Notes under the pieces: model-generated
Seen by the model: only the letters and a program-made list of their open reading frames with translations
Databases searched by the model: none
What the model was told of the DNA's origin: nothing
Assembly (NCBI GenBank): GCA_017621415.1
Contig: JAGATD010000033.1
Coordinates: forward strand, 5,852 to 69,851
Direction: 5' to 3'
DNA: 64,000 bases
Source: Clostridia bacterium
GTDB lineage: Bacteria; Bacillota; Clostridia; Oscillospirales; CAG-272
Made by a program: the position numbers and the translations under genes
Shown here: positions 1 to 64,000 of the stretch, piece by piece
Layout of the letters: every line of letters starts with the position of its first letter
Numbering within the stretch: position 1 is the stretch's first letter

Positions 1-234
1 GTGGTCATCCGCATTTTCAAAACCGGACTGAAGAGTGTTATGGTCTATGTAGGCAACCGAAAGCTCGGTTTTAACTCTGTCTATCTCCATAGCTTCAAGC
101 TGAAGATATGCCATTGTGCCTGTTGCATCCTGAGTAAGCGTCTGGTCTATTTTCAGGGCAATTTCTGAGCCAACGGTCATTTCACCACCCAGAAGATGCT
201 CCTTGATTATTTTTTGTACTATTGAGTATCCCAT
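1..234 (-). CDS. aconitate hydratase, N-terminal fragment (gene continues past the window start)
   Basis: The reverse complement starts with ATG at 232-234. It reads MGYSIVQKIIKEHLLGGEMTVGSEIALKIDQTLTQDATGTMAYLQLEAMEIDRVKTELSVAYIDHNTLQ, which includes the conserved IDQTLTQDATG N-terminus of clostridial-type aconitases. It is absent from the ORF track because there is no stop codon in the window. Confidence 0.7.
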   Translation of the reverse strand, partial: MGYSIVQKIIKEHLLGGEMTVGSEIALKIDQTLTQDATGTMAYLQLEAMEIDRVKTELSVAYIDHNTLQSGFENADDH

Positions 235-264
235 TTTATTTTCCTCTTTTTAATTTTCTGATTT

Positions 265-921
265 TTATTGTTTTTCCACGGCGGAGAGCACACTGTCGAG
301 AGCCGAACTGATATGAGAGGTCATAAGTCGGTCGGCCTCTTCTGCGTTACCGGACTCTATTGCCGAGAGAATTTCTCTATGCTCTTCTACTGATTTTTCA
401 AGTCTATCGCTGACCGTGAGGGAGAGCTTACGGTAAACTCTTATATTGCGGTGAAGCTCCGAGAGAATTTTGTCAAGACGTGGGTTAGATGAAGCGCGAT
501 AGATTATCTCGTGGAACCTTGTGTCAAGCTCCTTTAAGTGCTCGGCGTCTCTTTTCCTAATGTAAAATTCCGAAAGCTCTACCGAGTCCCTCAGGTCTGA
601 TAAGTCCTCTTCAGAAATATTGGAAGCCGCAGCTCTTGAAGCAAGACCCTCAAGCCTCATTCTGATTGTATAGATGTCAACAAGGTCGGTTTCCGAAACA
701 CCAACAACGGTTACACCGCGATTAGCCTCTATTTTCACAAGTCCCTCTTCGGCAAGATGGTGAAGCGCTGCCCTTATCGGTGTGCGGCTTACGCCAAGTC
801 TTGATGAAAGTGAGTTTTCTGTTAGAGATTCACCTTTTTTAAGTTCGCCGTTCAATATCTCTTCCTCGAGCTTTAAGAACACACTTTGCTCAAGAGATTT
901 GGCAAAATTGTCAATAATCAT
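265..921 (-). CDS. GntR-family transcriptional regulator (FadR/FCD-type C-terminal domain)
   Basis: 218-aa ORF. The N-terminal winged-HTH (LSSRLGVSRTPIRAALHHLAEEGLV) is typical of GntR proteins. The helical C-terminal domain looks FCD-like. Confidence 0.8.
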   Translation of the reverse strand: MIIDNFAKSLEQSVFLKLEEEILNGELKKGESLTENSLSSRLGVSRTPIRAALHHLAEEGLVKIEANRGVTVVGVSETDLVDIYTIRMRLEGLASRAAASNISEEDLSDLRDSVELSEFYIRKRDAEHLKELDTRFHEIIYRASSNPRLDKILSELHRNIRVYRKLSLTVSDRLEKSVEEHREILSAIESGNAEEADRLMTSHISSALDSVLSAVEKQ

Positions 922-945
922 TTACAAAACACTCCGTTTTTTGAC

Positions 946-2328
946 TTAATCTACATTAGGTCCGGTAAGCCTTGGATAGTAAAAGTTGATTATTTGCTCA
1001 AGCTCATCATCACCCATAAGTGTTGTTCTTCCGTCTGCGTATAGGCGGTCAATTTCCTCTTTGATCTTAATGACAATAGGATCCTGCTTTGTAACGCCGC
1101 CCTCTTTACCAAGCTTGTAGTGCTTGTTTATCCAATAGGCAATTCCCGAGGTACCGGAGGTGTTGGATATTGCAACTTCAGCGGGACGGTTAAGGATTTT
1201 TTCTGTATCGAAAATGTTGTATATTTCCTGGTCCTTCATAAGGCCGTCTGCGTGAACACCCGCACGGGTAAGATTGAACGCAGAGCCAACAAAGGGAGTC
1301 ATAGGGGGAATATCATAGCCTATTTCGTTTTTGAAGTACTCGGCAATCTCGGTAATAACAGTGGGGTCCATACCGTCAAATGTACCTCTGAGGGCTGCAT
1401 ATTCCATAACCATAGCCTCAAGAGGAATATTACCTGTACGCTCGCCAATACCGAGCAGCGAGCAGTTAACGCTGGAGCAACCGTAAAGCCAGGCATTTAC
1501 TGCATTTGTAACACCGTGGTAGAAGTCGTTGTGACCATGCCACTCAAGCATATCAGACGGAACATTTGCATAATGGTGAAGACCGTAAACGATACCGGGA
1601 ACACTTCGGGGCAGAGCAACACCGGGATAAGAAACACCGTATCCCATTGTGTCACACATTCTGATTTTAACAGGTATTTTTGCTTCGTCAGCAAGCTCGT
1701 GGAGCTCATTTACAAAAGGTACAACGAAGCCGTAGAAGTCGGCGCGCGTGATATCCTCAAGATGGCACCTGGGGCGAATTCCCGCATCAAACGCGCTCTT
1801 TACAACTCCGAGATAGTGGTCAAGAGCCTCTTTTCTCGAAAGACCGAGCTTTTTGAAAATGTGATAATCCGAGCAGGATACAAGAATACCCGTCTCCTTA
1901 ATTCCTATATCGTGAACCAATGCAAAGTCTTCTTTTTTTGCTCTTATCCAGGTTGTTACCTCGGGGAACTCGTATCCAAGCTCCAGACATTTGTATACAG
2001 CGTCTCTGTCCTTTTTTGTATAAACAAAGAATTCGCTCTGGCGCACAAGGCCGTTGGGACCGCCAAGGCGGTGGAGCATCTTATACAAATCCACAATTTG
2101 GGGCGCAGTATAAGGAGCGCGTGACTGCTGTCCGTCACGGAAGGTGGTGTCTGTCATCCAGATGTGCTCAGGCACATCCAGGGGAACGCGACGGTGGTTG
2201 AACGCAACCTTAGGTATCTCGTCATATGGGTATATCTCGCGGTAAAGATTAGGCTCATCAACGTCCTGTAGCGAGTATTTGTACTGAGATTGCTCGAGCA
2301 GGTTTGAGTGTTTGTTCTTCGCAAGCAT
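946..2328 (-). CDS. Re-citrate synthase-like enzyme (homocitrate/2-isopropylmalate synthase HMGL family)
   Basis: 460-aa ORF with HMGL-family motifs TDTTFRDGQQ and HGHNDFYHGVTNAVNAWLYG. It is about the length of clostridial Re-face citrate synthases and is co-oriented with an aconitase gene. The family call is confident. The Re-citrate synthase function rests on context. Confidence 0.6.
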   Translation of the reverse strand: MLAKNKHSNLLEQSQYKYSLQDVDEPNLYREIYPYDEIPKVAFNHRRVPLDVPEHIWMTDTTFRDGQQSRAPYTAPQIVDLYKMLHRLGGPNGLVRQSEFFVYTKKDRDAVYKCLELGYEFPEVTTWIRAKKEDFALVHDIGIKETGILVSCSDYHIFKKLGLSRKEALDHYLGVVKSAFDAGIRPRCHLEDITRADFYGFVVPFVNELHELADEAKIPVKIRMCDTMGYGVSYPGVALPRSVPGIVYGLHHYANVPSDMLEWHGHNDFYHGVTNAVNAWLYGCSSVNCSLLGIGERTGNIPLEAMVMEYAALRGTFDGMDPTVITEIAEYFKNEIGYDIPPMTPFVGSAFNLTRAGVHADGLMKDQEIYNIFDTEKILNRPAEVAISNTSGTSGIAYWINKHYKLGKEGGVTKQDPIVIKIKEEIDRLYADGRTTLMGDDELEQIINFYYPRLTGPNVD

Positions 2329-2360
2329 AGTAGTTTCCTTTTCTTTCCTAGATTTTTAAA

Positions 2361-2370
2361 TTGTATACAA
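2361..2370. promoter_or_regulatory. candidate GntR operator: perfect 10-bp palindrome TTGTATACAA, with an adjacent TTGTAT half-site
   Basis: In the sense direction the sequence is acTTGTATtcTTGTATACAA. It lies roughly +15 to +24 from the predicted -10 of the citrate synthase operon promoter. It fits the generic GntR-family GT-Nx-AC operator pattern. Confidence 0.4.
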
Positions 2371-2390
2371 GAATACAAGTATTTTTTATC

Positions 2391-2419
2391 ATTATACTAT
2401 GAATGAAAAAACTTGTCAA
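2391..2419 (-). promoter_or_regulatory. sigma-A promoter of the citrate synthase-GntR-aconitase operon
   Basis: The minus strand reads TTGACA-17 nt-TATAAT (ttgacaagttttttcattcatagtataat), about 60 nt upstream of the ATG at 2328. Confidence 0.6.
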
Positions 2420-2514
2420 GGGTTTTTTGAAAAAATATACAAAAGAAGAATAACATTTTGTTAAGTAATGTACATACAATAACATTAAAAATTATTAAAA
2501 CCGTTGTTTGGGTA

Positions 2515-2543
2515 TTGACTTTTAAATTCTTTGGTGGTATCAT
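2515..2543 (+). promoter_or_regulatory. sigma-A promoter (extended -10) for the small lipoprotein gene
   Basis: TTGACT-17 nt-TATCAT, with TGg immediately upstream of the -10 (ttgacttttaaattctttggtggtatcat). Confidence 0.5.
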
Positions 2544-2595
2544 CTTCCTAAACGGGAGAGTATTATCTCGTAATTTTTCAAAAGGAGAACAAAAA

Positions 2596-2949
2596 ATGAA
2601 AAAAATTGTATCTGGCATTCTCGTTTGCGTAATGCTTATCGGTTGCGTATTCGCTCTCGCATCCTGCGGTAAGACTCTTAACGGTTCCTATGCTGATGAG
2701 CTTACAGGTCTTACAACATATACCTTTGAGGGTAACAAGGTTACTGTATCTGTAGGCGCAGGCAATTTCGCTAAGACCTTCGAGGGAACTTACGAAATCA
2801 AGACCAATGACAAGGAAGAAGAGGTTATCGCTTTCACATTCGAGGGAGATGGCTCTGATAAGTATACCGGAGAGTATGCTTTTGTAGAAGGAACCGAGGG
2901 TGACAAGGAATACATAAAAATCGGTATTGCTAAGTACATCAAGAAGTAA
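2596..2949 (+). CDS. small lipoprotein, function unknown
   Basis: An internal ATG at 2596 is preceded by AAAGGAGAA. The protein starts MKKIVSGILVCVMLIGCVFALASCGK, a signal peptide with lipobox LASC. The ORF-track start at 2458 is judged an upstream extension. Confidence 0.75.
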   Translation: MKKIVSGILVCVMLIGCVFALASCGKTLNGSYADELTGLTTYTFEGNKVTVSVGAGNFAKTFEGTYEIKTNDKEEEVIAFTFEGDGSDKYTGEYAFVEGTEGDKEYIKIGIAKYIKK

Positions 2950-2963
2950 TTAACATTTCGTAA

Positions 2964-2999
2964 GACTGTCGCAAAAACAGCGGCAGTCTTTTCTTTTTT
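2964..2999 (+). terminator. intrinsic terminator
   Basis: Hairpin gactgtcgc/gcggcagtc followed by a T-run (ttttctttttt). Confidence 0.7.
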
Positions 3000-3102
3000 C
3001 GAAAGTTGCTTGACTAAATTCTAATTTTATATTGACTATCGCTTTATTTTGTGCTAAAATAGATTGTACAAAACGGTTTTCTTACGGAAAGGAACTATTA
3101 TA

Positions 3103-3423
3103 ATGAAAAGAATTATTTCAACAATACTTATATGCGTGCTTCTTCTTGGCGCAATACTTACACTTGTGTCCTGCGGTGGAGGTATAGACAACGGCACATA
3201 TGTAAGCGGTAAGAGCGTGGTAGAAATCTCCGGCAGCGAATTTATTATAACAACCGAAGAAGACGGAGAGCTTACTTATACTTATGAAATAAAGAACGAT
3301 GAGGCTGATTCCTCAAAGCAAAAGATTTTCCTTACAGGCAGCGACGGTAAGACTCACGAGTACTACTACGTACGTCTTGAGGAAGGCTTCAAGTTTAATG
3401 GTATAACCTATACAAAAAGATAA
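3103..3423 (+). CDS. small lipoprotein, paralogue-like to 2596..2949
   Basis: ATG at 3103. The protein starts MKRIISTILICVLLLGAILTLVSCGG (lipobox LVSC). It shares the TYEIK-ND theme with the upstream lipoprotein. Confidence 0.75.
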   Translation: MKRIISTILICVLLLGAILTLVSCGGGIDNGTYVSGKSVVEISGSEFIITTEEDGELTYTYEIKNDEADSSKQKIFLTGSDGKTHEYYYVRLEEGFKFNGITYTKR

Positions 3424-3441
3424 TTTAAATACGGGTTGAAC

Positions 3442-3475
3442 AAAAAAGAACAGACTTTGCGGTCTGTTCTTTTTC
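3442..3475. terminator. bidirectional intrinsic terminator between the lipoprotein gene and trpS
   Basis: Hairpin agaacagac/gtctgttct, flanked by an A-run upstream and a T-run downstream. Confidence 0.7.
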
Positions 3476-3501
3476 TATTGTTGTTTGGGATTTTGACTAT
3501 C

Positions 3502-4497
3502 TTAGTTTACAAAACCAATCTTTCTTCTAACCTTGGACATAGTTTTGCGAGCATAATATGCGGCTTCGTCTGCGCCGTTTTTCATAACAGATTCCAGGTG
3601 GGCCTTGTCTGCCATAAGGCGGGCAAACTCTTCTCTCACGGGAGCGAGGCCGTCAGCGCAAGCCTCTCCGACAGCCATTTTGAAATCGCCATAGCCGCGA
3701 CCGTCAAATTCGCGCTCAATATCCTCAAAGCTCTTGCCTGTGAATGCGTGGTAAATTGTCATAAGGTTGGATACACCCGGCTTATCCTCGGAAAATCTTA
3801 CAGAAGCCTCAGAGTCTGTAACAGCCTTTTTAAATTTACGCATAATGTCATCCTTAGAGTCCAGGATACGTACAACTGCGTTGTCATTGGGGTCGGATTT
3901 TGACATTTTGGCAGTCGGCTCCTGAAGAGACATTATCTTCATTGTATCTGTGGGAATATAGCTTTCGGGTACAGTAAACGTGTCACCATACACCTGGTTG
4001 AAGCGCTCGGCAATATCGCGGGCAAGCTCCAAATGCTGTTTTTGGTCAACACCTGTCGGCACAACATCGGTTTGGTAAAGGAGAATGTCTGCCGCCATCA
4101 GCGCCGGGTAAGTAAAGAGGCCCGCGTTAATATTTTCGGCATGCTTTTGGCTCTTATCCTTAAATTGGGTCATTCGAGACAGCTCACCAAACATAGTGTA
4201 ACAGTCGAGTATCCAGCCAAGCTCCGCATGAGCCGGCACGTGTGACTGAACAAACAGAGTGTTCTTTTTTTCATCAAGACCGCAAGCCATATATAACGCA
4301 AGAGTCTCGTAGGTTCTGCGTCTAAGCTCGGCAGGAACCTGCCTTACGGTTATTGCGTGAAGGTCAACAACGCAATAAAAGGTTTTGTAATCCTCTGAGA
4401 AGCGAGAAAAATTCTTTATTGCGCCAAGATAGTTGCCTATTGTAAGGTTTCCTGAGGGCTGAACTCCGGAGAAAACAATTTTTTTGTCAGCTAACAT
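3502..4497 (-). CDS. trpS: tryptophan--tRNA ligase
   Basis: 331-aa ORF. N-terminus FSGVQPSGNLTIGNYLGA (class I HIGH-region equivalent) and a KMSKS motif (AKMSKSDPN). Confidence 0.95.
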   Translation of the reverse strand: MLADKKIVFSGVQPSGNLTIGNYLGAIKNFSRFSEDYKTFYCVVDLHAITVRQVPAELRRRTYETLALYMACGLDEKKNTLFVQSHVPAHAELGWILDCYTMFGELSRMTQFKDKSQKHAENINAGLFTYPALMAADILLYQTDVVPTGVDQKQHLELARDIAERFNQVYGDTFTVPESYIPTDTMKIMSLQEPTAKMSKSDPNDNAVVRILDSKDDIMRKFKKAVTDSEASVRFSEDKPGVSNLMTIYHAFTGKSFEDIEREFDGRGYGDFKMAVGEACADGLAPVREEFARLMADKAHLESVMKNGADEAAYYARKTMSKVRRKIGFVN

Positions 4498-4547
4498 AAA
4501 TATAAGTCCTTTCGGTCAATTTGGACCATACGAAAATTATATGTAAG

Positions 4548-4576
4548 ATTATACACTTATTTTTCAGGTTTGTCAA
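4548..4576 (-). promoter_or_regulatory. sigma-A promoter of trpS
   Basis: The minus strand reads TTGACA-17 nt-TATAAT (ttgacaaacctgaaaaataagtgtataat). The leader is only about 45 nt. Confidence 0.6.
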
Positions 4577-4785
4577 CACGTAGTTGTTTTTTTGTTGACA
4601 TAAGTCTGCGCTTTGAAAGGAAAAGCAACAAAACGCCGTTTTCGTAAAGCAGGTTTAAAAAAATTAATGCCTCGGTAAATAATAATATTAAAATGTTCAT
4701 ACTTTATTTATAATTATATGTTATAATCATCTGGTATAATTTATGAATTTATGCTGCTTTGGCGCGGCAGAACGGAGTAAAACAT

Positions 4786-5763
4786 ATGATAAAAGCTGAA
4801 AACCTTGTGAAAAGGTACGGTTCGAATTACGCACTTAACGATGTAAGCTTTGAAATAGGTGAGGGAGAAATAGTCGGTCTTCTCGGTCCTAACGGAGCGG
4901 GTAAAAGTACTGCTATGAATATATTGACAGGCTATCTTTCGGCGACATCGGGCTCGGTTAGCATAAACGGTGTTGATATTCTTGAGCATCCCATCGACGC
5001 AAAGAAAAATATAGGATTTTTACCCGAGCAGCCTCCGGTTTATCCTGAGATGACGGTAATAGAATACCTCAATTTCGTTTACGAGCTTAAGGGCTGCGAT
5101 CTTGACAGGGAGGCTCACATTAACGAAATTCTTTCGGTAGCTAAGCTTGTTGATGTCAAAAAAAGACTTATAAAGAACCTGTCTAAGGGATATCGCCAGC
5201 GTGTAGGAATTGCACAGGCGCTTGTGGGCGACCCTAAGATAATAATATTTGACGAGCCAACGGTAGGTCTTGACCCTAAGCAGATTCTTGAGGTCAGAAA
5301 TCTTATAAGAACTCTCGGCCGTAGGCATACAGTCATTCTGTCTACACACATTCTTGCCGAGGTGCAGGCTGTTTGCGAGAGGGTAATAATTATTAACAAG
5401 GGTAATATAATTGCCGACGCCAAGACCTCGGAGCTGACAAAAACGATCGAGGGCGGTTATCGTTACGAAATTAAAATCTGCGCTCAGCCAAAGGATGTTA
5501 TTCCCGTTATAAGCGCTCTCGGCTCGGTTAAGAAAATAGAGTCAACCGGAGCAAAGGATGCAGATGCGTTTATCTACATAGTTGAGAGTACTCCGGGTGT
5601 TGATATGAGAAAGCAGCTGTTTTCAGCCTGCTCATCAAACCAGTGGCCTATTATCGGACTTTCTGCCGTAGGCACCGACCTTGAAACCATATTTATCAAT
5701 CTTGTTGACCGTTCCGAAGAGGTTACCGGCGGAAAGAAAAACAAGACTAGAAGAGCTCATTAA
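4786..5763 (+). CDS. ABC-2-type transporter ATP-binding protein (GldA-like)
   Basis: ATG at 4786 follows GGAG. Walker A GPNGAGKST, signature LSKGYRQRV, Walker B IIIFDEPTVGLD, plus a C-terminal accessory domain. The ORF-track start at 4759 is judged an extension. Confidence 0.9.
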   Translation: MIKAENLVKRYGSNYALNDVSFEIGEGEIVGLLGPNGAGKSTAMNILTGYLSATSGSVSINGVDILEHPIDAKKNIGFLPEQPPVYPEMTVIEYLNFVYELKGCDLDREAHINEILSVAKLVDVKKRLIKNLSKGYRQRVGIAQALVGDPKIIIFDEPTVGLDPKQILEVRNLIRTLGRRHTVILSTHILAEVQAVCERVIIINKGNIIADAKTSELTKTIEGGYRYEIKICAQPKDVIPVISALGSVKKIESTGAKDADAFIYIVESTPGVDMRKQLFSACSSNQWPIIGLSAVGTDLETIFINLVDRSEEVTGGKKNKTRRAH

Positions 5764-5777
5764 GGAGAAAAGAAAAG

Positions 5778-6488
5778 ATGTTAGCAGTATTTAAAAGGGA
5801 GCTGCGCTCCTATTTCACCGGCGTTGTCGGATATGTTTTTATGGTAGTATTTCTTGTTGTTGCGGCAGCTGTGTTCTGCTTTACCACGCTGTTTTCCATG
5901 TCGGCTGATGTAACTACTTATTTCACGGTTATGCTTTTATTTTCGGCCATAATTCTCCCGCTTCTTACTATGAAGTCCTTTAGTGAAGAGAGAAAGCTTA
6001 AGACAGAGCAGCTTATACTTACCGCTCCCGTTTCTCTTACGGGAATGGTTATAGGCAAATTCCTTGCGGCTTATGTTATGTTTGCATCTGCTCTTGTGTT
6101 CACCTCACTTTATTTCCTTTTACTCATTCCTTACGCAATAACATTCAGAGTTGCGGTTCTTTTCGGTAATATTATCGCTCTTTTGCTTGTTGGAGCCGCG
6201 TTTATTTCTATCGGACTTTTTGTATCCTCTCTTACAGAAAATCAGCTTTCCGCTGCGATAGGAACAATAGCTATCATTCTCGGATTTCTTGTTGTGGGGC
6301 TGCTTTCAAGCCTTATCCCCTCAAATTATGTTGCAAGGTACATCCTTGATTCGGTATCTATATTCTCAAGATTCAGCGCGTTTACCGCAGGCTATTTTGA
6401 TTTCTCTGCGATAATATTCTACATTTCGCTCTCTGCGCTGTTTGTTTATCTTACGGTGCGTATATACGATCGCAGAAGATACAACTAA
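5778..6488 (+). CDS. ABC-2 family permease (GldF-like)
   Basis: 236-aa polytopic hydrophobic ORF immediately downstream of the ATPase gene, preceded by RBS AAGGAG. Confidence 0.8.
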   Translation: MLAVFKRELRSYFTGVVGYVFMVVFLVVAAAVFCFTTLFSMSADVTTYFTVMLLFSAIILPLLTMKSFSEERKLKTEQLILTAPVSLTGMVIGKFLAAYVMFASALVFTSLYFLLLIPYAITFRVAVLFGNIIALLLVGAAFISIGLFVSSLTENQLSAAIGTIAIILGFLVVGLLSSLIPSNYVARYILDSVSIFSRFSAFTAGYFDFSAIIFYISLSALFVYLTVRIYDRRRYN

Positions 6489-6523
6489 AAGTAAAAACCT
6501 TTAGGTAAGGAAATTCTTAAGCT

Positions 6524-8134
6524 ATGAACAAATTTAAGAAATCGTTTGACAGAATGGTCCGCAGCCGAAACTTTTCTCCAACGATAGTTACGGCGCTGAT
6601 AATTGCGGCCTTTCTAATATCAAATGCCCTGATATATATGGTATACGCATATACCAGATCGTCATCCTCTACGGTTGAGCAGGAGGATCTTTCTATAAGT
6701 GATGCTGCAAAAGAGGTTTTGGATGAGGCAAAGAGTGCCGGAAAGAAAATAACAGTTACTTTCTGCATGAGCGAGGCGGATATACAAAATCATGACAGAG
6801 GCAGCTTTGTTTACAGAACAGCTAAATATTTTGAAAATAAATATTCTCCAAATGATGATTTTATCACTCTCAGATTTGCAAACATTTACACATTCGAGTA
6901 CGATGATCCGGTTATAGAGAACGGGGTGCGTCAGAGGTTTGACCCAACAGCATATCAAAAAGTAAAGCGTACTTATGCATCCGGCAGTAACGATAAAGAA
7001 GAGTATGACGAATATGTGATAAGCACATCTACCGTTATTTTCGAATGTGATGTTTTTGGTATAGCGGGTGAGCTTGTAAAAACCAATACAAGAGTTGTTT
7101 CGAGTCTTGGCGGAGCATATGCTGATTTCTTCACTCTTGACGGCAGTAACAACATAACATCCTACAATGGTGAAGAATATTTCACCGCCATGCTATACTG
7201 GGTGCTTGCGGATGCCCACGATGTCGCTTATTTTACAATAGGTCACGGTGAGAATCCCAGCGCAAATCTGTACACAGCGCTTATTTGCGCAGGATATTAC
7301 GTAGATGAGCTTAATTTGCGTAAATCGAATGTCCCTGACAATGCGGGGCTTGTGGTAATATGCAACCCCAAAACCGATTTTGAGAGTTCGACAAACGACG
7401 ATTTCCCAAGCGAAATTGCAAGACTTGCCGATTATGCCGACAAGGGCGGAAACTTTTATGTGGTTATTGACCCTGTTGCAAAAAAGCTGCCCGCTATCGA
7501 GCGCTTTGCTGCCGAGGAGTTTGGAATAAGTATAAAGGCTGATGCGGACGGCAATCGCTTTATGGTAAAGGACCTTAACAACAGCATCAGTGTATCCGGC
7601 TTTACCGGATTCACCCTTGCGGCGGAGTATGCCGACACCGAGCTTGGCGCGCTTATAAAGGACAAGCTCAGCGAGTATGGCGAAAACATTGTCGTAAATG
7701 ATACTGCGGCATTAAACTGCGATGAAAGTCTTGGAGCCAGCGCTATTTTGCAGTCCTCCTCTTCATCGGGGCTTGATGTTGGCGGCCGTGATGCGTCTGC
7801 ACCCGGGCCTCACACTCTTGTAGCCTATTCAGAGAGGGAAAATACGTATAACGAGTCTGCAAAAATGGTGTTTGTCCCCAGCATATATCTTACAGCGAAC
7901 GATGTCATGGTTAGTAACAGATATGCTAACAAGGACTTTATGTATTCTATCTTCGAAGTGTTCTGTGATGAAGGAACTATGCCTTATGGCATAGATTGCG
8001 TTGCTATGCAGGAGGAAAGGCTTGAGGACCTTACCTTTGGCACAGCTATGCTGTACACGTCTATACTTATGGCCATTCCTGTAGCAGTTGCCGCAGGAGG
8101 CGCCGCAATTATCTTAAGAAGAAAGAACAGATAG
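6524..8134 (+). CDS. GldG-like ABC-transporter auxiliary protein, copy 1
   Basis: 536 aa with one TM helix at each end. It carries the motifs VAYFTIGHGE and LVVICNPKTDF, which are shared with the next gene and characteristic of the GldG/ABC_transp_aux family. Confidence 0.65.
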   Translation: MNKFKKSFDRMVRSRNFSPTIVTALIIAAFLISNALIYMVYAYTRSSSSTVEQEDLSISDAAKEVLDEAKSAGKKITVTFCMSEADIQNHDRGSFVYRTAKYFENKYSPNDDFITLRFANIYTFEYDDPVIENGVRQRFDPTAYQKVKRTYASGSNDKEEYDEYVISTSTVIFECDVFGIAGELVKTNTRVVSSLGGAYADFFTLDGSNNITSYNGEEYFTAMLYWVLADAHDVAYFTIGHGENPSANLYTALICAGYYVDELNLRKSNVPDNAGLVVICNPKTDFESSTNDDFPSEIARLADYADKGGNFYVVIDPVAKKLPAIERFAAEEFGISIKADADGNRFMVKDLNNSISVSGFTGFTLAAEYADTELGALIKDKLSEYGENIVVNDTAALNCDESLGASAILQSSSSSGLDVGGRDASAPGPHTLVAYSERENTYNESAKMVFVPSIYLTANDVMVSNRYANKDFMYSIFEVFCDEGTMPYGIDCVAMQEERLEDLTFGTAMLYTSILMAIPVAVAAGGAAIILRRKNR

Positions 8135-8139
8135 AACTA

Positions 8140-9783
8140 ATGGAAAAAATGAAAACAGGAAGAAAAAGTCTTCGAACAACACTGTTTAGTGCGCTTACCG
8201 CGGTGATTATAGTGCTTGTTTTGGGATTTAATCTTATATCAAATTACTTTAGCATACAGAAAGGGCTGTATGTAGACCTCACCCCGGAGGGTCTTTATTC
8301 TCTCACCGATGCTATGGTGAGGGAGTGCTCTTTTGTAGATGATCTTGATGACGGTGATAAGCAGGTTGAAATTATATTCTGTGCTGATCCTGACGTTCTT
8401 ATCGGAGCGCAGCTGTTAAGGCCTATTTACTTTATGTCTCTGCAGCTTCAGGAGCGGTTTGATAACATTGAGGTAAAAACTGTTAACCCGGAATATGACC
8501 CAACTTCTGTGGCGGCGTTTAAGCCTACCTCTCTATCCAAAATAGAAATCGGAGATATTATAATTTCATACGGCGGAAGATACCGTATACAAAAGCCTGC
8601 AAGCTTTTGGTCGTCGGGAAGCGACAACAGCATTACACACTACAACGGTGAGTATATAATGGCATCCTGCCTTATGTCTGTTACTGCAAAGAACCGTCCT
8701 GTAGCTTATTTTGTTACAAACCACGGTGAGACATATTATGACCCGGAGAATCCTTCGAGAGAAGAGAATCATTATGCCCAGGCGCTTTATGACCTTATTA
8801 CAGGTCGTGGTCTTGAGGTAAAAACTCTTGATTTGCTAGCCTCAGGCGGGGTTCCTGAGGATTGTATGCTTTTGGTTATTAACAATCCGCGCAGCGATTT
8901 TTCGGTAGATCCCGACAGACTTTCTGACCTCAGTTACATTTCAGAGACCGAGATGATTGACCGTTATCTCGTTAACAACCAGGGCTCTCTTATTGTTGCA
9001 AGAGACCACGCCCTTGACGAAAACGGGAAGTCCCGTCACCCCAACCTTGATAGTTTTCTTTGCGATTGGGGCTTTGAATTCACCGATGCCGTGGTTGAAG
9101 ATACCGACAATCATTTGGGCAACAGCATAACAACAATTTACGGTGAATACAGCACTGATGATGACAGCTTTGGCGCTTTGGTGTACAGCGATTTTGCTGC
9201 GCTCCCAACTGCGGCAAAGGTTGTATTCAGCGATGCGGGATATATAACCACATCATTTGACAGAGGTAACGCCTTCTATGAATCGGGAGACAATTCGGAG
9301 CGTCTCTTTATGTCCTTTATGGATTCCTTTGATTCCGCAAAGGCCAAAGCAAAGAGTGACGAATTCCCTCAAGACGGATATATCGATACCGTAAATCAGG
9401 GCAATATGACATTGGCGGCAATGACCGGCAGATATCATCTGGATGGCTATACCAATGTTGCTAAGCGCTCTAATGTATTTTGCGTTAACAGCGCAAGCTT
9501 CTTCTCAAACGAGATTCTTGGCAACTATTCTTACGCAAACCATGAGGTAATGTCGCTGCTTCTTGAGGAAATGCTCTTTAATGACCAGTATGCCTCAAAT
9601 GAGCTTGGCGGTTCGTCTGCCAACTTTGAAAATTATGGCGGAAAGAAGCTCGCCGACACAAGCCTTAACATAACCTCCAAGGCGCAGCTGGAGGTAAACG
9701 CATTCCCTATATTGCTCTTTGCTATTCCCGTGGGTGCTTTGGTGTGCGGTATTGTTGTTTATACTAAGCGCAAATATCTGTAA
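8140..9783 (+). CDS. GldG-like ABC-transporter auxiliary protein, copy 2
   Basis: 547 aa with TM helices at both ends. The motifs VAYFVTNHGE and LLVINNPRSDF parallel copy 1. Confidence 0.65.
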   Translation: MEKMKTGRKSLRTTLFSALTAVIIVLVLGFNLISNYFSIQKGLYVDLTPEGLYSLTDAMVRECSFVDDLDDGDKQVEIIFCADPDVLIGAQLLRPIYFMSLQLQERFDNIEVKTVNPEYDPTSVAAFKPTSLSKIEIGDIIISYGGRYRIQKPASFWSSGSDNSITHYNGEYIMASCLMSVTAKNRPVAYFVTNHGETYYDPENPSREENHYAQALYDLITGRGLEVKTLDLLASGGVPEDCMLLVINNPRSDFSVDPDRLSDLSYISETEMIDRYLVNNQGSLIVARDHALDENGKSRHPNLDSFLCDWGFEFTDAVVEDTDNHLGNSITTIYGEYSTDDDSFGALVYSDFAALPTAAKVVFSDAGYITTSFDRGNAFYESGDNSERLFMSFMDSFDSAKAKAKSDEFPQDGYIDTVNQGNMTLAAMTGRYHLDGYTNVAKRSNVFCVNSASFFSNEILGNYSYANHEVMSLLLEEMLFNDQYASNELGGSSANFENYGGKKLADTSLNITSKAQLEVNAFPILLFAIPVGALVCGIVVYTKRKYL

Positions 9784-9795
9784 GGAGGGCGAAAA

Positions 9796-12700
9796 ATGAT
9801 ACAAGTAAAAAAGACAAGAAAATCAAAAAATCTTCTGGCTATCATTGTTACCTCCTCGGTGCTTTTGCTTTTGATTATAGGACTTTTTGTTACGTGGTTC
9901 CTGGTGAATCAGCCGGTAGACGACCCGGTTGGTCCAGCTTCGCCCGGAAAAGATTTTTATCCCGATGTTGACAGCGATGATATAACGGGCTTTGAGATTT
10001 TGTATCCTGAAAAAGAAACGGTCGGAGAAAATCCGAAGCAGTCATTCGGCGCGGTTCTCGTGGGTGGAACATACTACTACTTCTATTATGACCAAAACGG
10101 TCAGAGGCGGGAGTATATGCCGCCTATAAATTCAGAAGAGTCCAGGTTTGATTACAAATCGCTTTATGCTTTGTCAGACGACGGCATGAACGTGCCCAAG
10201 ATAACCTATATTCTTTATGCTTTGGCAAATACCTCGTATAACTCACGTATTGAGATACCCGACCTTACGGATGAAGAAAAGGACAGTCAGCTTAAGGTTT
10301 ACGGTCTTGATAAAGCGAGCCGTAAAACCTGCTCGTTCACATATTCCAAGAAGGTGAAAAACGCAGAGGGGAAGGACGAAGATAAGGAATTCAGCGCAAC
10401 TGTGTATATAGGTAACAAGCTTGTTACAGGAACGGGCTATTATCTGATGGTAGATTATCCCAACACCGAAGAATACAACCAGCAGAGAGAAGAGCAAGGT
10501 AAGTATGTATACATTTCCTTTGGAGCAGAAAACTATACTTACGCGCTTGATGGCTTTGCCGCATTTGTTTCGCCCACTCTTGTAATGGGCGGTAACCTTG
10601 ATAAAAACGATAAGGCCGCATACTCTCAGCTTACGCCCTCTTACCGACAGTGGAAGAGTGTTGTTTGTGACGGAAAGGGTGAAAAAGTAAAGGAAAAAAC
10701 CAAGGTTGTTGTAAAGACCGATATACTCAGCTCTGCCTACACCTATTACGAGGACGGCAAGATTAAGAATATGTGGGTTGACGAGAACGGATATATCAGT
10801 TCTAAAAACGAAACAACCGAGATAGATCTTGAATACATTTCTTCAAATGATAACAAAAAGCTTGCCGAGGTGTTAATCGGTAAGGAAATCGGTGATTACA
10901 GCGATAATCCTATAACTCCGATAGTTGTCCTTGACCGCAACGAGGCGGATTTAGGCAAGACCTACGTATATAAGATCCACGAAATAGAATCTGTTATAGC
11001 CAGCGACGGAATAGAAAGATTTTCCGGAGCGGTTGCCGGCAATACTCTTGTAAAAGTGAGATATTCCTGCACTGTTGACGGTAAGGCTGTGACCTACAAC
11101 GTGGATAACGATGTTTATACCGACAAGCTTCACGGAATTATCGATCTTACTGACGAGCGTATTCCGTTAGATATCCGCAACAAAATTCTCACACTGAGTG
11201 TGGGTGCTTCTTTCGCTCCAATGGAATTTGATACGGTGTATACAGAAGGGAATTCCTCGTCTGCCACCTTCGAATTCAGAATCAAGCACATATCTCATAT
11301 TATAAGTGCTGAAACCGGCGCCAAGTCGGATACCATATCTGATAAAACTATAGTAAACTTTGTCTACCAGGTTCTTCATAACGGTGTGGAGACAACCGAG
11401 GATTCAATGTCATTTGATCTTACGCTGGAAACAGAAAAGCTTGATGAAATGGAGCTTGCTATAAGAAATGCGCTTCTGGGCGCAAAAAAGGAAGAAACCG
11501 GCGCTTACGAAAAGAATATTACAGCTTATACAGCAAAGACGTATTATCAGCTGGTTAAGAGCTTTGTTTCTTACAGCATAAGTGAAATAAGCTACTTTGT
11601 AGCCAGCGAAGAGATAGTAAGCTTCAAGTATGCCAACAAATCCGAGCGTGACCCGTTCTACGGTGAGGCTATACATGTAAATACTCTTCAAAATCACAAG
11701 TACAGCACTTACGCACTTGATATGTCGGCCTGCGACAGAGTAATAAAGGTTCTGAGCGGAACACTTCTCGGTAGCTCCTCTACTACTTTTGAAGGACTTT
11801 CGGGCGACAAGGTTGTCGCTATTGGATTGACTCCTGAGAATATGGAACGCTACGGTCTATACGCGTACACTGTATACTACGAAATACCAAGATTTGTTGA
11901 TAGCACAACAGTAGACGACAGTACCGAATATTCCTGGTGGGATTCGGTTGGCTTTACTCTTTATATCAGCAAGAAAGATCCCATTACAGGAAAAAGATAT
12001 GTCGGCTCTGATATGTATAATCTTGTAGTCGAGATGGAAGGGGAGATCTTTGATTTTGTTGAAGAGGATTTTGTAGATTTCTGGGCGCGCCGCGATATGT
12101 TTATGGTTGACCAGGCTGATGTTAAATACTTTAATGCCGAGTTCAACCTTGAGGGATTTAAAGGAAAATACAGCTTCCAGGTTGATCATCCTACAATGTG
12201 GATAGTAAACTATATGAACGGTACTACAAAGCTTCTTCCTACAGAGCCTGCGGATGATGCGGAGGGCGTAAAGGAAAAGGCTCCTTATGAGGCTACCTAT
12301 GTTTATGTTGATGCTCTCGACTTTGACGGAGCAACACAAACCCTGCTTCTCGAACGGCTTAAGGCTGAGGGACCGTATAAAGGTAAAGACGGCATTCACA
12401 TTCATTCAATCTACAATTACCTCTATGAAAACGGACTGTCAAGCGACAAACAAACCGTTAATTACGATTACCTCGGCGACTCCTGCTTCAAGGATATGCT
12501 TTATATCTTATACGGAACGAGATATTCCGGAACATTAAGCGAGGAAGAAGTCGCTGACGCAAGGTCAAGAGGCGCGGTTATGTCGCTGTCTATGGTTGTT
12601 GAGGGCTCACAGGTCGATAATGTTTATAATTTCTATTACACGTCAAATGGCAGAGTTGCTGTTGAGATAGATGACGGTGTGAGACAAACATGCTTATTCT

Positions 12701-12798
12701 ATATCACTAACCATAGCTTTAAGATGGTCGTAAATGCATTTGTGAATCTTCTAAACGGAAAAACTATGAATTTTAGCGGAAGTTATATGAATCGATAA
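9796..12798 (+). CDS. large membrane-anchored extracytoplasmic protein, function unknown (sits where DUF4340-type partners of GldG operons usually occur)
   Basis: 1000-aa ORF preceded by RBS AAGGAGGG. It has a single N-terminal TM helix (LLAIIVTSSVLLLLIIGLFVTWFLV) and I recognised no catalytic motif. The DUF4340 analogy is inference from position only. Confidence 0.6.
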   Translation: MIQVKKTRKSKNLLAIIVTSSVLLLLIIGLFVTWFLVNQPVDDPVGPASPGKDFYPDVDSDDITGFEILYPEKETVGENPKQSFGAVLVGGTYYYFYYDQNGQRREYMPPINSEESRFDYKSLYALSDDGMNVPKITYILYALANTSYNSRIEIPDLTDEEKDSQLKVYGLDKASRKTCSFTYSKKVKNAEGKDEDKEFSATVYIGNKLVTGTGYYLMVDYPNTEEYNQQREEQGKYVYISFGAENYTYALDGFAAFVSPTLVMGGNLDKNDKAAYSQLTPSYRQWKSVVCDGKGEKVKEKTKVVVKTDILSSAYTYYEDGKIKNMWVDENGYISSKNETTEIDLEYISSNDNKKLAEVLIGKEIGDYSDNPITPIVVLDRNEADLGKTYVYKIHEIESVIASDGIERFSGAVAGNTLVKVRYSCTVDGKAVTYNVDNDVYTDKLHGIIDLTDERIPLDIRNKILTLSVGASFAPMEFDTVYTEGNSSSATFEFRIKHISHIISAETGAKSDTISDKTIVNFVYQVLHNGVETTEDSMSFDLTLETEKLDEMELAIRNALLGAKKEETGAYEKNITAYTAKTYYQLVKSFVSYSISEISYFVASEEIVSFKYANKSERDPFYGEAIHVNTLQNHKYSTYALDMSACDRVIKVLSGTLLGSSSTTFEGLSGDKVVAIGLTPENMERYGLYAYTVYYEIPRFVDSTTVDDSTEYSWWDSVGFTLYISKKDPITGKRYVGSDMYNLVVEMEGEIFDFVEEDFVDFWARRDMFMVDQADVKYFNAEFNLEGFKGKYSFQVDHPTMWIVNYMNGTTKLLPTEPADDAEGVKEKAPYEATYVYVDALDFDGATQTLLLERLKAEGPYKGKDGIHIHSIYNYLYENGLSSDKQTVNYDYLGDSCFKDMLYILYGTRYSGTLSEEEVADARSRGAVMSLSMVVEGSQVDNVYNFYYTSNGRVAVEIDDGVRQTCLFYITNHSFKMVVNAFVNLLNGKTMNFSGSYMNR

Positions 12799-12826
12799 AA
12801 ATATTTGATAAAGTTTCAAAAAATGT

Positions 12827-12855
12827 TTGCATTTTTGACCGCAATGTGATATAAT
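12827..12855 (+). promoter_or_regulatory. sigma-A promoter (extended -10)
   Basis: TTGCAT-17 nt-TATAAT with TGa upstream of the -10 (ttgcatttttgaccgcaatgtgatataat). Confidence 0.5.
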
Positions 12856-12902
12856 AACTTGTAATCTAAATTATTTTAAATAAAGGTATAAGGATTTTAG
12901 AC

Positions 12903-15050
12903 ATGAAAAACAAGATTATTGCTTTATTTCTTGTTGTAGTTATGGCGACCCTTGCGCTTGCAAGCTGCTCTCAGCCCTATGACTACACAGACGGAAATCT
13001 GGATGAATATATCCAGGTAAGCGACGGCTTCCTTAAGGCTCTTAAGGAGATAAAAATTGAGGATGCTGATTTTACTACCGACGAGGCTACAAGACAAAAT
13101 AAGGTTACCGCCAGCATCTACTCCACTCTTGCAAGCTTTGCTGAAAAGAACGGTGAGAAGAAGACCGACGGAACAATGAATGATGACGACACATTCTATT
13201 ATGCGTATTACATTACCTATACAAAAGACGGTAAAACATATGCGTATGATGTTGATGAGTTCATGAAAGAGACCGCGTCTCCCAAGAAGAGCATTAAGCT
13301 TTCGGCTATTGATGTAAATGATGAGGATGCCGATGCGCTTTCGGTTGCTATTAAAAAGGCTCTCTTCAGCGATACCGTAAAGACTTATGATTTCAATGGA
13401 TACAGCACTGTAACAACAGCGAAAACCGATATTAACAAGGATAAGGAATTCGCTACCGCGATCGTCTCTTACACACTCACAACAGGCGAGGGTGATACAA
13501 AGCAGGTTCAGGTTGCTGATGCTGCTATAATCAATCTTAAGCCCGCAGAAGGCGACAATAGCATTGAGGCTCAGATAGCTAAGGTTCTTACAGGCAAGGA
13601 CAACAAGGTTCAGATCTTTGATAAGGACAACTATGTAGAGGTTTGCACCGGTGTTGATGGCGACAACAAGACATATGATAACAAGTTTACTGTTACCGAC
13701 GGTGAGACCACATACACCTGCACCAACCTTAAGGTTCTCTTTGCTGCAGACAAGGCAGGCACGGAAATAAAGGTTGATGGAATAAAGCTTGATGCCGATA
13801 AGAGCAAGATAGACAGCCGTCATCCCGAGGGTGAAACTCTCAAGGTTGAAAAGAATACAGAGGTTACCTACCACGTTTACCCTGTATACTACTATGAGGT
13901 TTCTTCTGCTGATTCCGCAGAGGCAATAGTACGCGAGGCTCTTGCCGACAAGGTTACTGTTAATTCTCTTGATATATTCGCTGACGAGACCTACAAGAAC
14001 GGTGACAAGACTGTAAAGGCTCTTGTTGAGGAGCTTGTTAAGGTTTATTCCGATAATACCTCTACTAAGATAGCAGAGCTTAAGAAGGCATACGATGCAG
14101 CGGCAAAGGCTGTTACCGATGCAGGCGAGAACGCAACAGATGCTCAGAAGACTGCTGAGGCTGATGCCAAGAAGGCATACGAGGATGCTAAGAATGCTGC
14201 GACAAACAAGGTTAAAGAGATTGTTGCCGCTACAAAAGAAGGCGCTGAAAAGACTGTAAGCCAGCTTATAGTTGAACAGTATAGAGAAAGCGTTTACGAG
14301 AATCTCGAGGAGGCTTACAACGAAGATATAATTGAGAAAGTTGGCGAAGCAATCTGGAAGCTTATCGACACTCATGCGGTTCTTAAGGAATCTAACAGAT
14401 ATCCCGCTGAGCTTATCGAGGAGTCAAAGGCTCATCTCTATAACCAGTATGAACACGATTTCTATACAGGTGAGAACGAAACCACTCACACCTCTTACTA
14501 CTCCGAGTATAACGGCGACTTTGATGCATATCTTGTTTCTGTAACCAAGGCTTCCAGCCTTGACGGCGTTGATGCTAAGATTGAGGAGCAGGCAAAGGCA
14601 TTTGTTCTTCCCATAATGAAGCTTTATGCGGTTGCTAAGGTTCTTGAGGAGGGCTCGGCTGTTCTTTCTCAGCAGATTGCAGACAACAAGGCAGTTATCG
14701 AGGACTTTGCTGATCACGGTACACGCAGAGAATTTGAGACTGTTGAGTTCTTCGCTAAAAACTTCTATATCACCGATGAGGTATTCGAGGAATACAAGAA
14801 GATGGTTGGTAAGAATGAGTTCGAGAGCGCTATGAATTCTTACGGTGGTGAGACTAACATTCGCATAGCTCATCAGGTAAGCAACATCTTTGACTACCTT
14901 CTCATGGTTGATTACGATGAGCCCGAGGCAGCAGAGGGCGAGCACGTTCATGCTGAGATAACCTACAAGGAATTAGAGGGCGGCGAGAAGGTTGTTCCTT
15001 TCTACAATGTGTCTTACACAATCAAGTCGGAGAGCAATTCAGACAAATAA
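12903..15050 (+). CDS. lipoprotein with a trigger-factor-like C-terminal region, function unknown
   Basis: 715 aa. The signal peptide with lipobox is MKNKIIALFLVVVMATLALASC. The protein is rich in Lys, Glu, Asp and Ala. Its C-terminal half is paralogous to the 603-aa protein at 15629..17440 (VSQL, EAIWKLI/EAMWNHY, YPAELIEE/YPKAKVDD). Confidence 0.7.
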   Translation: MKNKIIALFLVVVMATLALASCSQPYDYTDGNLDEYIQVSDGFLKALKEIKIEDADFTTDEATRQNKVTASIYSTLASFAEKNGEKKTDGTMNDDDTFYYAYYITYTKDGKTYAYDVDEFMKETASPKKSIKLSAIDVNDEDADALSVAIKKALFSDTVKTYDFNGYSTVTTAKTDINKDKEFATAIVSYTLTTGEGDTKQVQVADAAIINLKPAEGDNSIEAQIAKVLTGKDNKVQIFDKDNYVEVCTGVDGDNKTYDNKFTVTDGETTYTCTNLKVLFAADKAGTEIKVDGIKLDADKSKIDSRHPEGETLKVEKNTEVTYHVYPVYYYEVSSADSAEAIVREALADKVTVNSLDIFADETYKNGDKTVKALVEELVKVYSDNTSTKIAELKKAYDAAAKAVTDAGENATDAQKTAEADAKKAYEDAKNAATNKVKEIVAATKEGAEKTVSQLIVEQYRESVYENLEEAYNEDIIEKVGEAIWKLIDTHAVLKESNRYPAELIEESKAHLYNQYEHDFYTGENETTHTSYYSEYNGDFDAYLVSVTKASSLDGVDAKIEEQAKAFVLPIMKLYAVAKVLEEGSAVLSQQIADNKAVIEDFADHGTRREFETVEFFAKNFYITDEVFEEYKKMVGKNEFESAMNSYGGETNIRIAHQVSNIFDYLLMVDYDEPEAAEGEHVHAEITYKELEGGEKVVPFYNVSYTIKSESNSDK

Positions 15051-15102
15051 TTATTGACATCCAGGCGATGCGATTGTCCCGCATCACCGCACTAAACAAA
15101 AA

Positions 15103-15134
15103 ACGGACGAACCTTTAAGCTCGTCCGTTTTTTT
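15103..15134 (+). terminator. intrinsic terminator
   Basis: Hairpin acggacga/tcgtccgt followed by T7. Confidence 0.75.
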
Positions 15135-15161
15135 ACCAAACAGCATAACAAGACTTCGGAG

Positions 15162-15605
15162 GTGCGTTTTTTGAAAGAGGTTGAGCTATATACAGACGGC
15201 GCATGCCGAGGCAATCCCGGAAGAGGCGGTTGGGGTGCTATTCTGGTTTACGGGAAGCACGAGCGAGAGCTTTCGGGCGGCGACCCCAACACTACAAACA
15301 ACCGTATGGAGCTTATGGCAGCAATAGCAGGCCTTGAGGCTCTTAAGGAACCCTGTACAGTAACTCTTTATTCCGATTCAAAGTATCTTGTAGATGCTTT
15401 CCTGTTGGGATGGGTAGAGTCATGGAAAGCCGCAGGTTGGAAAAGAGGCCGCGATGAATTAAAAAACCCCGACCTTTGGGAAAGACTTTATGCTCTTACC
15501 GAGGTGCACAAGGTTGCCTTTGTTTGGGTAAAGGGTCATAACGGCCATGACTACAATGAGCGTTGCGATGCTCTGGCTACATCATTTGCAGATTCTTTTA
15601 ATTAA
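15162..15605 (+). CDS. rnhA: ribonuclease HI
   Basis: [38 protein letters not shown] and a C-terminal [14 protein letters not shown]. The start is either GTG at 15162 or, more likely, the in-frame TTG at 15171, 8 nt after GGAGG. Confidence 0.9.
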
Positions 15606-15628
15606 TATAATATACAAGGAAGATTAAA

Positions 15629-17440
15629 GTGAAAAAAAGCAGCAGTAATATTAAAAAAAGCTCCATAAAGGGCACGGCTGCAGCGCCTGTCAAGAAGATT
15701 AAAAATGCAGAATCTTCGCCAAAGCTTGGAGCAAAGAACATAACCTTAATTGTTGTTTCGGCTATACTCGTGGTAGCGCTTATAGTTGGAATAATTTTCA
15801 TTTGCATAGACCATGCGCAGACAGAGGCAGATAAGGACTTTGACTACGTAAAGAGCGATATAACCAATTATATCAACATAGATAAAAGTGTATATAAGGA
15901 TTACAGTGTCAAGCTTGATATTGCTAAGCCAAAGGATATTGATGTTGATGTAACCCTATTTAATCTGCTTGCAACTAAAAAGGGGGCTTCAAAGAATAGC
16001 GCTCTTGCTCAGTATAGCGGATATATTGACGCAGGAGATATCGCTAAAATTTACTATCGCGGATACACTCTTGACGATGATGGAAACCAGGTTGTGTTTG
16101 ACACTAACTTGGGTCAAATGAACTCATCAAGCAAGGAGTATGTCCCCACCTCGCTTGTTGTAGGTGTTGGCGTGAATACGGGAGAGGATAGCTATTATTC
16201 ATTCCCGCCCGGATTTGACCTTAACCTTGCGGGCGCAGGCAGCCTTACGGGACAGGGCAGATATTTTGACTCTAAGAACAACTTTAAGCGAATTACATCG
16301 GGAGCTGTAAATAACGGTCAGATAATATATATCAGTTATACTCGCCAGCTTGACGGAAGCACAGCTTCGTCGGACAAGATTAACCGAAGCGCTGAAAGAA
16401 TAGTTCTAGCTGACGGCAAGGAAAAGATCGATGCAAAATATGGAGAGGGATTCTACGATAAACTTCTGTCGCTTACTATCAATTCAACCGATAAGGCTAC
16501 ATTTACAGGAACGGTTAGCGGGAAAAAGTATAATTACACGGATATAAAAATAGACTTTGCAACAGAGTGTGAGAATGAAGAGACCTACATTCTTATTAAG
16601 TGCTACATTCCTTATGATTATTCTATAACCACCTTAAGAAATAAGGAAGCATACTACGAGGTATATGTTGAGTCTATCGTAGAGTATGAAGAAAAGAAGC
16701 TTACTAACGAATTTGTTGAAGAAAATCTTAAGGATAAAAACTTTGGTGTAACCGAAGAGGACCTTGATAAGTTTGAGGGTGACAGAGTAAGCCAGCTGAA
16801 GCAGCACGTAAAGAAGCTTATTGACGAGGATTATGAGGAGCTCTACAAGCAGAAGCTTGAAGAGGCAATGTGGAATCATTACCACGAAAAAACAAAAAAT
16901 GTAGCTCAATATCCTAAGGCAAAGGTTGACGATGTATATAACGAGTACTTTAATGACGTTCTCGAGCAGTTCAACAATAGCGGCGGAGCATACACCGATC
17001 CTTATTTTGGTACACAAGAGACGTATGAGACGATAGATGAATATGCCGTAGCATATCTCGGTCTCACTTATTCCGAAAACAAGGATTGGAGAGCGCATCT
17101 CCGTTCACTTGCGGAAAATCTGGTTAAGGAAAGACTTATACTCTTCTATATTCTTAAGGAAGAAAATCTTATGCCTACCGCTGAGGAGCTTGCGGCAAGG
17201 AAAAAGCAGGTTGAGGATGAGTATCTTGAGGAATATATTTATCAGTATTCCGCAGAGTATGATATAGACAAGGACACCTACTCTAAGGAAGAGTGGGAAA
17301 AGTTTGAGGCTGACAGATACAAGGAGCTTCATGACTATTATGACGACGACTACTTCACCGAGATAGCTTATTATGAAATAGGTCTTGATGTATTCCTAAC
17401 ATGGCCTAAGGTAACAACCCTTGACGGGGAAGTAAAATAG
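15629..17440 (+). CDS. membrane-anchored trigger-factor/FKBP-like protein, function unknown
   Basis: 603 aa with a GTG start after AAGGAAG and an N-terminal TM anchor (ITLIVVSAILVVALIVGIIFICI). An FKBP/trigger-factor-like stretch is present (GDIAKIYYRGYTLDDDGNQVVFD ... PPGFDLNLAGAG). The C-terminal helical region ends in AENLVKERLILFYILKEENL, like the trigger factor C-domain. Confidence 0.55.
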   Translation: MKKSSSNIKKSSIKGTAAAPVKKIKNAESSPKLGAKNITLIVVSAILVVALIVGIIFICIDHAQTEADKDFDYVKSDITNYINIDKSVYKDYSVKLDIAKPKDIDVDVTLFNLLATKKGASKNSALAQYSGYIDAGDIAKIYYRGYTLDDDGNQVVFDTNLGQMNSSSKEYVPTSLVVGVGVNTGEDSYYSFPPGFDLNLAGAGSLTGQGRYFDSKNNFKRITSGAVNNGQIIYISYTRQLDGSTASSDKINRSAERIVLADGKEKIDAKYGEGFYDKLLSLTINSTDKATFTGTVSGKKYNYTDIKIDFATECENEETYILIKCYIPYDYSITTLRNKEAYYEVYVESIVEYEEKKLTNEFVEENLKDKNFGVTEEDLDKFEGDRVSQLKQHVKKLIDEDYEELYKQKLEEAMWNHYHEKTKNVAQYPKAKVDDVYNEYFNDVLEQFNNSGGAYTDPYFGTQETYETIDEYAVAYLGLTYSENKDWRAHLRSLAENLVKERLILFYILKEENLMPTAEELAARKKQVEDEYLEEYIYQYSAEYDIDKDTYSKEEWEKFEADRYKELHDYYDDDYFTEIAYYEIGLDVFLTWPKVTTLDGEVK

Positions 17441-17447
17441 TTTTTTG

Positions 17448-17484
17448 CGAATCTGCAAACTTTTGTTTGCAGATTCGTTTTTTT
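17448..17484 (+). terminator. intrinsic terminator
   Basis: 13-bp hairpin cgaatctgcaaac/gtttgcagattcg followed by T7. Confidence 0.85.
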
Positions 17485-17539
17485 ATTATATTTTTGTTTA
17501 TATGTGAGATAATAGTAGTATAAATAAAGGAGGAGAACA

Positions 17540-17713
17540 ATGTTTTTTAACAAGCACGAAAAGAAAAGCGCACACCCTTATGCCTGGCTGGCTGTATTTT
17601 CACTTGCGGCAGCAGGAGTTATAAGCATCGGACGGCGCAGCATGGACTTTGTTATGGAAAAATCCCGGTGCATTAAGGATATGGTAAAGAGTAAAACCGA
17701 CTCGATGATGTAA
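17540..17713 (+). CDS. 57-aa small membrane protein (below the ORF-track length cut-off)
   Basis: ATG at 17540 follows the strong SD AAAGGAGGAG. The product is MFFNKHEKKSAHPYAWLAVFSLAAAGVISIGRRSMDFVMEKSRCIKDMVKSKTDSMM, with one hydrophobic helix. Confidence 0.5.
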   Translation: MFFNKHEKKSAHPYAWLAVFSLAAAGVISIGRRSMDFVMEKSRCIKDMVKSKTDSMM

Positions 17714-17802
17714 CAGTCCTGCTGGCAAACCGCCCGAAAAAGCATATAATAACGGTGGGTGAGTATTACCCAATTGTTATTGCGTTTAAGGTTGGACACA
17801 AG

Positions 17803-18558
17803 ATGGAAATAATTACTTTCGGTAATGGCGGAAGGCTTATGCGGTGCGCTGTGCTGCTGTCGGACTTTTGTTCTGAGGGTATAGCGCAAAGGCTGGTTCT
17901 TCTGCCAATACCGACCACAAGAGACGGTATTTATGTAACCGGAACAGAGCTGCCATTAGAAAAGACGGTTTCTGATTTAGTACCCGAAACATTGATTGCA
18001 GGATACGGAATCCCCAATTATATCAAAGAAAAAGCAAAAAATGAGGGGGCATTTGTTTATGATGCTCTTTACGACGAGGAATTTCTTAAAGAGAATGCTG
18101 TAATTACGGCACACGGCGCTCTGGGACATATACTCTCGGACTTCACCGAGGACATATCTGAAATAAAAATAGGAATAATTGGTTATGGCAGGATAGGGTC
18201 AGAGCTTCTCAGACTCCTTTTGTTTATGGGGGCAGAGGTCAGAGTGTACACAACGAGGCCTGATGTTGCAAGGGCTTTGGGTGAGAGCGGCGTTAAGTGC
18301 GAGATTGTCAGCGATGACACAGAGTGGAGCATAAATCAGCTGATCGTAAACACCGCCCCTGCAAAGCTGATAAATGAGGAGCTGCTGTTTGATGAGCTTA
18401 GAGATATTCGGATTTACGACCTTGCTTCGGGCAAAATTTTTCCCGCGCTTTCGAACATTACAAAGCTTGCCTCAATACCCGAACAAATGTATCCTGAGAC
18501 AGCGGGTAAAATATATGCAAAATATGTAAAGCGCGCGCTTTGTGAGGTGAGCAAATGA
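17803..18558 (+). CDS. dpaA: dipicolinate synthase subunit A
   Basis: MEIITFGNGGR..., LLPIPTTRDG, and an NAD-binding GIIGYGRIGSELLRLL. It overlaps the dpaB start. The ORF-track start at 17755 is judged an extension. Confidence 0.8.
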   Translation: MEIITFGNGGRLMRCAVLLSDFCSEGIAQRLVLLPIPTTRDGIYVTGTELPLEKTVSDLVPETLIAGYGIPNYIKEKAKNEGAFVYDALYDEEFLKENAVITAHGALGHILSDFTEDISEIKIGIIGYGRIGSELLRLLLFMGAEVRVYTTRPDVARALGESGVKCEIVSDDTEWSINQLIVNTAPAKLINEELLFDELRDIRIYDLASGKIFPALSNITKLASIPEQMYPETAGKIYAKYVKRALCEVSK

Positions 18559-19118
18559 TAGGATACGCAGTTTGTGCATCATTTTGCACCCACGCAGCAT
18601 CGCTTTCCGCCCTTGAGAGGCTTATTAAGCTGGGGTATGACATTCAGCCCATAATCAGCGAGAACGCATACACAACGGATACGCGGTTTGGCAGAGCGGA
18701 GGAGCTGGCAAGGAGAATGGAGGAGCTGTGCGGCAGAGAGATAATTCATACTGTGAGCGCAGCAGAGCCGCTGGGACCTAAGAAGCCCCTCGATGCTCTT
18801 GTTATTGCCCCCTGTACAGGGAACACCCTTGCGAAAATTGCAAACGGAATTACCGACACCGCTGTAACTATGGCGGCAAAGGCGCACCTAAGGCGGGATA
18901 AAACCTTGCTTATCGCTTTGGCAACAAATGACGCAATGTCACAGAACCTCGGCAATATTGCAAAGCTTATAACCCGCAGGTCGGTGTATTTTGTCAGAAT
19001 GAAGCAGGATGACCCGGAAGCAAAGCCCCATTCATTGGTTGCGGAAATGAGTGAAATACCCGAAGCTCTTGAGGCTGCTATTGAAAGACGGCAGATGCGG
19101 CCGCTGTTTTTAAGCTAG
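18555..19118 (+). CDS. dpaB: dipicolinate synthase subunit B (flavoprotein family)
   Basis: 187 aa: MIGYAVCASFCT..., IAPCTGNTLAKIANGITDT. It is translationally coupled to dpaA. Confidence 0.85.
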   Translation: MIGYAVCASFCTHAASLSALERLIKLGYDIQPIISENAYTTDTRFGRAEELARRMEELCGREIIHTVSAAEPLGPKKPLDALVIAPCTGNTLAKIANGITDTAVTMAAKAHLRRDKTLLIALATNDAMSQNLGNIAKLITRRSVYFVRMKQDDPEAKPHSLVAEMSEIPEALEAAIERRQMRPLFLS

Positions 19119-19142
19119 AATGTAAAAAAATTTGAAAATCTA

Positions 19143-19171
19143 TTGACAAAAAGGGAAATTCGTTGTATAAT
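19143..19171 (+). promoter_or_regulatory. sigma-A promoter of the T-box leader
   Basis: TTGACA-17 nt-TATAAT (ttgacaaaaagggaaattcgttgtataat). Confidence 0.65.
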
Positions 19172-19177
19172 CTACCT

Positions 19178-19441
19178 ATCAGCAAACCTAAGAGAAAGAG
19201 TAGTAACCACATACGGTGTTATCTCAGCGAGCCGCAGGCGGTGTGAGTGCGGTATAAGATGATGCGGTGAATGGACTTTCGAGGGCGAACCGAAATTTAT
19301 TAAAGTAGGCTTCGACGGCGGCACCGTTATCAGCACAACGCATACTTCACGTGCGTGAGAGGACATTTTGTCTTAAAATCGGGTGGTACCGCGAATTTTT
19401 CGCCCTGAGCATTACTTTTCAGTTATGCTTGGGGCTTTTTT
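19178..19441 (+). promoter_or_regulatory. T-box riboswitch leader, specifier UGG (tRNA-Trp)
   Basis: Stem I elements are present: AGAGAAAGAGTAGTAA (GA/K-turn region) and CAGCGAGCC...GGTGTGAG (distal region). The specifier-loop context is GAA-TGG-A at 19272-19274. The conserved T-box sequence AATCGGGTGGTACCGCG lies at 19377-19393. It is followed by the terminator hairpin gccctgagcat/atgcttggggc plus a T-run. Confidence 0.85.
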
Positions 19442-19556
19442 ATTGAACTTGAAACTAGAGATCAGGGGTTGAAATGGGAATTATACGATGGCGGTGCTCG
19501 CAAAGAGCAAAAAACAAGTACTGAAAAAACGAATAAAATTAAAGGAAGAAAATAAA

Positions 19557-20783
19557 ATGAAATTTAATGATGTAGAATTTGATACTTATCTTAAGAAATT
19601 CCCTGATGAAAAGGGTTATTTTGGAAAATACGGTGGTGCGTACATAGCCCCCGAGCTTAAAGCTGCTATGGAGGAAATTACACAGGCTTACTTTACCATT
19701 TGTCAGTCTCGTAAATTTATTGCGGAGCTTCGCCGTATACGCAAGGAGTTCCAGGGCAGACCCACTCCTATTTCTCACCTTGAGCGTCTTTCTAACAGCC
19801 TTGGCGGTGTGCAGCTTTATGTTAAGCGCGAGGACTTAAACCACTCGGGTGCGCATAAGCTTAATCACTGTATGGGTGAGGCGCTTCTTGCGAAATATAT
19901 GGGCAAGAAGAAGGTTATTGCGGAGACCGGTGCTGGCCAGCACGGTGTTGCGCTTGCTACCGCTGCGGCATACTTCGGACTTGAGTGCGATATTTATATG
20001 GGCTCTGTTGACATTAAAAAGCAGGCGCCTAATGTTGCCAGAATGAAGATACTCGGAGCAAATGTTATTGAGGTAACACACGGCCTTGCTACACTTAAGG
20101 AGGCGGTTGACGCAGCCTTTGAGGCTTATGCGAGAGAATATAAGGATGCTATCTACTGCATCGGCTCGGTTCTCGGTCCTCATCCTTTCCCAATGATGGT
20201 TCGTGATTTTCAGCACGTTGTTGGTGAAGAGGCTCGCGCCCAGTTCCTTGAAATGACAGGAAATATTCCCGATACTGTTGTTGCATGTGTTGGCGGCGGC
20301 TCAAACTCTATGGGTATGTTCTCAGGATTTCTCAATGACCCTGTTGAGATTATCGGTGTTGAGCCCCTCGGCAGAGGACCTAAGCTCGGCGACCATGCGG
20401 CAAGTCTTAAGTTTGGCACAGAGGGCATTATGCACGGCTTTAACAGCATTATGCTCAAGGACGAGAACGGTGAGCCGGCTCCCGTTTATTCGGTTGCATC
20501 CGGACTGGACTACCCTTCATCCGGACCGGAGCACGCATATCTGCACGACCTGGGCAGAGTTAAGTATGATACTATTGACGATGATGAGGCAATTGATGCT
20601 TTCTTCAAGCTGGCGCGCATGGAGGGCATTATCCCTGCAATCGAGAGCTCACACGCTGTTGCTTACGGCATAAAGCTTGCCAAGGAGCGTAACCACGGCT
20701 CTGTTCTTATCTGCCTTTCGGGCAGAGGTGATAAGGACATGGACTACGTTCTTCAGAACTACAAAATTCCCGAAAACAAGTAA
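19557..20783 (+). CDS. trpB: tryptophan synthase beta chain (stand-alone, no trpA adjacent)
   Basis: ATG at 19557. Motifs [29 protein letters not shown] (the PLP lysine region) and [10 protein letters not shown]. The ORF-track start at 19488 lies inside the leader and terminator. Confidence 0.9.
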
Positions 20784-20792
20784 TATATAACG

Positions 20793-20830
20793 AAAACCTC
20801 TTACGTCTGATTCGATGTAAGAGGTTTTTT
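20793..20830. terminator. bidirectional intrinsic terminator
   Basis: Hairpin aacctcttac/gtaagaggtt flanked by an A-run and a T-run, between convergent genes. Confidence 0.8.
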
Positions 20831-20843
20831 AATACCAAAGTTT

Positions 20844-22014
20844 TTATTTAAGCTTTATAAAATTATCGCTTCTTGTGGTTGTTGCAGGGGGAGCGGGGTC
20901 AAGCTTTCTGTCCGCAATGCCGAGTATATCCTCGGGACGTATCCAGGGCTTGCCCTGTATTCCGCTGGTTTCCTCGTGGGTGAGATAGCCCTTGTATGCG
21001 GTAAGACTGCGGCGGATGTATCCGTCTCTTACACAGGCTTCCTTTATTCCATTGTTAAGGATATTAAGAAGCAGAGGCAGCGTTTCTGCTGCGAGAGCAA
21101 CCGATGTGGAGTGAGCTACCGCACCGGGAATGTTGCTGACACAGTAGTGAACAACACCGTTTACAACGTATCTAGGGTTGTCATGGTGAGTTTCGTGACT
21201 TGATTCTATCGCTCCCGGGTCATCGTTTGAAATATCAACAAGGACAGAGCCCGGCTCCATAGTCTTAAGCATTTCCTTGTCAATAAGGAAGTCCTTTCTC
21301 TGCTTGGGCCACTTGACACAGTTGACGACCATATCAGTGGTGGGAAGAAGCGAGGCAATTGCCTCTTTTGTGCAGAACATAGTGTTTATCTTTTGATGAT
21401 ATCTGTCAGAGAGGGTTCGCAGTACACCAGCGTTTATATCCATTACGGTAACATTAGCGCCAAGGGCATGGAGTACAGAGAGTGCGCCCTGACCGACAAG
21501 ACCGCCGCCGAGAATGAGAACATTCATACCCGGTGCGCCTGCAAATCCGCCTACGAATTTACCCTTACCGCCGTTTATGGTAAGCATAGATTCAAGACCG
21601 AAGAGAGCGCCCTGCTTTCCTGCCGCCTCGCAGTTGGGGGAGCCGAAACGGTGGCTGTCCTCTGCTGTTATGGCAATACACTTGCTTTTTAGTATAGCAT
21701 CAACCTCTTCGGGGTGGCCCGCAGGGTGTATGCAGCAGTAAATCATTTGTCCCTCTCTAAGCAGGGGGTATTCGCAGGGAAAAAATTTCTTTAACCTTAG
21801 CGAGAAGGTCGCACCTCTCGAACATTTCCTTTGCCGAATAAACTATTTCAGCACCTGCCGCTACGTATTTTTCGTCGGGGAAACCTGCCTTTTCTCCGCA
21901 GTTGTGTTCTGCGAGAACGGTGTGGCCTGCGGCAACTATGGAAGCCGCCTCAATAGGGGTGCAAATAACTCTGTATTCGCCTTCTTTTATATCCTTTAAA
22001 ATACCAAATGTCAT
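20844..22014 (-). pseudogene. alanine dehydrogenase/PNT-family oxidoreductase, split by a 1-nt frameshift in a homopolymer
   Basis: ORFs 21757..22014 (N-terminus MTFGILKDIKEGEYRVICTP...AGHTVLAEHNCG) and 20844..21746 (GGGLVGQGAL Rossmann fold, HDNPRYVVNGVVHYCVSNIPGAV) are consecutive parts of a single AlaDH-family protein. Removing one base from the A6 run at 21780-21785 (T6 in the sense strand) gives the continuous reading VKEIFPCEYPLLREGQMIYCCIH. Confidence 0.8.
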
Positions 22015-22026
22015 AGTGAGACTCCT

Positions 22027-23088
22027 TTAAATTTTATCTGCCATCTGGTCGCAGTAGATACATCTGCCCTCGTCAAAGAGATGCTTTATTCCTCGCTCGT
22101 TTCTTGAAATGCAGTGAGGATTATTGCATATAAGAGCAGGATTTTCATATCCGTGGAAGCGCTTATCCGACACACCCTTTGTTTTAAGAAGCATAAGTAT
22201 CAGAGCCATTCTGATATATCTGCCGTACATAGCCTGGTCAAAGTAGTCGGCTCTGGGGTCGTCGTCAACGTCAACGTCAATTTCGTTTACTCTGGGAAGA
22301 GGATGAAGTATAGATAGGTCATCCTTTGCGCCGGAGAGCTTGTCTCTTGTGAGAATGTAGGAGTCTTTAAGTCTTTCGTATTCCTCTCTTGAGTCAAATC
22401 TTTCAGCCTGAATTCTCGTCATATAAAGAATGTCGAGAGAGGGAATAGCCTTGTCAAGGTTATCTGTCTCAACAAATTCACATCCCGCACCGTAAAGATA
22501 CTCGTCTTTTACATAATCGGGGAGCTTAAGCTCATCGGGAGCTATAAGCACAAATCTCACACCCTCGTAGCGGGAAAGGGCTGAAATAAGAGAGTGAACG
22601 GTTCTTCCGTATTTTAAGTCACCGCAAACACCAACGGTAAGGTTCTCAAAATGCCCTTTCTTTTTCTTGATGGTGAGGAGGTCGGTAAGAGTTTGGGTGG
22701 GGTGAAAGTGACCGCCGTCGCCTGCGTTAATAACAGGAACGGATGAAACCTCTGAGGCAACAATGGGCGCACCCTCCTTGGGGTGGCGCATTACTATGAT
22801 GTCGGAGTACGCGCTGACCATTCTTATTGTATCGGAAACCGTTTCGCCTTTTGCGGTAGAGGAGCTTGCAGCCTGTGAAAAGCCGAGAACATTTCCGCCA
22901 AGACTCATCATTGCAGATGTGAAGCTAAGCCTGGTTCTGGTTGAGGGCTCAAAGAAGAGAGTGCCCAAAATTTTGCCGCGGCAGGAGTTGGTATAAAGCT
23001 CCGGGTTGTCAAGTATATCCGAGGCAACCTTAATAAGCTCGTCTATCTCCTCTGTGGAGAGGTCAAGTATATTTACAAGATTTCTCAT
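22027..23088 (-). CDS. pyrB: aspartate carbamoyltransferase catalytic chain with a fused C-terminal PyrI-like zinc domain
   Basis: 353 aa with [12 protein letters not shown], the HPTQ motif ([11 protein letters not shown]) and HPLPRVNEI. The extra roughly 45-aa tail carries C-x4-C...C-x2-C (CNNPHCIS...CIYC), as in the Zn domain of the ATCase regulatory chain. Confidence 0.85.
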
Positions 23089-23139
23089 AACTGCATTTAC
23101 TCCGTTATATGTTAATTATTATTTGCAAAAGGGCGTGAT

Positions 23140-23790
23140 TTATGCGCCGTAAACCTCAAGATATTTTTTAATTCTCTCAACGTTTTCTTTGTTCTCGGGT
23201 TTTTCCTCAAGATACTCTATGATGTCATAAACATCAACAATAGAGTATACAGGGAAGCCGAACTGCTCCTCTATCTCATCCATAGCGCCCTTGTCGCCCT
23301 GGCCTTTTTCCTTACGGTTTACCATAATGAAGGCAGCGGCAACCTTTGTTCCCTCAAGGTGAGATAGGATGTCCATAGATTCTCTGATAGCAGTGCCTGC
23401 AGTGATAACGTCCTCAATAATAACGATTTCCTCGCCCTCCTTCGGTACGTATCCTACAAATACACCGCCCTCGCCGTGGTCCTTAACCTCTTTTCTGTTA
23501 AAGAAGAAAGGAACGTTGAGTCCGTTCTTAGAAAGAGCGACCGCTGCGGAAACCGAAAGGGAAATTCCCTTGTATGCAGGACCGTAAAGGACAGCGGGCT
23601 TTTTGCCGAGCTTTTCAAAATATGCCTTTGCGTAAAATTCGCCAAGGGTTGCAATATCTGCACCTGTCTTAATCATACCTGCGTTGATAAAGTAGGGAAT
23701 TTTTCTTCCCGATTTAGCGGTGAAATCACCAAACTTAAGAACGCCTGCGTTCTCAAGGAACTGTATAAATTCTCTCTTGTAGCTTTCCAT
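23140..23790 (-). CDS. pyrE: orotate phosphoribosyltransferase
   Basis: MESYKREFIQFLENAGVLKFGDFTAKSGRKIPYF and the PRPP loop IIEDVITAGTA. I chose the ATG at 23790. The ORF-track TTG at 23844 is possible but adds a non-conserved 18 aa. Confidence 0.85.
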   Translation of the reverse strand: MESYKREFIQFLENAGVLKFGDFTAKSGRKIPYFINAGMIKTGADIATLGEFYAKAYFEKLGKKPAVLYGPAYKGISLSVSAAVALSKNGLNVPFFFNRKEVKDHGEGGVFVGYVPKEGEEIVIIEDVITAGTAIRESMDILSHLEGTKVAAAFIMVNRKEKGQGDKGAMDEIEEQFGFPVYSIVDVYDIIEYLEEKPENKENVERIKKYLEVYGA

Positions 23791-23933
23791 AGTTAGTTTA
23801 CCTATCGCGGAAACCTTTTTGCAAAGGTTATCCGCACCTTCCAAAAATTCTAAAAATATTTTTACAAAAAACCTTTGTGAAGTTTTTGCGGGATGCGGGG
23901 AATTTTATTCAAAAAGCTCCCAGCATTTTTTTC

Positions 23934-24632
23934 TTAATCGCAGAACTCTCTTACACAGCGCTCATATGCTGCAACAGGATCCTCTGCTGCGGTGATAGGT
24001 CTTCCTACAACGATATAGTCAGAGCCTATCTTCTTTGCCTCAGCGGGAGTCATAACTCTCTTCTGGTCACCGATGTCGCCGTCAGCAAATCTTACACCGG
24101 GGGTAACGGTGACAAAATTCTTGCCGCAGGTGTCGTGCACCTTGCCGGCCTCGAGGGGAGAGCAAACAACACCGTCAAGTCCTGCCTCCATAGCGTTATG
24201 AGCATAGTGCATAACAACCTTGTCTATAGGCTCGTTAATAAGGAGGTCGGCTTTCATAGTCTCCTCGTCTGTGGATGTGAGCTGAGTTACAGCGATAAGC
24301 ATAGGACGTGTGCCGTCCTCGCGGGTAAGTCCCTCAATAGCGGCAGCCATCATGCGCTTTGTACCTGCCGCATGCAGGTTTGTCATATCAACGTCAAGGC
24401 GAGAAAGAACCGCCATAGACTTTTTTACTGTATTGGGGATATCGTGAAGCTTAAGGTCAAGGAATATCTTGTGTCCTCTCTTCTTTATTTCCTTTACGAT
24501 AGAGGGCCCCTCTGCATAGTAGAGCTCCATACCGATTTTAACAAAAGGCTTTCTTCCTGTGAATTTATCAAGGAAAGCAAAGGTTTTTTCCGCACTGTCA
24601 AAATCACAGGCAATAATTACGTCCTTTCCCAT
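23934..24632 (-). CDS. pyrF: orotidine 5'-phosphate decarboxylase
   Basis: 232 aa: [26 protein letters not shown]. Confidence 0.9.
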
Positions 24633-25540
24633 TAATGCGCACCTCCAATAATATCTGTAAGATTTTCTATTCTGTATTTTTCCATAACACGAGGCAGGTC
24701 CTCGATTATATTTTTGCAGGCAAAGGGGTCAACAAGGTTGGCAGCGCCTACCTCAACCGCAGTAGCGCCCGCAAGCATCATTTCTATAACGTCCTCGGCT
24801 GTAGAAATGCCTCCGCCGCCGACAATAGGAATTTTAACCGCATCGTATACCTGATATACCATTCTTAAGGCGACAGGCTTGATTGCCGGACCTGAGAAGC
24901 CGCCCATTTTGTTCGCTACAACAGGCTTTCTTGACTTCAGGTCTATTCTCATTCCGAGAAGAGTATTTATGAGGCTGATGCCGTCAGCGCCCGCAGCCTC
25001 GCAGGCCTTGGCTATGGATACTATATCGGTAACATTAGGCGAGAGCTTAACAATAACGGGCTTTGTCGTCACCTTTTTAACTGCTGCGGTAACCTCCGCT
25101 GCCGCCTCGGGAGATGTGCCAAAGCTCATTCCGCCGCCGTGAACATTAGGGCAGGAAACATTAACTTCAAACCAGCCAATCTGACTCTCTTTGTCAAGCT
25201 TCTCGCAGGTGTAAACATACTCATCAACCGAAAAGCCCGAAACATTAGCCATAACAGGCTTACTGAAGCACGTCTTAAGCTTAGGAAGCTCATTTTTAAT
25301 AACATCTTCAACACCGGGGTTTTGAAGTCCGACAGAGTTTATCATACCTCTTTCGCACTCGGCGATACGGGGTGTGGGATTTCCAAATCTTTTGTCCTTT
25401 GTAGTACCCTTAAAGGAAAATGTTCCAAGAATATTGATGTCATAAAGCTCGGCAAATTCATAGCCAAATCCAAATGTACCCGATGCGGGAATAATAGGGT
25501 TTGACATCTCTATTCCGCAAAGTTTAACTTTAGTATTCAT
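24632..25540 (-). CDS. pyrD: dihydroorotate dehydrogenase B, catalytic subunit
   Basis: 302 aa: [30 protein letters not shown]. Confidence 0.9.
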
Positions 25541-25587
25541 AAAATATTTGACCTTGGTGAAATAATTCCGAATTTAGAATTTCGAAT

Positions 25588-26325
25588 TTACTTCTCCCAA
25601 AGTATTTCCTCCTTTTCCATTACAGGTCCCTCTTTGCAAATTCTCTTATAGCCTGTAATTGTTTTGCAGGAGCATCCCATACATGCGCCGAAGCCGCATC
25701 CCATTCGCTCTTCAAATGAGAGCTGGCCGGATGTTTTTGAAGCCTTGAATACAGCCTTAAGCATAGGCTCTGGACCGCAGGTGTAGAAGTAGGTGTAGTC
25801 AACAGTCTCCATAGGAGTGGTTACAAAGCCCTGTGTGCCGTAAGAGCCGTCTGCTGTGCAAACAACAACATCAGCGCCGAGAGCCTTAAACTCATTTTCG
25901 TAAAACACCTCGTCTTTTGTATTAAAGCCGAGAATTACAACAGGCGCTTTTCCCTCTTTAACGAGTCTTTTGCAAAGCTCGAACATAGGGGGAACTCCCG
26001 CACCGCCGCCGATAAGGAGAGGCTTGTCGCCCGATTTCGTGAGGTCGTAGCCGTTGCCAAGACCTGTAAGGGTCTGCCACACTGTGCCTGCGGCAGCCTC
26101 TGCCATTTGCTCGGTGCCAGCGCCTACGACCTTATAGATAAGGGTCAGGCGGTTATCTTCAACAGCGCAAATCGAGATAGGACGGCGGAGGAATTTACCC
26201 TCCAGCTTTATGTTTACGAACTGCCCGGGGGCGGTGATATGAGAAACATCGCCCTCAAGAACAGATTCGTATGTGTTTTTTGCTATTTGTTTGTTGGAAA
26301 TTACTTTAAGATTTACGTCTTTCAA
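25588..26325 (-). CDS. pyrK: dihydroorotate dehydrogenase B, electron-transfer (FAD/2Fe-2S) subunit
   Basis: 245 aa: RPISIC and the C-terminal cluster CGFGACMGCSC. Confidence 0.9.
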   Translation of the reverse strand: MKDVNLKVISNKQIAKNTYESVLEGDVSHITAPGQFVNIKLEGKFLRRPISICAVEDNRLTLIYKVVGAGTEQMAEAAAGTVWQTLTGLGNGYDLTKSGDKPLLIGGGAGVPPMFELCKRLVKEGKAPVVILGFNTKDEVFYENEFKALGADVVVCTADGSYGTQGFVTTPMETVDYTYFYTCGPEPMLKAVFKASKTSGQLSFEERMGCGFGACMGCSCKTITGYKRICKEGPVMEKEEILWEK

Positions 26326-26339
26326 GTCGCTATTTCCTT

Positions 26340-29300
26340 TCAGCTGTCAATTGTGGATATTGTAATTGTGATGTCCTCAAGAACGTCAAGGAGAACTCTT
26401 ACGGTATCGAGAGACGTGAACATAGTTACGTTGTTCTCGGTAGCGTATTTTCTTATTTCAAAGCCGTCGCGGATAACACCGGACGACGAGGGGTCGGAGG
26501 TGTTAATAACATAAGCTATGTGTCCCTGACGGATAGAGTCGGCAATTTCCTCAGAGCCGTCTGAAATTTTCTTAAGCACGTGAGTGCGTATGCCGTTTTC
26601 TTTAAGGTAGCTTGCGGTTCCGCCTGTCGCCTCAATGTTGAAGCCAAGGTTGTAGAAGCGGCGGATAAGAGGAAGAGCTTCCTCCTTGTCGCAGTCTGCA
26701 ATTGTTGCAAAGACTGTGCCGTAATTCTGAAGATGCATGCCCGATGCCTGAAGAGCCTTGTAGAATGCTCTGTAAAGGTCATCATCATAGCCGATAGCCT
26801 CACCTGTGGACTTCATCTCAGGGGAGAGATATGCGTCAAGTCCGCGAAGCTTGTTGAATGAGAACACAGGAACCTTAACATACCATCTTTTCTTTTCCTC
26901 AGGGTAGAGTGAGAAGATTCCCTGCTCCTTAAGGCTCTTGCCAAGGATACACTCGGTTGCAATATCCGCAAGAGAGTATCCGGTGGACTTTGAAAGGAAG
27001 GGAACGGTACGAGAGGAACGGGGATTAACCTCGATAATGAACACCTCGTCATTATTGTCAACAATAAACTGAATGTTATAGAGACCTACAATGCCAATGC
27101 CGAGACCAAGCTTCTTTGCATACTGAAGAATTGTACCCTTAACCTTGTCGGATATAGAGAATGTGGGATACACACTGATTGAGTCGCCCGAGTGAATACC
27201 TGTTCTCTCTACAAGCTCCATAATACCGGGAACAAATACGTCGTGTCCGTCGCAGATTGCGTCAACCTCAACCTCCTTACCGCTGATGTACTTGTCAACA
27301 AGAACAGGCTTGTCCTCGTCTATCTCAACAGCGGTCTTAAGGTAGTGGCGAAGCTGCTTTTCATTTGCAACTATCTGCATTGCGCGTCCGCCAAGAACGA
27401 ACGAGGGACGAACAAGCACAGGGTAGCCGACAGCCTTTGCCGCAGCAACACCGTCTTCAATCTTTGTAACAGCACGGCCGGCCGGCTGGGGTATATTAAG
27501 GTCTTTAAGAAGCTTTTCAAACGCGTCTCTGTTTTCTGCTCTGTCGATAGCAGCGCAGTCTGTACCTATAATCTTAACACCAAGGTCATGAAGAGGCTGA
27601 GCAAGGTTAATTGCGGTCTGTCCGCCAAGAGACGCGATAACGCCCTCGGGCTTCTCAAACTCAATAATGTTCATAACATCCTCGGGTGTGAGGGGCTCAA
27701 AGTAGAGCTTATCCGCTGTCGTATAGTCTGTAGAAACGGTTTCGGGGTTGTTGTTTATGATTATTGCCTCATAGCCCGAGTTCTTTATTGTTGTAACCGC
27801 ATGAACGGTGGAGTAGTCAAACTCGACACCCTGACCGATACGGATAGGACCTGCTCCAAGAACGACAATCTTCTTCTTGTCTGTAAGAATAGAAGTATTC
27901 TCGCCGGTATAAGAAGAGTAGAAGTAGGGGATATAAGCTCCTGTGTGGCAGGTGTCGACCATACGGAACGCAGGGAAGAGGTTGTTTTCCTTTCTGAATT
28001 TAAACACATCAAGCTCAGAGCATTTCCAAAGTCTTGCAATATACTTGTCAGAGAAGCCCATTTTCTTTGCTGCCTTGAGGGTGTCAAGGTCAAAGATGTT
28101 ATTTTCAAGCACCTTTTCCATGTTGATAATGTTCTTTATGGCATCAAGGAAGAAGGAGGTAATTTTTGTTATTTCGTGAACCTCTTCAACAGTAGTACCT
28201 CTGTAAAGAAGCTCTGCGATAGCAAAGATATTGTCATCACGGAACTCGGAGATGTATTCCTTAAGCTCCGCATCTGTCATATTATCAAACTTGTGATGAT
28301 AGATGTGAGTTACACCTATTTCAAGCGAGCGCACACCCTTAAGAAGACATTCCTCAAGGTTCGAGCCAATGCCCATGACCTCGCCTGTGGCTTTCATCTG
28401 TGTGCCGAGAGTGTTGGAGGCTGCAGTGAACTTATCAAAGGGGAATCTGGGAAGCTTGGCTATAACGTAGTCGAGCTGAGGCTCAAATGCAGCATTTGTG
28501 TTCGCAATCTTTATGTCCTCAAGAGCCATACCTACTGCAATCTTTGCGGTAACTCTGGCAATAGGATATCCTGATGCCTTGGAGGCAAGAGCAGAAGAAC
28601 GGGAAACTCTGGGGTTAACCTCGATAAGGTAATATTCAGAAGAATTGGGGTTTAATGCAAACTGAACATTACATCCACCCTCTATTTTAAGCTCTCTGAT
28701 AATCTTTATTGCAGAATCATTGAGCATCTTTTTGTCGTGGTCTGAGAGGGTCATTATGGGAGCAACAACAAGCGAGTCACCAGTGTGAACACCAACGGGG
28801 TCGATGTTTTCCATACCGCAGATGGTTATTGCATGGTCATTTGAGTCACGCATAACCTCAAACTCAATCTCCTTATATCCCTTAACGCTCTTCTCAATAA
28901 GAACCTGGTGAACGGGAGAGAGCTTGAATGCATTAAGGCCTATCTCATAAAGCTCCTCTTCATTGTTTGCAAATCCACCGCCTGTACCGCCGAGGGTGAA
29001 AGCGGGGCGAAGAACAACAGGGTAGCCAATTCTCTCTGCAGCTGCCTTTGCCTCGTCGATAGAGTAGGTTATCTCAGAGGGAATTGTAGGTTCGCCTATA
29101 GACTGGCAAAGCTCCTTAAAGAGCTCGCGGTCCTCGGCTCTCTCAATGCTCTCGCTTGATGTACCGAGAAGCTCGGTGTGACACTCCTTAAGAACACCCT
29201 TTTTCTCAAGCTGCATAGCAAGGTTAAGTCCTGTCTGACCGCCAATGCCGGGCAGAATTGCATCAGGACGCTCGTATCTTAAAATCTTTGCGATATATTC

Positions 29301-29513
29301 AAGGGTCAAGGGCTCCATATATACCTTGTCCGCAATTGAAGTATCGGTCATTATTGTTGCGGGGTTTGAGTTAACAAGAATTACCTCATATCCCTCCTCC
29401 TTCAGCGCAAGGCAGGCCTGTGTACCTGCGTAATCGAACTCTGCAGCCTGACCGATTACAATAGGGCCAGAGCCGATTATCATGACTCTTTTGATGTCTG
29501 TTCTCTTTGCCAT
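26340..29513 (-). CDS. carB: carbamoyl-phosphate synthase large subunit
   Basis: 1057 aa with duplicated ATP-grasp halves (IIGSGPIVIGQAAEFDYAGTQA and VLGAGPIRIGQGVEFDYSTVHA) and a C-terminal MGS-like domain. Confidence 0.95.
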   Translation of the reverse strand: MAKRTDIKRVMIIGSGPIVIGQAAEFDYAGTQACLALKEEGYEVILVNSNPATIMTDTSIADKVYMEPLTLEYIAKILRYERPDAILPGIGGQTGLNLAMQLEKKGVLKECHTELLGTSSESIERAEDRELFKELCQSIGEPTIPSEITYSIDEAKAAAERIGYPVVLRPAFTLGGTGGGFANNEEELYEIGLNAFKLSPVHQVLIEKSVKGYKEIEFEVMRDSNDHAITICGMENIDPVGVHTGDSLVVAPIMTLSDHDKKMLNDSAIKIIRELKIEGGCNVQFALNPNSSEYYLIEVNPRVSRSSALASKASGYPIARVTAKIAVGMALEDIKIANTNAAFEPQLDYVIAKLPRFPFDKFTAASNTLGTQMKATGEVMGIGSNLEECLLKGVRSLEIGVTHIYHHKFDNMTDAELKEYISEFRDDNIFAIAELLYRGTTVEEVHEITKITSFFLDAIKNIINMEKVLENNIFDLDTLKAAKKMGFSDKYIARLWKCSELDVFKFRKENNLFPAFRMVDTCHTGAYIPYFYSSYTGENTSILTDKKKIVVLGAGPIRIGQGVEFDYSTVHAVTTIKNSGYEAIIINNNPETVSTDYTTADKLYFEPLTPEDVMNIIEFEKPEGVIASLGGQTAINLAQPLHDLGVKIIGTDCAAIDRAENRDAFEKLLKDLNIPQPAGRAVTKIEDGVAAAKAVGYPVLVRPSFVLGGRAMQIVANEKQLRHYLKTAVEIDEDKPVLVDKYISGKEVEVDAICDGHDVFVPGIMELVERTGIHSGDSISVYPTFSISDKVKGTILQYAKKLGLGIGIVGLYNIQFIVDNNDEVFIIEVNPRSSRTVPFLSKSTGYSLADIATECILGKSLKEQGIFSLYPEEKKRWYVKVPVFSFNKLRGLDAYLSPEMKSTGEAIGYDDDLYRAFYKALQASGMHLQNYGTVFATIADCDKEEALPLIRRFYNLGFNIEATGGTASYLKENGIRTHVLKKISDGSEEIADSIRQGHIAYVINTSDPSSSGVIRDGFEIRKYATENNVTMFTSLDTVRVLLDVLEDITITISTIDS

Positions 29514-29536
29514 TTTTTTATATCCTCCAAAAATTA

Positions 29537-30787
29537 TTAACCAATGTTAGTGTACACTGCCTCTCCGTTATAAACGGTGAGCAGGCACTTGCCGTATACT
29601 CTCTTACCTTTGAAAGGAGTAGCGCGACCCATAGAGAGGAACTCCTCGGGGTCAATTTCGTATTCCTTGCCAACCTCAAATACAGTAAATCCCGGGTCAG
29701 CGGTTATATTAAAGCGCTCTCTCGGATTATTTGAGAGCAGCTTGCAAAGCTCCTCGAGAGGTAGCATTCCTGTCTTAACAAGGTCGGTATAAAGGGTTGC
29801 AAAGGCGGTTTCAATTCCGACAACGCCCATAGCACTTTTTTCAAGACCCCGTGACTTTTCCTCAGCCGAGTGAGGCGCATGGTCGGTAGCGACCATATCT
29901 ATTGTGCCGTCGAGAATTCCCTCAAGAATCGCCTCTCTGTCCTCGGGGGAGCGGAGCGGAGGATTCATTTTGAACCTTCCGTCTTCTTGCAAGCAGGAGT
30001 CATCAAGCAGAATGTAGTGGGGGCCTGTTTCACAGGTGACGTTAACCCCTCTCGCCTTAGCCTCTCTGATAGCCTGTACACTTTCCTTAGTGGAAATATG
30101 GCAGACGTGATATGCGCAGCCGGTCTCTTCAGCCAGCTTAATATCTCTCACAATAGGACCCCATTCGCTTTCAGAGCAAATGCCTCTGTGTCCGTGAGCT
30201 TTAGCATATTCGCCGTCGTGAATGTACCCGCCATGGAGCAGGGAGTTGTCCTCGCAGTGGGCAACTATCATCTTGCCAAGAGCCTTTGATTTAAGCATAG
30301 CCTCCCGCATCATATTCTCGTCCTGCACACCCTTTCCGTCATCAGAAAAGGCTACAACATCAGGCGCTATGTCTTCCATGTCAGAAAACTCTCTGCCTAC
30401 CTGTTTTTTTGTTATTGTGCCGTAGGGGAGCACCGCGATTTTAGCATCTCTTTTGATTATTTCCAACTGCTTATCAAGATTTTCTCTTGAATCGGGGGTG
30501 GGGTCCAGGTTAGGCATTGAGCAAACTGCGGTGTATCCGCCTCTTGCAGATGCGGCAGTACCGGTTGCTATAGTCTCTTTATAAGAAAATCCCGGCTCTC
30601 TGAGATGTACGTGAACATCACAAAAACCGGGAAAAATAACAGTATTATCAAAAACAGAAGAACTGTCAAAAGAGAATAGGTCACCTACATAAGGGGTAAG
30701 GGACTTACCGTCAAAACACATATCAAGCTTTTTCATTACGCCGTTATCATAAACAAGAGCGCCACGGAACAAAGCCTTCATATCCAT
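29537..30787 (-). CDS. pyrC: dihydroorotase
   Basis: 416 aa: PGFCDVHVHLREPG and VATDHAPH. Confidence 0.9.
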   Translation of the reverse strand: MDMKALFRGALVYDNGVMKKLDMCFDGKSLTPYVGDLFSFDSSSVFDNTVIFPGFCDVHVHLREPGFSYKETIATGTAASARGGYTAVCSMPNLDPTPDSRENLDKQLEIIKRDAKIAVLPYGTITKKQVGREFSDMEDIAPDVVAFSDDGKGVQDENMMREAMLKSKALGKMIVAHCEDNSLLHGGYIHDGEYAKAHGHRGICSESEWGPIVRDIKLAEETGCAYHVCHISTKESVQAIREAKARGVNVTCETGPHYILLDDSCLQEDGRFKMNPPLRSPEDREAILEGILDGTIDMVATDHAPHSAEEKSRGLEKSAMGVVGIETAFATLYTDLVKTGMLPLEELCKLLSNNPRERFNITADPGFTVFEVGKEYEIDPEEFLSMGRATPFKGKRVYGKCLLTVYNGEAVYTNIG

Positions 30788-30833
30788 CCTCCTTATATTA
30801 TACTTAATATCTTATATCTTTACATTTCGTAAT

Positions 30834-30862
30834 ATTATAACATAATATAAATATAAAGTCAA
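30834..30862 (-). promoter_or_regulatory. sigma-A promoter of the pyr operon
   Basis: The minus strand reads TTGACT-17 nt-TATAAT (ttgactttatatttatattatgttataat). The leader to the pyrC ATG is about 40 nt. Confidence 0.55.
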
Positions 30863-30907
30863 GAGGGGAAAATATATTTTATGCAGTTTTAGAGTCGTTT
30901 TTCTCTT

Positions 30908-32278
30908 TTAACCTGTGATTATGTCGAGAACCTTTTGAGCATCTGTATTACCGTAAGGAGGGATGTAGAATTTTTCAAGACCAAGGGCGGAGTAAATGTT
31001 ATCAACCGCAAATACTGCAAGGTGAGTTGCGTTAATGTCACCCTCGTCAAGCCCTTTTATTCCCAAAGGCATACCCATATTCCAGCCGCCTGAGGCATCT
31101 TTGGGGTAAGAGAATGCGCCGTCAGCACGCTTGAACTGTGAAAGCTTGTCTGCGGTTGCGCCGATAAGAGCTTCGGCATTGTCAATAAGCTCTTCTCTTA
31201 TACATTCGGCAATTTTTTTACCCTCCTCACCGCCGATTTTGCACAGGTCGGAGAGGATAACGTTTGTTGCCACCCAGGGGTTGAATATATCGGTAATGCT
31301 TTGTACCTCCTCGTCTGAGGTTATTACCGAAATTGCTGTTCTGACAGTTTTTTCAGCCCTTGGTATCATAACATTTGCGGCAGAATAGAGCCTGCATATC
31401 TTCATTATTCCGCTGATGCTACCGTAGTCTATTTTTTCGTCCCAAATTCCGTTTTCAAGCTGATTTTCGGTAAGCCAGTCGGTAAGCAGACCGTATAGAG
31501 TGTAGTCTGCTCCCTCTTTTTTAAGAAGCTTATCACGGTATACCATTTCTGGCTGCTGAGTGATAAAGTGGCTGCCTGTGGAGTAGGAGTTGTTAGTAAG
31601 CTTAAGCGAGCTTAAATGCTCTAAGAAAGACTCTTTGTCCTTCATAAACGGTGCATAGAATGCTTGGCTTTTCTCAGCTTTTGACTCTTCTGCGTTGCTT
31701 GGAGCAGCGGGCTTTTTAACCCTCTCGCCGTTTGCCAATATTCCGTCACCGATAATGCCTGTTGGGGTGTCATAGGTTGGCAGAGCGCCAAGCGCGGTGA
31801 TGACCGCAACAGCTCGTGAAGAATCTCTTGAGCGTCTTTCAATTTTTTCTTCATTTCGTTTTCTGTCAAACTGAGGGTGATAGAAATATCCGTCTGTATC
31901 TTGAAGCCCCTTTAGAAAAGCTATGATTTTTACCTTTGTTTCTTCGGGTAAAAATTTGGAATACTTTTTCCCAAAGGTAAGTCCCAGCTTTGGCAGGGTG
32001 ATAAGGGTCTGCCAAGTGCTGTCAGCATCGGGCAAAAGACCAAAGGTCATGCCCTTGTAGATTAGTGAATCGTTATCACGCGCACTGTTTGAGAAATAAA
32101 ATCCGCCAATCTTCTTGTCATATAGCCTTGCAAACCACTCGGGAAGCTCCTTTGAATATATTCTTTCGTAATAGTCGGCAAGAGCCGAAGACAGCCTGAT
32201 ACCGCGCTCGCCGCCCACGTGGGCGGCGAGTTCTTTAAATTTTTCGGTATCGGCTAGGGAATACTTTTTGTTTTCCAT
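30908..32278 (-). CDS. cytoplasmic alpha/alpha-toroid-repeat protein, paralogue of the central domain of the 1397-aa lipoprotein; function unknown
   Basis: 456 aa with no signal peptide. It shares GGFYFSNSAR, LPDADSTWQ, FLKGLQDTDGYFYHPQF, RRSRDSSRAV, PTYDTPTG, NGIWDE and GDINAT with 34668..38861. Confidence 0.7.
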   Translation of the reverse strand: MENKKYSLADTEKFKELAAHVGGERGIRLSSALADYYERIYSKELPEWFARLYDKKIGGFYFSNSARDNDSLIYKGMTFGLLPDADSTWQTLITLPKLGLTFGKKYSKFLPEETKVKIIAFLKGLQDTDGYFYHPQFDRKRNEEKIERRSRDSSRAVAVITALGALPTYDTPTGIIGDGILANGERVKKPAAPSNAEESKAEKSQAFYAPFMKDKESFLEHLSSLKLTNNSYSTGSHFITQQPEMVYRDKLLKKEGADYTLYGLLTDWLTENQLENGIWDEKIDYGSISGIMKICRLYSAANVMIPRAEKTVRTAISVITSDEEVQSITDIFNPWVATNVILSDLCKIGGEEGKKIAECIREELIDNAEALIGATADKLSQFKRADGAFSYPKDASGGWNMGMPLGIKGLDEGDINATHLAVFAVDNIYSALGLEKFYIPPYGNTDAQKVLDIITG

Positions 32279-32301
32279 AGCGATAAAATATTAATTATTG
32301 A

Positions 32302-34437
32302 TTATTGTGCCTCAACAACTCCGAGATAAACGTTGTCGAAGGTGAGGGAGAGGTTGTTGGTGTAGCCTGCGCCTCTGCAGTAGAAGCCGAAGCCGTAGAA
32401 GTTGGTATCTGCTGAGTTATTTGTGAGAGTATAGTCTGCAGTCTTAACTCCGTCAACGTAAACCTCAAGATTGGTTTTTGTGCCAACGGTGTAAATAAAC
32501 GTTACATTCTTTGTTTCACCCTTAGCAAAATCAACTCCATAAAGTTCAAAGTTAGAATCTGCAAAGTTCGTGCCGTCACTGGGTGTTGTGTAATTTGCGT
32601 AGTTGTAGCTGAACATGTTTCCGTTCGTAAAATCTCCCTTGTTTGCGCTATAGAACCCAACAAATGCCGGAGAGAGATAGTTGCTGTTATCTGCAGCAGC
32701 GTATTTTGTTTGACCGCCATTATAGGTAATATCTGCTTCGAATACATACTTTGTGCCGTTTGCATAAGTCTTTGTGCTGTCATAATCTGCGTTCTTGAAT
32801 GCGAAAGCATACCAAGCGGGGTTGCCTGAAAGGGTAAGTTTGCCATCCGCTGCGGTGAAGTCACCGTATTTTCCGGTGTTTCTATCATGGTCGTCATCTT
32901 CTACAACAGCGCTTGTGTCTCCGTCGGTATCAAAGCTATACTTGGTTCCTGTGGTTGCGGTTTCGTAGTAGCTATCAATTTTTTCTTCAGGAATGGAGCC
33001 CTTAGGTCCAATGTAAACATTATCAAATTCAAGGTCGAGAGATGAGGTGTAGGAGGAATTACGTGTATAAACACCAAATCCGTAGAAGTTCTTGTCATCA
33101 GCGAAGGAGCTGCCGTATCCAAGTGCGATGTCGGTGCAATTTGCAAGATCCTGCTTCACTTCATTTACATAGAATGCAACATTTTCTTTTGCATAATTGT
33201 TTCTTGCAGTATAATCAGCACCCGTTGTTCCTGTGGAAAGGTTGCTGTTATCTCCAACGGTGTACTCTATCGCAATGTTGTACTTAACACCCTTTTCAAA
33301 TCTTGTATTAAACATTGTGATAGCCTGTGCGTTTTCATCGGTAAACTTCAAATAGGAATAAACCATCATATTATTGTTATGAACGGTTCCGTTAGAAAGA
33401 AGTCCAACAAATGCAGCATTAAGATCTGCGGTTTTGGGAGCGCCACCGAGGTAAGTGAAATCTGCCTCAAATACATACTTTGTACCCTCTTCAAAGTTTG
33501 CCTGCATATTATTTGCAATACCGTGAGCACCGTTGCCGCTAAATCCGAGCGCACCGTTTGCAATAGTGCCTCCCGTGATACCGGTTGTATCATTTGTATC
33601 GAATGCGTATCTTGTACCATCTGTCTCACTGTTGTAATATACACCTGCAACATAGTTGCTTGCAAAGAGGGGAGAGAAGATAGCGTTTGCAGAAACAGAA
33701 ATTGGAACTCCGTCTTCAATGGTTATATTTCCATCAATTGAGGAAGTCCACTTTCCTGCATAAGACTGACCCTCGGGAGCTGTGCCTGTGTACACAGGGA
33801 GAGTGATTTTGTCGGTTGCAGAGAAGATGCCTGCGCTATACTTACCGTCAATTGTTCCCTCGTAGCCGTCAGCAATTGCAACATAGGACATATCCGAGGG
33901 CTTAAGGTCGGTGTCACCGAGGAGACCCTTTATCTGGTCGCCGTAGCTGATAAGAGTTTCGCCAAAGGTTACGTATTCGTCAGCGAGAGCTTCGTCGTAC
34001 TGTACCTCGTATGCATACTCGGTAATGCTGTAACGAACAACATCACTATAAACATAGCCGTCGGCAGTAGAAAGTCTTGCAACTGCGTATATCTGCTTGT
34101 TCATGTATCTTGGAGCAATGCCCGGGGTAAGGAATACTGCAAGCTCTTCACCATAAATGGTGGATTTTTCCAGGTAGTCTACTATTGTGTAGTTTGCGGC
34201 TTCTGTCGCAGGGTCTTGGGGCTCACTTTCGTAAACGAGAAGGTCAACCGCATCATAGTCATCAGCCTTAACCGCGAAGGCGATAGAGATTGTTCCTCCG
34301 TAAGAGAGGTTCTTGTACTTGATTTCAACTGTGGGAGCTGTGTTTTCGGCAAGCGCGGTTACACAAACCATAGCGCAAATCAGCAATATCACAGCTAGAG
34401 CTGAAGTTAAAATCTTAACTAATTTTGTGTTTTTCAT
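32302..34437 (-). CDS. secreted protein with a tandem A-B beta-rich modules cassette; function unknown
   Basis: 711 aa. The signal peptide ends ...CVTALA/EN. Two C-terminal modules of about 200 aa are homologous to the last two modules of the 1397-aa protein (GTKYVFEADFTYLGGAPKTADLNAAFVGLLSN; NGTKYVFEADITYNGG...FYGFGFYCRGAGYTNNLSLTFDNVYLG). Confidence 0.75.
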   Translation of the reverse strand: MKNTKLVKILTSALAVILLICAMVCVTALAENTAPTVEIKYKNLSYGGTISIAFAVKADDYDAVDLLVYESEPQDPATEAANYTIVDYLEKSTIYGEELAVFLTPGIAPRYMNKQIYAVARLSTADGYVYSDVVRYSITEYAYEVQYDEALADEYVTFGETLISYGDQIKGLLGDTDLKPSDMSYVAIADGYEGTIDGKYSAGIFSATDKITLPVYTGTAPEGQSYAGKWTSSIDGNITIEDGVPISVSANAIFSPLFASNYVAGVYYNSETDGTRYAFDTNDTTGITGGTIANGALGFSGNGAHGIANNMQANFEEGTKYVFEADFTYLGGAPKTADLNAAFVGLLSNGTVHNNNMMVYSYLKFTDENAQAITMFNTRFEKGVKYNIAIEYTVGDNSNLSTGTTGADYTARNNYAKENVAFYVNEVKQDLANCTDIALGYGSSFADDKNFYGFGVYTRNSSYTSSLDLEFDNVYIGPKGSIPEEKIDSYYETATTGTKYSFDTDGDTSAVVEDDDHDRNTGKYGDFTAADGKLTLSGNPAWYAFAFKNADYDSTKTYANGTKYVFEADITYNGGQTKYAAADNSNYLSPAFVGFYSANKGDFTNGNMFSYNYANYTTPSDGTNFADSNFELYGVDFAKGETKNVTFIYTVGTKTNLEVYVDGVKTADYTLTNNSADTNFYGFGFYCRGAGYTNNLSLTFDNVYLGVVEAQ

Positions 34438-34484
34438 GTTAAAATCCTTTCATATGTAAGTTTTGGTTTACTTTTTCGCAAGTT

Positions 34485-34619
34485 TTACACCCAACCGCCG
34501 CCGGGTATTGTGGTTCCGCCGTCAAACTCCATATCGCCTGATGTAGTTATTACATCTTGCGAATCAAGAAAAACAAGCTGCAGCTCGGCGGGCTCGTACA
34601 GATGCTTGTCATTTCGCAT
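34485..34619 (-). CDS. 44-aa micro-ORF (below the ORF-track cut-off)
   Basis: ATG at 34619 follows the SD-like AAAGGAGAGG. The product is MRNDKHLYEPAELQLVFLDSQDVITTSGDMEFDGGTTIPGGGWV. It lies in the 230-nt gap between two co-directional genes. Confidence 0.45.
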   Translation of the reverse strand: MRNDKHLYEPAELQLVFLDSQDVITTSGDMEFDGGTTIPGGGWV

Positions 34620-34667
34620 ATAACCGCCTCTCCTTTCTTTTGTTTGTGAAATTTATGTTGCCTAAAT

Positions 34668-37600
34668 TTATTGTTCTACCCATCCGTCTTCGGGGATTTG
34701 AGTTTCGCTATTGCCAAAGGTCATGTCCTCCGAACCGTCTTCAAAGGGAAGATTAGGCATTGGAGTAGGCTCGGGTTCAGGTTCAGGCTCGGGTTCAGGA
34801 GTTAAGCTGTCGGAAAGCGGGGTATCTGTTACTCCGACAAACACATTGTCAAACTTAACTTCCAGCCCTCTTGTGTATCCTGTGCCTCTAAAGTAGAAGC
34901 CGAAGCCCCAGAAGTTAGTATCAGAGAGTCCCTTTGTGGCTGTAAGATCAAACTCAGCCTGCTTTTCGCCATTTACATAGAAGATAAAGCCGCCGCCAAC
35001 CGTATATTCGGCACGGAGATTGTAGGTTACACCTATTGCAAGCTCTGCACCAAACAGACTTAAGCTGTCCTGGTCTCCGTCGCCGTTGTAGTCAACACCC
35101 TTGTATTTGAGGAAGCTGTGGGCGAACATATTGTCATTCTTTATTACATCGGTTTCGGCGCCGATGAAGCCTACAAACGCAGCTCCAAGGTCGGAGGAGG
35201 ACATATTGCGTCCGCCAAGGTAGGTGAAGTCGGTTTCAAATACATAAACAGTTCCGTTTTCGTAAACTGTGTCCTTGTTGTATCTGTCGTTCTTGAAGCC
35301 GATGCCGTACCAGGTTGGGTCATCGCTTACGATAAACGAGCCGTCTGCAATTTCATATTTTCCGCCGCCTGTGGTACTGCCCTTGTATTCGGCAATTCCG
35401 TAGGATGTAGCGGTTGTAAAGTGATATCTTGTTCCTGTGTAGTACGAGTTACCGTAGTAGGTCTTATCTGCCTCGGGAATATCGGGATATTCGGGCAGAG
35501 GAGGCTCGGGGTCGGGGTCGTAGCCGGGAACGGTTGTGTCGGGTGCTTGGCTTCCAACCTTTATGTTATCAAAATCAAGCTCCAAGCCGTCGCTCTTGCC
35601 GCCTCTGGTGTAAATACCAAGACCAACAAAGCTTCTGTCAGATGCATATGTTGTAAGACCTATGTTAAACACATCCTTGTTAATGCTTGCAGCCTCTGTT
35701 CCGTCAACATAGAATTTAAAGCCTGATGATGCATAGTTGAATCTATCCTGCCAGCTTGAGGAATTGTAAAGACCGTCGCCTACGGTGTACTCTATACGTA
35801 TTCTATAGGTTTTACCCTTTTCGAGAGGCGCGCCAAATACTGTAATTCCACTACCCTCTGTGTCGGTGTAGGAGATATATCCGTATGCGAACATATTTCC
35901 GTTCTTAAGGCTTGTTTTATTTGAAAGCAAACCAATAAACGCTGCGTTAAGGTCATTTCCTGTGGGTGCTCCGCCCGCAAATGTCAGGTCGGCCTCAAAG
36001 TAATAGGTTGTTCCAACCGCATATTTTGACTGCGCGGTATCATTAAGAATAGCAAACCCGTCCATGCCGTACTCGGTGTTAACGGTAAGCTTTCCGTCTG
36101 TTAAGTCAATTCCGCCGGGAGTTTTATCCTCTTCACCGTAGAATGTGTGAAGAATTCCGCTTGTTTTTCCGTCATCAAAGGTATATTCGGTGAGAGTGTC
36201 GGTATCTATAGGCTTATTTGTGCCGTCAATGTTGAGGGCAGGGGATTTAGATGGGTCTGTTATAGGTTGATATTCAATGTCTGTCTTGTAAGCATTGATA
36301 TCATCAAGAAGAATTACACAATCAGCGCTTGAGAGGGTTTGCAGCTTCATGTAGGAGTAGGTGCCTCCGGGAGTAGCGCTTCCTGTAAGCTTTTCGCCGG
36401 ACTGGTTATAGTAGTTGTCTGTAACGGCAACCAACTTGTCGTTGTAGTATATTCTTGCTCTTACCGTATTTTCGTCACCGGGGAAGTATTCAAGCCTAAG
36501 GTTAAACCATTGGCCAAATGCAGGCTGAACATCAATGACATTATCTATAGATTTTGATGCTGAATTAGATGATGATTCTACAATGCTGACTCTTCCGGAG
36601 TCTTTTCTTAAGGAGACCATATAAGAGTTATCAAGGAATATCTGCACCGAGTAGGATGACTCCATATCAAGAACACAGAAGTCTCCCTCGAATACAAAAC
36701 AGGAGGTTTTTTTAGCAGCGGCATAGGGAAGCAGGAGAACCTGGTCATTGCCGCCGGCCTTTGAGTCTATCTTTAAAACATTTCCATCTCTATTGGCTCT
36801 GGGGTCTTTAATAACAATAATTGAGCCGCCTGCTTGGGATGAGCCGGCAGATGTGTTTGTGTCCAGGGGAGCCGCATTTACAGCTTCCTCATCAAAGGTT
36901 ACAGGGATAACCTCTTTTATTTCCTCTTTGTCCTTTATAACAGGCTGAAGCGAATTAAGTATAAGAAGATATCTGTACCAGTCTGAGTATGTGTATATCG
37001 GAACCATATCGTATTTCAGCGCAGAATAAATAACGCTTACGATATCCGAGGATGCAAGCATTGTAGCATTTACATCGCCCTCAATGCTTCCGGGAACTGC
37101 GGCAGGCAGACCCTGAGAGGTTGCTGCCGAGGTTGTTTGGTTATAAGAGAATGAACCGTCGGGCTTGATGAATAAAGCAAGCTTTGCGCGTGTTGCTGCA
37201 ATATAGCCCGGAGCTCCGTCTCGAAGCTTTTTCAAAAGAGTGTCTGCGAGAACAACATCGCTGTCGTCGCCGCTTCTTAACGAGCTTATAATTCTGTTCA
37301 TTGCCGCCCATGTGTTATAAACATCTGTTATAGCGCTCGGATTTTCATCTGACAGCATAGCCGACATAGCCTTTTCTGCCGCAATATCAGCCTTGGGAAG
37401 AGGAATTTTGGCACTGGAGAATATTCCGGCAACCTTCATAAGTCCATTTATTCCGGCATATCCTGTATTTTCTTCCCACAAGCCGTTATCAAGCTGCTTG
37501 TCTTTTAGCCAGGTTATGAGAATTTCAACAAGGGAATAATCTTTTCCCTCCTCCTTAAGCACACTGTCACGGTAAATTATCTCGCTTATCTGAGCAACAA

Positions 37601-38861
37601 GTCCGCTGCCTACAACATAAGAATCGGCGTTGATATCATGCTCGGCAAGATAACTTTCAAAAGCTTCTTTGTTTTCGAGGTGAGCCGGAACGGCAACCGC
37701 AGTTGCTATAATTTTTGAGACTGCGAGAACCTTGTTAGATGTAAGTCTTTCTGTTAAAGGTGTGTTGCTGGGGAGAACTGTTTCATCCGCGGAATCCTCT
37801 CCGCCAACACCTGTGGGAGTTGAATAGGTAGGCTTTTCGCCAAGAGACTTAAGCACCGATACACTTCGAGAAAGGTCCCTGGCTCTTCTGGAGGTGTGCA
37901 GGTCTGTAAGGGCAGCACCCCACTGAGGGTGATAGAAATATCCGTTAGGATGCTGAAGTCCCTTAATGAATGAAACAATTTGAGCTTTCATCCAATCGGG
38001 CAAAAGCTTTGAGTAATTTCTGAATCCGTCATTTTCGGTATATCCCATGCCCGATGCAGATATAAATGACAGGGCTTGATATGTACTGTCTGCATCTGGT
38101 AGATATCCGGGAGTGTTACGTGCTGAGTTTGAGTAGTAATAACCGCCGACTGCAGGGTCGTAAAGATTGGCAAACCAGGAAATGAGCTCTTCGATATAAA
38201 TAGTGTAAAGCTGTTTAAGCGCTGCGGTAGTTTTACTTCCGTTTTCAGCTCCTATCTGTTTTTCAAGAAGTGTCCACTTTTCGGCTATCAAGGCTTGGTC
38301 TATCGCTTCGTAATGGGCAACAATATTAACAACCTCGGTGTAAAGAATGCCTGCCTTAAGGCTAAGCGAGGATTTTACATAGTTGTCGTTAAGATGGTTT
38401 ATAGCTTTTATTAAAGCAATATCATCTACCGAATTGTCGTAAGCAATTGCAATAGAGGAGCCGTCTGTGTAGATGAGTATTCTCGGTCTGCCTTCGCTTT
38501 CTTCCTCGGTGGTCAGGTCAATTCTGTTAAGCAACCTGTAAGCCTCCTTGGATACAGCTCTTTCGGTGCTTCCAAAAACGATTTCGTGGGAACGTTGCTC
38601 GTCTGTAGCTTTGATTATTTCGGGGGAAAAGCCGACATTGGCAGCAAGGTTATAATAAAATGTATAAAATGAGTCTGTAACTCTGTCGTTTTCGCTCTCA
38701 GGCATTATGATAGCCACGGGAGTACTTTCGCCATATATGAGCTTATCGTTGCTCGAGTCTGAGCTTCCCGATGGTTTTGTGTTATCGCCTGGCGCGCAGG
38801 AGATAAGAATAGCTGCCATAACGATTAGAATTGAGCACAAAGTAAATACTCTTTTTTTCAT
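34668..38861 (-). CDS. giant multidomain lipoprotein: N-terminal domain, alpha/alpha-toroid-like domain, a jelly-roll-like domain, the A-B modules cassette, a PE linker and an acidic tail; function unknown
   Basis: 1397 aa preceded by RBS AAAGGAAGG. The signal peptide with lipobox is MKKRVFTLCSILIVMAAILISC. The domain paralogies are listed under the findings. Confidence 0.8.
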   Translation of the reverse strand: MKKRVFTLCSILIVMAAILISCAPGDNTKPSGSSDSSNDKLIYGESTPVAIIMPESENDRVTDSFYTFYYNLAANVGFSPEIIKATDEQRSHEIVFGSTERAVSKEAYRLLNRIDLTTEEESEGRPRILIYTDGSSIAIAYDNSVDDIALIKAINHLNDNYVKSSLSLKAGILYTEVVNIVAHYEAIDQALIAEKWTLLEKQIGAENGSKTTAALKQLYTIYIEELISWFANLYDPAVGGYYYSNSARNTPGYLPDADSTYQALSFISASGMGYTENDGFRNYSKLLPDWMKAQIVSFIKGLQHPNGYFYHPQWGAALTDLHTSRRARDLSRSVSVLKSLGEKPTYSTPTGVGGEDSADETVLPSNTPLTERLTSNKVLAVSKIIATAVAVPAHLENKEAFESYLAEHDINADSYVVGSGLVAQISEIIYRDSVLKEEGKDYSLVEILITWLKDKQLDNGLWEENTGYAGINGLMKVAGIFSSAKIPLPKADIAAEKAMSAMLSDENPSAITDVYNTWAAMNRIISSLRSGDDSDVVLADTLLKKLRDGAPGYIAATRAKLALFIKPDGSFSYNQTTSAATSQGLPAAVPGSIEGDVNATMLASSDIVSVIYSALKYDMVPIYTYSDWYRYLLILNSLQPVIKDKEEIKEVIPVTFDEEAVNAAPLDTNTSAGSSQAGGSIIVIKDPRANRDGNVLKIDSKAGGNDQVLLLPYAAAKKTSCFVFEGDFCVLDMESSYSVQIFLDNSYMVSLRKDSGRVSIVESSSNSASKSIDNVIDVQPAFGQWFNLRLEYFPGDENTVRARIYYNDKLVAVTDNYYNQSGEKLTGSATPGGTYSYMKLQTLSSADCVILLDDINAYKTDIEYQPITDPSKSPALNIDGTNKPIDTDTLTEYTFDDGKTSGILHTFYGEEDKTPGGIDLTDGKLTVNTEYGMDGFAILNDTAQSKYAVGTTYYFEADLTFAGGAPTGNDLNAAFIGLLSNKTSLKNGNMFAYGYISYTDTEGSGITVFGAPLEKGKTYRIRIEYTVGDGLYNSSSWQDRFNYASSGFKFYVDGTEAASINKDVFNIGLTTYASDRSFVGLGIYTRGGKSDGLELDFDNIKVGSQAPDTTVPGYDPDPEPPLPEYPDIPEADKTYYGNSYYTGTRYHFTTATSYGIAEYKGSTTGGGKYEIADGSFIVSDDPTWYGIGFKNDRYNKDTVYENGTVYVFETDFTYLGGRNMSSSDLGAAFVGFIGAETDVIKNDNMFAHSFLKYKGVDYNGDGDQDSLSLFGAELAIGVTYNLRAEYTVGGGFIFYVNGEKQAEFDLTATKGLSDTNFWGFGFYFRGTGYTRGLEVKFDNVFVGVTDTPLSDSLTPEPEPEPEPEPTPMPNLPFEDGSEDMTFGNSETQIPEDGWVEQ
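34767..34799 (-). repeat. in-frame (Pro-Glu)n dinucleotide-codon repeat encoding PEPEPEPEPEP
   Basis: The plus strand reads ggctcgggttcaggttcaggctcgggttcagg. It encodes a linker between the last module and the C-terminal tail of the 1397-aa protein. Confidence 0.8.
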
Positions 38862-38967
38862 TATTTACCCTTCCTTTCTTGCGGTATAGATAGTTTCAAT
38901 CAAAGAAATATGTTGGTTTTGTGTATGTTGAACAATAAAAGGATTAAAAATAAACCTGTTTTATATC

Positions 38968-38996
38968 AGTGTACCATACCATATTTTAAATGTCAA
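38968..38996 (-). promoter_or_regulatory. candidate sigma-A promoter (extended -10) for the 1397-aa lipoprotein operon
   Basis: The minus strand reads TTGACA-17 nt-TACACT with TGg upstream (ttgacatttaaaatatggtatggtacact). The leader is about 100 nt. Confidence 0.4.
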
Positions 38997-39044
38997 CAAT
39001 TACACCTAATATTGATAAACGCTCAAAATCGCTCAAACACACAT

Positions 39045-39080
39045 AAAAAAGACTGCCTCAAAAATGAATTTGAGACAGTC
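39045..39080 (-). terminator. intrinsic terminator downstream of the ABC transporter gene
   Basis: On the minus strand the hairpin gactgtctcaaa/tttgaggcagtc is followed by T6. Confidence 0.8.
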
Positions 39081-39106
39081 TCGGTAATAGATTAAGGTAA
39101 AGCTTA

Positions 39107-42100
39107 TTATTCTGTTCTGAGAGCTACCACAGGGTCTTTCTTAGCTGCGGAGCGAGAGGGAATAATTCCTGCGATAAGTGTGAGCACCATGCTGATAATA
39201 ACCAGAGCCAAAGCGCCCTGCCAGGGAAGAATAGCTCTAATGCTGTCAAGTCCTGTAAAGTACTGCACGATAGCCGTAATGGGTATGCAAAGAATGAGAG
39301 TTGTCAGAATACCGAGAGCGCCTGCCGCAAGGCCTATGATCAGTGTTTCGGCATTGAATACTCTGGAAACATCCTTCTTTGATGCACCCATAGCACGAAG
39401 TATACCAATCTCCTTTATTCTCTCAAGAACCGAGATGTTGGTTATAATACCAATCATTATCGATGAAACAACAAGGGAGATAGAAACAAATGCTATAAGC
39501 ACATAGGAGATAGCATCAATGATAATGGTTACAGAGGACATCATTGCGCCTACGATATCAGTGTATTTGATCTCGTCCTTTTCACGTCCGTCCGCCTTGG
39601 CAGCCTTGTTGTAATCCTTAATAAACTCTTCGACACGCTCTTTAGACTCAAAGTCTTTAGCAAAGAAGTTTATGGCTGCGGGTTTAGCCTTTTCGGCATC
39701 GTCAAGAGTTTCAAGAACGCTGTCGTAGGTTGCGTCTATTCCGGGAGCCATATTGTAAAGAGTTTCTTCAAGTCTTACGAACAGGTCGTCAGGCATTGCC
39801 GCAAGGAGAAGTGAGAAAATCTTTTCATCAATCTCAAGATTCATAACAAAGTCATTCATCTCGGAATAAACCTCTGTCATTACCGTCTCGTCGGCATAAT
39901 CTGCAAGGCCCGGTATACCGGAGTTCAGCATAGTTGCAATCTGAGCAAGCATGGGCGGCAGAGTGGGGAGGGTTGTTGCGATATTTTCAGGGGTGATGTT
40001 TATACCAAACTGAGATGTCTGCGCTGAAATCATAGCGCACAGAAGGGTAAGCATAGCGCTATTGCCCTCGTTTATAGAGCCGACAAGCTTTTCATAGACC
40101 GCTGTCTGCTCTACCGCAGGAAGACTTATTATTGCGCCGCTGAGATTCTGAGCGGTTAATGAGCCAAGCTCCGGGTGCTTAGAACTCAAATCGGATATTA
40201 CCTCATTAACCGCGGCAGGGTCTGCGAGACCAACAATTCCGGGGATGCCCAAAGCGACGATTAGAGGCGCGGTCTCCATTTTGTTAAGAACCGGGAGGAG
40301 AGCTGTGATATTATCCTTAGTAACCGTAATTCCGTTTGTCATAGAGGAAATGGTTGCAAATGTTCTGTCTGTTCCTGTGGGATTTTTTGCATAAGCAGAG
40401 CTTATAATTTTTGTGAGTATCGCTGCCTGGTCCTTTTCGGGAAGAAGCATAAACATTGTGTTAATGTTTGCTCTGTTTACGTTAAGCATAGATGAAATAT
40501 TTTCATCTTTGAGAATCTCGTTGGTCATAACCTTGTAGAACATATCCATGGTAGCGGAGTCAATTTTGTGGATAAGCTCATTGATGTTCTCTCTTGTGTA
40601 AACCGTTCTTTCAAAAGCAAGACCTGTAAGCACGTTTACACCGGGAGTTTCCTTTTGCTGATTGATAACCTCGCTGGCTGCGTTCTGAGCAAGGATGTAG
40701 TCTGTGAGAGCCTTGGTGTAGCCGATAGCTCCCGAAATGCTAGTTGCTGTGGCTCCCTCTTTGGGTCTTACGATACCCGCAATTTTAATCTCGACGCCAT
40801 TTTCCGAAACAAATTTTTCCTGATCGAAATTAAAGCCGTCACGCAGGTCATTCCATATAGGATATTCCTTGTCGCTTCCTTCAACCTTATAGGTTTTACC
40901 GTTTTCGGCAAAGAAATCAGAAGTGGTAAGAAGCTTAAATTTAGTATTAAGAATTTCTTCATAGGTAAACGGAGGAATCTCTTCGGATTTGTATTCTCCG
41001 TTCATCAAATCCTTTATTTCTTGGTCGATATTGCTTGGGTCGCGCATACCAAGCATATAAAGGGTCATTTTGCTTATCTGGTTGTTTGAGTTAACAACGA
41101 GCACAACCTCGTTATACTCTTTTGGCCAATTTCCCGAGATAACCTCATACTGCTGGTCGAGCAGCTCCTGGTTGTTTATCATTTCGGAGAATACGTCCAT
41201 TCCCATAGAGCCGCCCATTTCCATAAGCTCGCTCATACCGGCGAAGGCATCGCCCATATGCTCAAACACCGTCTCCATTCCGACCTTTACCTTGCCGTCT
41301 AACGTATATACCTGCAAGTTGTAGTCGTAGGCATACTGTATATCGCTGATATAATCCTTTATATCGTCATAGTTTTCTTCAATATGCTTTTTGAATGCCT
41401 CCAGGTTGTTTTCAACAGTTGACGACATTGCACCCATCATAGTGCCGAAGGAATCATCAACATATATTTTGCCGGAATCGCGGTAGTTGCCTTCGTTGGA
41501 TACACTGGTCATAGCCGCAAGCATTGCCGACATATCCTGCGTATGCTTTTGGAGAGTGAGAGGATAGGTCGAAAGAGTATCCTCTTGAACTTGGGCAATA
41601 AAGGCATTTATACCTGTTGAGAGCGCAAGAATCAAGGCAATACCGATAATACCAATACTTCCCGCAAAGCTTGTCATTATGGTGCGACCTTTTTTGGTGG
41701 CAAGGTTGTTAAGGGAGAGGGAAACAGCCGTAAGGAATGACATTTTGGCCTTTTCCTTCTTCTTTTTGGCTGCTTTTCTTTCCTTAAAGCTTGCGGTTGC
41801 CAATCGAGCCGCCTCATCAGCCTCAGCCTTTGCCTTTTCTTCAAGAAGCTTAGCTTCTGCCGCAAATTCCTCTTCGGTTACAGGGTTAGAGTCCTCGGTA
41901 ACAAGACCGTCAAGCAGGCGAACTATTCGTGTGGAATATTCCTCCGCAAGCTCGGGGTTATGTGTTACCATAATAACAAGACGCTCGCCCGCAATCTCGC
42001 GGATAAGGTTCATAATCTGAACTGAGGTAACTGTGTCTAGAGCGCCGGTAGGCTCATCTGCCAGAAGTATCTCCGGGTCATTTACCAGTGCGCGGGCTAT

Positions 42101-42553
42101 TGCAACTCTCTGGCACTGACCACCCGAGAGCTGGTTTGGGCGCTTATAATACTGGCTGGAAAGACCAACTCTGTCAAGAGCTCTTTTTGCTCTTGCAACA
42201 CGTTCTTCTTTTGAGATGCCCGAGATGGTGAGCGCAAGCTCCACGTTAGAGAGAATTGTTTGGTGGGGAATAAGGTTATAGCTTTGGAAAATAAAGCCGA
42301 CTCTGTGATTGCGGTATACGTCCCAGTCGCGGTCCTTGTATAACTTTGTGCTTCTGCCGTTTATTACAAGGTCGCCGTCGGTATATTTATCAAGTCCGCC
42401 AACGATGTTAAGAAGGGTTGTTTTTCCGCAGCCCGATGGACCTAAAATAGAAACAAATTCTTTGTCTCGGAAGGCTATATTAATCCCTTTAAGAGCCGAG
42501 ACGGTCTCAGAGGATGTAACGTAGTCCTTTGTAATATTTTTTAATTCAAGCAT
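39107..42553 (-). CDS. fused ABC ATPase / FtsX-MacB-type permease with a very large extracytoplasmic domain
   Basis: 1148 aa. Walker A GPSGCGKTT, signature LSGGQCQRV, Walker B LLADEPTGALD. A Lys/Glu-rich linker follows, then TM1 at about residues 291-320, about 680 aa of non-hydrophobic sequence, and three C-terminal TM helices with FtsX-like motifs (LRAMGASKKDV). Confidence 0.85.
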   Translation of the reverse strand: MLELKNITKDYVTSSETVSALKGINIAFRDKEFVSILGPSGCGKTTLLNIVGGLDKYTDGDLVINGRSTKLYKDRDWDVYRNHRVGFIFQSYNLIPHQTILSNVELALTISGISKEERVARAKRALDRVGLSSQYYKRPNQLSGGQCQRVAIARALVNDPEILLADEPTGALDTVTSVQIMNLIREIAGERLVIMVTHNPELAEEYSTRIVRLLDGLVTEDSNPVTEEEFAAEAKLLEEKAKAEADEAARLATASFKERKAAKKKKEKAKMSFLTAVSLSLNNLATKKGRTIMTSFAGSIGIIGIALILALSTGINAFIAQVQEDTLSTYPLTLQKHTQDMSAMLAAMTSVSNEGNYRDSGKIYVDDSFGTMMGAMSSTVENNLEAFKKHIEENYDDIKDYISDIQYAYDYNLQVYTLDGKVKVGMETVFEHMGDAFAGMSELMEMGGSMGMDVFSEMINNQELLDQQYEVISGNWPKEYNEVVLVVNSNNQISKMTLYMLGMRDPSNIDQEIKDLMNGEYKSEEIPPFTYEEILNTKFKLLTTSDFFAENGKTYKVEGSDKEYPIWNDLRDGFNFDQEKFVSENGVEIKIAGIVRPKEGATATSISGAIGYTKALTDYILAQNAASEVINQQKETPGVNVLTGLAFERTVYTRENINELIHKIDSATMDMFYKVMTNEILKDENISSMLNVNRANINTMFMLLPEKDQAAILTKIISSAYAKNPTGTDRTFATISSMTNGITVTKDNITALLPVLNKMETAPLIVALGIPGIVGLADPAAVNEVISDLSSKHPELGSLTAQNLSGAIISLPAVEQTAVYEKLVGSINEGNSAMLTLLCAMISAQTSQFGINITPENIATTLPTLPPMLAQIATMLNSGIPGLADYADETVMTEVYSEMNDFVMNLEIDEKIFSLLLAAMPDDLFVRLEETLYNMAPGIDATYDSVLETLDDAEKAKPAAINFFAKDFESKERVEEFIKDYNKAAKADGREKDEIKYTDIVGAMMSSVTIIIDAISYVLIAFVSISLVVSSIMIGIITNISVLERIKEIGILRAMGASKKDVSRVFNAETLIIGLAAGALGILTTLILCIPITAIVQYFTGLDSIRAILPWQGALALVIISMVLTLIAGIIPSRSAAKKDPVVALRTE

Positions 42554-42807
42554 CCCATTTTCTTCCTTACAAATAGAATATATGTTCTTATTATACTGTC
42601 AAAATATGAATATTTCTACAAAAATAAAAAAACTGCGTATAAACAAATTAGCGAAAAACACAAAATTAAAAATAGCTTGGTATAATGATTGAAAATATAA
42701 ATCCTTACGGTGCTTGACAAAGAAAAGAAAAAATGGTACAATAAGACATAATGTGTCAACTAACGTAACCGTATGCTTTGACATTAAAACGGCTGAAAGG
42801 AATTTTT

Positions 42808-43641
42808 ATGAATTACAAAATTGTTGCAGACTCCTCAGCGGATATGCTCACGCTTTCGGAGATAGACTTTGATTTGGCGCCGCTTAAGATAATAACAGAC
42901 AACAAGGAATATACAGACAATGCAGAGCTTAACGTGAGCGAAATGCTTACAGACCTTAAGTTATATAAGGGAAAATCACGCACCTCCTGCCCGAGCTCTG
43001 GCGAATTTGAAGAGGCATTTGGCGATGCTGACAGAGTTTTCTGTATTACAATAACATCAAATCTTTCCGGAAGCTGTAATGCGGCTCGGGTGGCGGCGAA
43101 GACTTATGTAGAAAAGTATCCTGACAGAATGGTGCATGTTATAGACAGCCTTTCCACGGGACCCGAGATGTACATAGTTATAGAAAAACTGGTGGAGCTT
43201 ATAAAATCCGGTGAGGATTTTGACACTATTGTAGAAAAGATTACCGACTATAATGTTAATCACACAAGGCTTCTTTTCGCCCTTGAATCTATGCACAACC
43301 TTGCAAACAACGGCAGAGTCAGCCATCTTGTAGCAAAAATGGCAGGTCTTCTCGGCATTCGCGCTATCGGACGGGCAAGCGATGTCGGTACCCTTGAGAT
43401 GATTTGCAAATCCCGAGGCTTGAAAAACATGGTAGCGGATATCTTCTCTAATATGAAAGGCGATGGATACAAGGGTGGAAAGGTGAGAATACACCATGCC
43501 CAAAACCTTGCTGCGGCAGAGCTCTTGCGCGAGAAGATTGCGGAGGTGTTCCATAAGGCTGAAATAATTATCGCTGAAGCAAGAGGTCTTTGCAGCTTTT
43601 ATGCCGAGGCGGGCGGCCTTTTGGTAGGCTTTGAAATTTAA
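42808..43641 (+). CDS. DegV-family fatty-acid-binding protein
   Basis: ATG at 42808 follows GAAAGGA. The protein starts MNYKIVADSSADM and contains ITSNLSGSCNAA and a C-terminal AGGLLVGFE. Confidence 0.8.
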   Translation: MNYKIVADSSADMLTLSEIDFDLAPLKIITDNKEYTDNAELNVSEMLTDLKLYKGKSRTSCPSSGEFEEAFGDADRVFCITITSNLSGSCNAARVAAKTYVEKYPDRMVHVIDSLSTGPEMYIVIEKLVELIKSGEDFDTIVEKITDYNVNHTRLLFALESMHNLANNGRVSHLVAKMAGLLGIRAIGRASDVGTLEMICKSRGLKNMVADIFSNMKGDGYKGGKVRIHHAQNLAAAELLREKIAEVFHKAEIIIAEARGLCSFYAEAGGLLVGFEI

Positions 43642-43654
43642 ACTTGTATAAAAG

Positions 43655-43684
43655 GCTTCGATTTGCGTCGGAGCTTTTGCTTTT
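43655..43684 (+). terminator. intrinsic terminator
   Basis: Hairpin gcttcga/tcggagc (one G-U pair) followed by ttttgctttt. Confidence 0.5.
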
Positions 43685-43823
43685 AACAAAGCAAGTGTAT
43701 CTCGAAATGTGGAAAAATGTAAGCCTAAGTTGTCAAAAACCCAATAATCTTGTTTTTTGATATGGCCGTGATGTGATTGATGTTACTCTTTTTGACTGCA
43801 AATGTCATATTTTTCTTTGGGGC

Positions 43824-43852
43824 TTGATTTATTTATTCATATATGTTAAAAT
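43824..43852 (+). promoter_or_regulatory. sigma-A promoter (extended -10) for rimM-trmD
   Basis: TTGATT-17 nt-TAAAAT with TGt upstream. Confidence 0.5.
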
Positions 43853-43887
43853 AATATTTACTAATATGTATAACAAAGCGGAGCAGT

Positions 43888-44412
43888 GTGATGAAGAAAG
43901 AATATCTTTTAGGAGGAAGAATATGCACCTCTCACGGAGTTGCGGGCGGGCTGAAGCTTGAGCATTATTGCGACTCGGAAAAGGTTCTTGCAAAGCAAAA
44001 GCGTATATTTTTTAAAAACAGAGACGGAAGCTTCAGTGAGAAGAGAGTTAAAAATGCTTCTGTTTTTGGAAAATTTGTACTAATGACTATTGAGGGAATT
44101 GATACAAGAGAAGATGCCATAGCTTTGAGAGGAAAAGAGATTTATCTTCACCGTGACGATATTCCGCTGACAGGCGGAGCAATGTTGATTGCCGATATGA
44201 TAGGACTTCGGGTATTTCATGCGGAGAGCGGTGAGCCATTGGGCGAGATATCAGATGTATCCGATGTTGCGGGCAGACGCATTTATACTATAAGGTACGA
44301 GGGTGTTGATGTTATGCTGCCCGATGTTGCCGAATTCATAAAGGAGATATCCGAAGAAGGAATGAGGGTGCTGCCTATTCCCGGATTTTTTGACAAAGCT
44401 GATGAGGTTTGA
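43888..44412 (+). CDS. rimM: 16S rRNA processing protein RimM
   Basis: 174 aa: GRICTSHGVAGGLKL and a C-terminal PRC-barrel-like region. The start is GTG at 43888 or ATG at 43891. Confidence 0.85.
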   Translation: MMKKEYLLGGRICTSHGVAGGLKLEHYCDSEKVLAKQKRIFFKNRDGSFSEKRVKNASVFGKFVLMTIEGIDTREDAIALRGKEIYLHRDDIPLTGGAMLIADMIGLRVFHAESGEPLGEISDVSDVAGRRIYTIRYEGVDVMLPDVAEFIKEISEEGMRVLPIPGFFDKADEV

Positions 44413-45160
44413 TATTTTAACCCTGTTTCCCGATATGGTACGGGGAATTTTGTCCGAGAGTATAATCGGAAGAGCGCAAAACAGTGGCTTGATTCAGGTG
44501 GAATGTCATAATATCCGCGATTTTACGCTTGATAAGCACAGAAAGACAGATGACACTCCTTACGGCGGTGGCGTAGGCATGGTTATGACATGTCAGCCTA
44601 TATATGATTGCTATGAAAATGTGAAAAAGAGCATACCCGCTGAAAACAAAGCGAGAGTAATTTATATGTCGCCTAAGGGTCGTATTTTTAATCACGATGT
44701 AGCAAAGGAGCTTTCGGAATACGATAATCTTGTATTTCTTTGCGGACATTACGAGGGAGTTGACCAGAGGGTTATTGATGAGATAGTTGATGATGAAATA
44801 TCTATCGGAGACTATGTTGTAACGGGCGGCGAGGTTCCTGCTTGCATTGTTGTAGACGCGGTATCCCGCCTTATTGATGGTGTTCTTGCCTCAAGCGAAT
44901 GCTATGAGGGCGAGAGTGTTGCGTCCGGAATTCTGGAATATCCTCAATATACAAAGCCAAGAGAGTGGCGTGGAAGAGAGGTACCCGAGGTTTTGATTTC
45001 GGGCGATCATAAAAAGGTTGACAGATGGAGGCTTGAGGAGGCGGTAAGCATTACCAGAGAGCGCAGACCCGACCTGCTTTTAAAGCACCCGGAGATAGAG
45101 GCGGCTCTTCTCCCTAAGGAGAAAAAGAAAAACAGAGCGGCTCAAAAACCGAATGTTTAG
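44402..45160 (+). CDS. trmD: tRNA (guanine37-N1)-methyltransferase
   Basis: MRFDILTLFPDM, DDTPYGGGVGMVM, LCGHYEGVDQRV. The ATG at 44402 overlaps the end of rimM. Confidence 0.95.
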   Translation: MRFDILTLFPDMVRGILSESIIGRAQNSGLIQVECHNIRDFTLDKHRKTDDTPYGGGVGMVMTCQPIYDCYENVKKSIPAENKARVIYMSPKGRIFNHDVAKELSEYDNLVFLCGHYEGVDQRVIDEIVDDEISIGDYVVTGGEVPACIVVDAVSRLIDGVLASSECYEGESVASGILEYPQYTKPREWRGREVPEVLISGDHKKVDRWRLEEAVSITRERRPDLLLKHPEIEAALLPKEKKKNRAAQKPNV

Positions 45161-45169
45161 GAGAAAAAT

Positions 45170-46990
45170 ATGGCAAGATCGCAATTCTTTGATCTTCTCA
45201 ATGGGTATGAAGCACCTATGGGGGAAGATGGAAAACCGCTGCCTCTTGGAAAGCGCTTTTATTCGCGTTCGCTAAGCGGCTCGGCAACAGGACGCTCAAA
45301 AAGGCGTGCCGCATCTCGTATAGCCGAGGTGTTTGCACTTATATCAAAACTTTTTACATACACAAAGGCTAAGGTGTACGGACTGGCATCCTTGACATTT
45401 GGACTTGCTGTGCTTGCGGTTCATTTTCTTGGGTATTATGTAGGATTGTTTAACAGCATTTCCACTGCTACACTTGTTATCGGTGCGGTATTCTGCATTG
45501 TCGGAATTCCCCTTTTGTTCATCGATAAGCCTTTATCAATAATGCTCCAGGATGCGCCGTTTTTTGACTTTATTTTCTTTGAATTTTTCTGTATCCAAAG
45601 GGTTTACAGAAAAGAGGGCGAGGCATCAATACACCCCGTTGTTGCTTTGTTTGCTGGACTTTTTGGAGCGGTTCTTTCCTGCTTTATCCCTACAGAGTGG
45701 ATAGCCATAGTATTAGGCTCTGTGCTCTTTGTTTGTGTCGCCTTCGGCTCGCCTGAGTTTTCTTATGTGGCCTCTATTCTTTTTCTTCCGTTTTCGGGGG
45801 TGTTGCAAGGCGGATATGACGTTTTCTGCATTATAATCTTGCTTACTGCTGTATCCTTTTTAAGAAAAGTTTATCAGGGAAAGCGTGTTATATACTTTGA
45901 AAAATATGATTTCCTTATTCTCATTATGATATTCTGTATGCTGGTCAGCGGAATTTTTATCAAGGGAATGGAGTCGTTTGCGGCATCTGCGATTTTTGTT
46001 ATCATGTCGCTTGGATATTTTGTGACATCGAACATAATAACCAACCGCCGTCTTGCAGACAGAGCTATGAATGCGGTTGTTGTCTCCTCGGTTCCGGTGT
46101 CAATAATGGCGGTAGTGTCTTTTGTTGCCGGAATTGTTGATAGGGGGGAAGTGGTATTTCCGTGTGAGAAAGCCGTGTTCGGTTCAACGGATATTCTTGC
46201 TACATTTCTCATAGTAGCAATCTGCTTTTCGGCAGCTCACAGTATGCAAACCCATGCGATATACAAAAAGCTTGTATATGCTGTAATCTTTATGCTGGAT
46301 TTAACAGCGCTTTTATTGACAGGAGAAATATTTGCATTAGCGGCACTGATTCTTGGAGGCGCTTCATATTTTGCATTCAAGCTGAAGAGACCGTTCCCTG
46401 TAATTGTGCTAATCTTGCTTTTCCTTCTTCCCCTAGGTTTTTATTTCCTGCCTGAGAAGCTGATATCACCGTTGTTTAAGCTTGTTCCGTCTATTGCGGG
46501 ATACAAAGAAGCCGTAGAGGTTCTTTTTGCATCGTTTAAGCTCATTGGCTCTCATTTGTTCTTCGGTGTAGGAATGGGCTCGGAAAGTGTTGCCACCGAA
46601 ATGTTGACTCAGGGAATAATAGCAGAAAATACGGGCAATCTTTATTTGGAGCTGGTTCTTGAAGCCGGAATATTCTCGCTTATAGCTTTTGTGATACTAA
46701 TGGTTACAAAGATAGGACACAGAATGAGCTACTCGCTATACATAAGGAGCTCGGTGTTAAGAATTTCGTATCCGATTGTTGCTATGGCGAGTCTTGCACT
46801 TCTCTTTTATGGATTTTTCTCGTATATCTGGGCAGATGCATCAATGTTTTATCTTTTCTTCCTTGTATTTGGTATAGAGAGCGCTATGCTAAGGGTGTCA
46901 AGGAGAGATAACGACGAGCGCATACTTTATTATGTAGATGCCAGAAGTGTTGATTCTGCTGCTATTGACGTCGATTTGGAAGAGGAATAA
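45170..46990 (+). CDS. polytopic membrane protein, O-antigen ligase (Wzy_C)-like
   Basis: 606 aa with at least 10 hydrophobic helices and a loop reading HLFFGVGMGSESV, typical of O-antigen-ligase-like proteins. The assignment is by resemblance only. Confidence 0.5.
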   Translation: MARSQFFDLLNGYEAPMGEDGKPLPLGKRFYSRSLSGSATGRSKRRAASRIAEVFALISKLFTYTKAKVYGLASLTFGLAVLAVHFLGYYVGLFNSISTATLVIGAVFCIVGIPLLFIDKPLSIMLQDAPFFDFIFFEFFCIQRVYRKEGEASIHPVVALFAGLFGAVLSCFIPTEWIAIVLGSVLFVCVAFGSPEFSYVASILFLPFSGVLQGGYDVFCIIILLTAVSFLRKVYQGKRVIYFEKYDFLILIMIFCMLVSGIFIKGMESFAASAIFVIMSLGYFVTSNIITNRRLADRAMNAVVVSSVPVSIMAVVSFVAGIVDRGEVVFPCEKAVFGSTDILATFLIVAICFSAAHSMQTHAIYKKLVYAVIFMLDLTALLLTGEIFALAALILGGASYFAFKLKRPFPVIVLILLFLLPLGFYFLPEKLISPLFKLVPSIAGYKEAVEVLFASFKLIGSHLFFGVGMGSESVATEMLTQGIIAENTGNLYLELVLEAGIFSLIAFVILMVTKIGHRMSYSLYIRSSVLRISYPIVAMASLALLFYGFFSYIWADASMFYLFFLVFGIESAMLRVSRRDNDERILYYVDARSVDSAAIDVDLEEE

Positions 46991-47052
46991 AGGGAAAAAA
47001 CCAAAAACAGGAAAAAACTTTTAAATCTTTCGTCTATTTTTGAAAAAAGGTA

Positions 47053-47081
47053 TTGATTTTTAATTCACAATTTGATATACT
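47053..47081 (+). promoter_or_regulatory. sigma-A promoter of ptsH
   Basis: TTGATT-17 nt-TATACT. Confidence 0.5.
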
Positions 47082-47116
47082 TAGGGTAATAATGTACTCT
47101 TTAAGGAGATAATTAA

Positions 47117-47383
47117 ATGATTTCCCGTGGTGTAACCATACTCAACAGCGTCGGTCTTCACGCAAGACCTGCTACCTTTTTTGTCCAGAAAGCTAATAGC
47201 TTTAAGAGCTCTATCTGGGTAGAAAAGGAGGATTGCCGTGTTAATGCAAAGAGCCTTCTCGGTGTTCTTTCTCTCGGTATTTCTCAGGGAACTAACATTA
47301 CCCTTATTGCTGACGGTGCTGATGAAGCGGCTGCAATAGACGGTCTTGTTGATCTCATTGATAAGGAACTTAGCGATAAGTAA
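47117..47383 (+). CDS. ptsH: phosphocarrier protein HPr
   Basis: 88 aa. His15 context GLHARPA and Ser46 context NAKSLLGVLSLG. Confidence 0.9.
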   Translation: MISRGVTILNSVGLHARPATFFVQKANSFKSSIWVEKEDCRVNAKSLLGVLSLGISQGTNITLIADGADEAAAIDGLVDLIDKELSDK

Positions 47384-47497
47384 GAAAGCCGCGGCCTTTT
47401 GCGGCGCTTTCGGGACGGTGCGCTCTATCAGGGTTTTTGCCTTGGTCTTTGGGCCCACCGTCCTTTCCTTTTAAGCATAAAAGAAAGGAGAATCGGT

Positions 47498-49330
47498 ATG
47501 ACTGTAATAGAACGTCTCAGGGACAAGGCAAATTCGCTTCCCCAGGTTCCCGGAGTATATATAATGAAAGACTCTGAGGGCAAAATAATTTATGTTGGAA
47601 AGTCAAAAAGGCTAAAAAACAGAGTAACCAGCTATTTTGTCGGTTCATCCCATAACCTTAAAACCGCAAAAATGGTGTCTAAGGTTTCGGACTTTGACTA
47701 TATAGTATGCAAAACCGAGATAGAAGCCCTTTCTCTTGAAAATACACTTATAAAGAAGCATTATCCAAAGTATAATATAAGGCTCAAGGATGCAAAATCC
47801 TATCCGTACATCAAGGTGACAAACGAGGAGTATCCAAAGCTTATAGTAACCAGAGAGCGAAAGTCCGATAGGGCTAAATATTTTGGACCCTATTCCGGTG
47901 CCTCGGCAGCTTATGCCGCTCTTGATGCTGTTATGCGCATTTTCGGAATCCCCACCTGTAAGCGCTCGTTTCCCAGAGATATCGGCAAAGAAAGGCCGTG
48001 TATATATAAGGATATGGACAGATGTGTAGCTCCGTGCACAGGCAGGATATCTGCCGAGGAATACAAAGAGCTTATCAAGGGAGCTGAAAGGGTTCTTGAC
48101 GGCGGCTCGGGAGAGGTTAAAGCAGATATAGAGCGCAGAATGATGATTGCTGCGGATTCATTGGAGTTTGAACGTGCGGCATATCTCAGAGACCAGCTTA
48201 TTGCTATTGACAAGCTTTCGGAAAAGCAAAAGGTTGTTGCGGATACAAAGGTAAACCGCGACGTTTTTGCCGCTGATTTTTCAAGCTCTGTGGGTGTTCT
48301 TGCTATGCTTTCCATTCGAGGTGGCGCGCTGATAAACAAGAACGAATTTCTCTTGTCAGCTCAGGATCCGCCCGCTCCCGAGGAGCTAATATCTCTTATA
48401 GCCTCTCATTACGACGAGTGGGGAAATGTTCCCCGAGAGATAATGCTGGATTTCGAGGTTGACGAAGAGGGACGTGCTCTCCTTTCGGAATACCTTTCGC
48501 TTGAAACAAAATATAAGGTGTCTGTTAAAATCCCCGAGAGAGGCGACGGACGCGCTCTTTGCGATATGGCGCTTGAGAATGCCAAGGAGTCGGCAAGGCA
48601 GCATATTCTCGAAAGCGAGAGGGAAGATAAAAATATAAAAAGGCTCTCCGAAATTCTCGGTCTTTCCGAGTTTCCTAAGAGAATTGAGGCGTATGATATT
48701 TCCAATATAGGAAACGAGAATATCGTTGCCTCTATGGTTGTCTGGACCGATGGAAAGCTGAAAAAAAGCGATTACCGCCTCTTTAGCATAAAAACCACCG
48801 AGGGAGCCGACGATTACGGTTCAATGCGCGAGGCGCTTACACGAAGGCTTTCACACATAGGTGACGGTACACAGTCCCTAGGAGATGCTCCCGATTTGTT
48901 GCTTGTTGACGGAGGCGATGCTCACGTAGGCGTTGCAAAGGGGGTTCTTGAAGCGCTATCCCTCGAAATTCCCGTCTTTGGAATGGTAAAAGACGACTTC
49001 CACAAAACCCGTGCGCTTACAGACGGCGAAAGAGAGATTTCTATTGCAAAAGAGTTTGATGTGTACGCTTTTATTTACAATTTGCAGGAAGAAGCCCACA
49101 GATTTGCGGTTAAAACCTCTCAAAAGGCAAAGATAAAAACCATGACAACCTCATCTCTTGAAAAAATTGAGGGCATAGGGCCTGCAAAGGCAAGAGCGCT
49201 GCTTTCGGCAATGCCTTTGGGTAAAATAAGACAAGCGAGTGTTGACGAGCTTCTTTCGGTTAAGGGAATAGGCAAGGCTGATGCTGAAAGAATACACGAA
49301 TATTTTAAGAATAAGACAAAAAAGAGGTAG
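47498..49330 (+). CDS. uvrC: excinuclease ABC subunit C
   Basis: ATG at 47498 follows AAAGGAG. It has a GIY-YIG domain (PGVYIMKDSEGKIIYVGKSKRLKNRV), a UVR domain and a C-terminal HhH (IEGIGPAKARAL). The ORF-track start at 47399 is an extension. Confidence 0.95.
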   Translation: MTVIERLRDKANSLPQVPGVYIMKDSEGKIIYVGKSKRLKNRVTSYFVGSSHNLKTAKMVSKVSDFDYIVCKTEIEALSLENTLIKKHYPKYNIRLKDAKSYPYIKVTNEEYPKLIVTRERKSDRAKYFGPYSGASAAYAALDAVMRIFGIPTCKRSFPRDIGKERPCIYKDMDRCVAPCTGRISAEEYKELIKGAERVLDGGSGEVKADIERRMMIAADSLEFERAAYLRDQLIAIDKLSEKQKVVADTKVNRDVFAADFSSSVGVLAMLSIRGGALINKNEFLLSAQDPPAPEELISLIASHYDEWGNVPREIMLDFEVDEEGRALLSEYLSLETKYKVSVKIPERGDGRALCDMALENAKESARQHILESEREDKNIKRLSEILGLSEFPKRIEAYDISNIGNENIVASMVVWTDGKLKKSDYRLFSIKTTEGADDYGSMREALTRRLSHIGDGTQSLGDAPDLLLVDGGDAHVGVAKGVLEALSLEIPVFGMVKDDFHKTRALTDGEREISIAKEFDVYAFIYNLQEEAHRFAVKTSQKAKIKTMTTSSLEKIEGIGPAKARALLSAMPLGKIRQASVDELLSVKGIGKADAERIHEYFKNKTKKR

Positions 49331-49336
49331 CTCAAA

Positions 49337-49912
49337 ATGATGAGAATAATTACAGGTTCAGCAAAGGGAAAAAGGCTTGAAACTCTGGAGGGTGAGGCTA
49401 CAAGACCAACATCCGAGAGAATAAAGGAGGCGATTTTCTCTTCAATCCAGTTTGAGGTTGAAAACAGGCATGTTCTTGACCTATTTGCCGGCTCGGGACA
49501 AATGGGACTTGAGGCTCTCTCACGGGGAGCTGATAGGGCAACCTTTATAGACTCTTCCAGAGAGGCTATGGAGATCGTAAAGAAAAATGCCAAAACCACA
49601 GGCTTTGACGATAAGTGCCACTATCTTGTAAGCGATTGGAGAAACTATATACGAAAAGCATCAGGCAGAGAAAAATATGACCTTGTGTTTATTGACCCTC
49701 CGTATGCTATGGAGTGTTGCGCCGATGCGGTAGCCTACCTTGCCGAGAGAGAGGTTGTTATTCCCGGTGCGCTCGTTGTTTTAGAGTCGGGAACAGAGGA
49801 GCTTTCTGCCGATGATGAAAGACTCGCGGGTTATGAAATAATAAAGTCGACCCATTACGGAAAAAAGACATTTGTAAATATTCTTCTTTATAAAGGCGGG
49901 GCCGAAGAATGA
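49337..49912 (+). CDS. rsmD: 16S rRNA (guanine966-N2)-methyltransferase
   Basis: 191 aa: RPTSERIKEAIFS, DLFAGSGQMGLEALSRGA, FIDPPY. Confidence 0.85.
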   Translation: MMRIITGSAKGKRLETLEGEATRPTSERIKEAIFSSIQFEVENRHVLDLFAGSGQMGLEALSRGADRATFIDSSREAMEIVKKNAKTTGFDDKCHYLVSDWRNYIRKASGREKYDLVFIDPPYAMECCADAVAYLAEREVVIPGALVVLESGTEELSADDERLAGYEIIKSTHYGKKTFVNILLYKGGAEE

Positions 49913-50379
49913 GAGTAATACTTCCCGGCAGCTATGACCCTGTAACTCTCGGTCATCTTGATATAATAAAGCGGGCATCGGAGGAGTTCGACGAAGTTTT
50001 TGTAGTTGCTTTTGTAAATCCGAAAAAGAAATACCGCTTCTCGGTGGAGGACAGAGTCGCAATGCTGATGCTGGCAACCGAGGAATTCGACAATGTACTT
50101 GTCAGCTATTCTGACGGACTTGTTGTTGACTATATGAGAGAGCATGGAATTGAGAAAATAGTAAAAGGTTACCGCACCGAGGCAGACCTGCCATGGGAGA
50201 GAGAGCAGGCGGAATATAACCTGAAGCACGGCGGATATGAAACAGAGCTTTGGAAGTGCCGTGAGGGACTTGAAGGCATAAGTTCTACTCTGGTAAGAGA
50301 TAATCTCACCGCGGGTAAAAGCTGTGACGAAATTTTGCCCCAAAAGGTTATGAAATATATAAGCTCACTAAATGAGTAA
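49909..50379 (+). CDS. coaD: phosphopantetheine adenylyltransferase
   Basis: 156 aa: PGSYDPVTLGHLDII, KGYRTEADLPWE, SSTLVR. Confidence 0.9.
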   Translation: MRVILPGSYDPVTLGHLDIIKRASEEFDEVFVVAFVNPKKKYRFSVEDRVAMLMLATEEFDNVLVSYSDGLVVDYMREHGIEKIVKGYRTEADLPWEREQAEYNLKHGGYETELWKCREGLEGISSTLVRDNLTAGKSCDEILPQKVMKYISSLNE

Positions 50380-50386
50380 AAAAATG

Positions 50387-50430
50387 GCAGAGATGCACTG
50401 TTGTGATATGCACCTCTGCTTTTTGTTTTT
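50387..50430 (+). terminator. intrinsic terminator
   Basis: Hairpin gcagagatgca/tgcacctctgc followed by tttttgttttt. Confidence 0.75.
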
Positions 50431-50569
50431 CTTAGCAATAACGAAGCTATCAGCGGCGACACACGAACGTACTGGAAAGAACCCGCAGAACTCAAAGAGT
50501 TCTTGGCGGGAGCAGAGCCCCTGGTATAGGTAAAAACAAAAAGACACTCTATGTGAGTGCCTTTTTTCA

Positions 50570-50645
50570 TGGAGCGGATTACGGGGCTCGAACCCGCCAC
50601 CTCCACCTTGGCAAGGTGGCGCTCTACCAAATGAGCTAAATCCGC
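50570..50645 (-). tRNA. tRNA-Gly (anticodon GCC), CCA encoded
   Basis: The reverse complement is gcggatttagctcatttggtagagcgccaccTTGCCAAggtgg...ttcgagccccgtaatccgctcca. It folds as a cloverleaf with anticodon loop ttGCCaa. Confidence 0.9.
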
Positions 50646-50698
50646 AGGTATTTAATTTGTTGTCGCTCTGTTCGAGCCGGGAGGAAAGCTGCGCAATT

Positions 50699-50775
50699 TG
50701 GCGACTCGGATGGGGCTCGAACCCACGACCTCTAGCGTGACAGGCTAGCGCTCTAACCAACTGAGCTACCAAGCC
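50699..50775 (-). tRNA. tRNA-Asp (anticodon GTC), CCA encoded
   Basis: The reverse complement is ggcttggtagctcagttggttagagcgctagcCTGTCACgctag...ttcgagccccatccgagtcgcca. Confidence 0.9.
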
Positions 50776-50817
50776 AAAGATTAAATAAAGCATAGAGCCG
50801 TTGCCGACTCTATGCTC

Positions 50818-50893
50818 TGGTGGAAAGTACAGGGCTCGAACCTGTGACCCTCTGCTTGTAAGGCAGATGCTCTCCCAACTGAGCTAACCTTCC
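50818..50893 (-). tRNA. tRNA-Val (anticodon TAC), CCA encoded
   Basis: The reverse complement is ggaaggttagctcagttgggagagcatctgcCTTACAAgcaga...ttcgagccctgtactttccacca. Confidence 0.9.
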
Positions 50894-50909
50894 ATTCGAA
50901 AGCCATATT

Positions 50910-50938
50910 ATTATAACAAAGCTAAGACCGTTTGTCAA
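50910..50938 (-). promoter_or_regulatory. sigma-A promoter of the tRNA Val-Asp-Gly cluster
   Basis: The minus strand reads TTGACA-17 nt-TATAAT (ttgacaaacggtcttagctttgttataat), about 17 nt upstream of tRNA-Val. Confidence 0.65.
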
Positions 50939-50957
50939 GTACTTATTGCAAAAAAAT

Positions 50958-51000
50958 GAAAAATAAAATAATCACCGCAGATTTTTTAGTCTGCGGTGAT
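50958..51000 (-). terminator. intrinsic terminator downstream of the acyl-CoA synthetase gene
   Basis: Hairpin atcaccgcaga/tctgcggtgat followed by a T-rich run on the minus strand. Confidence 0.75.
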
Positions 51001-51022
51001 TTGCTGCAATACAGATAGTTGA

Positions 51023-52735
51023 TTAGTCGATAGTCATATCGATCTTTCTTCTTAAAATCTTTCTTAAGGTATTTTTGGGGAATTCTTCCTCTCTTACTTT
51101 AAGGAGACCTATCTTCTTATAGGGAACAGCGGTTTTGTTATACTCGTTAACAAATTTCTGGAAGTATGCCTTAAGGTCGGTAACACCGTTCTTTGTCAGC
51201 ATATCCTTATCGGGATAAATTTCGGCAACAATAGTGTTAAAGGTTTCTCCCCTTGCGGATTTGCCCTCGTAAACAACAATTTCAAGAAGTCCGGGAGTTG
51301 CGCTGAGAGCATCCTCTATTTCCTCAGGATAAACATTTTTACCGTTAGAGAGAATGATAATGTTCTTAAATCTACCTGTAATATAGAGGATTCTGTCGCC
51401 TTCCTTGGTAATTTCCATTTTACCTGCATCGCCTGTGCGGAAGTAGCCGTCATCGGTAAATGCCTCGGCATTTGCTTCATCATTCTTAAAGTATCCAATC
51501 ATAATGTTGGGTCCCTTAACCTGAATTTCGCCCTCGCCGTTCTCGTCAGCATCGGCAATACGGCAATCTACAATGGGAAGAACGGGTCCAACGCTCTTAG
51601 GTACTATATAGTTGTTATGGTTAACCGCTATGATAGGAGCGCACTCGGTAATTCCGTAGCCGTTGAGGACCTTAACTCCGATAGCATCAAAGAGGTCTGC
51701 CATCTCCTGGTTAAGAGGAGCGCCGCCGGAGATAATCATATTAAGCTCGCCGCCGAAGTTGGAGAGAATTTTCTTTTTGAAGAAGCCGTTAAAGGGCTTA
51801 AGACCAATTTTGTGGCAGGCTCTGTTAATGCTCATAAGCAGCTTAAGGAATCCTGCAACAAACTTACCCTTGTCGTTAATACCCTTAAGTATTCTTCTGT
51901 AGAATGTCTCAACGTAAAGAGGAACGGCAACAAGGTGTCCGGGCTTGTGCTCCTGCAGCTCCTTAAGAATGTACTTAACACCCGATGAAATGTAGATATC
52001 GCATCCAATAGAGTTCTGACCGTAGATAGAAACAGAAGAACCGTATGTGTGGTGGGGAGGAAGCACATTCATGCACTTGGTAGAGAAGTCAATAAAGGGG
52101 ATAACGTCGGCAAGGTCGGACATAAAGTTTCTCTGCGAGAGCATAACACCCTTACCCTGTCCGGTAGTACCGGAGGTAAACACAAGCTCTGCGAGAGCAT
52201 TGGGGTCTATTTTTGCATCGTAATAAGGAGCACTGTCCTCGGCGAATTTCTTAGCGCCTGCTTCTCTCCAGGCAAGAAGGCTGTCATCTCCCTCTCCTGT
52301 AAGGTAGAGAGGAGCGGGAAGTCCAAGAGTCTCTACGATATACTGTCCCTTTTCTGCAATATCGGTATCGCACATAAGGAAATCGCACTCACCGCTCTTT
52401 ACGGTTTCGCACAGATCCTCCTTAGCCCAGTCTCTGTCGAGAGGAACCCATACACCGCCTGTGGACATAACTGCGTAGTAGCTCTGGATTATCTGGTAGG
52501 TATGCTTTCCGATAACTGCAATTTTTTTGCCTGCAAGTCCGCGGGCAATAATCTCAGATGCAAAGGCGCGGATGTGGTCACGCATTTCGTCATAGGTAAC
52601 CTTAATTGCCTCTTTGTCGTGAGGATTCTTTCGGTATCGGTAGGCAACCATACCGGCATACCTGTCACCGATGTCCTCAACCATTTCGCGAATGTTGAGA
52701 TACTCTCTCTTTTCGTGTAAAGCCTTTACTTTCAT
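51023..52735 (-). CDS. AMP-dependent acyl-CoA synthetase (long-chain fatty-acid--CoA ligase-like)
   Basis: AMP-binding motifs FTSGTTGQGKGV, GYGITE and YFRTGDAG. I chose the ATG at 52735 (MKVKALHEK). The ORF-track TTG at 52774 adds 13 aa. Confidence 0.8.
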   Translation of the reverse strand: MKVKALHEKREYLNIREMVEDIGDRYAGMVAYRYRKNPHDKEAIKVTYDEMRDHIRAFASEIIARGLAGKKIAVIGKHTYQIIQSYYAVMSTGGVWVPLDRDWAKEDLCETVKSGECDFLMCDTDIAEKGQYIVETLGLPAPLYLTGEGDDSLLAWREAGAKKFAEDSAPYYDAKIDPNALAELVFTSGTTGQGKGVMLSQRNFMSDLADVIPFIDFSTKCMNVLPPHHTYGSSVSIYGQNSIGCDIYISSGVKYILKELQEHKPGHLVAVPLYVETFYRRILKGINDKGKFVAGFLKLLMSINRACHKIGLKPFNGFFKKKILSNFGGELNMIISGGAPLNQEMADLFDAIGVKVLNGYGITECAPIIAVNHNNYIVPKSVGPVLPIVDCRIADADENGEGEIQVKGPNIMIGYFKNDEANAEAFTDDGYFRTGDAGKMEITKEGDRILYITGRFKNIIILSNGKNVYPEEIEDALSATPGLLEIVVYEGKSARGETFNTIVAEIYPDKDMLTKNGVTDLKAYFQKFVNEYNKTAVPYKKIGLLKVREEEFPKNTLRKILRRKIDMTID

Positions 52736-52860
52736 TTTATGAAAAACCTTTCTTCTTTTAGCGGTCCTTGACAAAATTACTATATGAGCGCAGCCCGCCA
52801 GGATCGGGGGATGTCGGGAAGTGCGCTGATACGTCCTCTTGCCTCAGAGCCGAAATTTTG

Positions 52861-52876
52861 TTTTGGATATCCAAAA
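52861..52876. promoter_or_regulatory. perfect 16-bp palindrome TTTTGGATATCCAAAA (candidate operator)
   Basis: It lies immediately downstream of the -10 of the acyl-CoA synthetase promoter, at or around the predicted transcription start. Confidence 0.4.
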
Positions 52877-52883
52877 CATTGAC

Positions 52884-52912
52884 ATTTTAGCACATTTTGT
52901 CTTTTTTGTCAA
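52884..52912 (-). promoter_or_regulatory. sigma-A promoter (extended -10) of the acyl-CoA synthetase gene
   Basis: The minus strand reads TTGACA-17 nt-TAAAAT with TGc upstream (ttgacaaaaaagacaaaatgtgctaaaat). Confidence 0.6.
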
Positions 52913-52938
52913 CATAAATAGGAGTTACTGTACATCTG

Positions 52939-53418
52939 TTACGGTTTTGTCTGTCTTTTCTTTTTAAAATAATCAGACAATATCTTGGCGCATTCCTCAC
53001 CGAGGACACCGCCTACAACCTCGGGTTTGTGGTTTAAGGGTACTTCGGAAAGGTCAATAAGCGAGCCAAATGCGCCAAAACGAAGGTCAGGCGCACCGTA
53101 AACCACTCTCGGAACTCTTGCGTTTATTATCGCGCCTGCACACATGGCGCAAGGTTCCATAGTAACATAGAGAGTAACTCCGGGCAGTCTCCAGCCCCCA
53201 AGGGTGCGGCAGCATTCTTCGATTGCAAGAAGCTCTGCATGGTGGGTTGCACATTTTGACTCTTCTCGGGTGTTTGATGCGCGGGCGATTATTTTTCCCT
53301 CTCTTACGGCAACAGCACCGACGGGAACCTCGTCGCGCTCCTCGGCTTCAAGGGCAAGCTTTATCGCTTCTCTCATAAAATATTCGTCATTTTCATAAAT
53401 TTTGCCTTTTGTTTCCAT
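52939..53418 (-). CDS. tadA: tRNA adenosine(34) deaminase
   Basis: 159 aa with zinc motifs HAELLAIEE and PCAMCAGAI. Confidence 0.9.
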   Translation of the reverse strand: METKGKIYENDEYFMREAIKLALEAEERDEVPVGAVAVREGKIIARASNTREESKCATHHAELLAIEECCRTLGGWRLPGVTLYVTMEPCAMCAGAIINARVPRVVYGAPDLRFGAFGSLIDLSEVPLNHKPEVVGGVLGEECAKILSDYFKKKRQTKP

Positions 53419-53446
53419 TAAAAAGCCTCTTTCTCAGCTGCAAGAG

Positions 53447-54253
53447 TTAAATAAATTCCATAAGTGCAATAAGTAATGTAGGTATAATAAGCGCAATGGA
53501 GACAGCAGGGAATATAAGCTTGTCATCCTTTGTGAATGTATGTCGAAGCAGCCTGCGGTATTTCTTCAAGGAAATTATCAATGGTATAATCGATATGACA
53601 GCTCCAAGAACAAACACATACAGGTAGATTTCGGCAAATCCCTCGGTGTCCGCACCATACATCCAGACTAAGGACATAATATTGTTCAATAGATGAAGAA
53701 TAACCGAGGGTAACACACTTTCGGTTATAAGGTCGAATGCCATAAATATCACACCTGCCGCGAGGGCATAGGGAATTGAGAAAAAGCTTGCGTGAATCAC
53801 GGCAAAGAACACTGATGAAATAATGAGGGCGCTCTTTTTTGACAGAGGAGCGATTATCTTCAAGGGGACATATCTGAAAAACATTTCCTCGGTCACTGCC
53901 GGCACTACCGCAAGGCTGAAAACGTCAAAAACAACATTACCGCTGATGGGAACATCGGCTTGAGCTCCCGTTATGCTATAGATAACAAGCGAAACGAGAA
54001 AAGACAGTCCGAATATGACCAATAGAGACGGAACCAAGAGAGGTAACAGAAGCAAGCCTCTTTTATCAAGCGAAAGATAAGCCGTATTCCTCTTAGAGCT
54101 TGCTTTTGAGTACCAAAGGGCAAGGAGCGTGGGTACCGTAAATGCAATCAGACGAACTATCAGAGCCAACGGCTCGGAGAAGCCTCCGCCAAGGCTTAAG
54201 ATGCATAAAAGCATAAGCGAAGAAAGAGTATAAATCTTTACATTTTCTTTCAT
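53447..54253 (-). CDS. CPBP-family (CAAX) intramembrane glutamic protease
   Basis: 268-aa polytopic protein with motifs TEEMFFRY, FFAVIHASF and ILHLLNN. Confidence 0.8.
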   Translation of the reverse strand: MKENVKIYTLSSLMLLCILSLGGGFSEPLALIVRLIAFTVPTLLALWYSKASSKRNTAYLSLDKRGLLLLPLLVPSLLVIFGLSFLVSLVIYSITGAQADVPISGNVVFDVFSLAVVPAVTEEMFFRYVPLKIIAPLSKKSALIISSVFFAVIHASFFSIPYALAAGVIFMAFDLITESVLPSVILHLLNNIMSLVWMYGADTEGFAEIYLYVFVLGAVISIIPLIISLKKYRRLLRHTFTKDDKLIFPAVSIALIIPTLLIALMEFI

Positions 54254-54278
54254 TGACTTCTCCTTTTTCTTTGTTAAT

Positions 54279-56390
54279 CTACAAATCGTTATCCGCTATC
54301 GAAAATCGAAGCTTTCCTCTTATAATATCCACTTCTTCAAGCATAACCGACAGCTTGTCGGCTATGTGGTAGCTTATATCACCGCCGCGTATTGAAAGGG
54401 TCTTTTCATCAAAAATAAACATTCCCGGAAGCTCGCTTATGGGAACAAGACCCTCGCAGGTGTTTTCGAGCTCGCAGAAAAGTCCGTACTGTGTCACCGA
54501 TGATACTGTGGCAGGGAACACTTCACCGAGATGCTCCGCCATATAGAGCGCTTTGTACAGGTTTTCTATTCTTCTCTCGGCTCCCTCAGCCCGAAGCTCG
54601 GCATCGGTTGCCGCGGCAGCAGCGCGTCTTGCGTAAGAAACGTAGGCTTCCGGCCGCTTGCCGCCAATCAACACACGCTTGATTATCCTGTGAGTTGCAA
54701 GGTCTGAGAGCCTGCGGATGGGTGAGGTGAAGTGGCAGTAGGTCTCCATTCCGAGTCCGAAGTGAGACGAACGCTCGGAGGAATATTTTGCCTTGGACAT
54801 TGCTCTGAGCATTGCGTGTGAGACCTGTGAAATGTTTCCCCGATCCTCAGCCGCGGAAAGCAGGTTTTGCAAGGCTTTCGGGGTAACATCACGCTTTGTT
54901 ATTACAGAAGTGTCAAAGCCCAGGTTGTGAGCATAGGTTACAAATTCGGAAAATTTCTCTTCAGGGGGCGGCTCGTGAATACGGTAGACGCAGGGAATTC
55001 CTTTGTTATAAAGCAGGGTAGCGACCGCCTCGTTTGCCGTTAGCATAAACTGCTCTATCATTCTTTCGCTTACCCCGCGCTCACGTCTGTCAATGTGAGA
55101 GGGAAGACCGTCATCTCCAAGGTATATTTCCGCCTCGGCAGTATCAAAATCTATATATCCCTGACGTTCTCTCTTTTTAAGAAGTATTTCATAAAGCTCA
55201 CGCATTGCTTCAAGAGAGGGATACACGTGTTTGTATTTTTCTCTAAGCTCTGAGTTGCCTGCCCCATCAAACAATAAATTTATTTCGGAGTATACACCCC
55301 TTACCGAGCTTATTATAATTGATTCCTTTATCTCGGTGTTCAGTATATTACCCTCGTTATCAAGCTCAATTATGGCAGACAGGGCATATTTTTCCTCGCC
55401 CGAGTTCAGTGAGCAAGCGCCGTTTGACAGGGTCTTTGGCAGCATGGGTACAACCTTGTCAACAAAGTAAACACTTGTTCCCCTTGCCATAGCGCATCTG
55501 TCAAGTGCGGTTTTTTCCTTAACATACTGGCTTACATCGGCAATATGAACACCAAGCCGCCAGCCAAAGTCAAGCCTTTTTATTGAAACTGCGTCGTCAA
55601 GGTCCTTTGCTCCCTCGCCGTCAATTGTAAAAATTATATCTTCAAATCTCTCCCTGCCATCCCCTGTGAGTGGGATAGATGCAAGTCTTTCGGCTTCCGA
55701 AAGCTCCTCGGAGGAAAACTCTGTCTCGATTCCCGATTCGGCAAGAATTGCCGCATAGTTGGCCTCTCTTGATTCTGTGTGGCCGAGAATGGCGGTTACA
55801 ACACACTCAACAGAGGAATTGTTATTTCTCACAAGCCTTGCTATAACCTTATCTCCAACCTCAGCACCCATTGTGTCGCTGACGTATGGGGTCAAAGTAA
55901 GATGTGGGTCATCGGGTATTATTACAGAGGAGCGGTACGTGCGTCTGCCGTGGCGGTATATCTCCTCGTCAAGAGTGCCCACGATGGTTTTTCTGCCATA
56001 CTCAACAATTTGACTTATTCTTCCCTCGGTCTTTTCTTCTCCGTTATATCCGGTATAGCTATGATAAATTACCTCAACAAGGTCTCCGTCTATTGCGCCG
56101 CGGGTCTTATGCTCGGGAATAAAAATATCCCTTTCCGCTTCCTCTGTCCTTACAAATCCAAATCCGGATTTTGATGAGGAAAAAACACCTCTTACCGTTT
56201 TTTCGTCGCGGTGCGGATAGCGGGATACCCTGGCGGGTCTGCCGCCGTCAAAGGAATCACGTATTTTGAAGCCCGAATATTTCGACTCAACATCTCTTAC
56301 AGCGCGCAAAAGCTCGGCGCGCGCCGCGTCCTTGGAACGGCGCTTATGTGTATTTCTTTTTGCAAATTTGTTAAAATTACTGTTCTTCAT
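54279..56390 (-). CDS. rnr: ribonuclease R
   Basis: 703 aa with cold-shock-like N-terminal domains (GFGFVR), an RNB core (DGEGAKDLDDAVS, HFGLG...YCHFTSPIRRLSDL) and a C-terminal S1 domain. Confidence 0.9.
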   Translation of the reverse strand: MKNSNFNKFAKRNTHKRRSKDAARAELLRAVRDVESKYSGFKIRDSFDGGRPARVSRYPHRDEKTVRGVFSSSKSGFGFVRTEEAERDIFIPEHKTRGAIDGDLVEVIYHSYTGYNGEEKTEGRISQIVEYGRKTIVGTLDEEIYRHGRRTYRSSVIIPDDPHLTLTPYVSDTMGAEVGDKVIARLVRNNNSSVECVVTAILGHTESREANYAAILAESGIETEFSSEELSEAERLASIPLTGDGRERFEDIIFTIDGEGAKDLDDAVSIKRLDFGWRLGVHIADVSQYVKEKTALDRCAMARGTSVYFVDKVVPMLPKTLSNGACSLNSGEEKYALSAIIELDNEGNILNTEIKESIIISSVRGVYSEINLLFDGAGNSELREKYKHVYPSLEAMRELYEILLKKRERQGYIDFDTAEAEIYLGDDGLPSHIDRRERGVSERMIEQFMLTANEAVATLLYNKGIPCVYRIHEPPPEEKFSEFVTYAHNLGFDTSVITKRDVTPKALQNLLSAAEDRGNISQVSHAMLRAMSKAKYSSERSSHFGLGMETYCHFTSPIRRLSDLATHRIIKRVLIGGKRPEAYVSYARRAAAAATDAELRAEGAERRIENLYKALYMAEHLGEVFPATVSSVTQYGLFCELENTCEGLVPISELPGMFIFDEKTLSIRGGDISYHIADKLSVMLEEVDIIRGKLRFSIADNDL

Positions 56391-56430
56391 ATTTCTTAGT
56401 ATAACTAAAGATGGTCTTTGTTATTTACCG

Positions 56431-56463
56431 AAAAAACAAAAACTGCCGCAACGAGTGCGGCAG
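56431..56463 (-). terminator. intrinsic terminator downstream of secG
   Basis: On the minus strand the hairpin ctgccgca/tgcggcag is followed by tttttgtttttt. Confidence 0.75.
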
Positions 56464-56472
56464 CCTGAGCTA

Positions 56473-56793
56473 TTACTTGAAAATATCCTGGTAGGTGTTA
56501 AATGTGTTGGTCTTCCACTCGTCGAGAGTATAGGTAGCGTAGAAGTCGGGCTGAATTACGTAAACGGCCAGGACCGCAAGAACGAAAATGATAGCCACAA
56601 TAATAGTGAAGATAAAGAGGGTTCTATCGCTATGAGAAGCCTTGTCCTTACCGTAGAATGTATCAGAGCCGCCTGTGATAGAGCCGGAGAGACCGTCATC
56701 AGAGCTTTTCTGAAGAAGAACGGCAACAATAATAAAGAGTGCTGCAACAAGAAGTACAACAAGTAAAATGCTTTCGAGAATCTGAAGTTCCAT
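56473..56793 (-). CDS. secG: preprotein translocase subunit SecG (with an extended C-terminal tail)
   Basis: 106 aa with two TM helices flanking LLQKSSDDGLSGSITGG. It is in the classic secG-rnr neighbourhood. About 30 extra C-terminal residues are present. Confidence 0.7.
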   Translation of the reverse strand: MELQILESILLVVLLVAALFIIVAVLLQKSSDDGLSGSITGGSDTFYGKDKASHSDRTLFIFTIIVAIIFVLAVLAVYVIQPDFYATYTLDEWKTNTFNTYQDIFK

Positions 56794-56939
56794 ATTTTAA
56801 AGCCTTTCGATTATTTAGACGCAAATTGCGATATTATATAGAGGTATTTTACCATAAACAAAGTAAAATTGCAATACCTTTGAGAAAAAAAGTAAAAATA
56901 AAATTTCTTATGCAATATTAGAAGCATTATAGCAGAAAA

Positions 56940-57815
56940 TCAGCGTCTTATAGTCTTACCTCTTGCGGCAAGCTCCCAGAAGGCAACTGCGCCTGCGGCT
57001 GCCACGTTAAGCGAGTCAACTCCGCCTGACATTGGTATTTTTACCGTGTAGTCACAGGAAGCGATTGTGCTTTTTGAAAGTCCGTCACCCTCTGTGCCAA
57101 GAATTATTGCAAGCTTTTCCTCTTTTGCCAAATCGGGGTCATCAATATCTACGGTTCTGTCACAGAGAGCCATAGCCACGGTTTTAAATCCCATATCCGA
57201 AAGCAGTTTCATGCCCGTCTCGGGCCAGTCTCCGGGCTTTTCTCCTATCCTGCCCCAAGGAACCTGAAAAACCGTTCCCATGCTGACTCTCACAGCTCTT
57301 CGGCACAGAGGGTCGCAGCAGGTGGGGGTTATCAATACCGCATCAATATTGAGTGCTGCCGCAGAGCGAAAAACTGCGCCGATATTTGTTGAATCAGCAA
57401 TCGCTTCAAGGACCGCAACTCTTCTCGCACCGGACAAAAGCTCAGAAAGCGACTTTTGCTCAGGCCGCTTCATAGCGCATAGAGCGCCACGGGTAAGCTC
57501 AAAGCCGGTAAGCGATGAAAGCACTTCGCGCTCGGCAATATAAATCGGAATATTTCCCACTTGTTCTATAATGCCTCTGACAGCACCGTTAATCAGCTTT
57601 TCATCGGTGAGCAGGGCCACCGGCTCACAACCTGAGTTCAATGCTACTTCAATAACAGTTGGACTTTCGGCAATAAAAATTCCTCGCTCGGGTTCAACCC
57701 TTGAGCGAAGCTGCGCACCTGTAAGACGAACAAAAATATCAAGCTCCGGCGCAGAAAAGTCGGTTATTTTCTTAAATTCTCTCATAAAATGCTCCAATAT
57801 TACCTTTTTTCTCAA
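56940..57815 (-). CDS. TrmH/SpoU-family RNA 2'-O-methyltransferase
   Basis: C-terminal SPOUT motifs LGTEGDGLS and IPMSGGVDSLNVAAAGAVAFWEL. The true start may be the internal MREFKK. Confidence 0.8.
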   Translation of the reverse strand: MRKKVILEHFMREFKKITDFSAPELDIFVRLTGAQLRSRVEPERGIFIAESPTVIEVALNSGCEPVALLTDEKLINGAVRGIIEQVGNIPIYIAEREVLSSLTGFELTRGALCAMKRPEQKSLSELLSGARRVAVLEAIADSTNIGAVFRSAAALNIDAVLITPTCCDPLCRRAVRVSMGTVFQVPWGRIGEKPGDWPETGMKLLSDMGFKTVAMALCDRTVDIDDPDLAKEEKLAIILGTEGDGLSKSTIASCDYTVKIPMSGGVDSLNVAAAGAVAFWELAARGKTIRR

Positions 57816-57856
57816 TTATTATAACACAAGGCAAGGAAAATGTCTATATAAAACTC

Positions 57857-57885
57857 TTGACAAATACCCACGGGGGGTATATAAT
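57857..57885 (+). promoter_or_regulatory. sigma-A promoter of csoR-copA
   Basis: TTGACA-17 nt-TATAAT (ttgacaaatacccacggggggtatataat). Confidence 0.65.
57864..57880. promoter_or_regulatory. CsoR-type operator ATACCC-acggg-GGGTAT inside the promoter spacer
   Basis: GC-rich pseudo-palindrome ATACCCACGGGGGGTAT. It resembles the TACCC...GGGGTA boxes of Firmicute copper operons and overlaps the -10. Confidence 0.6.
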
Positions 57886-57967
57886 AAAAATAGAAATGCA
57901 AAATTGAAGATTATAAATCGGAAATAAAAAACGGAAAATTAAGGGTGTATTTTCGGAGGACAAAGCA

Positions 57968-58258
57968 ATGAGTGACTGCTGTAAGACAAAAAAACGAGGG
58001 GAAGAAGAATATCGACTTCTCACGAACAGGCTGAGCCGTATTGAGGGACAGGTAAGAGGGGTAAGAGCTATGGTGGAAAACGATGCATATTGTGTTGACA
58101 TACTTACCCAGGTTTCAGCAATACAGTCGGCATTATCCTCTTTTTCAAAGGAGCTGATTTCAAGCCATATTAAGAGCTGCGTGGTCAATGATATAAAAAA
58201 CGACAGGCTTGATACAGTAGATGAGCTTGTAAAAACACTTGAGAGGTTGATGAAATGA
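57968..58258 (+). CDS. csoR: copper-sensing repressor CsoR
   Basis: 96 aa: RLSRIEGQVRGVRAMVENDAYCVDILTQVSAIQSAL, with the conserved Cys and His ligand positions (C...HxxxC region). Confidence 0.85.
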   Translation: MSDCCKTKKRGEEEYRLLTNRLSRIEGQVRGVRAMVENDAYCVDILTQVSAIQSALSSFSKELISSHIKSCVVNDIKNDRLDTVDELVKTLERLMK

Positions 58259-60741
58259 GAAAATTTGAGATTTCCGGAATGAGCTGCGCTGCCTGCTCGT
58301 CAAGAGTAGAGAAAGCGGTATCAAGTATTGAGGGGATAGAGTCCTGCTCGGTAAATCTTTTGACAGGATCTATGATAGCCGAGGGAAGCGCCACTGATGG
58401 TGAAATAATTGACGCGGTCATCAAGGCAGGGTACGGAGCAAAATCCGCTGGCAGCAAAGCAGATAACAAGAAAAATGACAATGATAGTTTACGGAGTGGC
58501 GAAGAAAAGGCTGTTTTCCAGCGTTTTTTAACATCTGTGCTTTTACTCTTGCCGCTTATGTATGTTTCAATGGGGGTAGTAATGCTTGGTGCGCCTTTGC
58601 CACAGTGGTTGCCGAGCAGTCCGCTCTCTCTCGCTCTTTTTCAACTGATTGTTTCGGGAACGATTATATTCCTTAACCGAAAATTCTTTGTAAACGGCAT
58701 TATGGGTGTGTTGCACGGTGCGCCTAATATGGATACCCTTGTTTCTCTTGGCTCCGGAGCTTCGTTTGTATACAGCACAGCGATAGTTTTTATTATGTGC
58801 GAGGGGATGGCTTCGGGAGAGAACATCGGTCATTATCTGCACGGGCTTTATTTCGAGTCGGCAGCGATGATTCTTGTTCTTATTACTCTCGGCAAGATGC
58901 TTGAGGCGAGGGCAAAGGGGAAAACCACAAATGCAATAAAGAGCCTTATGGATCTATCGCCCAAAACTGCTACCGTGATAAGAGACGGCAAGGAAGTGGA
59001 GGTACCCGCATCTGAGGTGAAAGTCGGTGAAATATTTATTGTTCGTCCAGGCGAGGCGATTGCCTGTGACGGCATTATTACCGATGGCTTAAGCGCCGTT
59101 AATGAGGCTGCCTTGACAGGAGAATCTGTTCCCGCGGATAAGACTGTGGGTGACAAGGTGTATTCCGCAACGGTTAACGGAACAGGGTATCTAAAATGCA
59201 GGGCTACCGAGGTTGGTGAGAATACTACTATTGCATCAATTGTCAGAATGGTAGAGGATGCTACCGCCACAAAGGCGCCTATCTCTAAGCTGGCGGATAA
59301 AATTTCGGGCATCTTTGTTCCTTTAGTTATTTGCGTTGCCATAATCACCTTTACCGTATGGATGCTTATAGGAGTAGGTATAGGAGCATCTCTTGGCAGA
59401 GCCATATCTGTTCTTGTAATAAGCTGTCCGTGCGCTCTGGGACTTGCAACACCGGTTGCTATAATGGTTGGAGGCGGTGTTGGCGCAAAAATGGGTGTGC
59501 TTTATAAGAGTGCAGAGGCTCTGGAGCTTGTGGGTAGAGCAAAAACCGTAGCTCTTGATAAGACAGGCACGGTCACAAGCGGGATAATGTCGGTAAGCGA
59601 TGTTGTTCCCTTTGGCACTCGGAGCGCTGAAGAGCTTCTTTCTTTGGCCTATTCGGCAGAGTCAAAAAGCGAGCATCCGTTGGCGCGCGCAGTGTGCAGA
59701 TATGCTGAGGACAAAATTCCCCTCAGAGAGGCGAGTTCCTTTGAGGCGATTGTCGGCGGAGGAGTCAGAGCGGTTGTTGATAATAAAGAAATATATGGCG
59801 GAAGCTACAAATTCATATCTGAAAAATACGGTGAAGACGAAGATATAAAGCAGGGTTATTTACGTCTCTCCAAAGAGGGAAAAACTCCTTTGTTCTTTGC
59901 TTGTGACGGAGAGGTCATAGGTATGATCGCTGTATCCGACACTATACGTTCTGACAGCTGTGAGGCGGTAGCCGAGCTTAAAAAAATGAGAATAAATGTT
60001 GTAATGCTTACGGGAGATAACCGTTTTACTGCTGAGGCTGTGGCTCGTGAGGCAGGAATAGACGATGTTAGAGCCGAGCTTTTGCCGGGCAATAAGGAAG
60101 CCGTAATACGCGCTCTTTCTGAAGAGGGAAGAGTAATAATGGTAGGCGACGGTATAAACGATGCTCCGTCGCTTGCTAGAGCAGATGTGGGAATGGCTAT
60201 CGGAGGAGGAACGGATATAGCCATAGAATCAGCAGATGTGGTGCTGGTGAGGGAGTCGCTTATGGGAGTTCTTAACGCTGTGCGTCTTGGACGTTCTGTT
60301 TTGAGAAATATTAAGCAGAACCTTTTCTGGGCATTTATCTATAACAGTCTTGGAATCCCTGTTGCAGCAGGAGTTTTGATACCGATTATTGGTCTTGAGA
60401 TGAGCCCTATGCTTGGAGCTGCGGCAATGAGTATTTCTAGTCTGTGCGTTGTTTCAAATGCTTTGCGGCTTAACAGCTTTAAAGAAAAGAAAGTAAAAAA
60501 TGATGATAATTTTATTAGACCAAAGGAGAAAAAAGAAATGAAAATCACAATGAAAATTGAGGGGATGATGTGTCCTCACTGTGAGGCAAGAGTTAAATCG
60601 ACGCTTGAGGGAATTGAGGGTGTTATCTCCGCTGATGTAAGCCACAAGACAGGCGAGGCGACAGTAACTGTAAACGATGGCGTAAAACGCGAGACTCTGG
60701 ATGCTGCGGTAACGGCACAGGGCTACAATGTGATAGGATGA
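58255..60741 (+). CDS. copA: copper-translocating P1B-type ATPase with N-terminal and C-terminal HMA domains
   Basis: 828 aa. N-terminal HMA GMSCAACSSRVE, CPC motif SCPCALGLATP, DKTGT, GDGINDAP, and a C-terminal HMA GMMCPHCEARVK. Confidence 0.9.
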   Translation: MRKFEISGMSCAACSSRVEKAVSSIEGIESCSVNLLTGSMIAEGSATDGEIIDAVIKAGYGAKSAGSKADNKKNDNDSLRSGEEKAVFQRFLTSVLLLLPLMYVSMGVVMLGAPLPQWLPSSPLSLALFQLIVSGTIIFLNRKFFVNGIMGVLHGAPNMDTLVSLGSGASFVYSTAIVFIMCEGMASGENIGHYLHGLYFESAAMILVLITLGKMLEARAKGKTTNAIKSLMDLSPKTATVIRDGKEVEVPASEVKVGEIFIVRPGEAIACDGIITDGLSAVNEAALTGESVPADKTVGDKVYSATVNGTGYLKCRATEVGENTTIASIVRMVEDATATKAPISKLADKISGIFVPLVICVAIITFTVWMLIGVGIGASLGRAISVLVISCPCALGLATPVAIMVGGGVGAKMGVLYKSAEALELVGRAKTVALDKTGTVTSGIMSVSDVVPFGTRSAEELLSLAYSAESKSEHPLARAVCRYAEDKIPLREASSFEAIVGGGVRAVVDNKEIYGGSYKFISEKYGEDEDIKQGYLRLSKEGKTPLFFACDGEVIGMIAVSDTIRSDSCEAVAELKKMRINVVMLTGDNRFTAEAVAREAGIDDVRAELLPGNKEAVIRALSEEGRVIMVGDGINDAPSLARADVGMAIGGGTDIAIESADVVLVRESLMGVLNAVRLGRSVLRNIKQNLFWAFIYNSLGIPVAAGVLIPIIGLEMSPMLGAAAMSISSLCVVSNALRLNSFKEKKVKNDDNFIRPKEKKEMKITMKIEGMMCPHCEARVKSTLEGIEGVISADVSHKTGEATVTVNDGVKRETLDAAVTAQGYNVIG

Positions 60742-60789
60742 TGCTGTAAACAAAAGATTACACTGCTATCTAATAAAGACCGAAAACAA

Positions 60790-60826
60790 GGCGACTCTAC
60801 TTTGAAGAGAGTCGCCTTTTACTTTT
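60790..60826 (+). terminator. intrinsic terminator
   Basis: Hairpin ggcgactct/agagtcgcc followed by ttttactttt. Confidence 0.7.
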
Positions 60827-60874
60827 GGTAGAGCTTTTCCGCAAAAGAGTAGAGCGCATGCGTGTGTAAGTAGA

Positions 60875-60903
60875 TTGCTTTTTAATTCATTTGGTACTAA
60901 AAT
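60875..60903 (+). promoter_or_regulatory. candidate sigma-A promoter of the glycosyltransferase cluster
   Basis: TTGCTT-17 nt-TAAAAT. Confidence 0.4.
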
Positions 60904-60945
60904 CTTATTGATGACAGACAAAAAACAAAATGTAGGAGATTGTTT

Positions 60946-61773
60946 ATGAATTTGCTTTATTGTGGCGACTCGGGGATTGAGATCGGCGTTATGATGTCTG
61001 TACTTTCTGTTGCTGAAAAGACAACCGAACCCCTTGATGTTTACATTCTTACTGCAGGGTTCAGTGTAGGAGACAAAAGGTTTATACCTATTTCGGAAGA
61101 TTTTTCAGAAAAATTAAAACTCGCACTGAGAGACAGGGGCAGAGCAGACAGGGTATGGCTCTTTGATTTGACAAAAGAAATTTTGTCAAAGCCGCCTTTG
61201 GCTAATATGAGTACTCGCTTTACGCCGATGTGTATGCTGAGGCTTTATGCCGACGGTGTGGCGGATCTGCCGAAAAAAATTATGTATCTTGACAGCGATG
61301 TTATGTGTGTATCTGACCCAAAGAGTCTTTACGAGACGGATATTACAGAATACGATATTGCCGGTGTACCCGACAGGTACGGCAGTCTTGTGTTTGATGG
61401 GGGAATATTTAGACGAAGGTACATAAATTCGGGCGTATTGCTGTTAAACCTTGGGCAGATAAGGGAAAGCGGTTGCTTTGAGAAAGCCAGGCTAATGTGC
61501 GCCGAGAAAAAAATGTTTATGCCCGACCAAACGGCGCTTAATAAGCTTGCGAAAAAGAAAATATTGCCGGGCAGGTTTAACTGCCAAAAAAGCGAGAGAA
61601 TGGATACGGTTTTTCGGCACTTTACAACCACATTACATATTCTGCCTTATCCCCATTCTCAAACAGTAAAGCCCTGGCAACCGGAACGTATGCACAAGGT
61701 TTTAAAGAATTACAAATATGACTCGCTTTATTATGAGTGCGAGGAAAGAATGAAAGGAATTTTAAAAAAATGA
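60946..61773 (+). CDS. glycosyltransferase family 8 protein
   Basis: ATG at 60946 is 7 nt after AGGAG. DxD motif YLDSDVMCV and YINSGVLLLNL, typical of GT8. Confidence 0.7.
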   Translation: MNLLYCGDSGIEIGVMMSVLSVAEKTTEPLDVYILTAGFSVGDKRFIPISEDFSEKLKLALRDRGRADRVWLFDLTKEILSKPPLANMSTRFTPMCMLRLYADGVADLPKKIMYLDSDVMCVSDPKSLYETDITEYDIAGVPDRYGSLVFDGGIFRRRYINSGVLLLNLGQIRESGCFEKARLMCAEKKMFMPDQTALNKLAKKKILPGRFNCQKSERMDTVFRHFTTTLHILPYPHSQTVKPWQPERMHKVLKNYKYDSLYYECEERMKGILKK

Positions 61774-62723
61774 AAGAACCGGTAACTGTATTTTTTACGG
61801 CAGATAATAATTATGCGCCTTATCTTGCTGTGGCGGTAAATTCAATTGTGAAAAACTCTTCCTCAGAACGGAAGTACAGAATAATAGTTCTCGAAGAGGA
61901 CATATCGGAAGAAAACAAAGCAAAAATTTCAGCGCTTTTGCCTAAAAACTTTACAATCGAATTTTCTTTAATGTCACGCGGTCTTGATAAAATAAGCGAC
62001 AGGATGGGAAACAGGCTTCGCTGTGATTATTTCACCTTAACCATATATTACCGCTTGTTTATTGCGGAAATGTATCCCAAGATTGAAAAAGCCGTGTATA
62101 TTGACAGCGACGTTGTGCTTCTTGGCGATATCGGGGAGCTGTACGACACCGACATAGGAGAAAAGCTTATCGGCGCCTGCAGAGACAGCTCTGTTGCGGG
62201 AGTGCCCGAGCTTTGTTACTATATGGAAGAGGGGGTCGGCGTACCGAGAAATGAATATGTAAATTCGGGAGTTCTTTTAATGAATCTTGCGGCTTTGCGT
62301 AAATGCCGCTTTGAAGAGCATTTTCTGACTCTTTTGTCTACATATTCATTTGATACCATTGCCCCCGACCAGGATTATATAAATGCAATTTGCAACGGAA
62401 AAATATACTATCTTGATGAAAAATGGGACACTATGCCAAATGAGGGGTACGCGGAGAATACGGAGGCAGGGCTTATACACTATAACCTTTTCTCAAAGCC
62501 CTGGTGCTATGACGGTGTGCAGTATGGCGGAGAGTTTTGGAAATATGCTTATGACTCAGGATTCTTTGAAGAGCTCTGCAATTTTAAAAAGGGCTATACC
62601 GAGGATAAAAAGAGCTCTGACTCATCCTGTCTTCAGCTGCTTATAAAGCGTGGCGGGGAAATTCCTAAGCAGGAAGTAACCTTCAAAAAAATGAATGAAA
62701 TGGGCAAAAAAATCAGAATATGA
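61770..62723 (+). CDS. glycosyltransferase family 8 protein
   Basis: ATG at 61770 overlaps the upstream stop (ATGA). FFTADNNYAPYLAVAVNSI, DxD motif YIDSDVVLL, and YVNSGVLLMNL. Confidence 0.75.
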   Translation: MKEPVTVFFTADNNYAPYLAVAVNSIVKNSSSERKYRIIVLEEDISEENKAKISALLPKNFTIEFSLMSRGLDKISDRMGNRLRCDYFTLTIYYRLFIAEMYPKIEKAVYIDSDVVLLGDIGELYDTDIGEKLIGACRDSSVAGVPELCYYMEEGVGVPRNEYVNSGVLLMNLAALRKCRFEEHFLTLLSTYSFDTIAPDQDYINAICNGKIYYLDEKWDTMPNEGYAENTEAGLIHYNLFSKPWCYDGVQYGGEFWKYAYDSGFFEELCNFKKGYTEDKKSSDSSCLQLLIKRGGEIPKQEVTFKKMNEMGKKIRI

Positions 62724-63496
62724 AAAAGCAGAGGAAAATAAGATATTATTCGAGCTTTAATGAGGATTTTGAAAAAACTAAAAACCAGGATTACAAGCTC
62801 CGCGCAAACTATGAATGGATACGTACAAGCAAAAGCCGGAAGCTATTTGATAATCTTTTATACGGCTTTGCGTGGTTAGTATCCGGGGTATGGTGCAGAC
62901 TGTTTCTCAGAATGAGAGTACACAAGAGTCCCGAGCTTTTCAATCACAGTGGCGGAGGGTTTATTTATGCAAACCACACTCAACCGGTAGGCGATGTTTT
63001 TATGCCAGCCCACACAACAGAGAGAAGGATAAGAACGGTTGTTTCGCCCTCGAATCTCGGAATACCGGTAATAGGAAAGCTTTTGCCATCCCTTGGAGCC
63101 TTGCCGATACCGAGCGACATTAAAAGGCTGAGGCTTCTTGAAAAGGCAATTGAGAAATACATAAGTGAAGACAATATAATCGCAATATACCCAGAGGGTC
63201 ATGTTTGGGAGTATTATAGCGGAGTAAGAGATTTCTCTAAGACTGCGTTTGGCTATCCTGTGAAAATGCAAAAAGCATCATATTCGCTAACTACTGTTTA
63301 CAAAAAGACAAAATATAGAAAAAAGCCTAAGATGCACTTGTATATTGACGGTCCTTTTTATCCCGATTGTTCTCTTCCTTTCAGGGAAAGAGCGGGAGAG
63401 CTTTGCGATAGAATACACAAGCGAATGGAAGAACGGTGCAAAGAGGGAGACTGCGAGTATATAAAGTACATATTCAGGAGTGAAAAAAGTGAATAA
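62720..63496 (+). CDS. PlsC-like acyltransferase
   Basis: 258 aa with an N-terminal hydrophobic segment, an ANHTQPVGD box (a variant of the H-x4-D box) and IYPEGH. Confidence 0.55.
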   Translation: MKKQRKIRYYSSFNEDFEKTKNQDYKLRANYEWIRTSKSRKLFDNLLYGFAWLVSGVWCRLFLRMRVHKSPELFNHSGGGFIYANHTQPVGDVFMPAHTTERRIRTVVSPSNLGIPVIGKLLPSLGALPIPSDIKRLRLLEKAIEKYISEDNIIAIYPEGHVWEYYSGVRDFSKTAFGYPVKMQKASYSLTTVYKKTKYRKKPKMHLYIDGPFYPDCSLPFRERAGELCDRIHKRMEERCKEGDCEYIKYIFRSEKSE

Positions 63497-64000
63497 TACA
63501 GAACAAAGAATTGAGAACATAAAAGAGGCTGTTGACCGCAGCGAGTTTGATGTATCGGTAGAGCCCGGCGACCCCGTGCTTTCGGCAGAAGAGAGGAAAA
63601 AGATAACGGAGGAGCATTTTGCGAAGCGCGGGTCCTTTTCACATAAAACTAAAACCTTTTTTGCCGAAAGGGCAGCGGACATTATAACGCTTTTTACGCA
63701 AAAGAATACCGAGATAATAAATGACTGCTTCGGGCTTCCCAAAGGAGCGATAATTACTATCAACCATTTCAGTCCTCTTGACAGCACGGTTGTGAGAAAA
63801 TATTTGAGGAAAAACGGCGGTGATAGACTCAACATAGTTGCAAGGGATAAAAATTTTGCTATGAAAGGCTATATCGGATTTCTTATGCGGTATACAAGAA
63901 CCATTCCCTTACCGGAGGAGCCGAGACAGCTCGCATCTTTATTCACACCTGAGGTTGAGCGTGTGCTGAAAGACGGAGAATATCTTCTGATATATCCAGA
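63489..64000 (+). CDS. PlsC-like acyltransferase, 5' part (runs off the window end)
   Basis: GTG at 63489 is 8 nt after AGGAG. The frame is open to 64000: VNNTEQRIENIKEAV...ITINHFSPLDSTVV (H-x4-D box)...GEYLLIYP. It is absent from the ORF track because there is no stop. Confidence 0.6.
   Translation, partial: MNNTEQRIENIKEAVDRSEFDVSVEPGDPVLSAEERKKITEEHFAKRGSFSHKTKTFFAERAADIITLFTQKNTEIINDCFGLPKGAIITINHFSPLDSTVVRKYLRKNGGDRLNIVARDKNFAMKGYIGFLMRYTRTIPLPEEPRQLASLFTPEVERVLKDGEYLLIYP

Follow-up and report, generated by a model that had tools for sequence, protein, structure and literature searches.

Why is the gene for a giant surface lipoprotein accompanied by genes that encode each part of that lipoprotein separately, a conserved 44-residue peptide included, and what might such a set of genes do? 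In the window, a 64,000-nucleotide stretch of a contig from a Clostridia bacterium, the minus strand carries four ORFs with the positions and common direction originally predicted. From their translations, the two largest encode the 1397-aa surface lipoprotein (L, 34668..38861) and a 711-aa secreted partner (S, 32302..34437). The others encode a 44-aa micro-peptide without a signal peptide (m, MRNDKHLYEPAELQLVFLDSQDVITTSGDMEFDGGTTIPGGGWV, 34485..34619) and a 456-aa cytoplasmic alpha/alpha-toroid protein (c, 30908..32278), the latter assigned from its AlphaFold model and Foldseek matches, its homologues and its lack of a signal peptide.

A recurrent module of unrecognised proteins

The four-gene unit is flanked by an ABC ATPase-FtsX fusion gene and the pyr operon. 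Its upstream boundary is marked by a terminator-like hairpin found by sequence scan (39049..39082, minus strand), which ends the upstream ABC-FtsX gene. Ahead of the L gene lies a promoter-like site, a consensus match only, with TTGACA, a 17-nt spacer and TACACT (38968..38996, minus strand), and a strong promoter-like site at 30862-30834 precedes pyrC; the four genes are probably co-transcribed. The predicted export signals can be read directly from the translations: L has a signal peptide (residues 1-22, 38796..38861) with the lipobox L19-I20-S21-C22, that of S ends A28-L29-A30 and is followed by E31-N32, and c has no hydrophobic N-terminus and no possible upstream extension. Searches of Pfam, NCBIfam, PADLOC and, by sequence, the PDB gave no match at threshold for any of the proteins, as expected from the initial failure to place them in a named family, and no Pfam or NCBIfam family was assigned to L.

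The complete four-part module recurs 38 times, with up to 12 copies in one MAG, and its hosts are herbivore-gut MAGs. The gene orders among complete modules include LcmS (16 cases), cLmS (6) and LmSc (2), the last being that of the window. The neighbourhood is strongly conserved, micro-ORF included; whether it would be so in related Clostridia was a question raised by the original prediction. The window's four genes represent a single copy of a lineage-specific cell-surface module, not described before, that belongs to uncultured herbivore-gut Clostridia.

One toroid on each side of the membrane

The 456-aa protein had been proposed as a paralogue of residues ~200-650 of L, and all of the matching strings quoted in support are present; the alignment to L residues 194-635 has 38% identity over 461 columns (E 2e-94). 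This likeness delimits the extracellular alpha/alpha toroid of L (residues 194-636, 36954..38282), and a toroid HMM covers residues 188-636. The alpha/alpha-toroid guess was borne out by the predicted structure of c (pLDDT 93.8, pTM 0.92), whose best PDB matches by Foldseek are single-domain squalene-hopene-cyclase-like proteins (E 6.7e-4) together with drimenyl diphosphate synthase, complement C5 TED, GH15 and GH9, all of them alpha/alpha toroids. PF00432 (Prenyltrans) is the only recurrent sub-threshold Pfam match of the toroid (5/60 members). The likeness is distant, with TM-scores of only 0.3-0.4 to the nearest solved structures.

The toroid family comprises 1,477 representative clusters, and c has 79 word-indexed homologues. 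Its members are either signal-less proteins of ~450 aa or domains, at residues ~180-650, within lipoproteins 600-2,700 aa long. A signal peptide is missing from 33/33 free-standing representatives and a lipobox is found in most of the 111 large ones; the predicted placement of one toroid outside the cell and one inside is therefore a family-wide rule. Approximately 40 polar and aromatic residues are strongly conserved across paralogues only 30% identical, with an invariant set of W48, D68, Y133, R148, R151, D152, K293 and N333, and the conserved polar and aromatic residues are identical in the cytoplasmic and lipoprotein classes. Judged from sequence, the same ligand may be handled on both sides of the membrane, with which these common residues are consistent.

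The structural matches raise the question of whether the toroid is a divergent class II terpene-cyclase or prenyl-binding domain that handles isoprenoid or lipid-linked intermediates, with a polyprenyl-linked or terpenoid ligand on both membrane faces. SHC-like cyclases and drimenyl diphosphate synthase head the Foldseek matches, Prenyltrans appears below threshold, each side of the membrane has its toroid copy, and the toroid motif LLPD-A-(E/D)-S-T presumably sits where SHC-type repeats carry DxDD. This explanation is nevertheless very improbable: the DxDD acid motif is not conserved, the consensus being D-A-E-S, a single toroid stands against the two-domain architecture of class II cyclases, TM-scores reach only the range given above, and no isoprenoid biosynthesis genes lie near the modules. 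Moreover, a single lipid substrate is hard to reconcile with a genome carrying 10-20 diversified modules and with the presence of lectin-like modules and, in relatives, a CE4 deacetylase.

Jelly rolls, micro-peptide and acidic tail

In L the lipobox is followed by an N-terminal domain, the toroid, three jelly rolls, a Pro/Glu linker and a tail, and in S the signal peptide is followed by a partner N-domain and jelly rolls A and B. The N-terminal domain of L (residues ~41-190, 38292..38741) is conserved in 148/152 large toroid lipoproteins around the core motif HEIVxG..R.IS..AY...LIYSDG.SVAIAYD and belongs to an unrecognised family, its alignment having no match in the PDB or Pfam. The partner N-domain of S (residues 32-272, 33622..34344) likewise has no PDB or Pfam match; it is present in 42/46 partners and in 56 ORFs in total, exported proteins only, and is the defining domain of the exported protein behind the micro-ORF.

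The two-module cassette that had been noticed in both exported proteins aligns between S residues 275-709 and L residues 891-1346 at 36% identity (E 1e-68). BLASTP and hhalign delimit module A (residues 891-1103, 35553..36191) and module B (1136-1346, 34824..35456) in L, where a cassette HMM covers 891-1347; likeness to this cassette places A (275-480) and B (494-709) of S at 32311..33615. A and B are themselves related (BLASTP E 6e-25; hhalign probability 100%, E 1.5e-44). Structural searches agree with the ConA/LamG-type jelly-roll guess, returning 79 PDB matches to ConA-like lectin/glucanase jelly rolls at E < 1e-3. The closest structures are the lectin domain of Vibrio cholerae sialidase (TM-score normalised by target length 0.58), legume lectins and PL7 lyases, and the toxins/adhesins BoNT Hc and Vip3 are also among the fold matches. 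The jelly rolls give weak TS_C (trans-sialidase lectin) and Laminin_G_3 signals, one of the latter at L residues 1271-1332 in module B (Pfam search). The AlphaFold model of S has a pLDDT of 81, and S homologues form 26 clusters.

The original description can be extended: the toroid and module A of L are separated by another ConA-like jelly roll, the third in the protein and a divergent one. By hhalign, this mid domain (residues 637-890, 36192..36953) resembles module A (probability 94.9%, E 4.4e-8) and module B (83%), and it is kept in 127/150 large relatives.

The original prediction underrated the micro-ORF: it encodes a conserved peptide that goes with the exported protein encoded downstream and has its match in the tail of L. 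A Shine-Dalgarno sequence (AAAGGAGAGG) lies 7 nt 5' of its start, its pN/pS is 0.19, and the peptide family comprises 100 clusters (E down to 6e-13) with D22, S27 and W43 invariant. These peptides of ~45 aa have a conserved N-terminal half and an L-like tail. An exported protein follows the micro-ORF in 45/46 resolvable cases, and distant micro-peptides are found in the same genomic context.

A further addition to the earlier description is the resemblance of the micro-ORF product to the C-terminal acidic/Gly tail of L (...IPEDGWVEQ, residues 1370-1397, 34671..34754), which follows a PEPEPEPEP linker. The acidic Trp-ended tail occurs on 26/79 large toroid lipoproteins and 20/96 micro-peptides, against 1/310 control ORFs, 0/47 S and 0/102 c proteins. 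Loci with the tail tend also to have the micro-ORF (odds ratio 7.5, p = 2.5e-4), and the tail of L matches the micro-peptide of its own locus (permutation p = 5e-5) despite synonymous divergence. The other parts behave similarly. Toroid identity within loci is 0.402 vs 0.363 (p = 7e-6), 27/52 S proteins match the L of the same locus at E < 1e-5, the cognate L ranks in the top 3 of 46 for the S jelly rolls in 26 cases, and jelly-roll sharing between cognate L and S is general across loci. For all three parts, the toroid, the jelly rolls and the tail, L resembles the c, S and m, respectively, of its own locus more than those of other loci.

Such matching could reflect a peptide-tail recognition system in which the acidic Trp-ended tail is bound or modified in the conserved cavity of the toroid. 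L would be the fused form, a single exported chain that has both toroid and tail, and c with m the cytoplasmic split form, much as in fused versus split borosin enzyme-substrate pairs or in Rap-Phr/RRNPP receptor-peptide cassettes; a genome would have many such cassettes, orthogonal to one another. Peptide termini are substrates of other alpha/alpha toroids, namely protein prenyltransferases and LanC. Each compartment holds one toroid and one tail, the restriction of the tail to L proteins and micro-peptides, its association with the micro-ORF and its match within loci fit this scheme, and the invariant Arg/Lys and aromatic residues of the toroid would suit an acidic, aromatic C-terminus. The layout is also RRNPP-like, with HTH_3-toroid fusion proteins at the head of two modules. 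We regard this explanation as unlikely, however, since the tail is missing from two thirds of L proteins, no micro-ORF lies close to many of the c genes (tandem arrays of 4-7 among them), and conserved positions do not distinguish cytoplasmic toroids with a linked micro-ORF from those without one. The constant neighbour of the micro-ORF is the exported S rather than c, the micro-peptide has no export signal, the toroid family shows neither a conserved Cys nor any other known catalytic signature, and the modules contain no maturase, protease or exporter genes.

A putative glycan-directed system and its closest relatives

The most likely reading of the module, which we hold tentatively, is a glycan-directed surface system. 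Each module would be devoted to a single ligand outside the cell, with a carbohydrate the most probable candidate. On the membrane's outer face L would display the toroid and lectin-like modules, to which larger relatives would add a CE4 deacetylase, and S would provide the same recognition modules, whether released or docked. Once the product is imported, c may process or bind it in the cytoplasm just as the toroid of L would outside, and tail and micro-peptide may serve as a short, module-specific docking or regulatory motif. The carbohydrate reading is drawn from CE4 in relatives, adjacent glycoside hydrolase genes and regulators, and herbivore-gut hosts. A CE4-like segment with conserved, apparently intact HDDG and HSxTH motifs is found in 27/206 large toroid-family members, and operon-adjacent genes include GH4, GH92, GH123, DUF4838, CE4 and PIG-L, as well as MurQ-like SIS and ROK proteins and AraC/PocR regulators.

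Several observations weigh against it. None of the domains passes a CAZy-related Pfam threshold, the modules have no conserved sugar transporter beside them, AraC genes are not significantly commoner next to the modules than elsewhere on the contigs (7/56 vs 21/312, p = 0.17), and the window's own L has no CE4 domain. As modelled, the toroid is nearest to terpene cyclases and TED rather than glycosidases (TM-scores 0.3-0.4), and jelly rolls can bind proteins or lipids too. The signal-less micro-peptide is left with no specific role though sited before an exported protein.

The lack of any recognised catalytic family would also suit a non-enzymatic coat or adhesin family, in which L and S, diversified as paralogues multiplied, are variable binders that mediate attachment to particles, to the host or to other cells. 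Docking of S on L would rely on like-with-like jelly-roll contacts or on the tail, with cytoplasmic toroids as regulatory or storage by-products. Massive paralogue expansion with variable C-terminal modules, the occurrence of ConA-like folds in toxins/adhesins such as BoNT Hc and Vip3, and a cognate L-S similarity that could encode pairing specificity agree with this proposal. It is rather improbable all the same, because some 40 conserved toroid residues at 30% identity point away from variable adhesion and towards a single, fixed ligand or chemistry, the CE4 catalytic motifs look intact in 27 relatives, and hundreds of conserved signal-less toroid genes are hard to square with by-products.

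The known systems closest to the module include Gram-positive polysaccharide-utilisation loci and multi-domain surface CAZymes, which share surface-anchored multi-domain proteins, lectin-like modules, CE4 in some relatives, glycosidase/AraC genes often nearby, many diversified copies per genome and saccharolytic gut hosts. Unlike these, the module core has no recognised glycoside hydrolase or lyase and no conserved transporter, and it has two features that described loci do not, a conserved micro-peptide and a paralogue of the surface domain in the cytoplasm. The toroid shares the (alpha/alpha)6-type fold and repeated (D/N/G)G-aromatic hairpin turns of the terpenoid cyclase/protein prenyltransferase superfamily (PF00432 repeats, squalene-hopene cyclase, complement/alpha-2-macroglobulin TED), which provides its best structural matches and its only recurrent weak Pfam signal. 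However, it lacks DxDD, the CxEQ thioester and Zn-binding Cys, reaches no Pfam cut-off, shows the same low TM-scores, has its own invariant set, and occurs as a lipoprotein domain with a cytoplasmic paralogue in one operon. Modules A and B and the mid domain have the fold of ConA-like jelly rolls (LamG/Laminin_G_3, sialidase CBM40-type, PL7), to which the weak TS_C and Laminin_G_3 matches also point, but form an unrecognised sequence family with the motifs GTxYxFEADxTYxGG ... FxGFGxYxRG ... FDNVxxG. Rap-Phr/RRNPP cassettes are similar in their many paralogous copies, a cognate small ORF with a cassette-specific C-terminal part, an alpha-helical repeat protein adjoining it and rare HTH_3 fusions, and fused and split borosin systems likewise carry one motif both joined to a large protein and free-standing. 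The module has no methyltransferase or other known modifying domain of the borosin kind and its peptide no export signal and no link to Opp or a processing protease; its receptor-like domain is a toroid rather than TPR and, in contrast to both systems, the fixed neighbour of its peptide is an exported protein.

Operon structure and flanking genes

Translation recovered the four minus-strand ORFs where the original prediction had placed them: a 1397-aa surface lipoprotein (L, 34668-38861), a 44-aa micro-peptide (m, 34485-34619), a 711-aa secreted partner (S, 32302-34437), and a 456-aa cytoplasmic toroid protein (c, 30908-32278), together referred to here as the module. The export signals also agree with that prediction. 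The hallmark of bacterial lipoproteins, the substrates of Lgt and LspA, is a lipobox ([LVI][ASTVI][GAS]C) that closes the N-terminal signal peptide; the signal of L has a Lys/Arg-rich n-region, then a hydrophobic core, then L19-I20-S21-C22, and a lipobox is found in most of its large relatives. S begins with a classical signal peptide whose last residues are ALA, ahead of EN, and c has no signal and an ORF that cannot be extended upstream. The ribosome-binding site of the micro-ORF, AAAGGAGAGG, lies 7 nt upstream of its ATG.

L is preceded by a promoter-like site (38996-38968), and the ABC-ATPase/FtsX gene upstream of it ends in a terminator-like hairpin (39082-39049). No riboswitch was detected in the operon leader at Rfam gathering thresholds. 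Between the end of c and pyrC (30788-30907) there is no terminator-like site and no Rfam element such as a PyrR attenuator; the one feature found is a strong promoter-like site (30862-30834) preceding pyrC, so transcription may read through from the module into the pyr operon. The upstream gene (39107-42553) encodes a 1148-aa protein in which an ABC ATPase (residues 21-169) is fused to an FtsX-type permease (residues 1021-1141), with ~750 residues without assignment separating the two; this gene is not conserved beside the module in other loci. Elsewhere in the window, a 1000-aa secreted protein (9796-12798) and a 715-aa lipoprotein (12903-15050), both without a Pfam match and unrelated to the toroid and cassette HMMs, are encoded immediately downstream of the genes for an ABC-2 transporter and a pair of ABC_transp_aux (GldG-like) proteins (4759-9783). 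The window also holds a T-box leader (19181-19410, 109 bits) upstream of a gene for a PLP-dependent enzyme of the PALP family (19488-20783), and three consecutive tRNA genes on the minus strand (50573-50893).

Described folds and families without a name

The proposed paralogy between c and L was confirmed by a match of c to L residues 194-635 (38% identity, E 2e-94), and the shared two-module cassette (jelly-roll modules A and B) by a match of S residues 275-709 to L residues 891-1346 (36% identity, E 1e-68); both relationships are, as judged from these alignments, far beyond chance. Searches of the four proteins against Pfam, NCBIfam, the anti-phage models of PADLOC, and PDB sequences returned nothing significant, and the toroid, the N-terminal domain of the lipoprotein, and the N-terminal domain of S (the partner N-domain) found nothing below E 0.25 in PDB by sequence or profile.

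The AlphaFold model of c, built from a 60-sequence alignment, shows a toroid composed entirely of helices, predicted with very high confidence (pLDDT 93.8, pTM 0.92), and Foldseek placed it among cyclase-like PDB entries, as the initial guess of an alpha/alpha-toroid had suggested. The best neighbors are small squalene-hopene-cyclase-like proteins (8pak, E 6.7e-4) and drimenyl diphosphate synthase, followed by the complement C5 thioester domain (TED), GH15, and GH9, with TM-scores of only 0.3-0.4. Against 8pak the TM-score is 0.32-0.40 and the query has a single toroid, whereas canonical squalene-hopene cyclases have two toroid domains. Literature on the 8pak/8paj proteins yielded nothing relevant. 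Prenyltrans (PF00432) was the only recurrent Pfam signal when 60 relatives were scanned individually and was always sub-threshold, with 5/60 members giving a hit (best E 0.0074) and 0/60 reaching the gathering threshold. The Zn2+ site (Asp/Cys/His) of the protein prenyltransferase beta subunit is not seen, as no Cys occurs in the invariant or >=90% conserved columns of the toroid alignment, nor in those of a set of 175 toroid domains. In place of the DxDD general acid of class II terpene cyclases the family has P-D-A-E/D-S-T, with E at the third position in 93-97% and S at the fourth. We regard isoprenoid handling by the module as very improbable.

Other toroid families fared no better. The CxEQ thioester motif of complement and alpha-2-macroglobulin TEDs is absent, there being no conserved Cys in the toroid; TED_complement matched 1/60 members at E 0.12, and Foldseek matches to the C5 TED had E 0.2-0.4. 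The same lack of a conserved Cys removes the Cys-Cys-His zinc ligands of LanC-like proteins, and 48/50 micro-peptide tails lack the Cys expected of a LanC substrate peptide. Among glycoside hydrolase and polysaccharide lyase profiles, one of 60 members touches GH15 (E 0.12) without a family match, and Foldseek matches to GH15, GH9, and PL17 had E 0.5-3. No remote homology to neighboring enzymes was found. On its predicted structure, the toroid is thus placed in the terpenoid-cyclase/prenyltransferase fold class and in no described family. Some 40 polar and aromatic toroid positions show the same degree of conservation whether the protein is cytoplasmic or a lipoprotein, which argues that one unvarying chemistry or ligand moiety is involved on the two sides of the membrane, in line with the original prediction.

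The guess of a ConA/LamG-type jelly roll for the cassette held up as well: the model of S (pLDDT 81) matched 79 PDB entries at E < 1e-3, every one of them ConA-like, including the Vibrio sialidase lectin domain, legume lectins, PL7 lyases, and BoNT Hc, with a best TM-score of 0.58 (to 2w68, normalized by target length). Modules A and B are homologous to each other (hhalign probability 100%), and a third jelly roll, more divergent (95%), occupies the stretch of L that separates the toroid from module A. The Pfam cut-off for LamG (PF13385) is not reached in the window protein (Laminin_G_3, E 0.029), and the matches in 2/19 relatives also fall below it. Of the two other domains without a recognized family, the lipoprotein N-domain is found in 148/152 large relatives and the partner N-domain is a conserved stretch of ~240 aa. 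Two candidate identities for the lipoprotein N-domain were rejected: homology to the SRA-like segment of HTH-fused toroids (hhalign probability 0.05%), and a GH20b/DUF4838-type domain, where one member matches Glyco_hydro_20b at E 0.1 and there is no hhalign link to neighboring DUF4838 proteins.

A recurring module with locus-matched parts

When 1.84 billion representative proteins were searched with a profile, 1,477 toroid clusters at 50% identity were recovered, 982 of them at E <= 1e-30. The free-standing form spans ~400-500 aa, with no signal peptide in 33/33 inspected; in the lipoprotein forms, of 600-2,700 aa, the toroid occupies residues ~170-650. None of these toroid proteins has a name in any source. 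Among species-representative genomes, the toroid family occurs only in uncultured MAGs labelled Eubacteriales, Clostridia, Oscillospiraceae, or "uncultured Ruminococcus", with up to 18 loci in a single MAG; sample names that state a source point to the herbivore gut (roe deer), and the plasmid collection held no relatives. When ORFs from 79 sources were labelled with toroid, cassette, and micro-peptide HMMs, 38 complete four-part modules were found, three MAGs holding 12, 10, and 7. Gene orders include LcmS (16), cLmS (6), and LmSc (2), the last being that of the window. Distant micro-peptides from metagenomes share this gene context, and the neighborhood, micro-ORF included, is strongly conserved.

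Toroids also occur in other arrangements. Tandem arrays of 4-7 signal-less toroid genes without a micro-ORF (L004:3355-11275, and loci L018, L020, L022, and L034) usually sit behind one large toroid protein, and L034 has five consecutive ~900-aa toroid lipoproteins; the toroid thus functions apart from the four-part module too. In a 932-aa exported protein (L006:11400-14198, L009:8630-11428), the partner N-domain (residues 37-255) leads directly into a toroid (462-925), a natural fusion of part of S with part of L or c. Tandem toroid pairs occur in two signal-less proteins, P0106 (804 aa) and P0107 (1127 aa); in P0107 a segment resembling the lipoprotein N-terminal domain follows each toroid. 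Proteins of ~685 aa (L014:5357-7411, L019:6063-8129; P0024, P0027, P0128) combine an XRE-type HTH_3 domain, an SRA-like segment (PF18491, E 1.4e-11), and a C-terminal toroid. They stand at the head of a complete module in two loci, which suggests that a cytoplasmic toroid can serve as a ligand sensor, here within a one-component regulator.

The micro-ORF is a genuine gene family. Its 100 clusters (from 5.8 billion database proteins, with E values as low as 6e-13) share the consensus M(K)K..YE.P.LEI..F...DVI.TS, then an acidic/Gly stretch and GGWT, with D22, S27, and W43 invariant; pN/pS across five orthologous pairs is 0.19. The peptides never have a signal peptide, and the micro-ORF is followed by an exported protein in 45/46 resolvable cases (median gap 49 nt), which in 42/46 carries the partner N-domain. 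Literature on the motif yielded nothing relevant. Lasso precursors are recognized by a YxxPxL...T(-2) leader beside B, C, and RRE maturase genes; this identity was rejected, as YxxPx[LIVM] occurs in only 12/50, the residue immediately following the T-S motif varies, and none of the maturase families is in the top 25 of the neighbor tally. Compared with RRNPP/Rap-Phr systems (a TPR receptor and an exported pro-peptide), the toroid takes the place of the receptor, the peptide lacks a hydrophobic signal, and HTH_3 fusions occur in only a few toroid members.

The C-terminus of some L proteins resembles the micro-peptide. In the window L ends ...EDMTFGNSETQIPEDGWVEQ and the micro-peptide ends ...GDMEFDGGTTIPGGGWV. 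Such an acidic/Gly tail, with a Trp close to its end, is a specific feature of large lipoproteins, found in 26/79 in loci and 20/96 large toroid representatives, as against 1/310 control ORFs, 0/47 secreted partners, and 0/102 cytoplasmic toroids. Micro-ORFs preferentially follow tail-bearing lipoproteins (odds ratio 7.5, p = 2.5e-4), and tails resemble the micro-peptide of their own locus more than those of other loci (mean local score 39.4 vs 27.0; Mann-Whitney p = 2e-8, permutation p = 5e-5), as in GGWTPERP/GDWTPERN and GGGYHAGAWS/GGGYHGGAWS. The window's pair differs in codons at synonymous sites, which rules out recent gene conversion and shows that the match is kept at the protein level. 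A ribosome-arrest or uORF role for the micro-ORF is disfavored by the same preservation of the lipoprotein tail despite synonymous differences, and because the distance from Trp to stop varies from 1 to 8 residues.

The other parts are matched as well. Identity between the toroids of c and L is 0.402 within loci and 0.363 between loci (p = 7e-6), the two toroid classes not being separate deep clades; the jelly rolls of 27/52 secreted partners match the same-locus L at E < 1e-5, and among 46 candidate L proteins the cognate one ranks first for 14 partners and in the top three for 26. Since duplication of whole loci alone would not make cognate parts more alike than non-cognate parts, parts must, to judge from these comparisons, have been repeatedly exchanged or have co-adapted within loci. 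Alongside a giant protein, the operon encodes separate copies of its parts that match it locus by locus: the toroid in the cytoplasm, the jelly rolls in a secreted protein, and the tail on a signal-less peptide.

The restriction of the tail to large lipoproteins and its cognate match to the micro-peptide favor the main rival to a glycan-directed role, in which the toroid recognizes or modifies the tail itself. The toroid would then be a new peptide-terminus receptor or enzyme with fused (L and its own tail) and split (c and m) forms. We consider this unlikely, as many toroids have no tail or nearby micro-ORF, the fixed link of the micro-ORF is to the exported partner, and a search for conserved positions specific to micro-linked cytoplasmic toroids found none. 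If true, each genome would hold 10-20 orthogonal cassettes of matched specificity, a previously unrecognized system for peptide-based recognition or signaling, or of a RiPP-like kind, that is linked to lectins at the cell surface.

Putative function and relation to described systems

We tentatively favor a role of the module in ligand-specialized surface capture and processing of glycans, at somewhat less than even confidence; the tail and micro-peptide would here act as a docking or regulatory motif. A carbohydrate-directed role is suggested by the lectin-type folds, the saccharolytic gut habitat, polysaccharide deacetylase (CE4) segments in relatives, and adjacent sugar genes. Two giant relatives pass PF01522 (CE4; 27.6 and 24.7 bits vs a 23.1-bit cut-off), and the segment is present in 27/206 large relatives with conserved HDDG and HSxTH metal/catalytic motifs of the Asp-His-His type; the window's L is without it. 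Operon-adjacent genes encode glycosidases and a carbohydrate esterase (GH4, GH92, GH123, GH36, DUF4838, CE4), proteins of sugar and amino-sugar metabolism (PIG-L, MurQ-like SIS, ROK), and AraC/PocR regulators. Against a carbohydrate role stand the lack of a CAZy profile match in the core and of a conserved transporter, and an adjacency of AraC that is not significantly above contig background (p = 0.17). Use of the module as an adhesin or surface coat seems to us improbable. A CE4-like segment is also seen in the second giant toroid lipoprotein of two loci (L001:11764-19038, 2424 aa; L070:9332-15367), with a Cys-rich repeat (C..DGICDKC, C.H.DE.GDE.CDKC) ahead of a GW-type tail (...GSDEQGWLGKE).

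Expanded as it is, with 1,477 toroid clusters and a dozen complete modules possible in one herbivore-gut genome, the module is likely to be important in the dealings of these uncultured Clostridia with their environment, which would probably mean glycans of plants or of the host. A 44-codon ORF unnamed by annotation pipelines is a conserved component of it. The system provides naturally occurring pairs of domains and peptides, orthogonal and co-adapted, in an unusual and directly testable architecture, and could reveal a new carbohydrate-active family or a new principle of peptide recognition. Five families (lipoprotein N-domain, toroid, jelly-roll cassette, partner N-domain, and micro-peptide) have no entry in Pfam, NCBIfam, or PDB, and we could find no described counterpart of the gene architecture. 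Its hallmarks, as read from the gene sequences, are fused and split copies sent to three locations, a conserved micro-peptide, locus-specific matching, and at least 10 modules per genome. The folds are known, but the core could be assigned to no named family and we found no counterpart of the architecture; we therefore regard the system as new at the level of families and of system organization, while its general role may turn out to be a variation on glycan-processing surface proteins.
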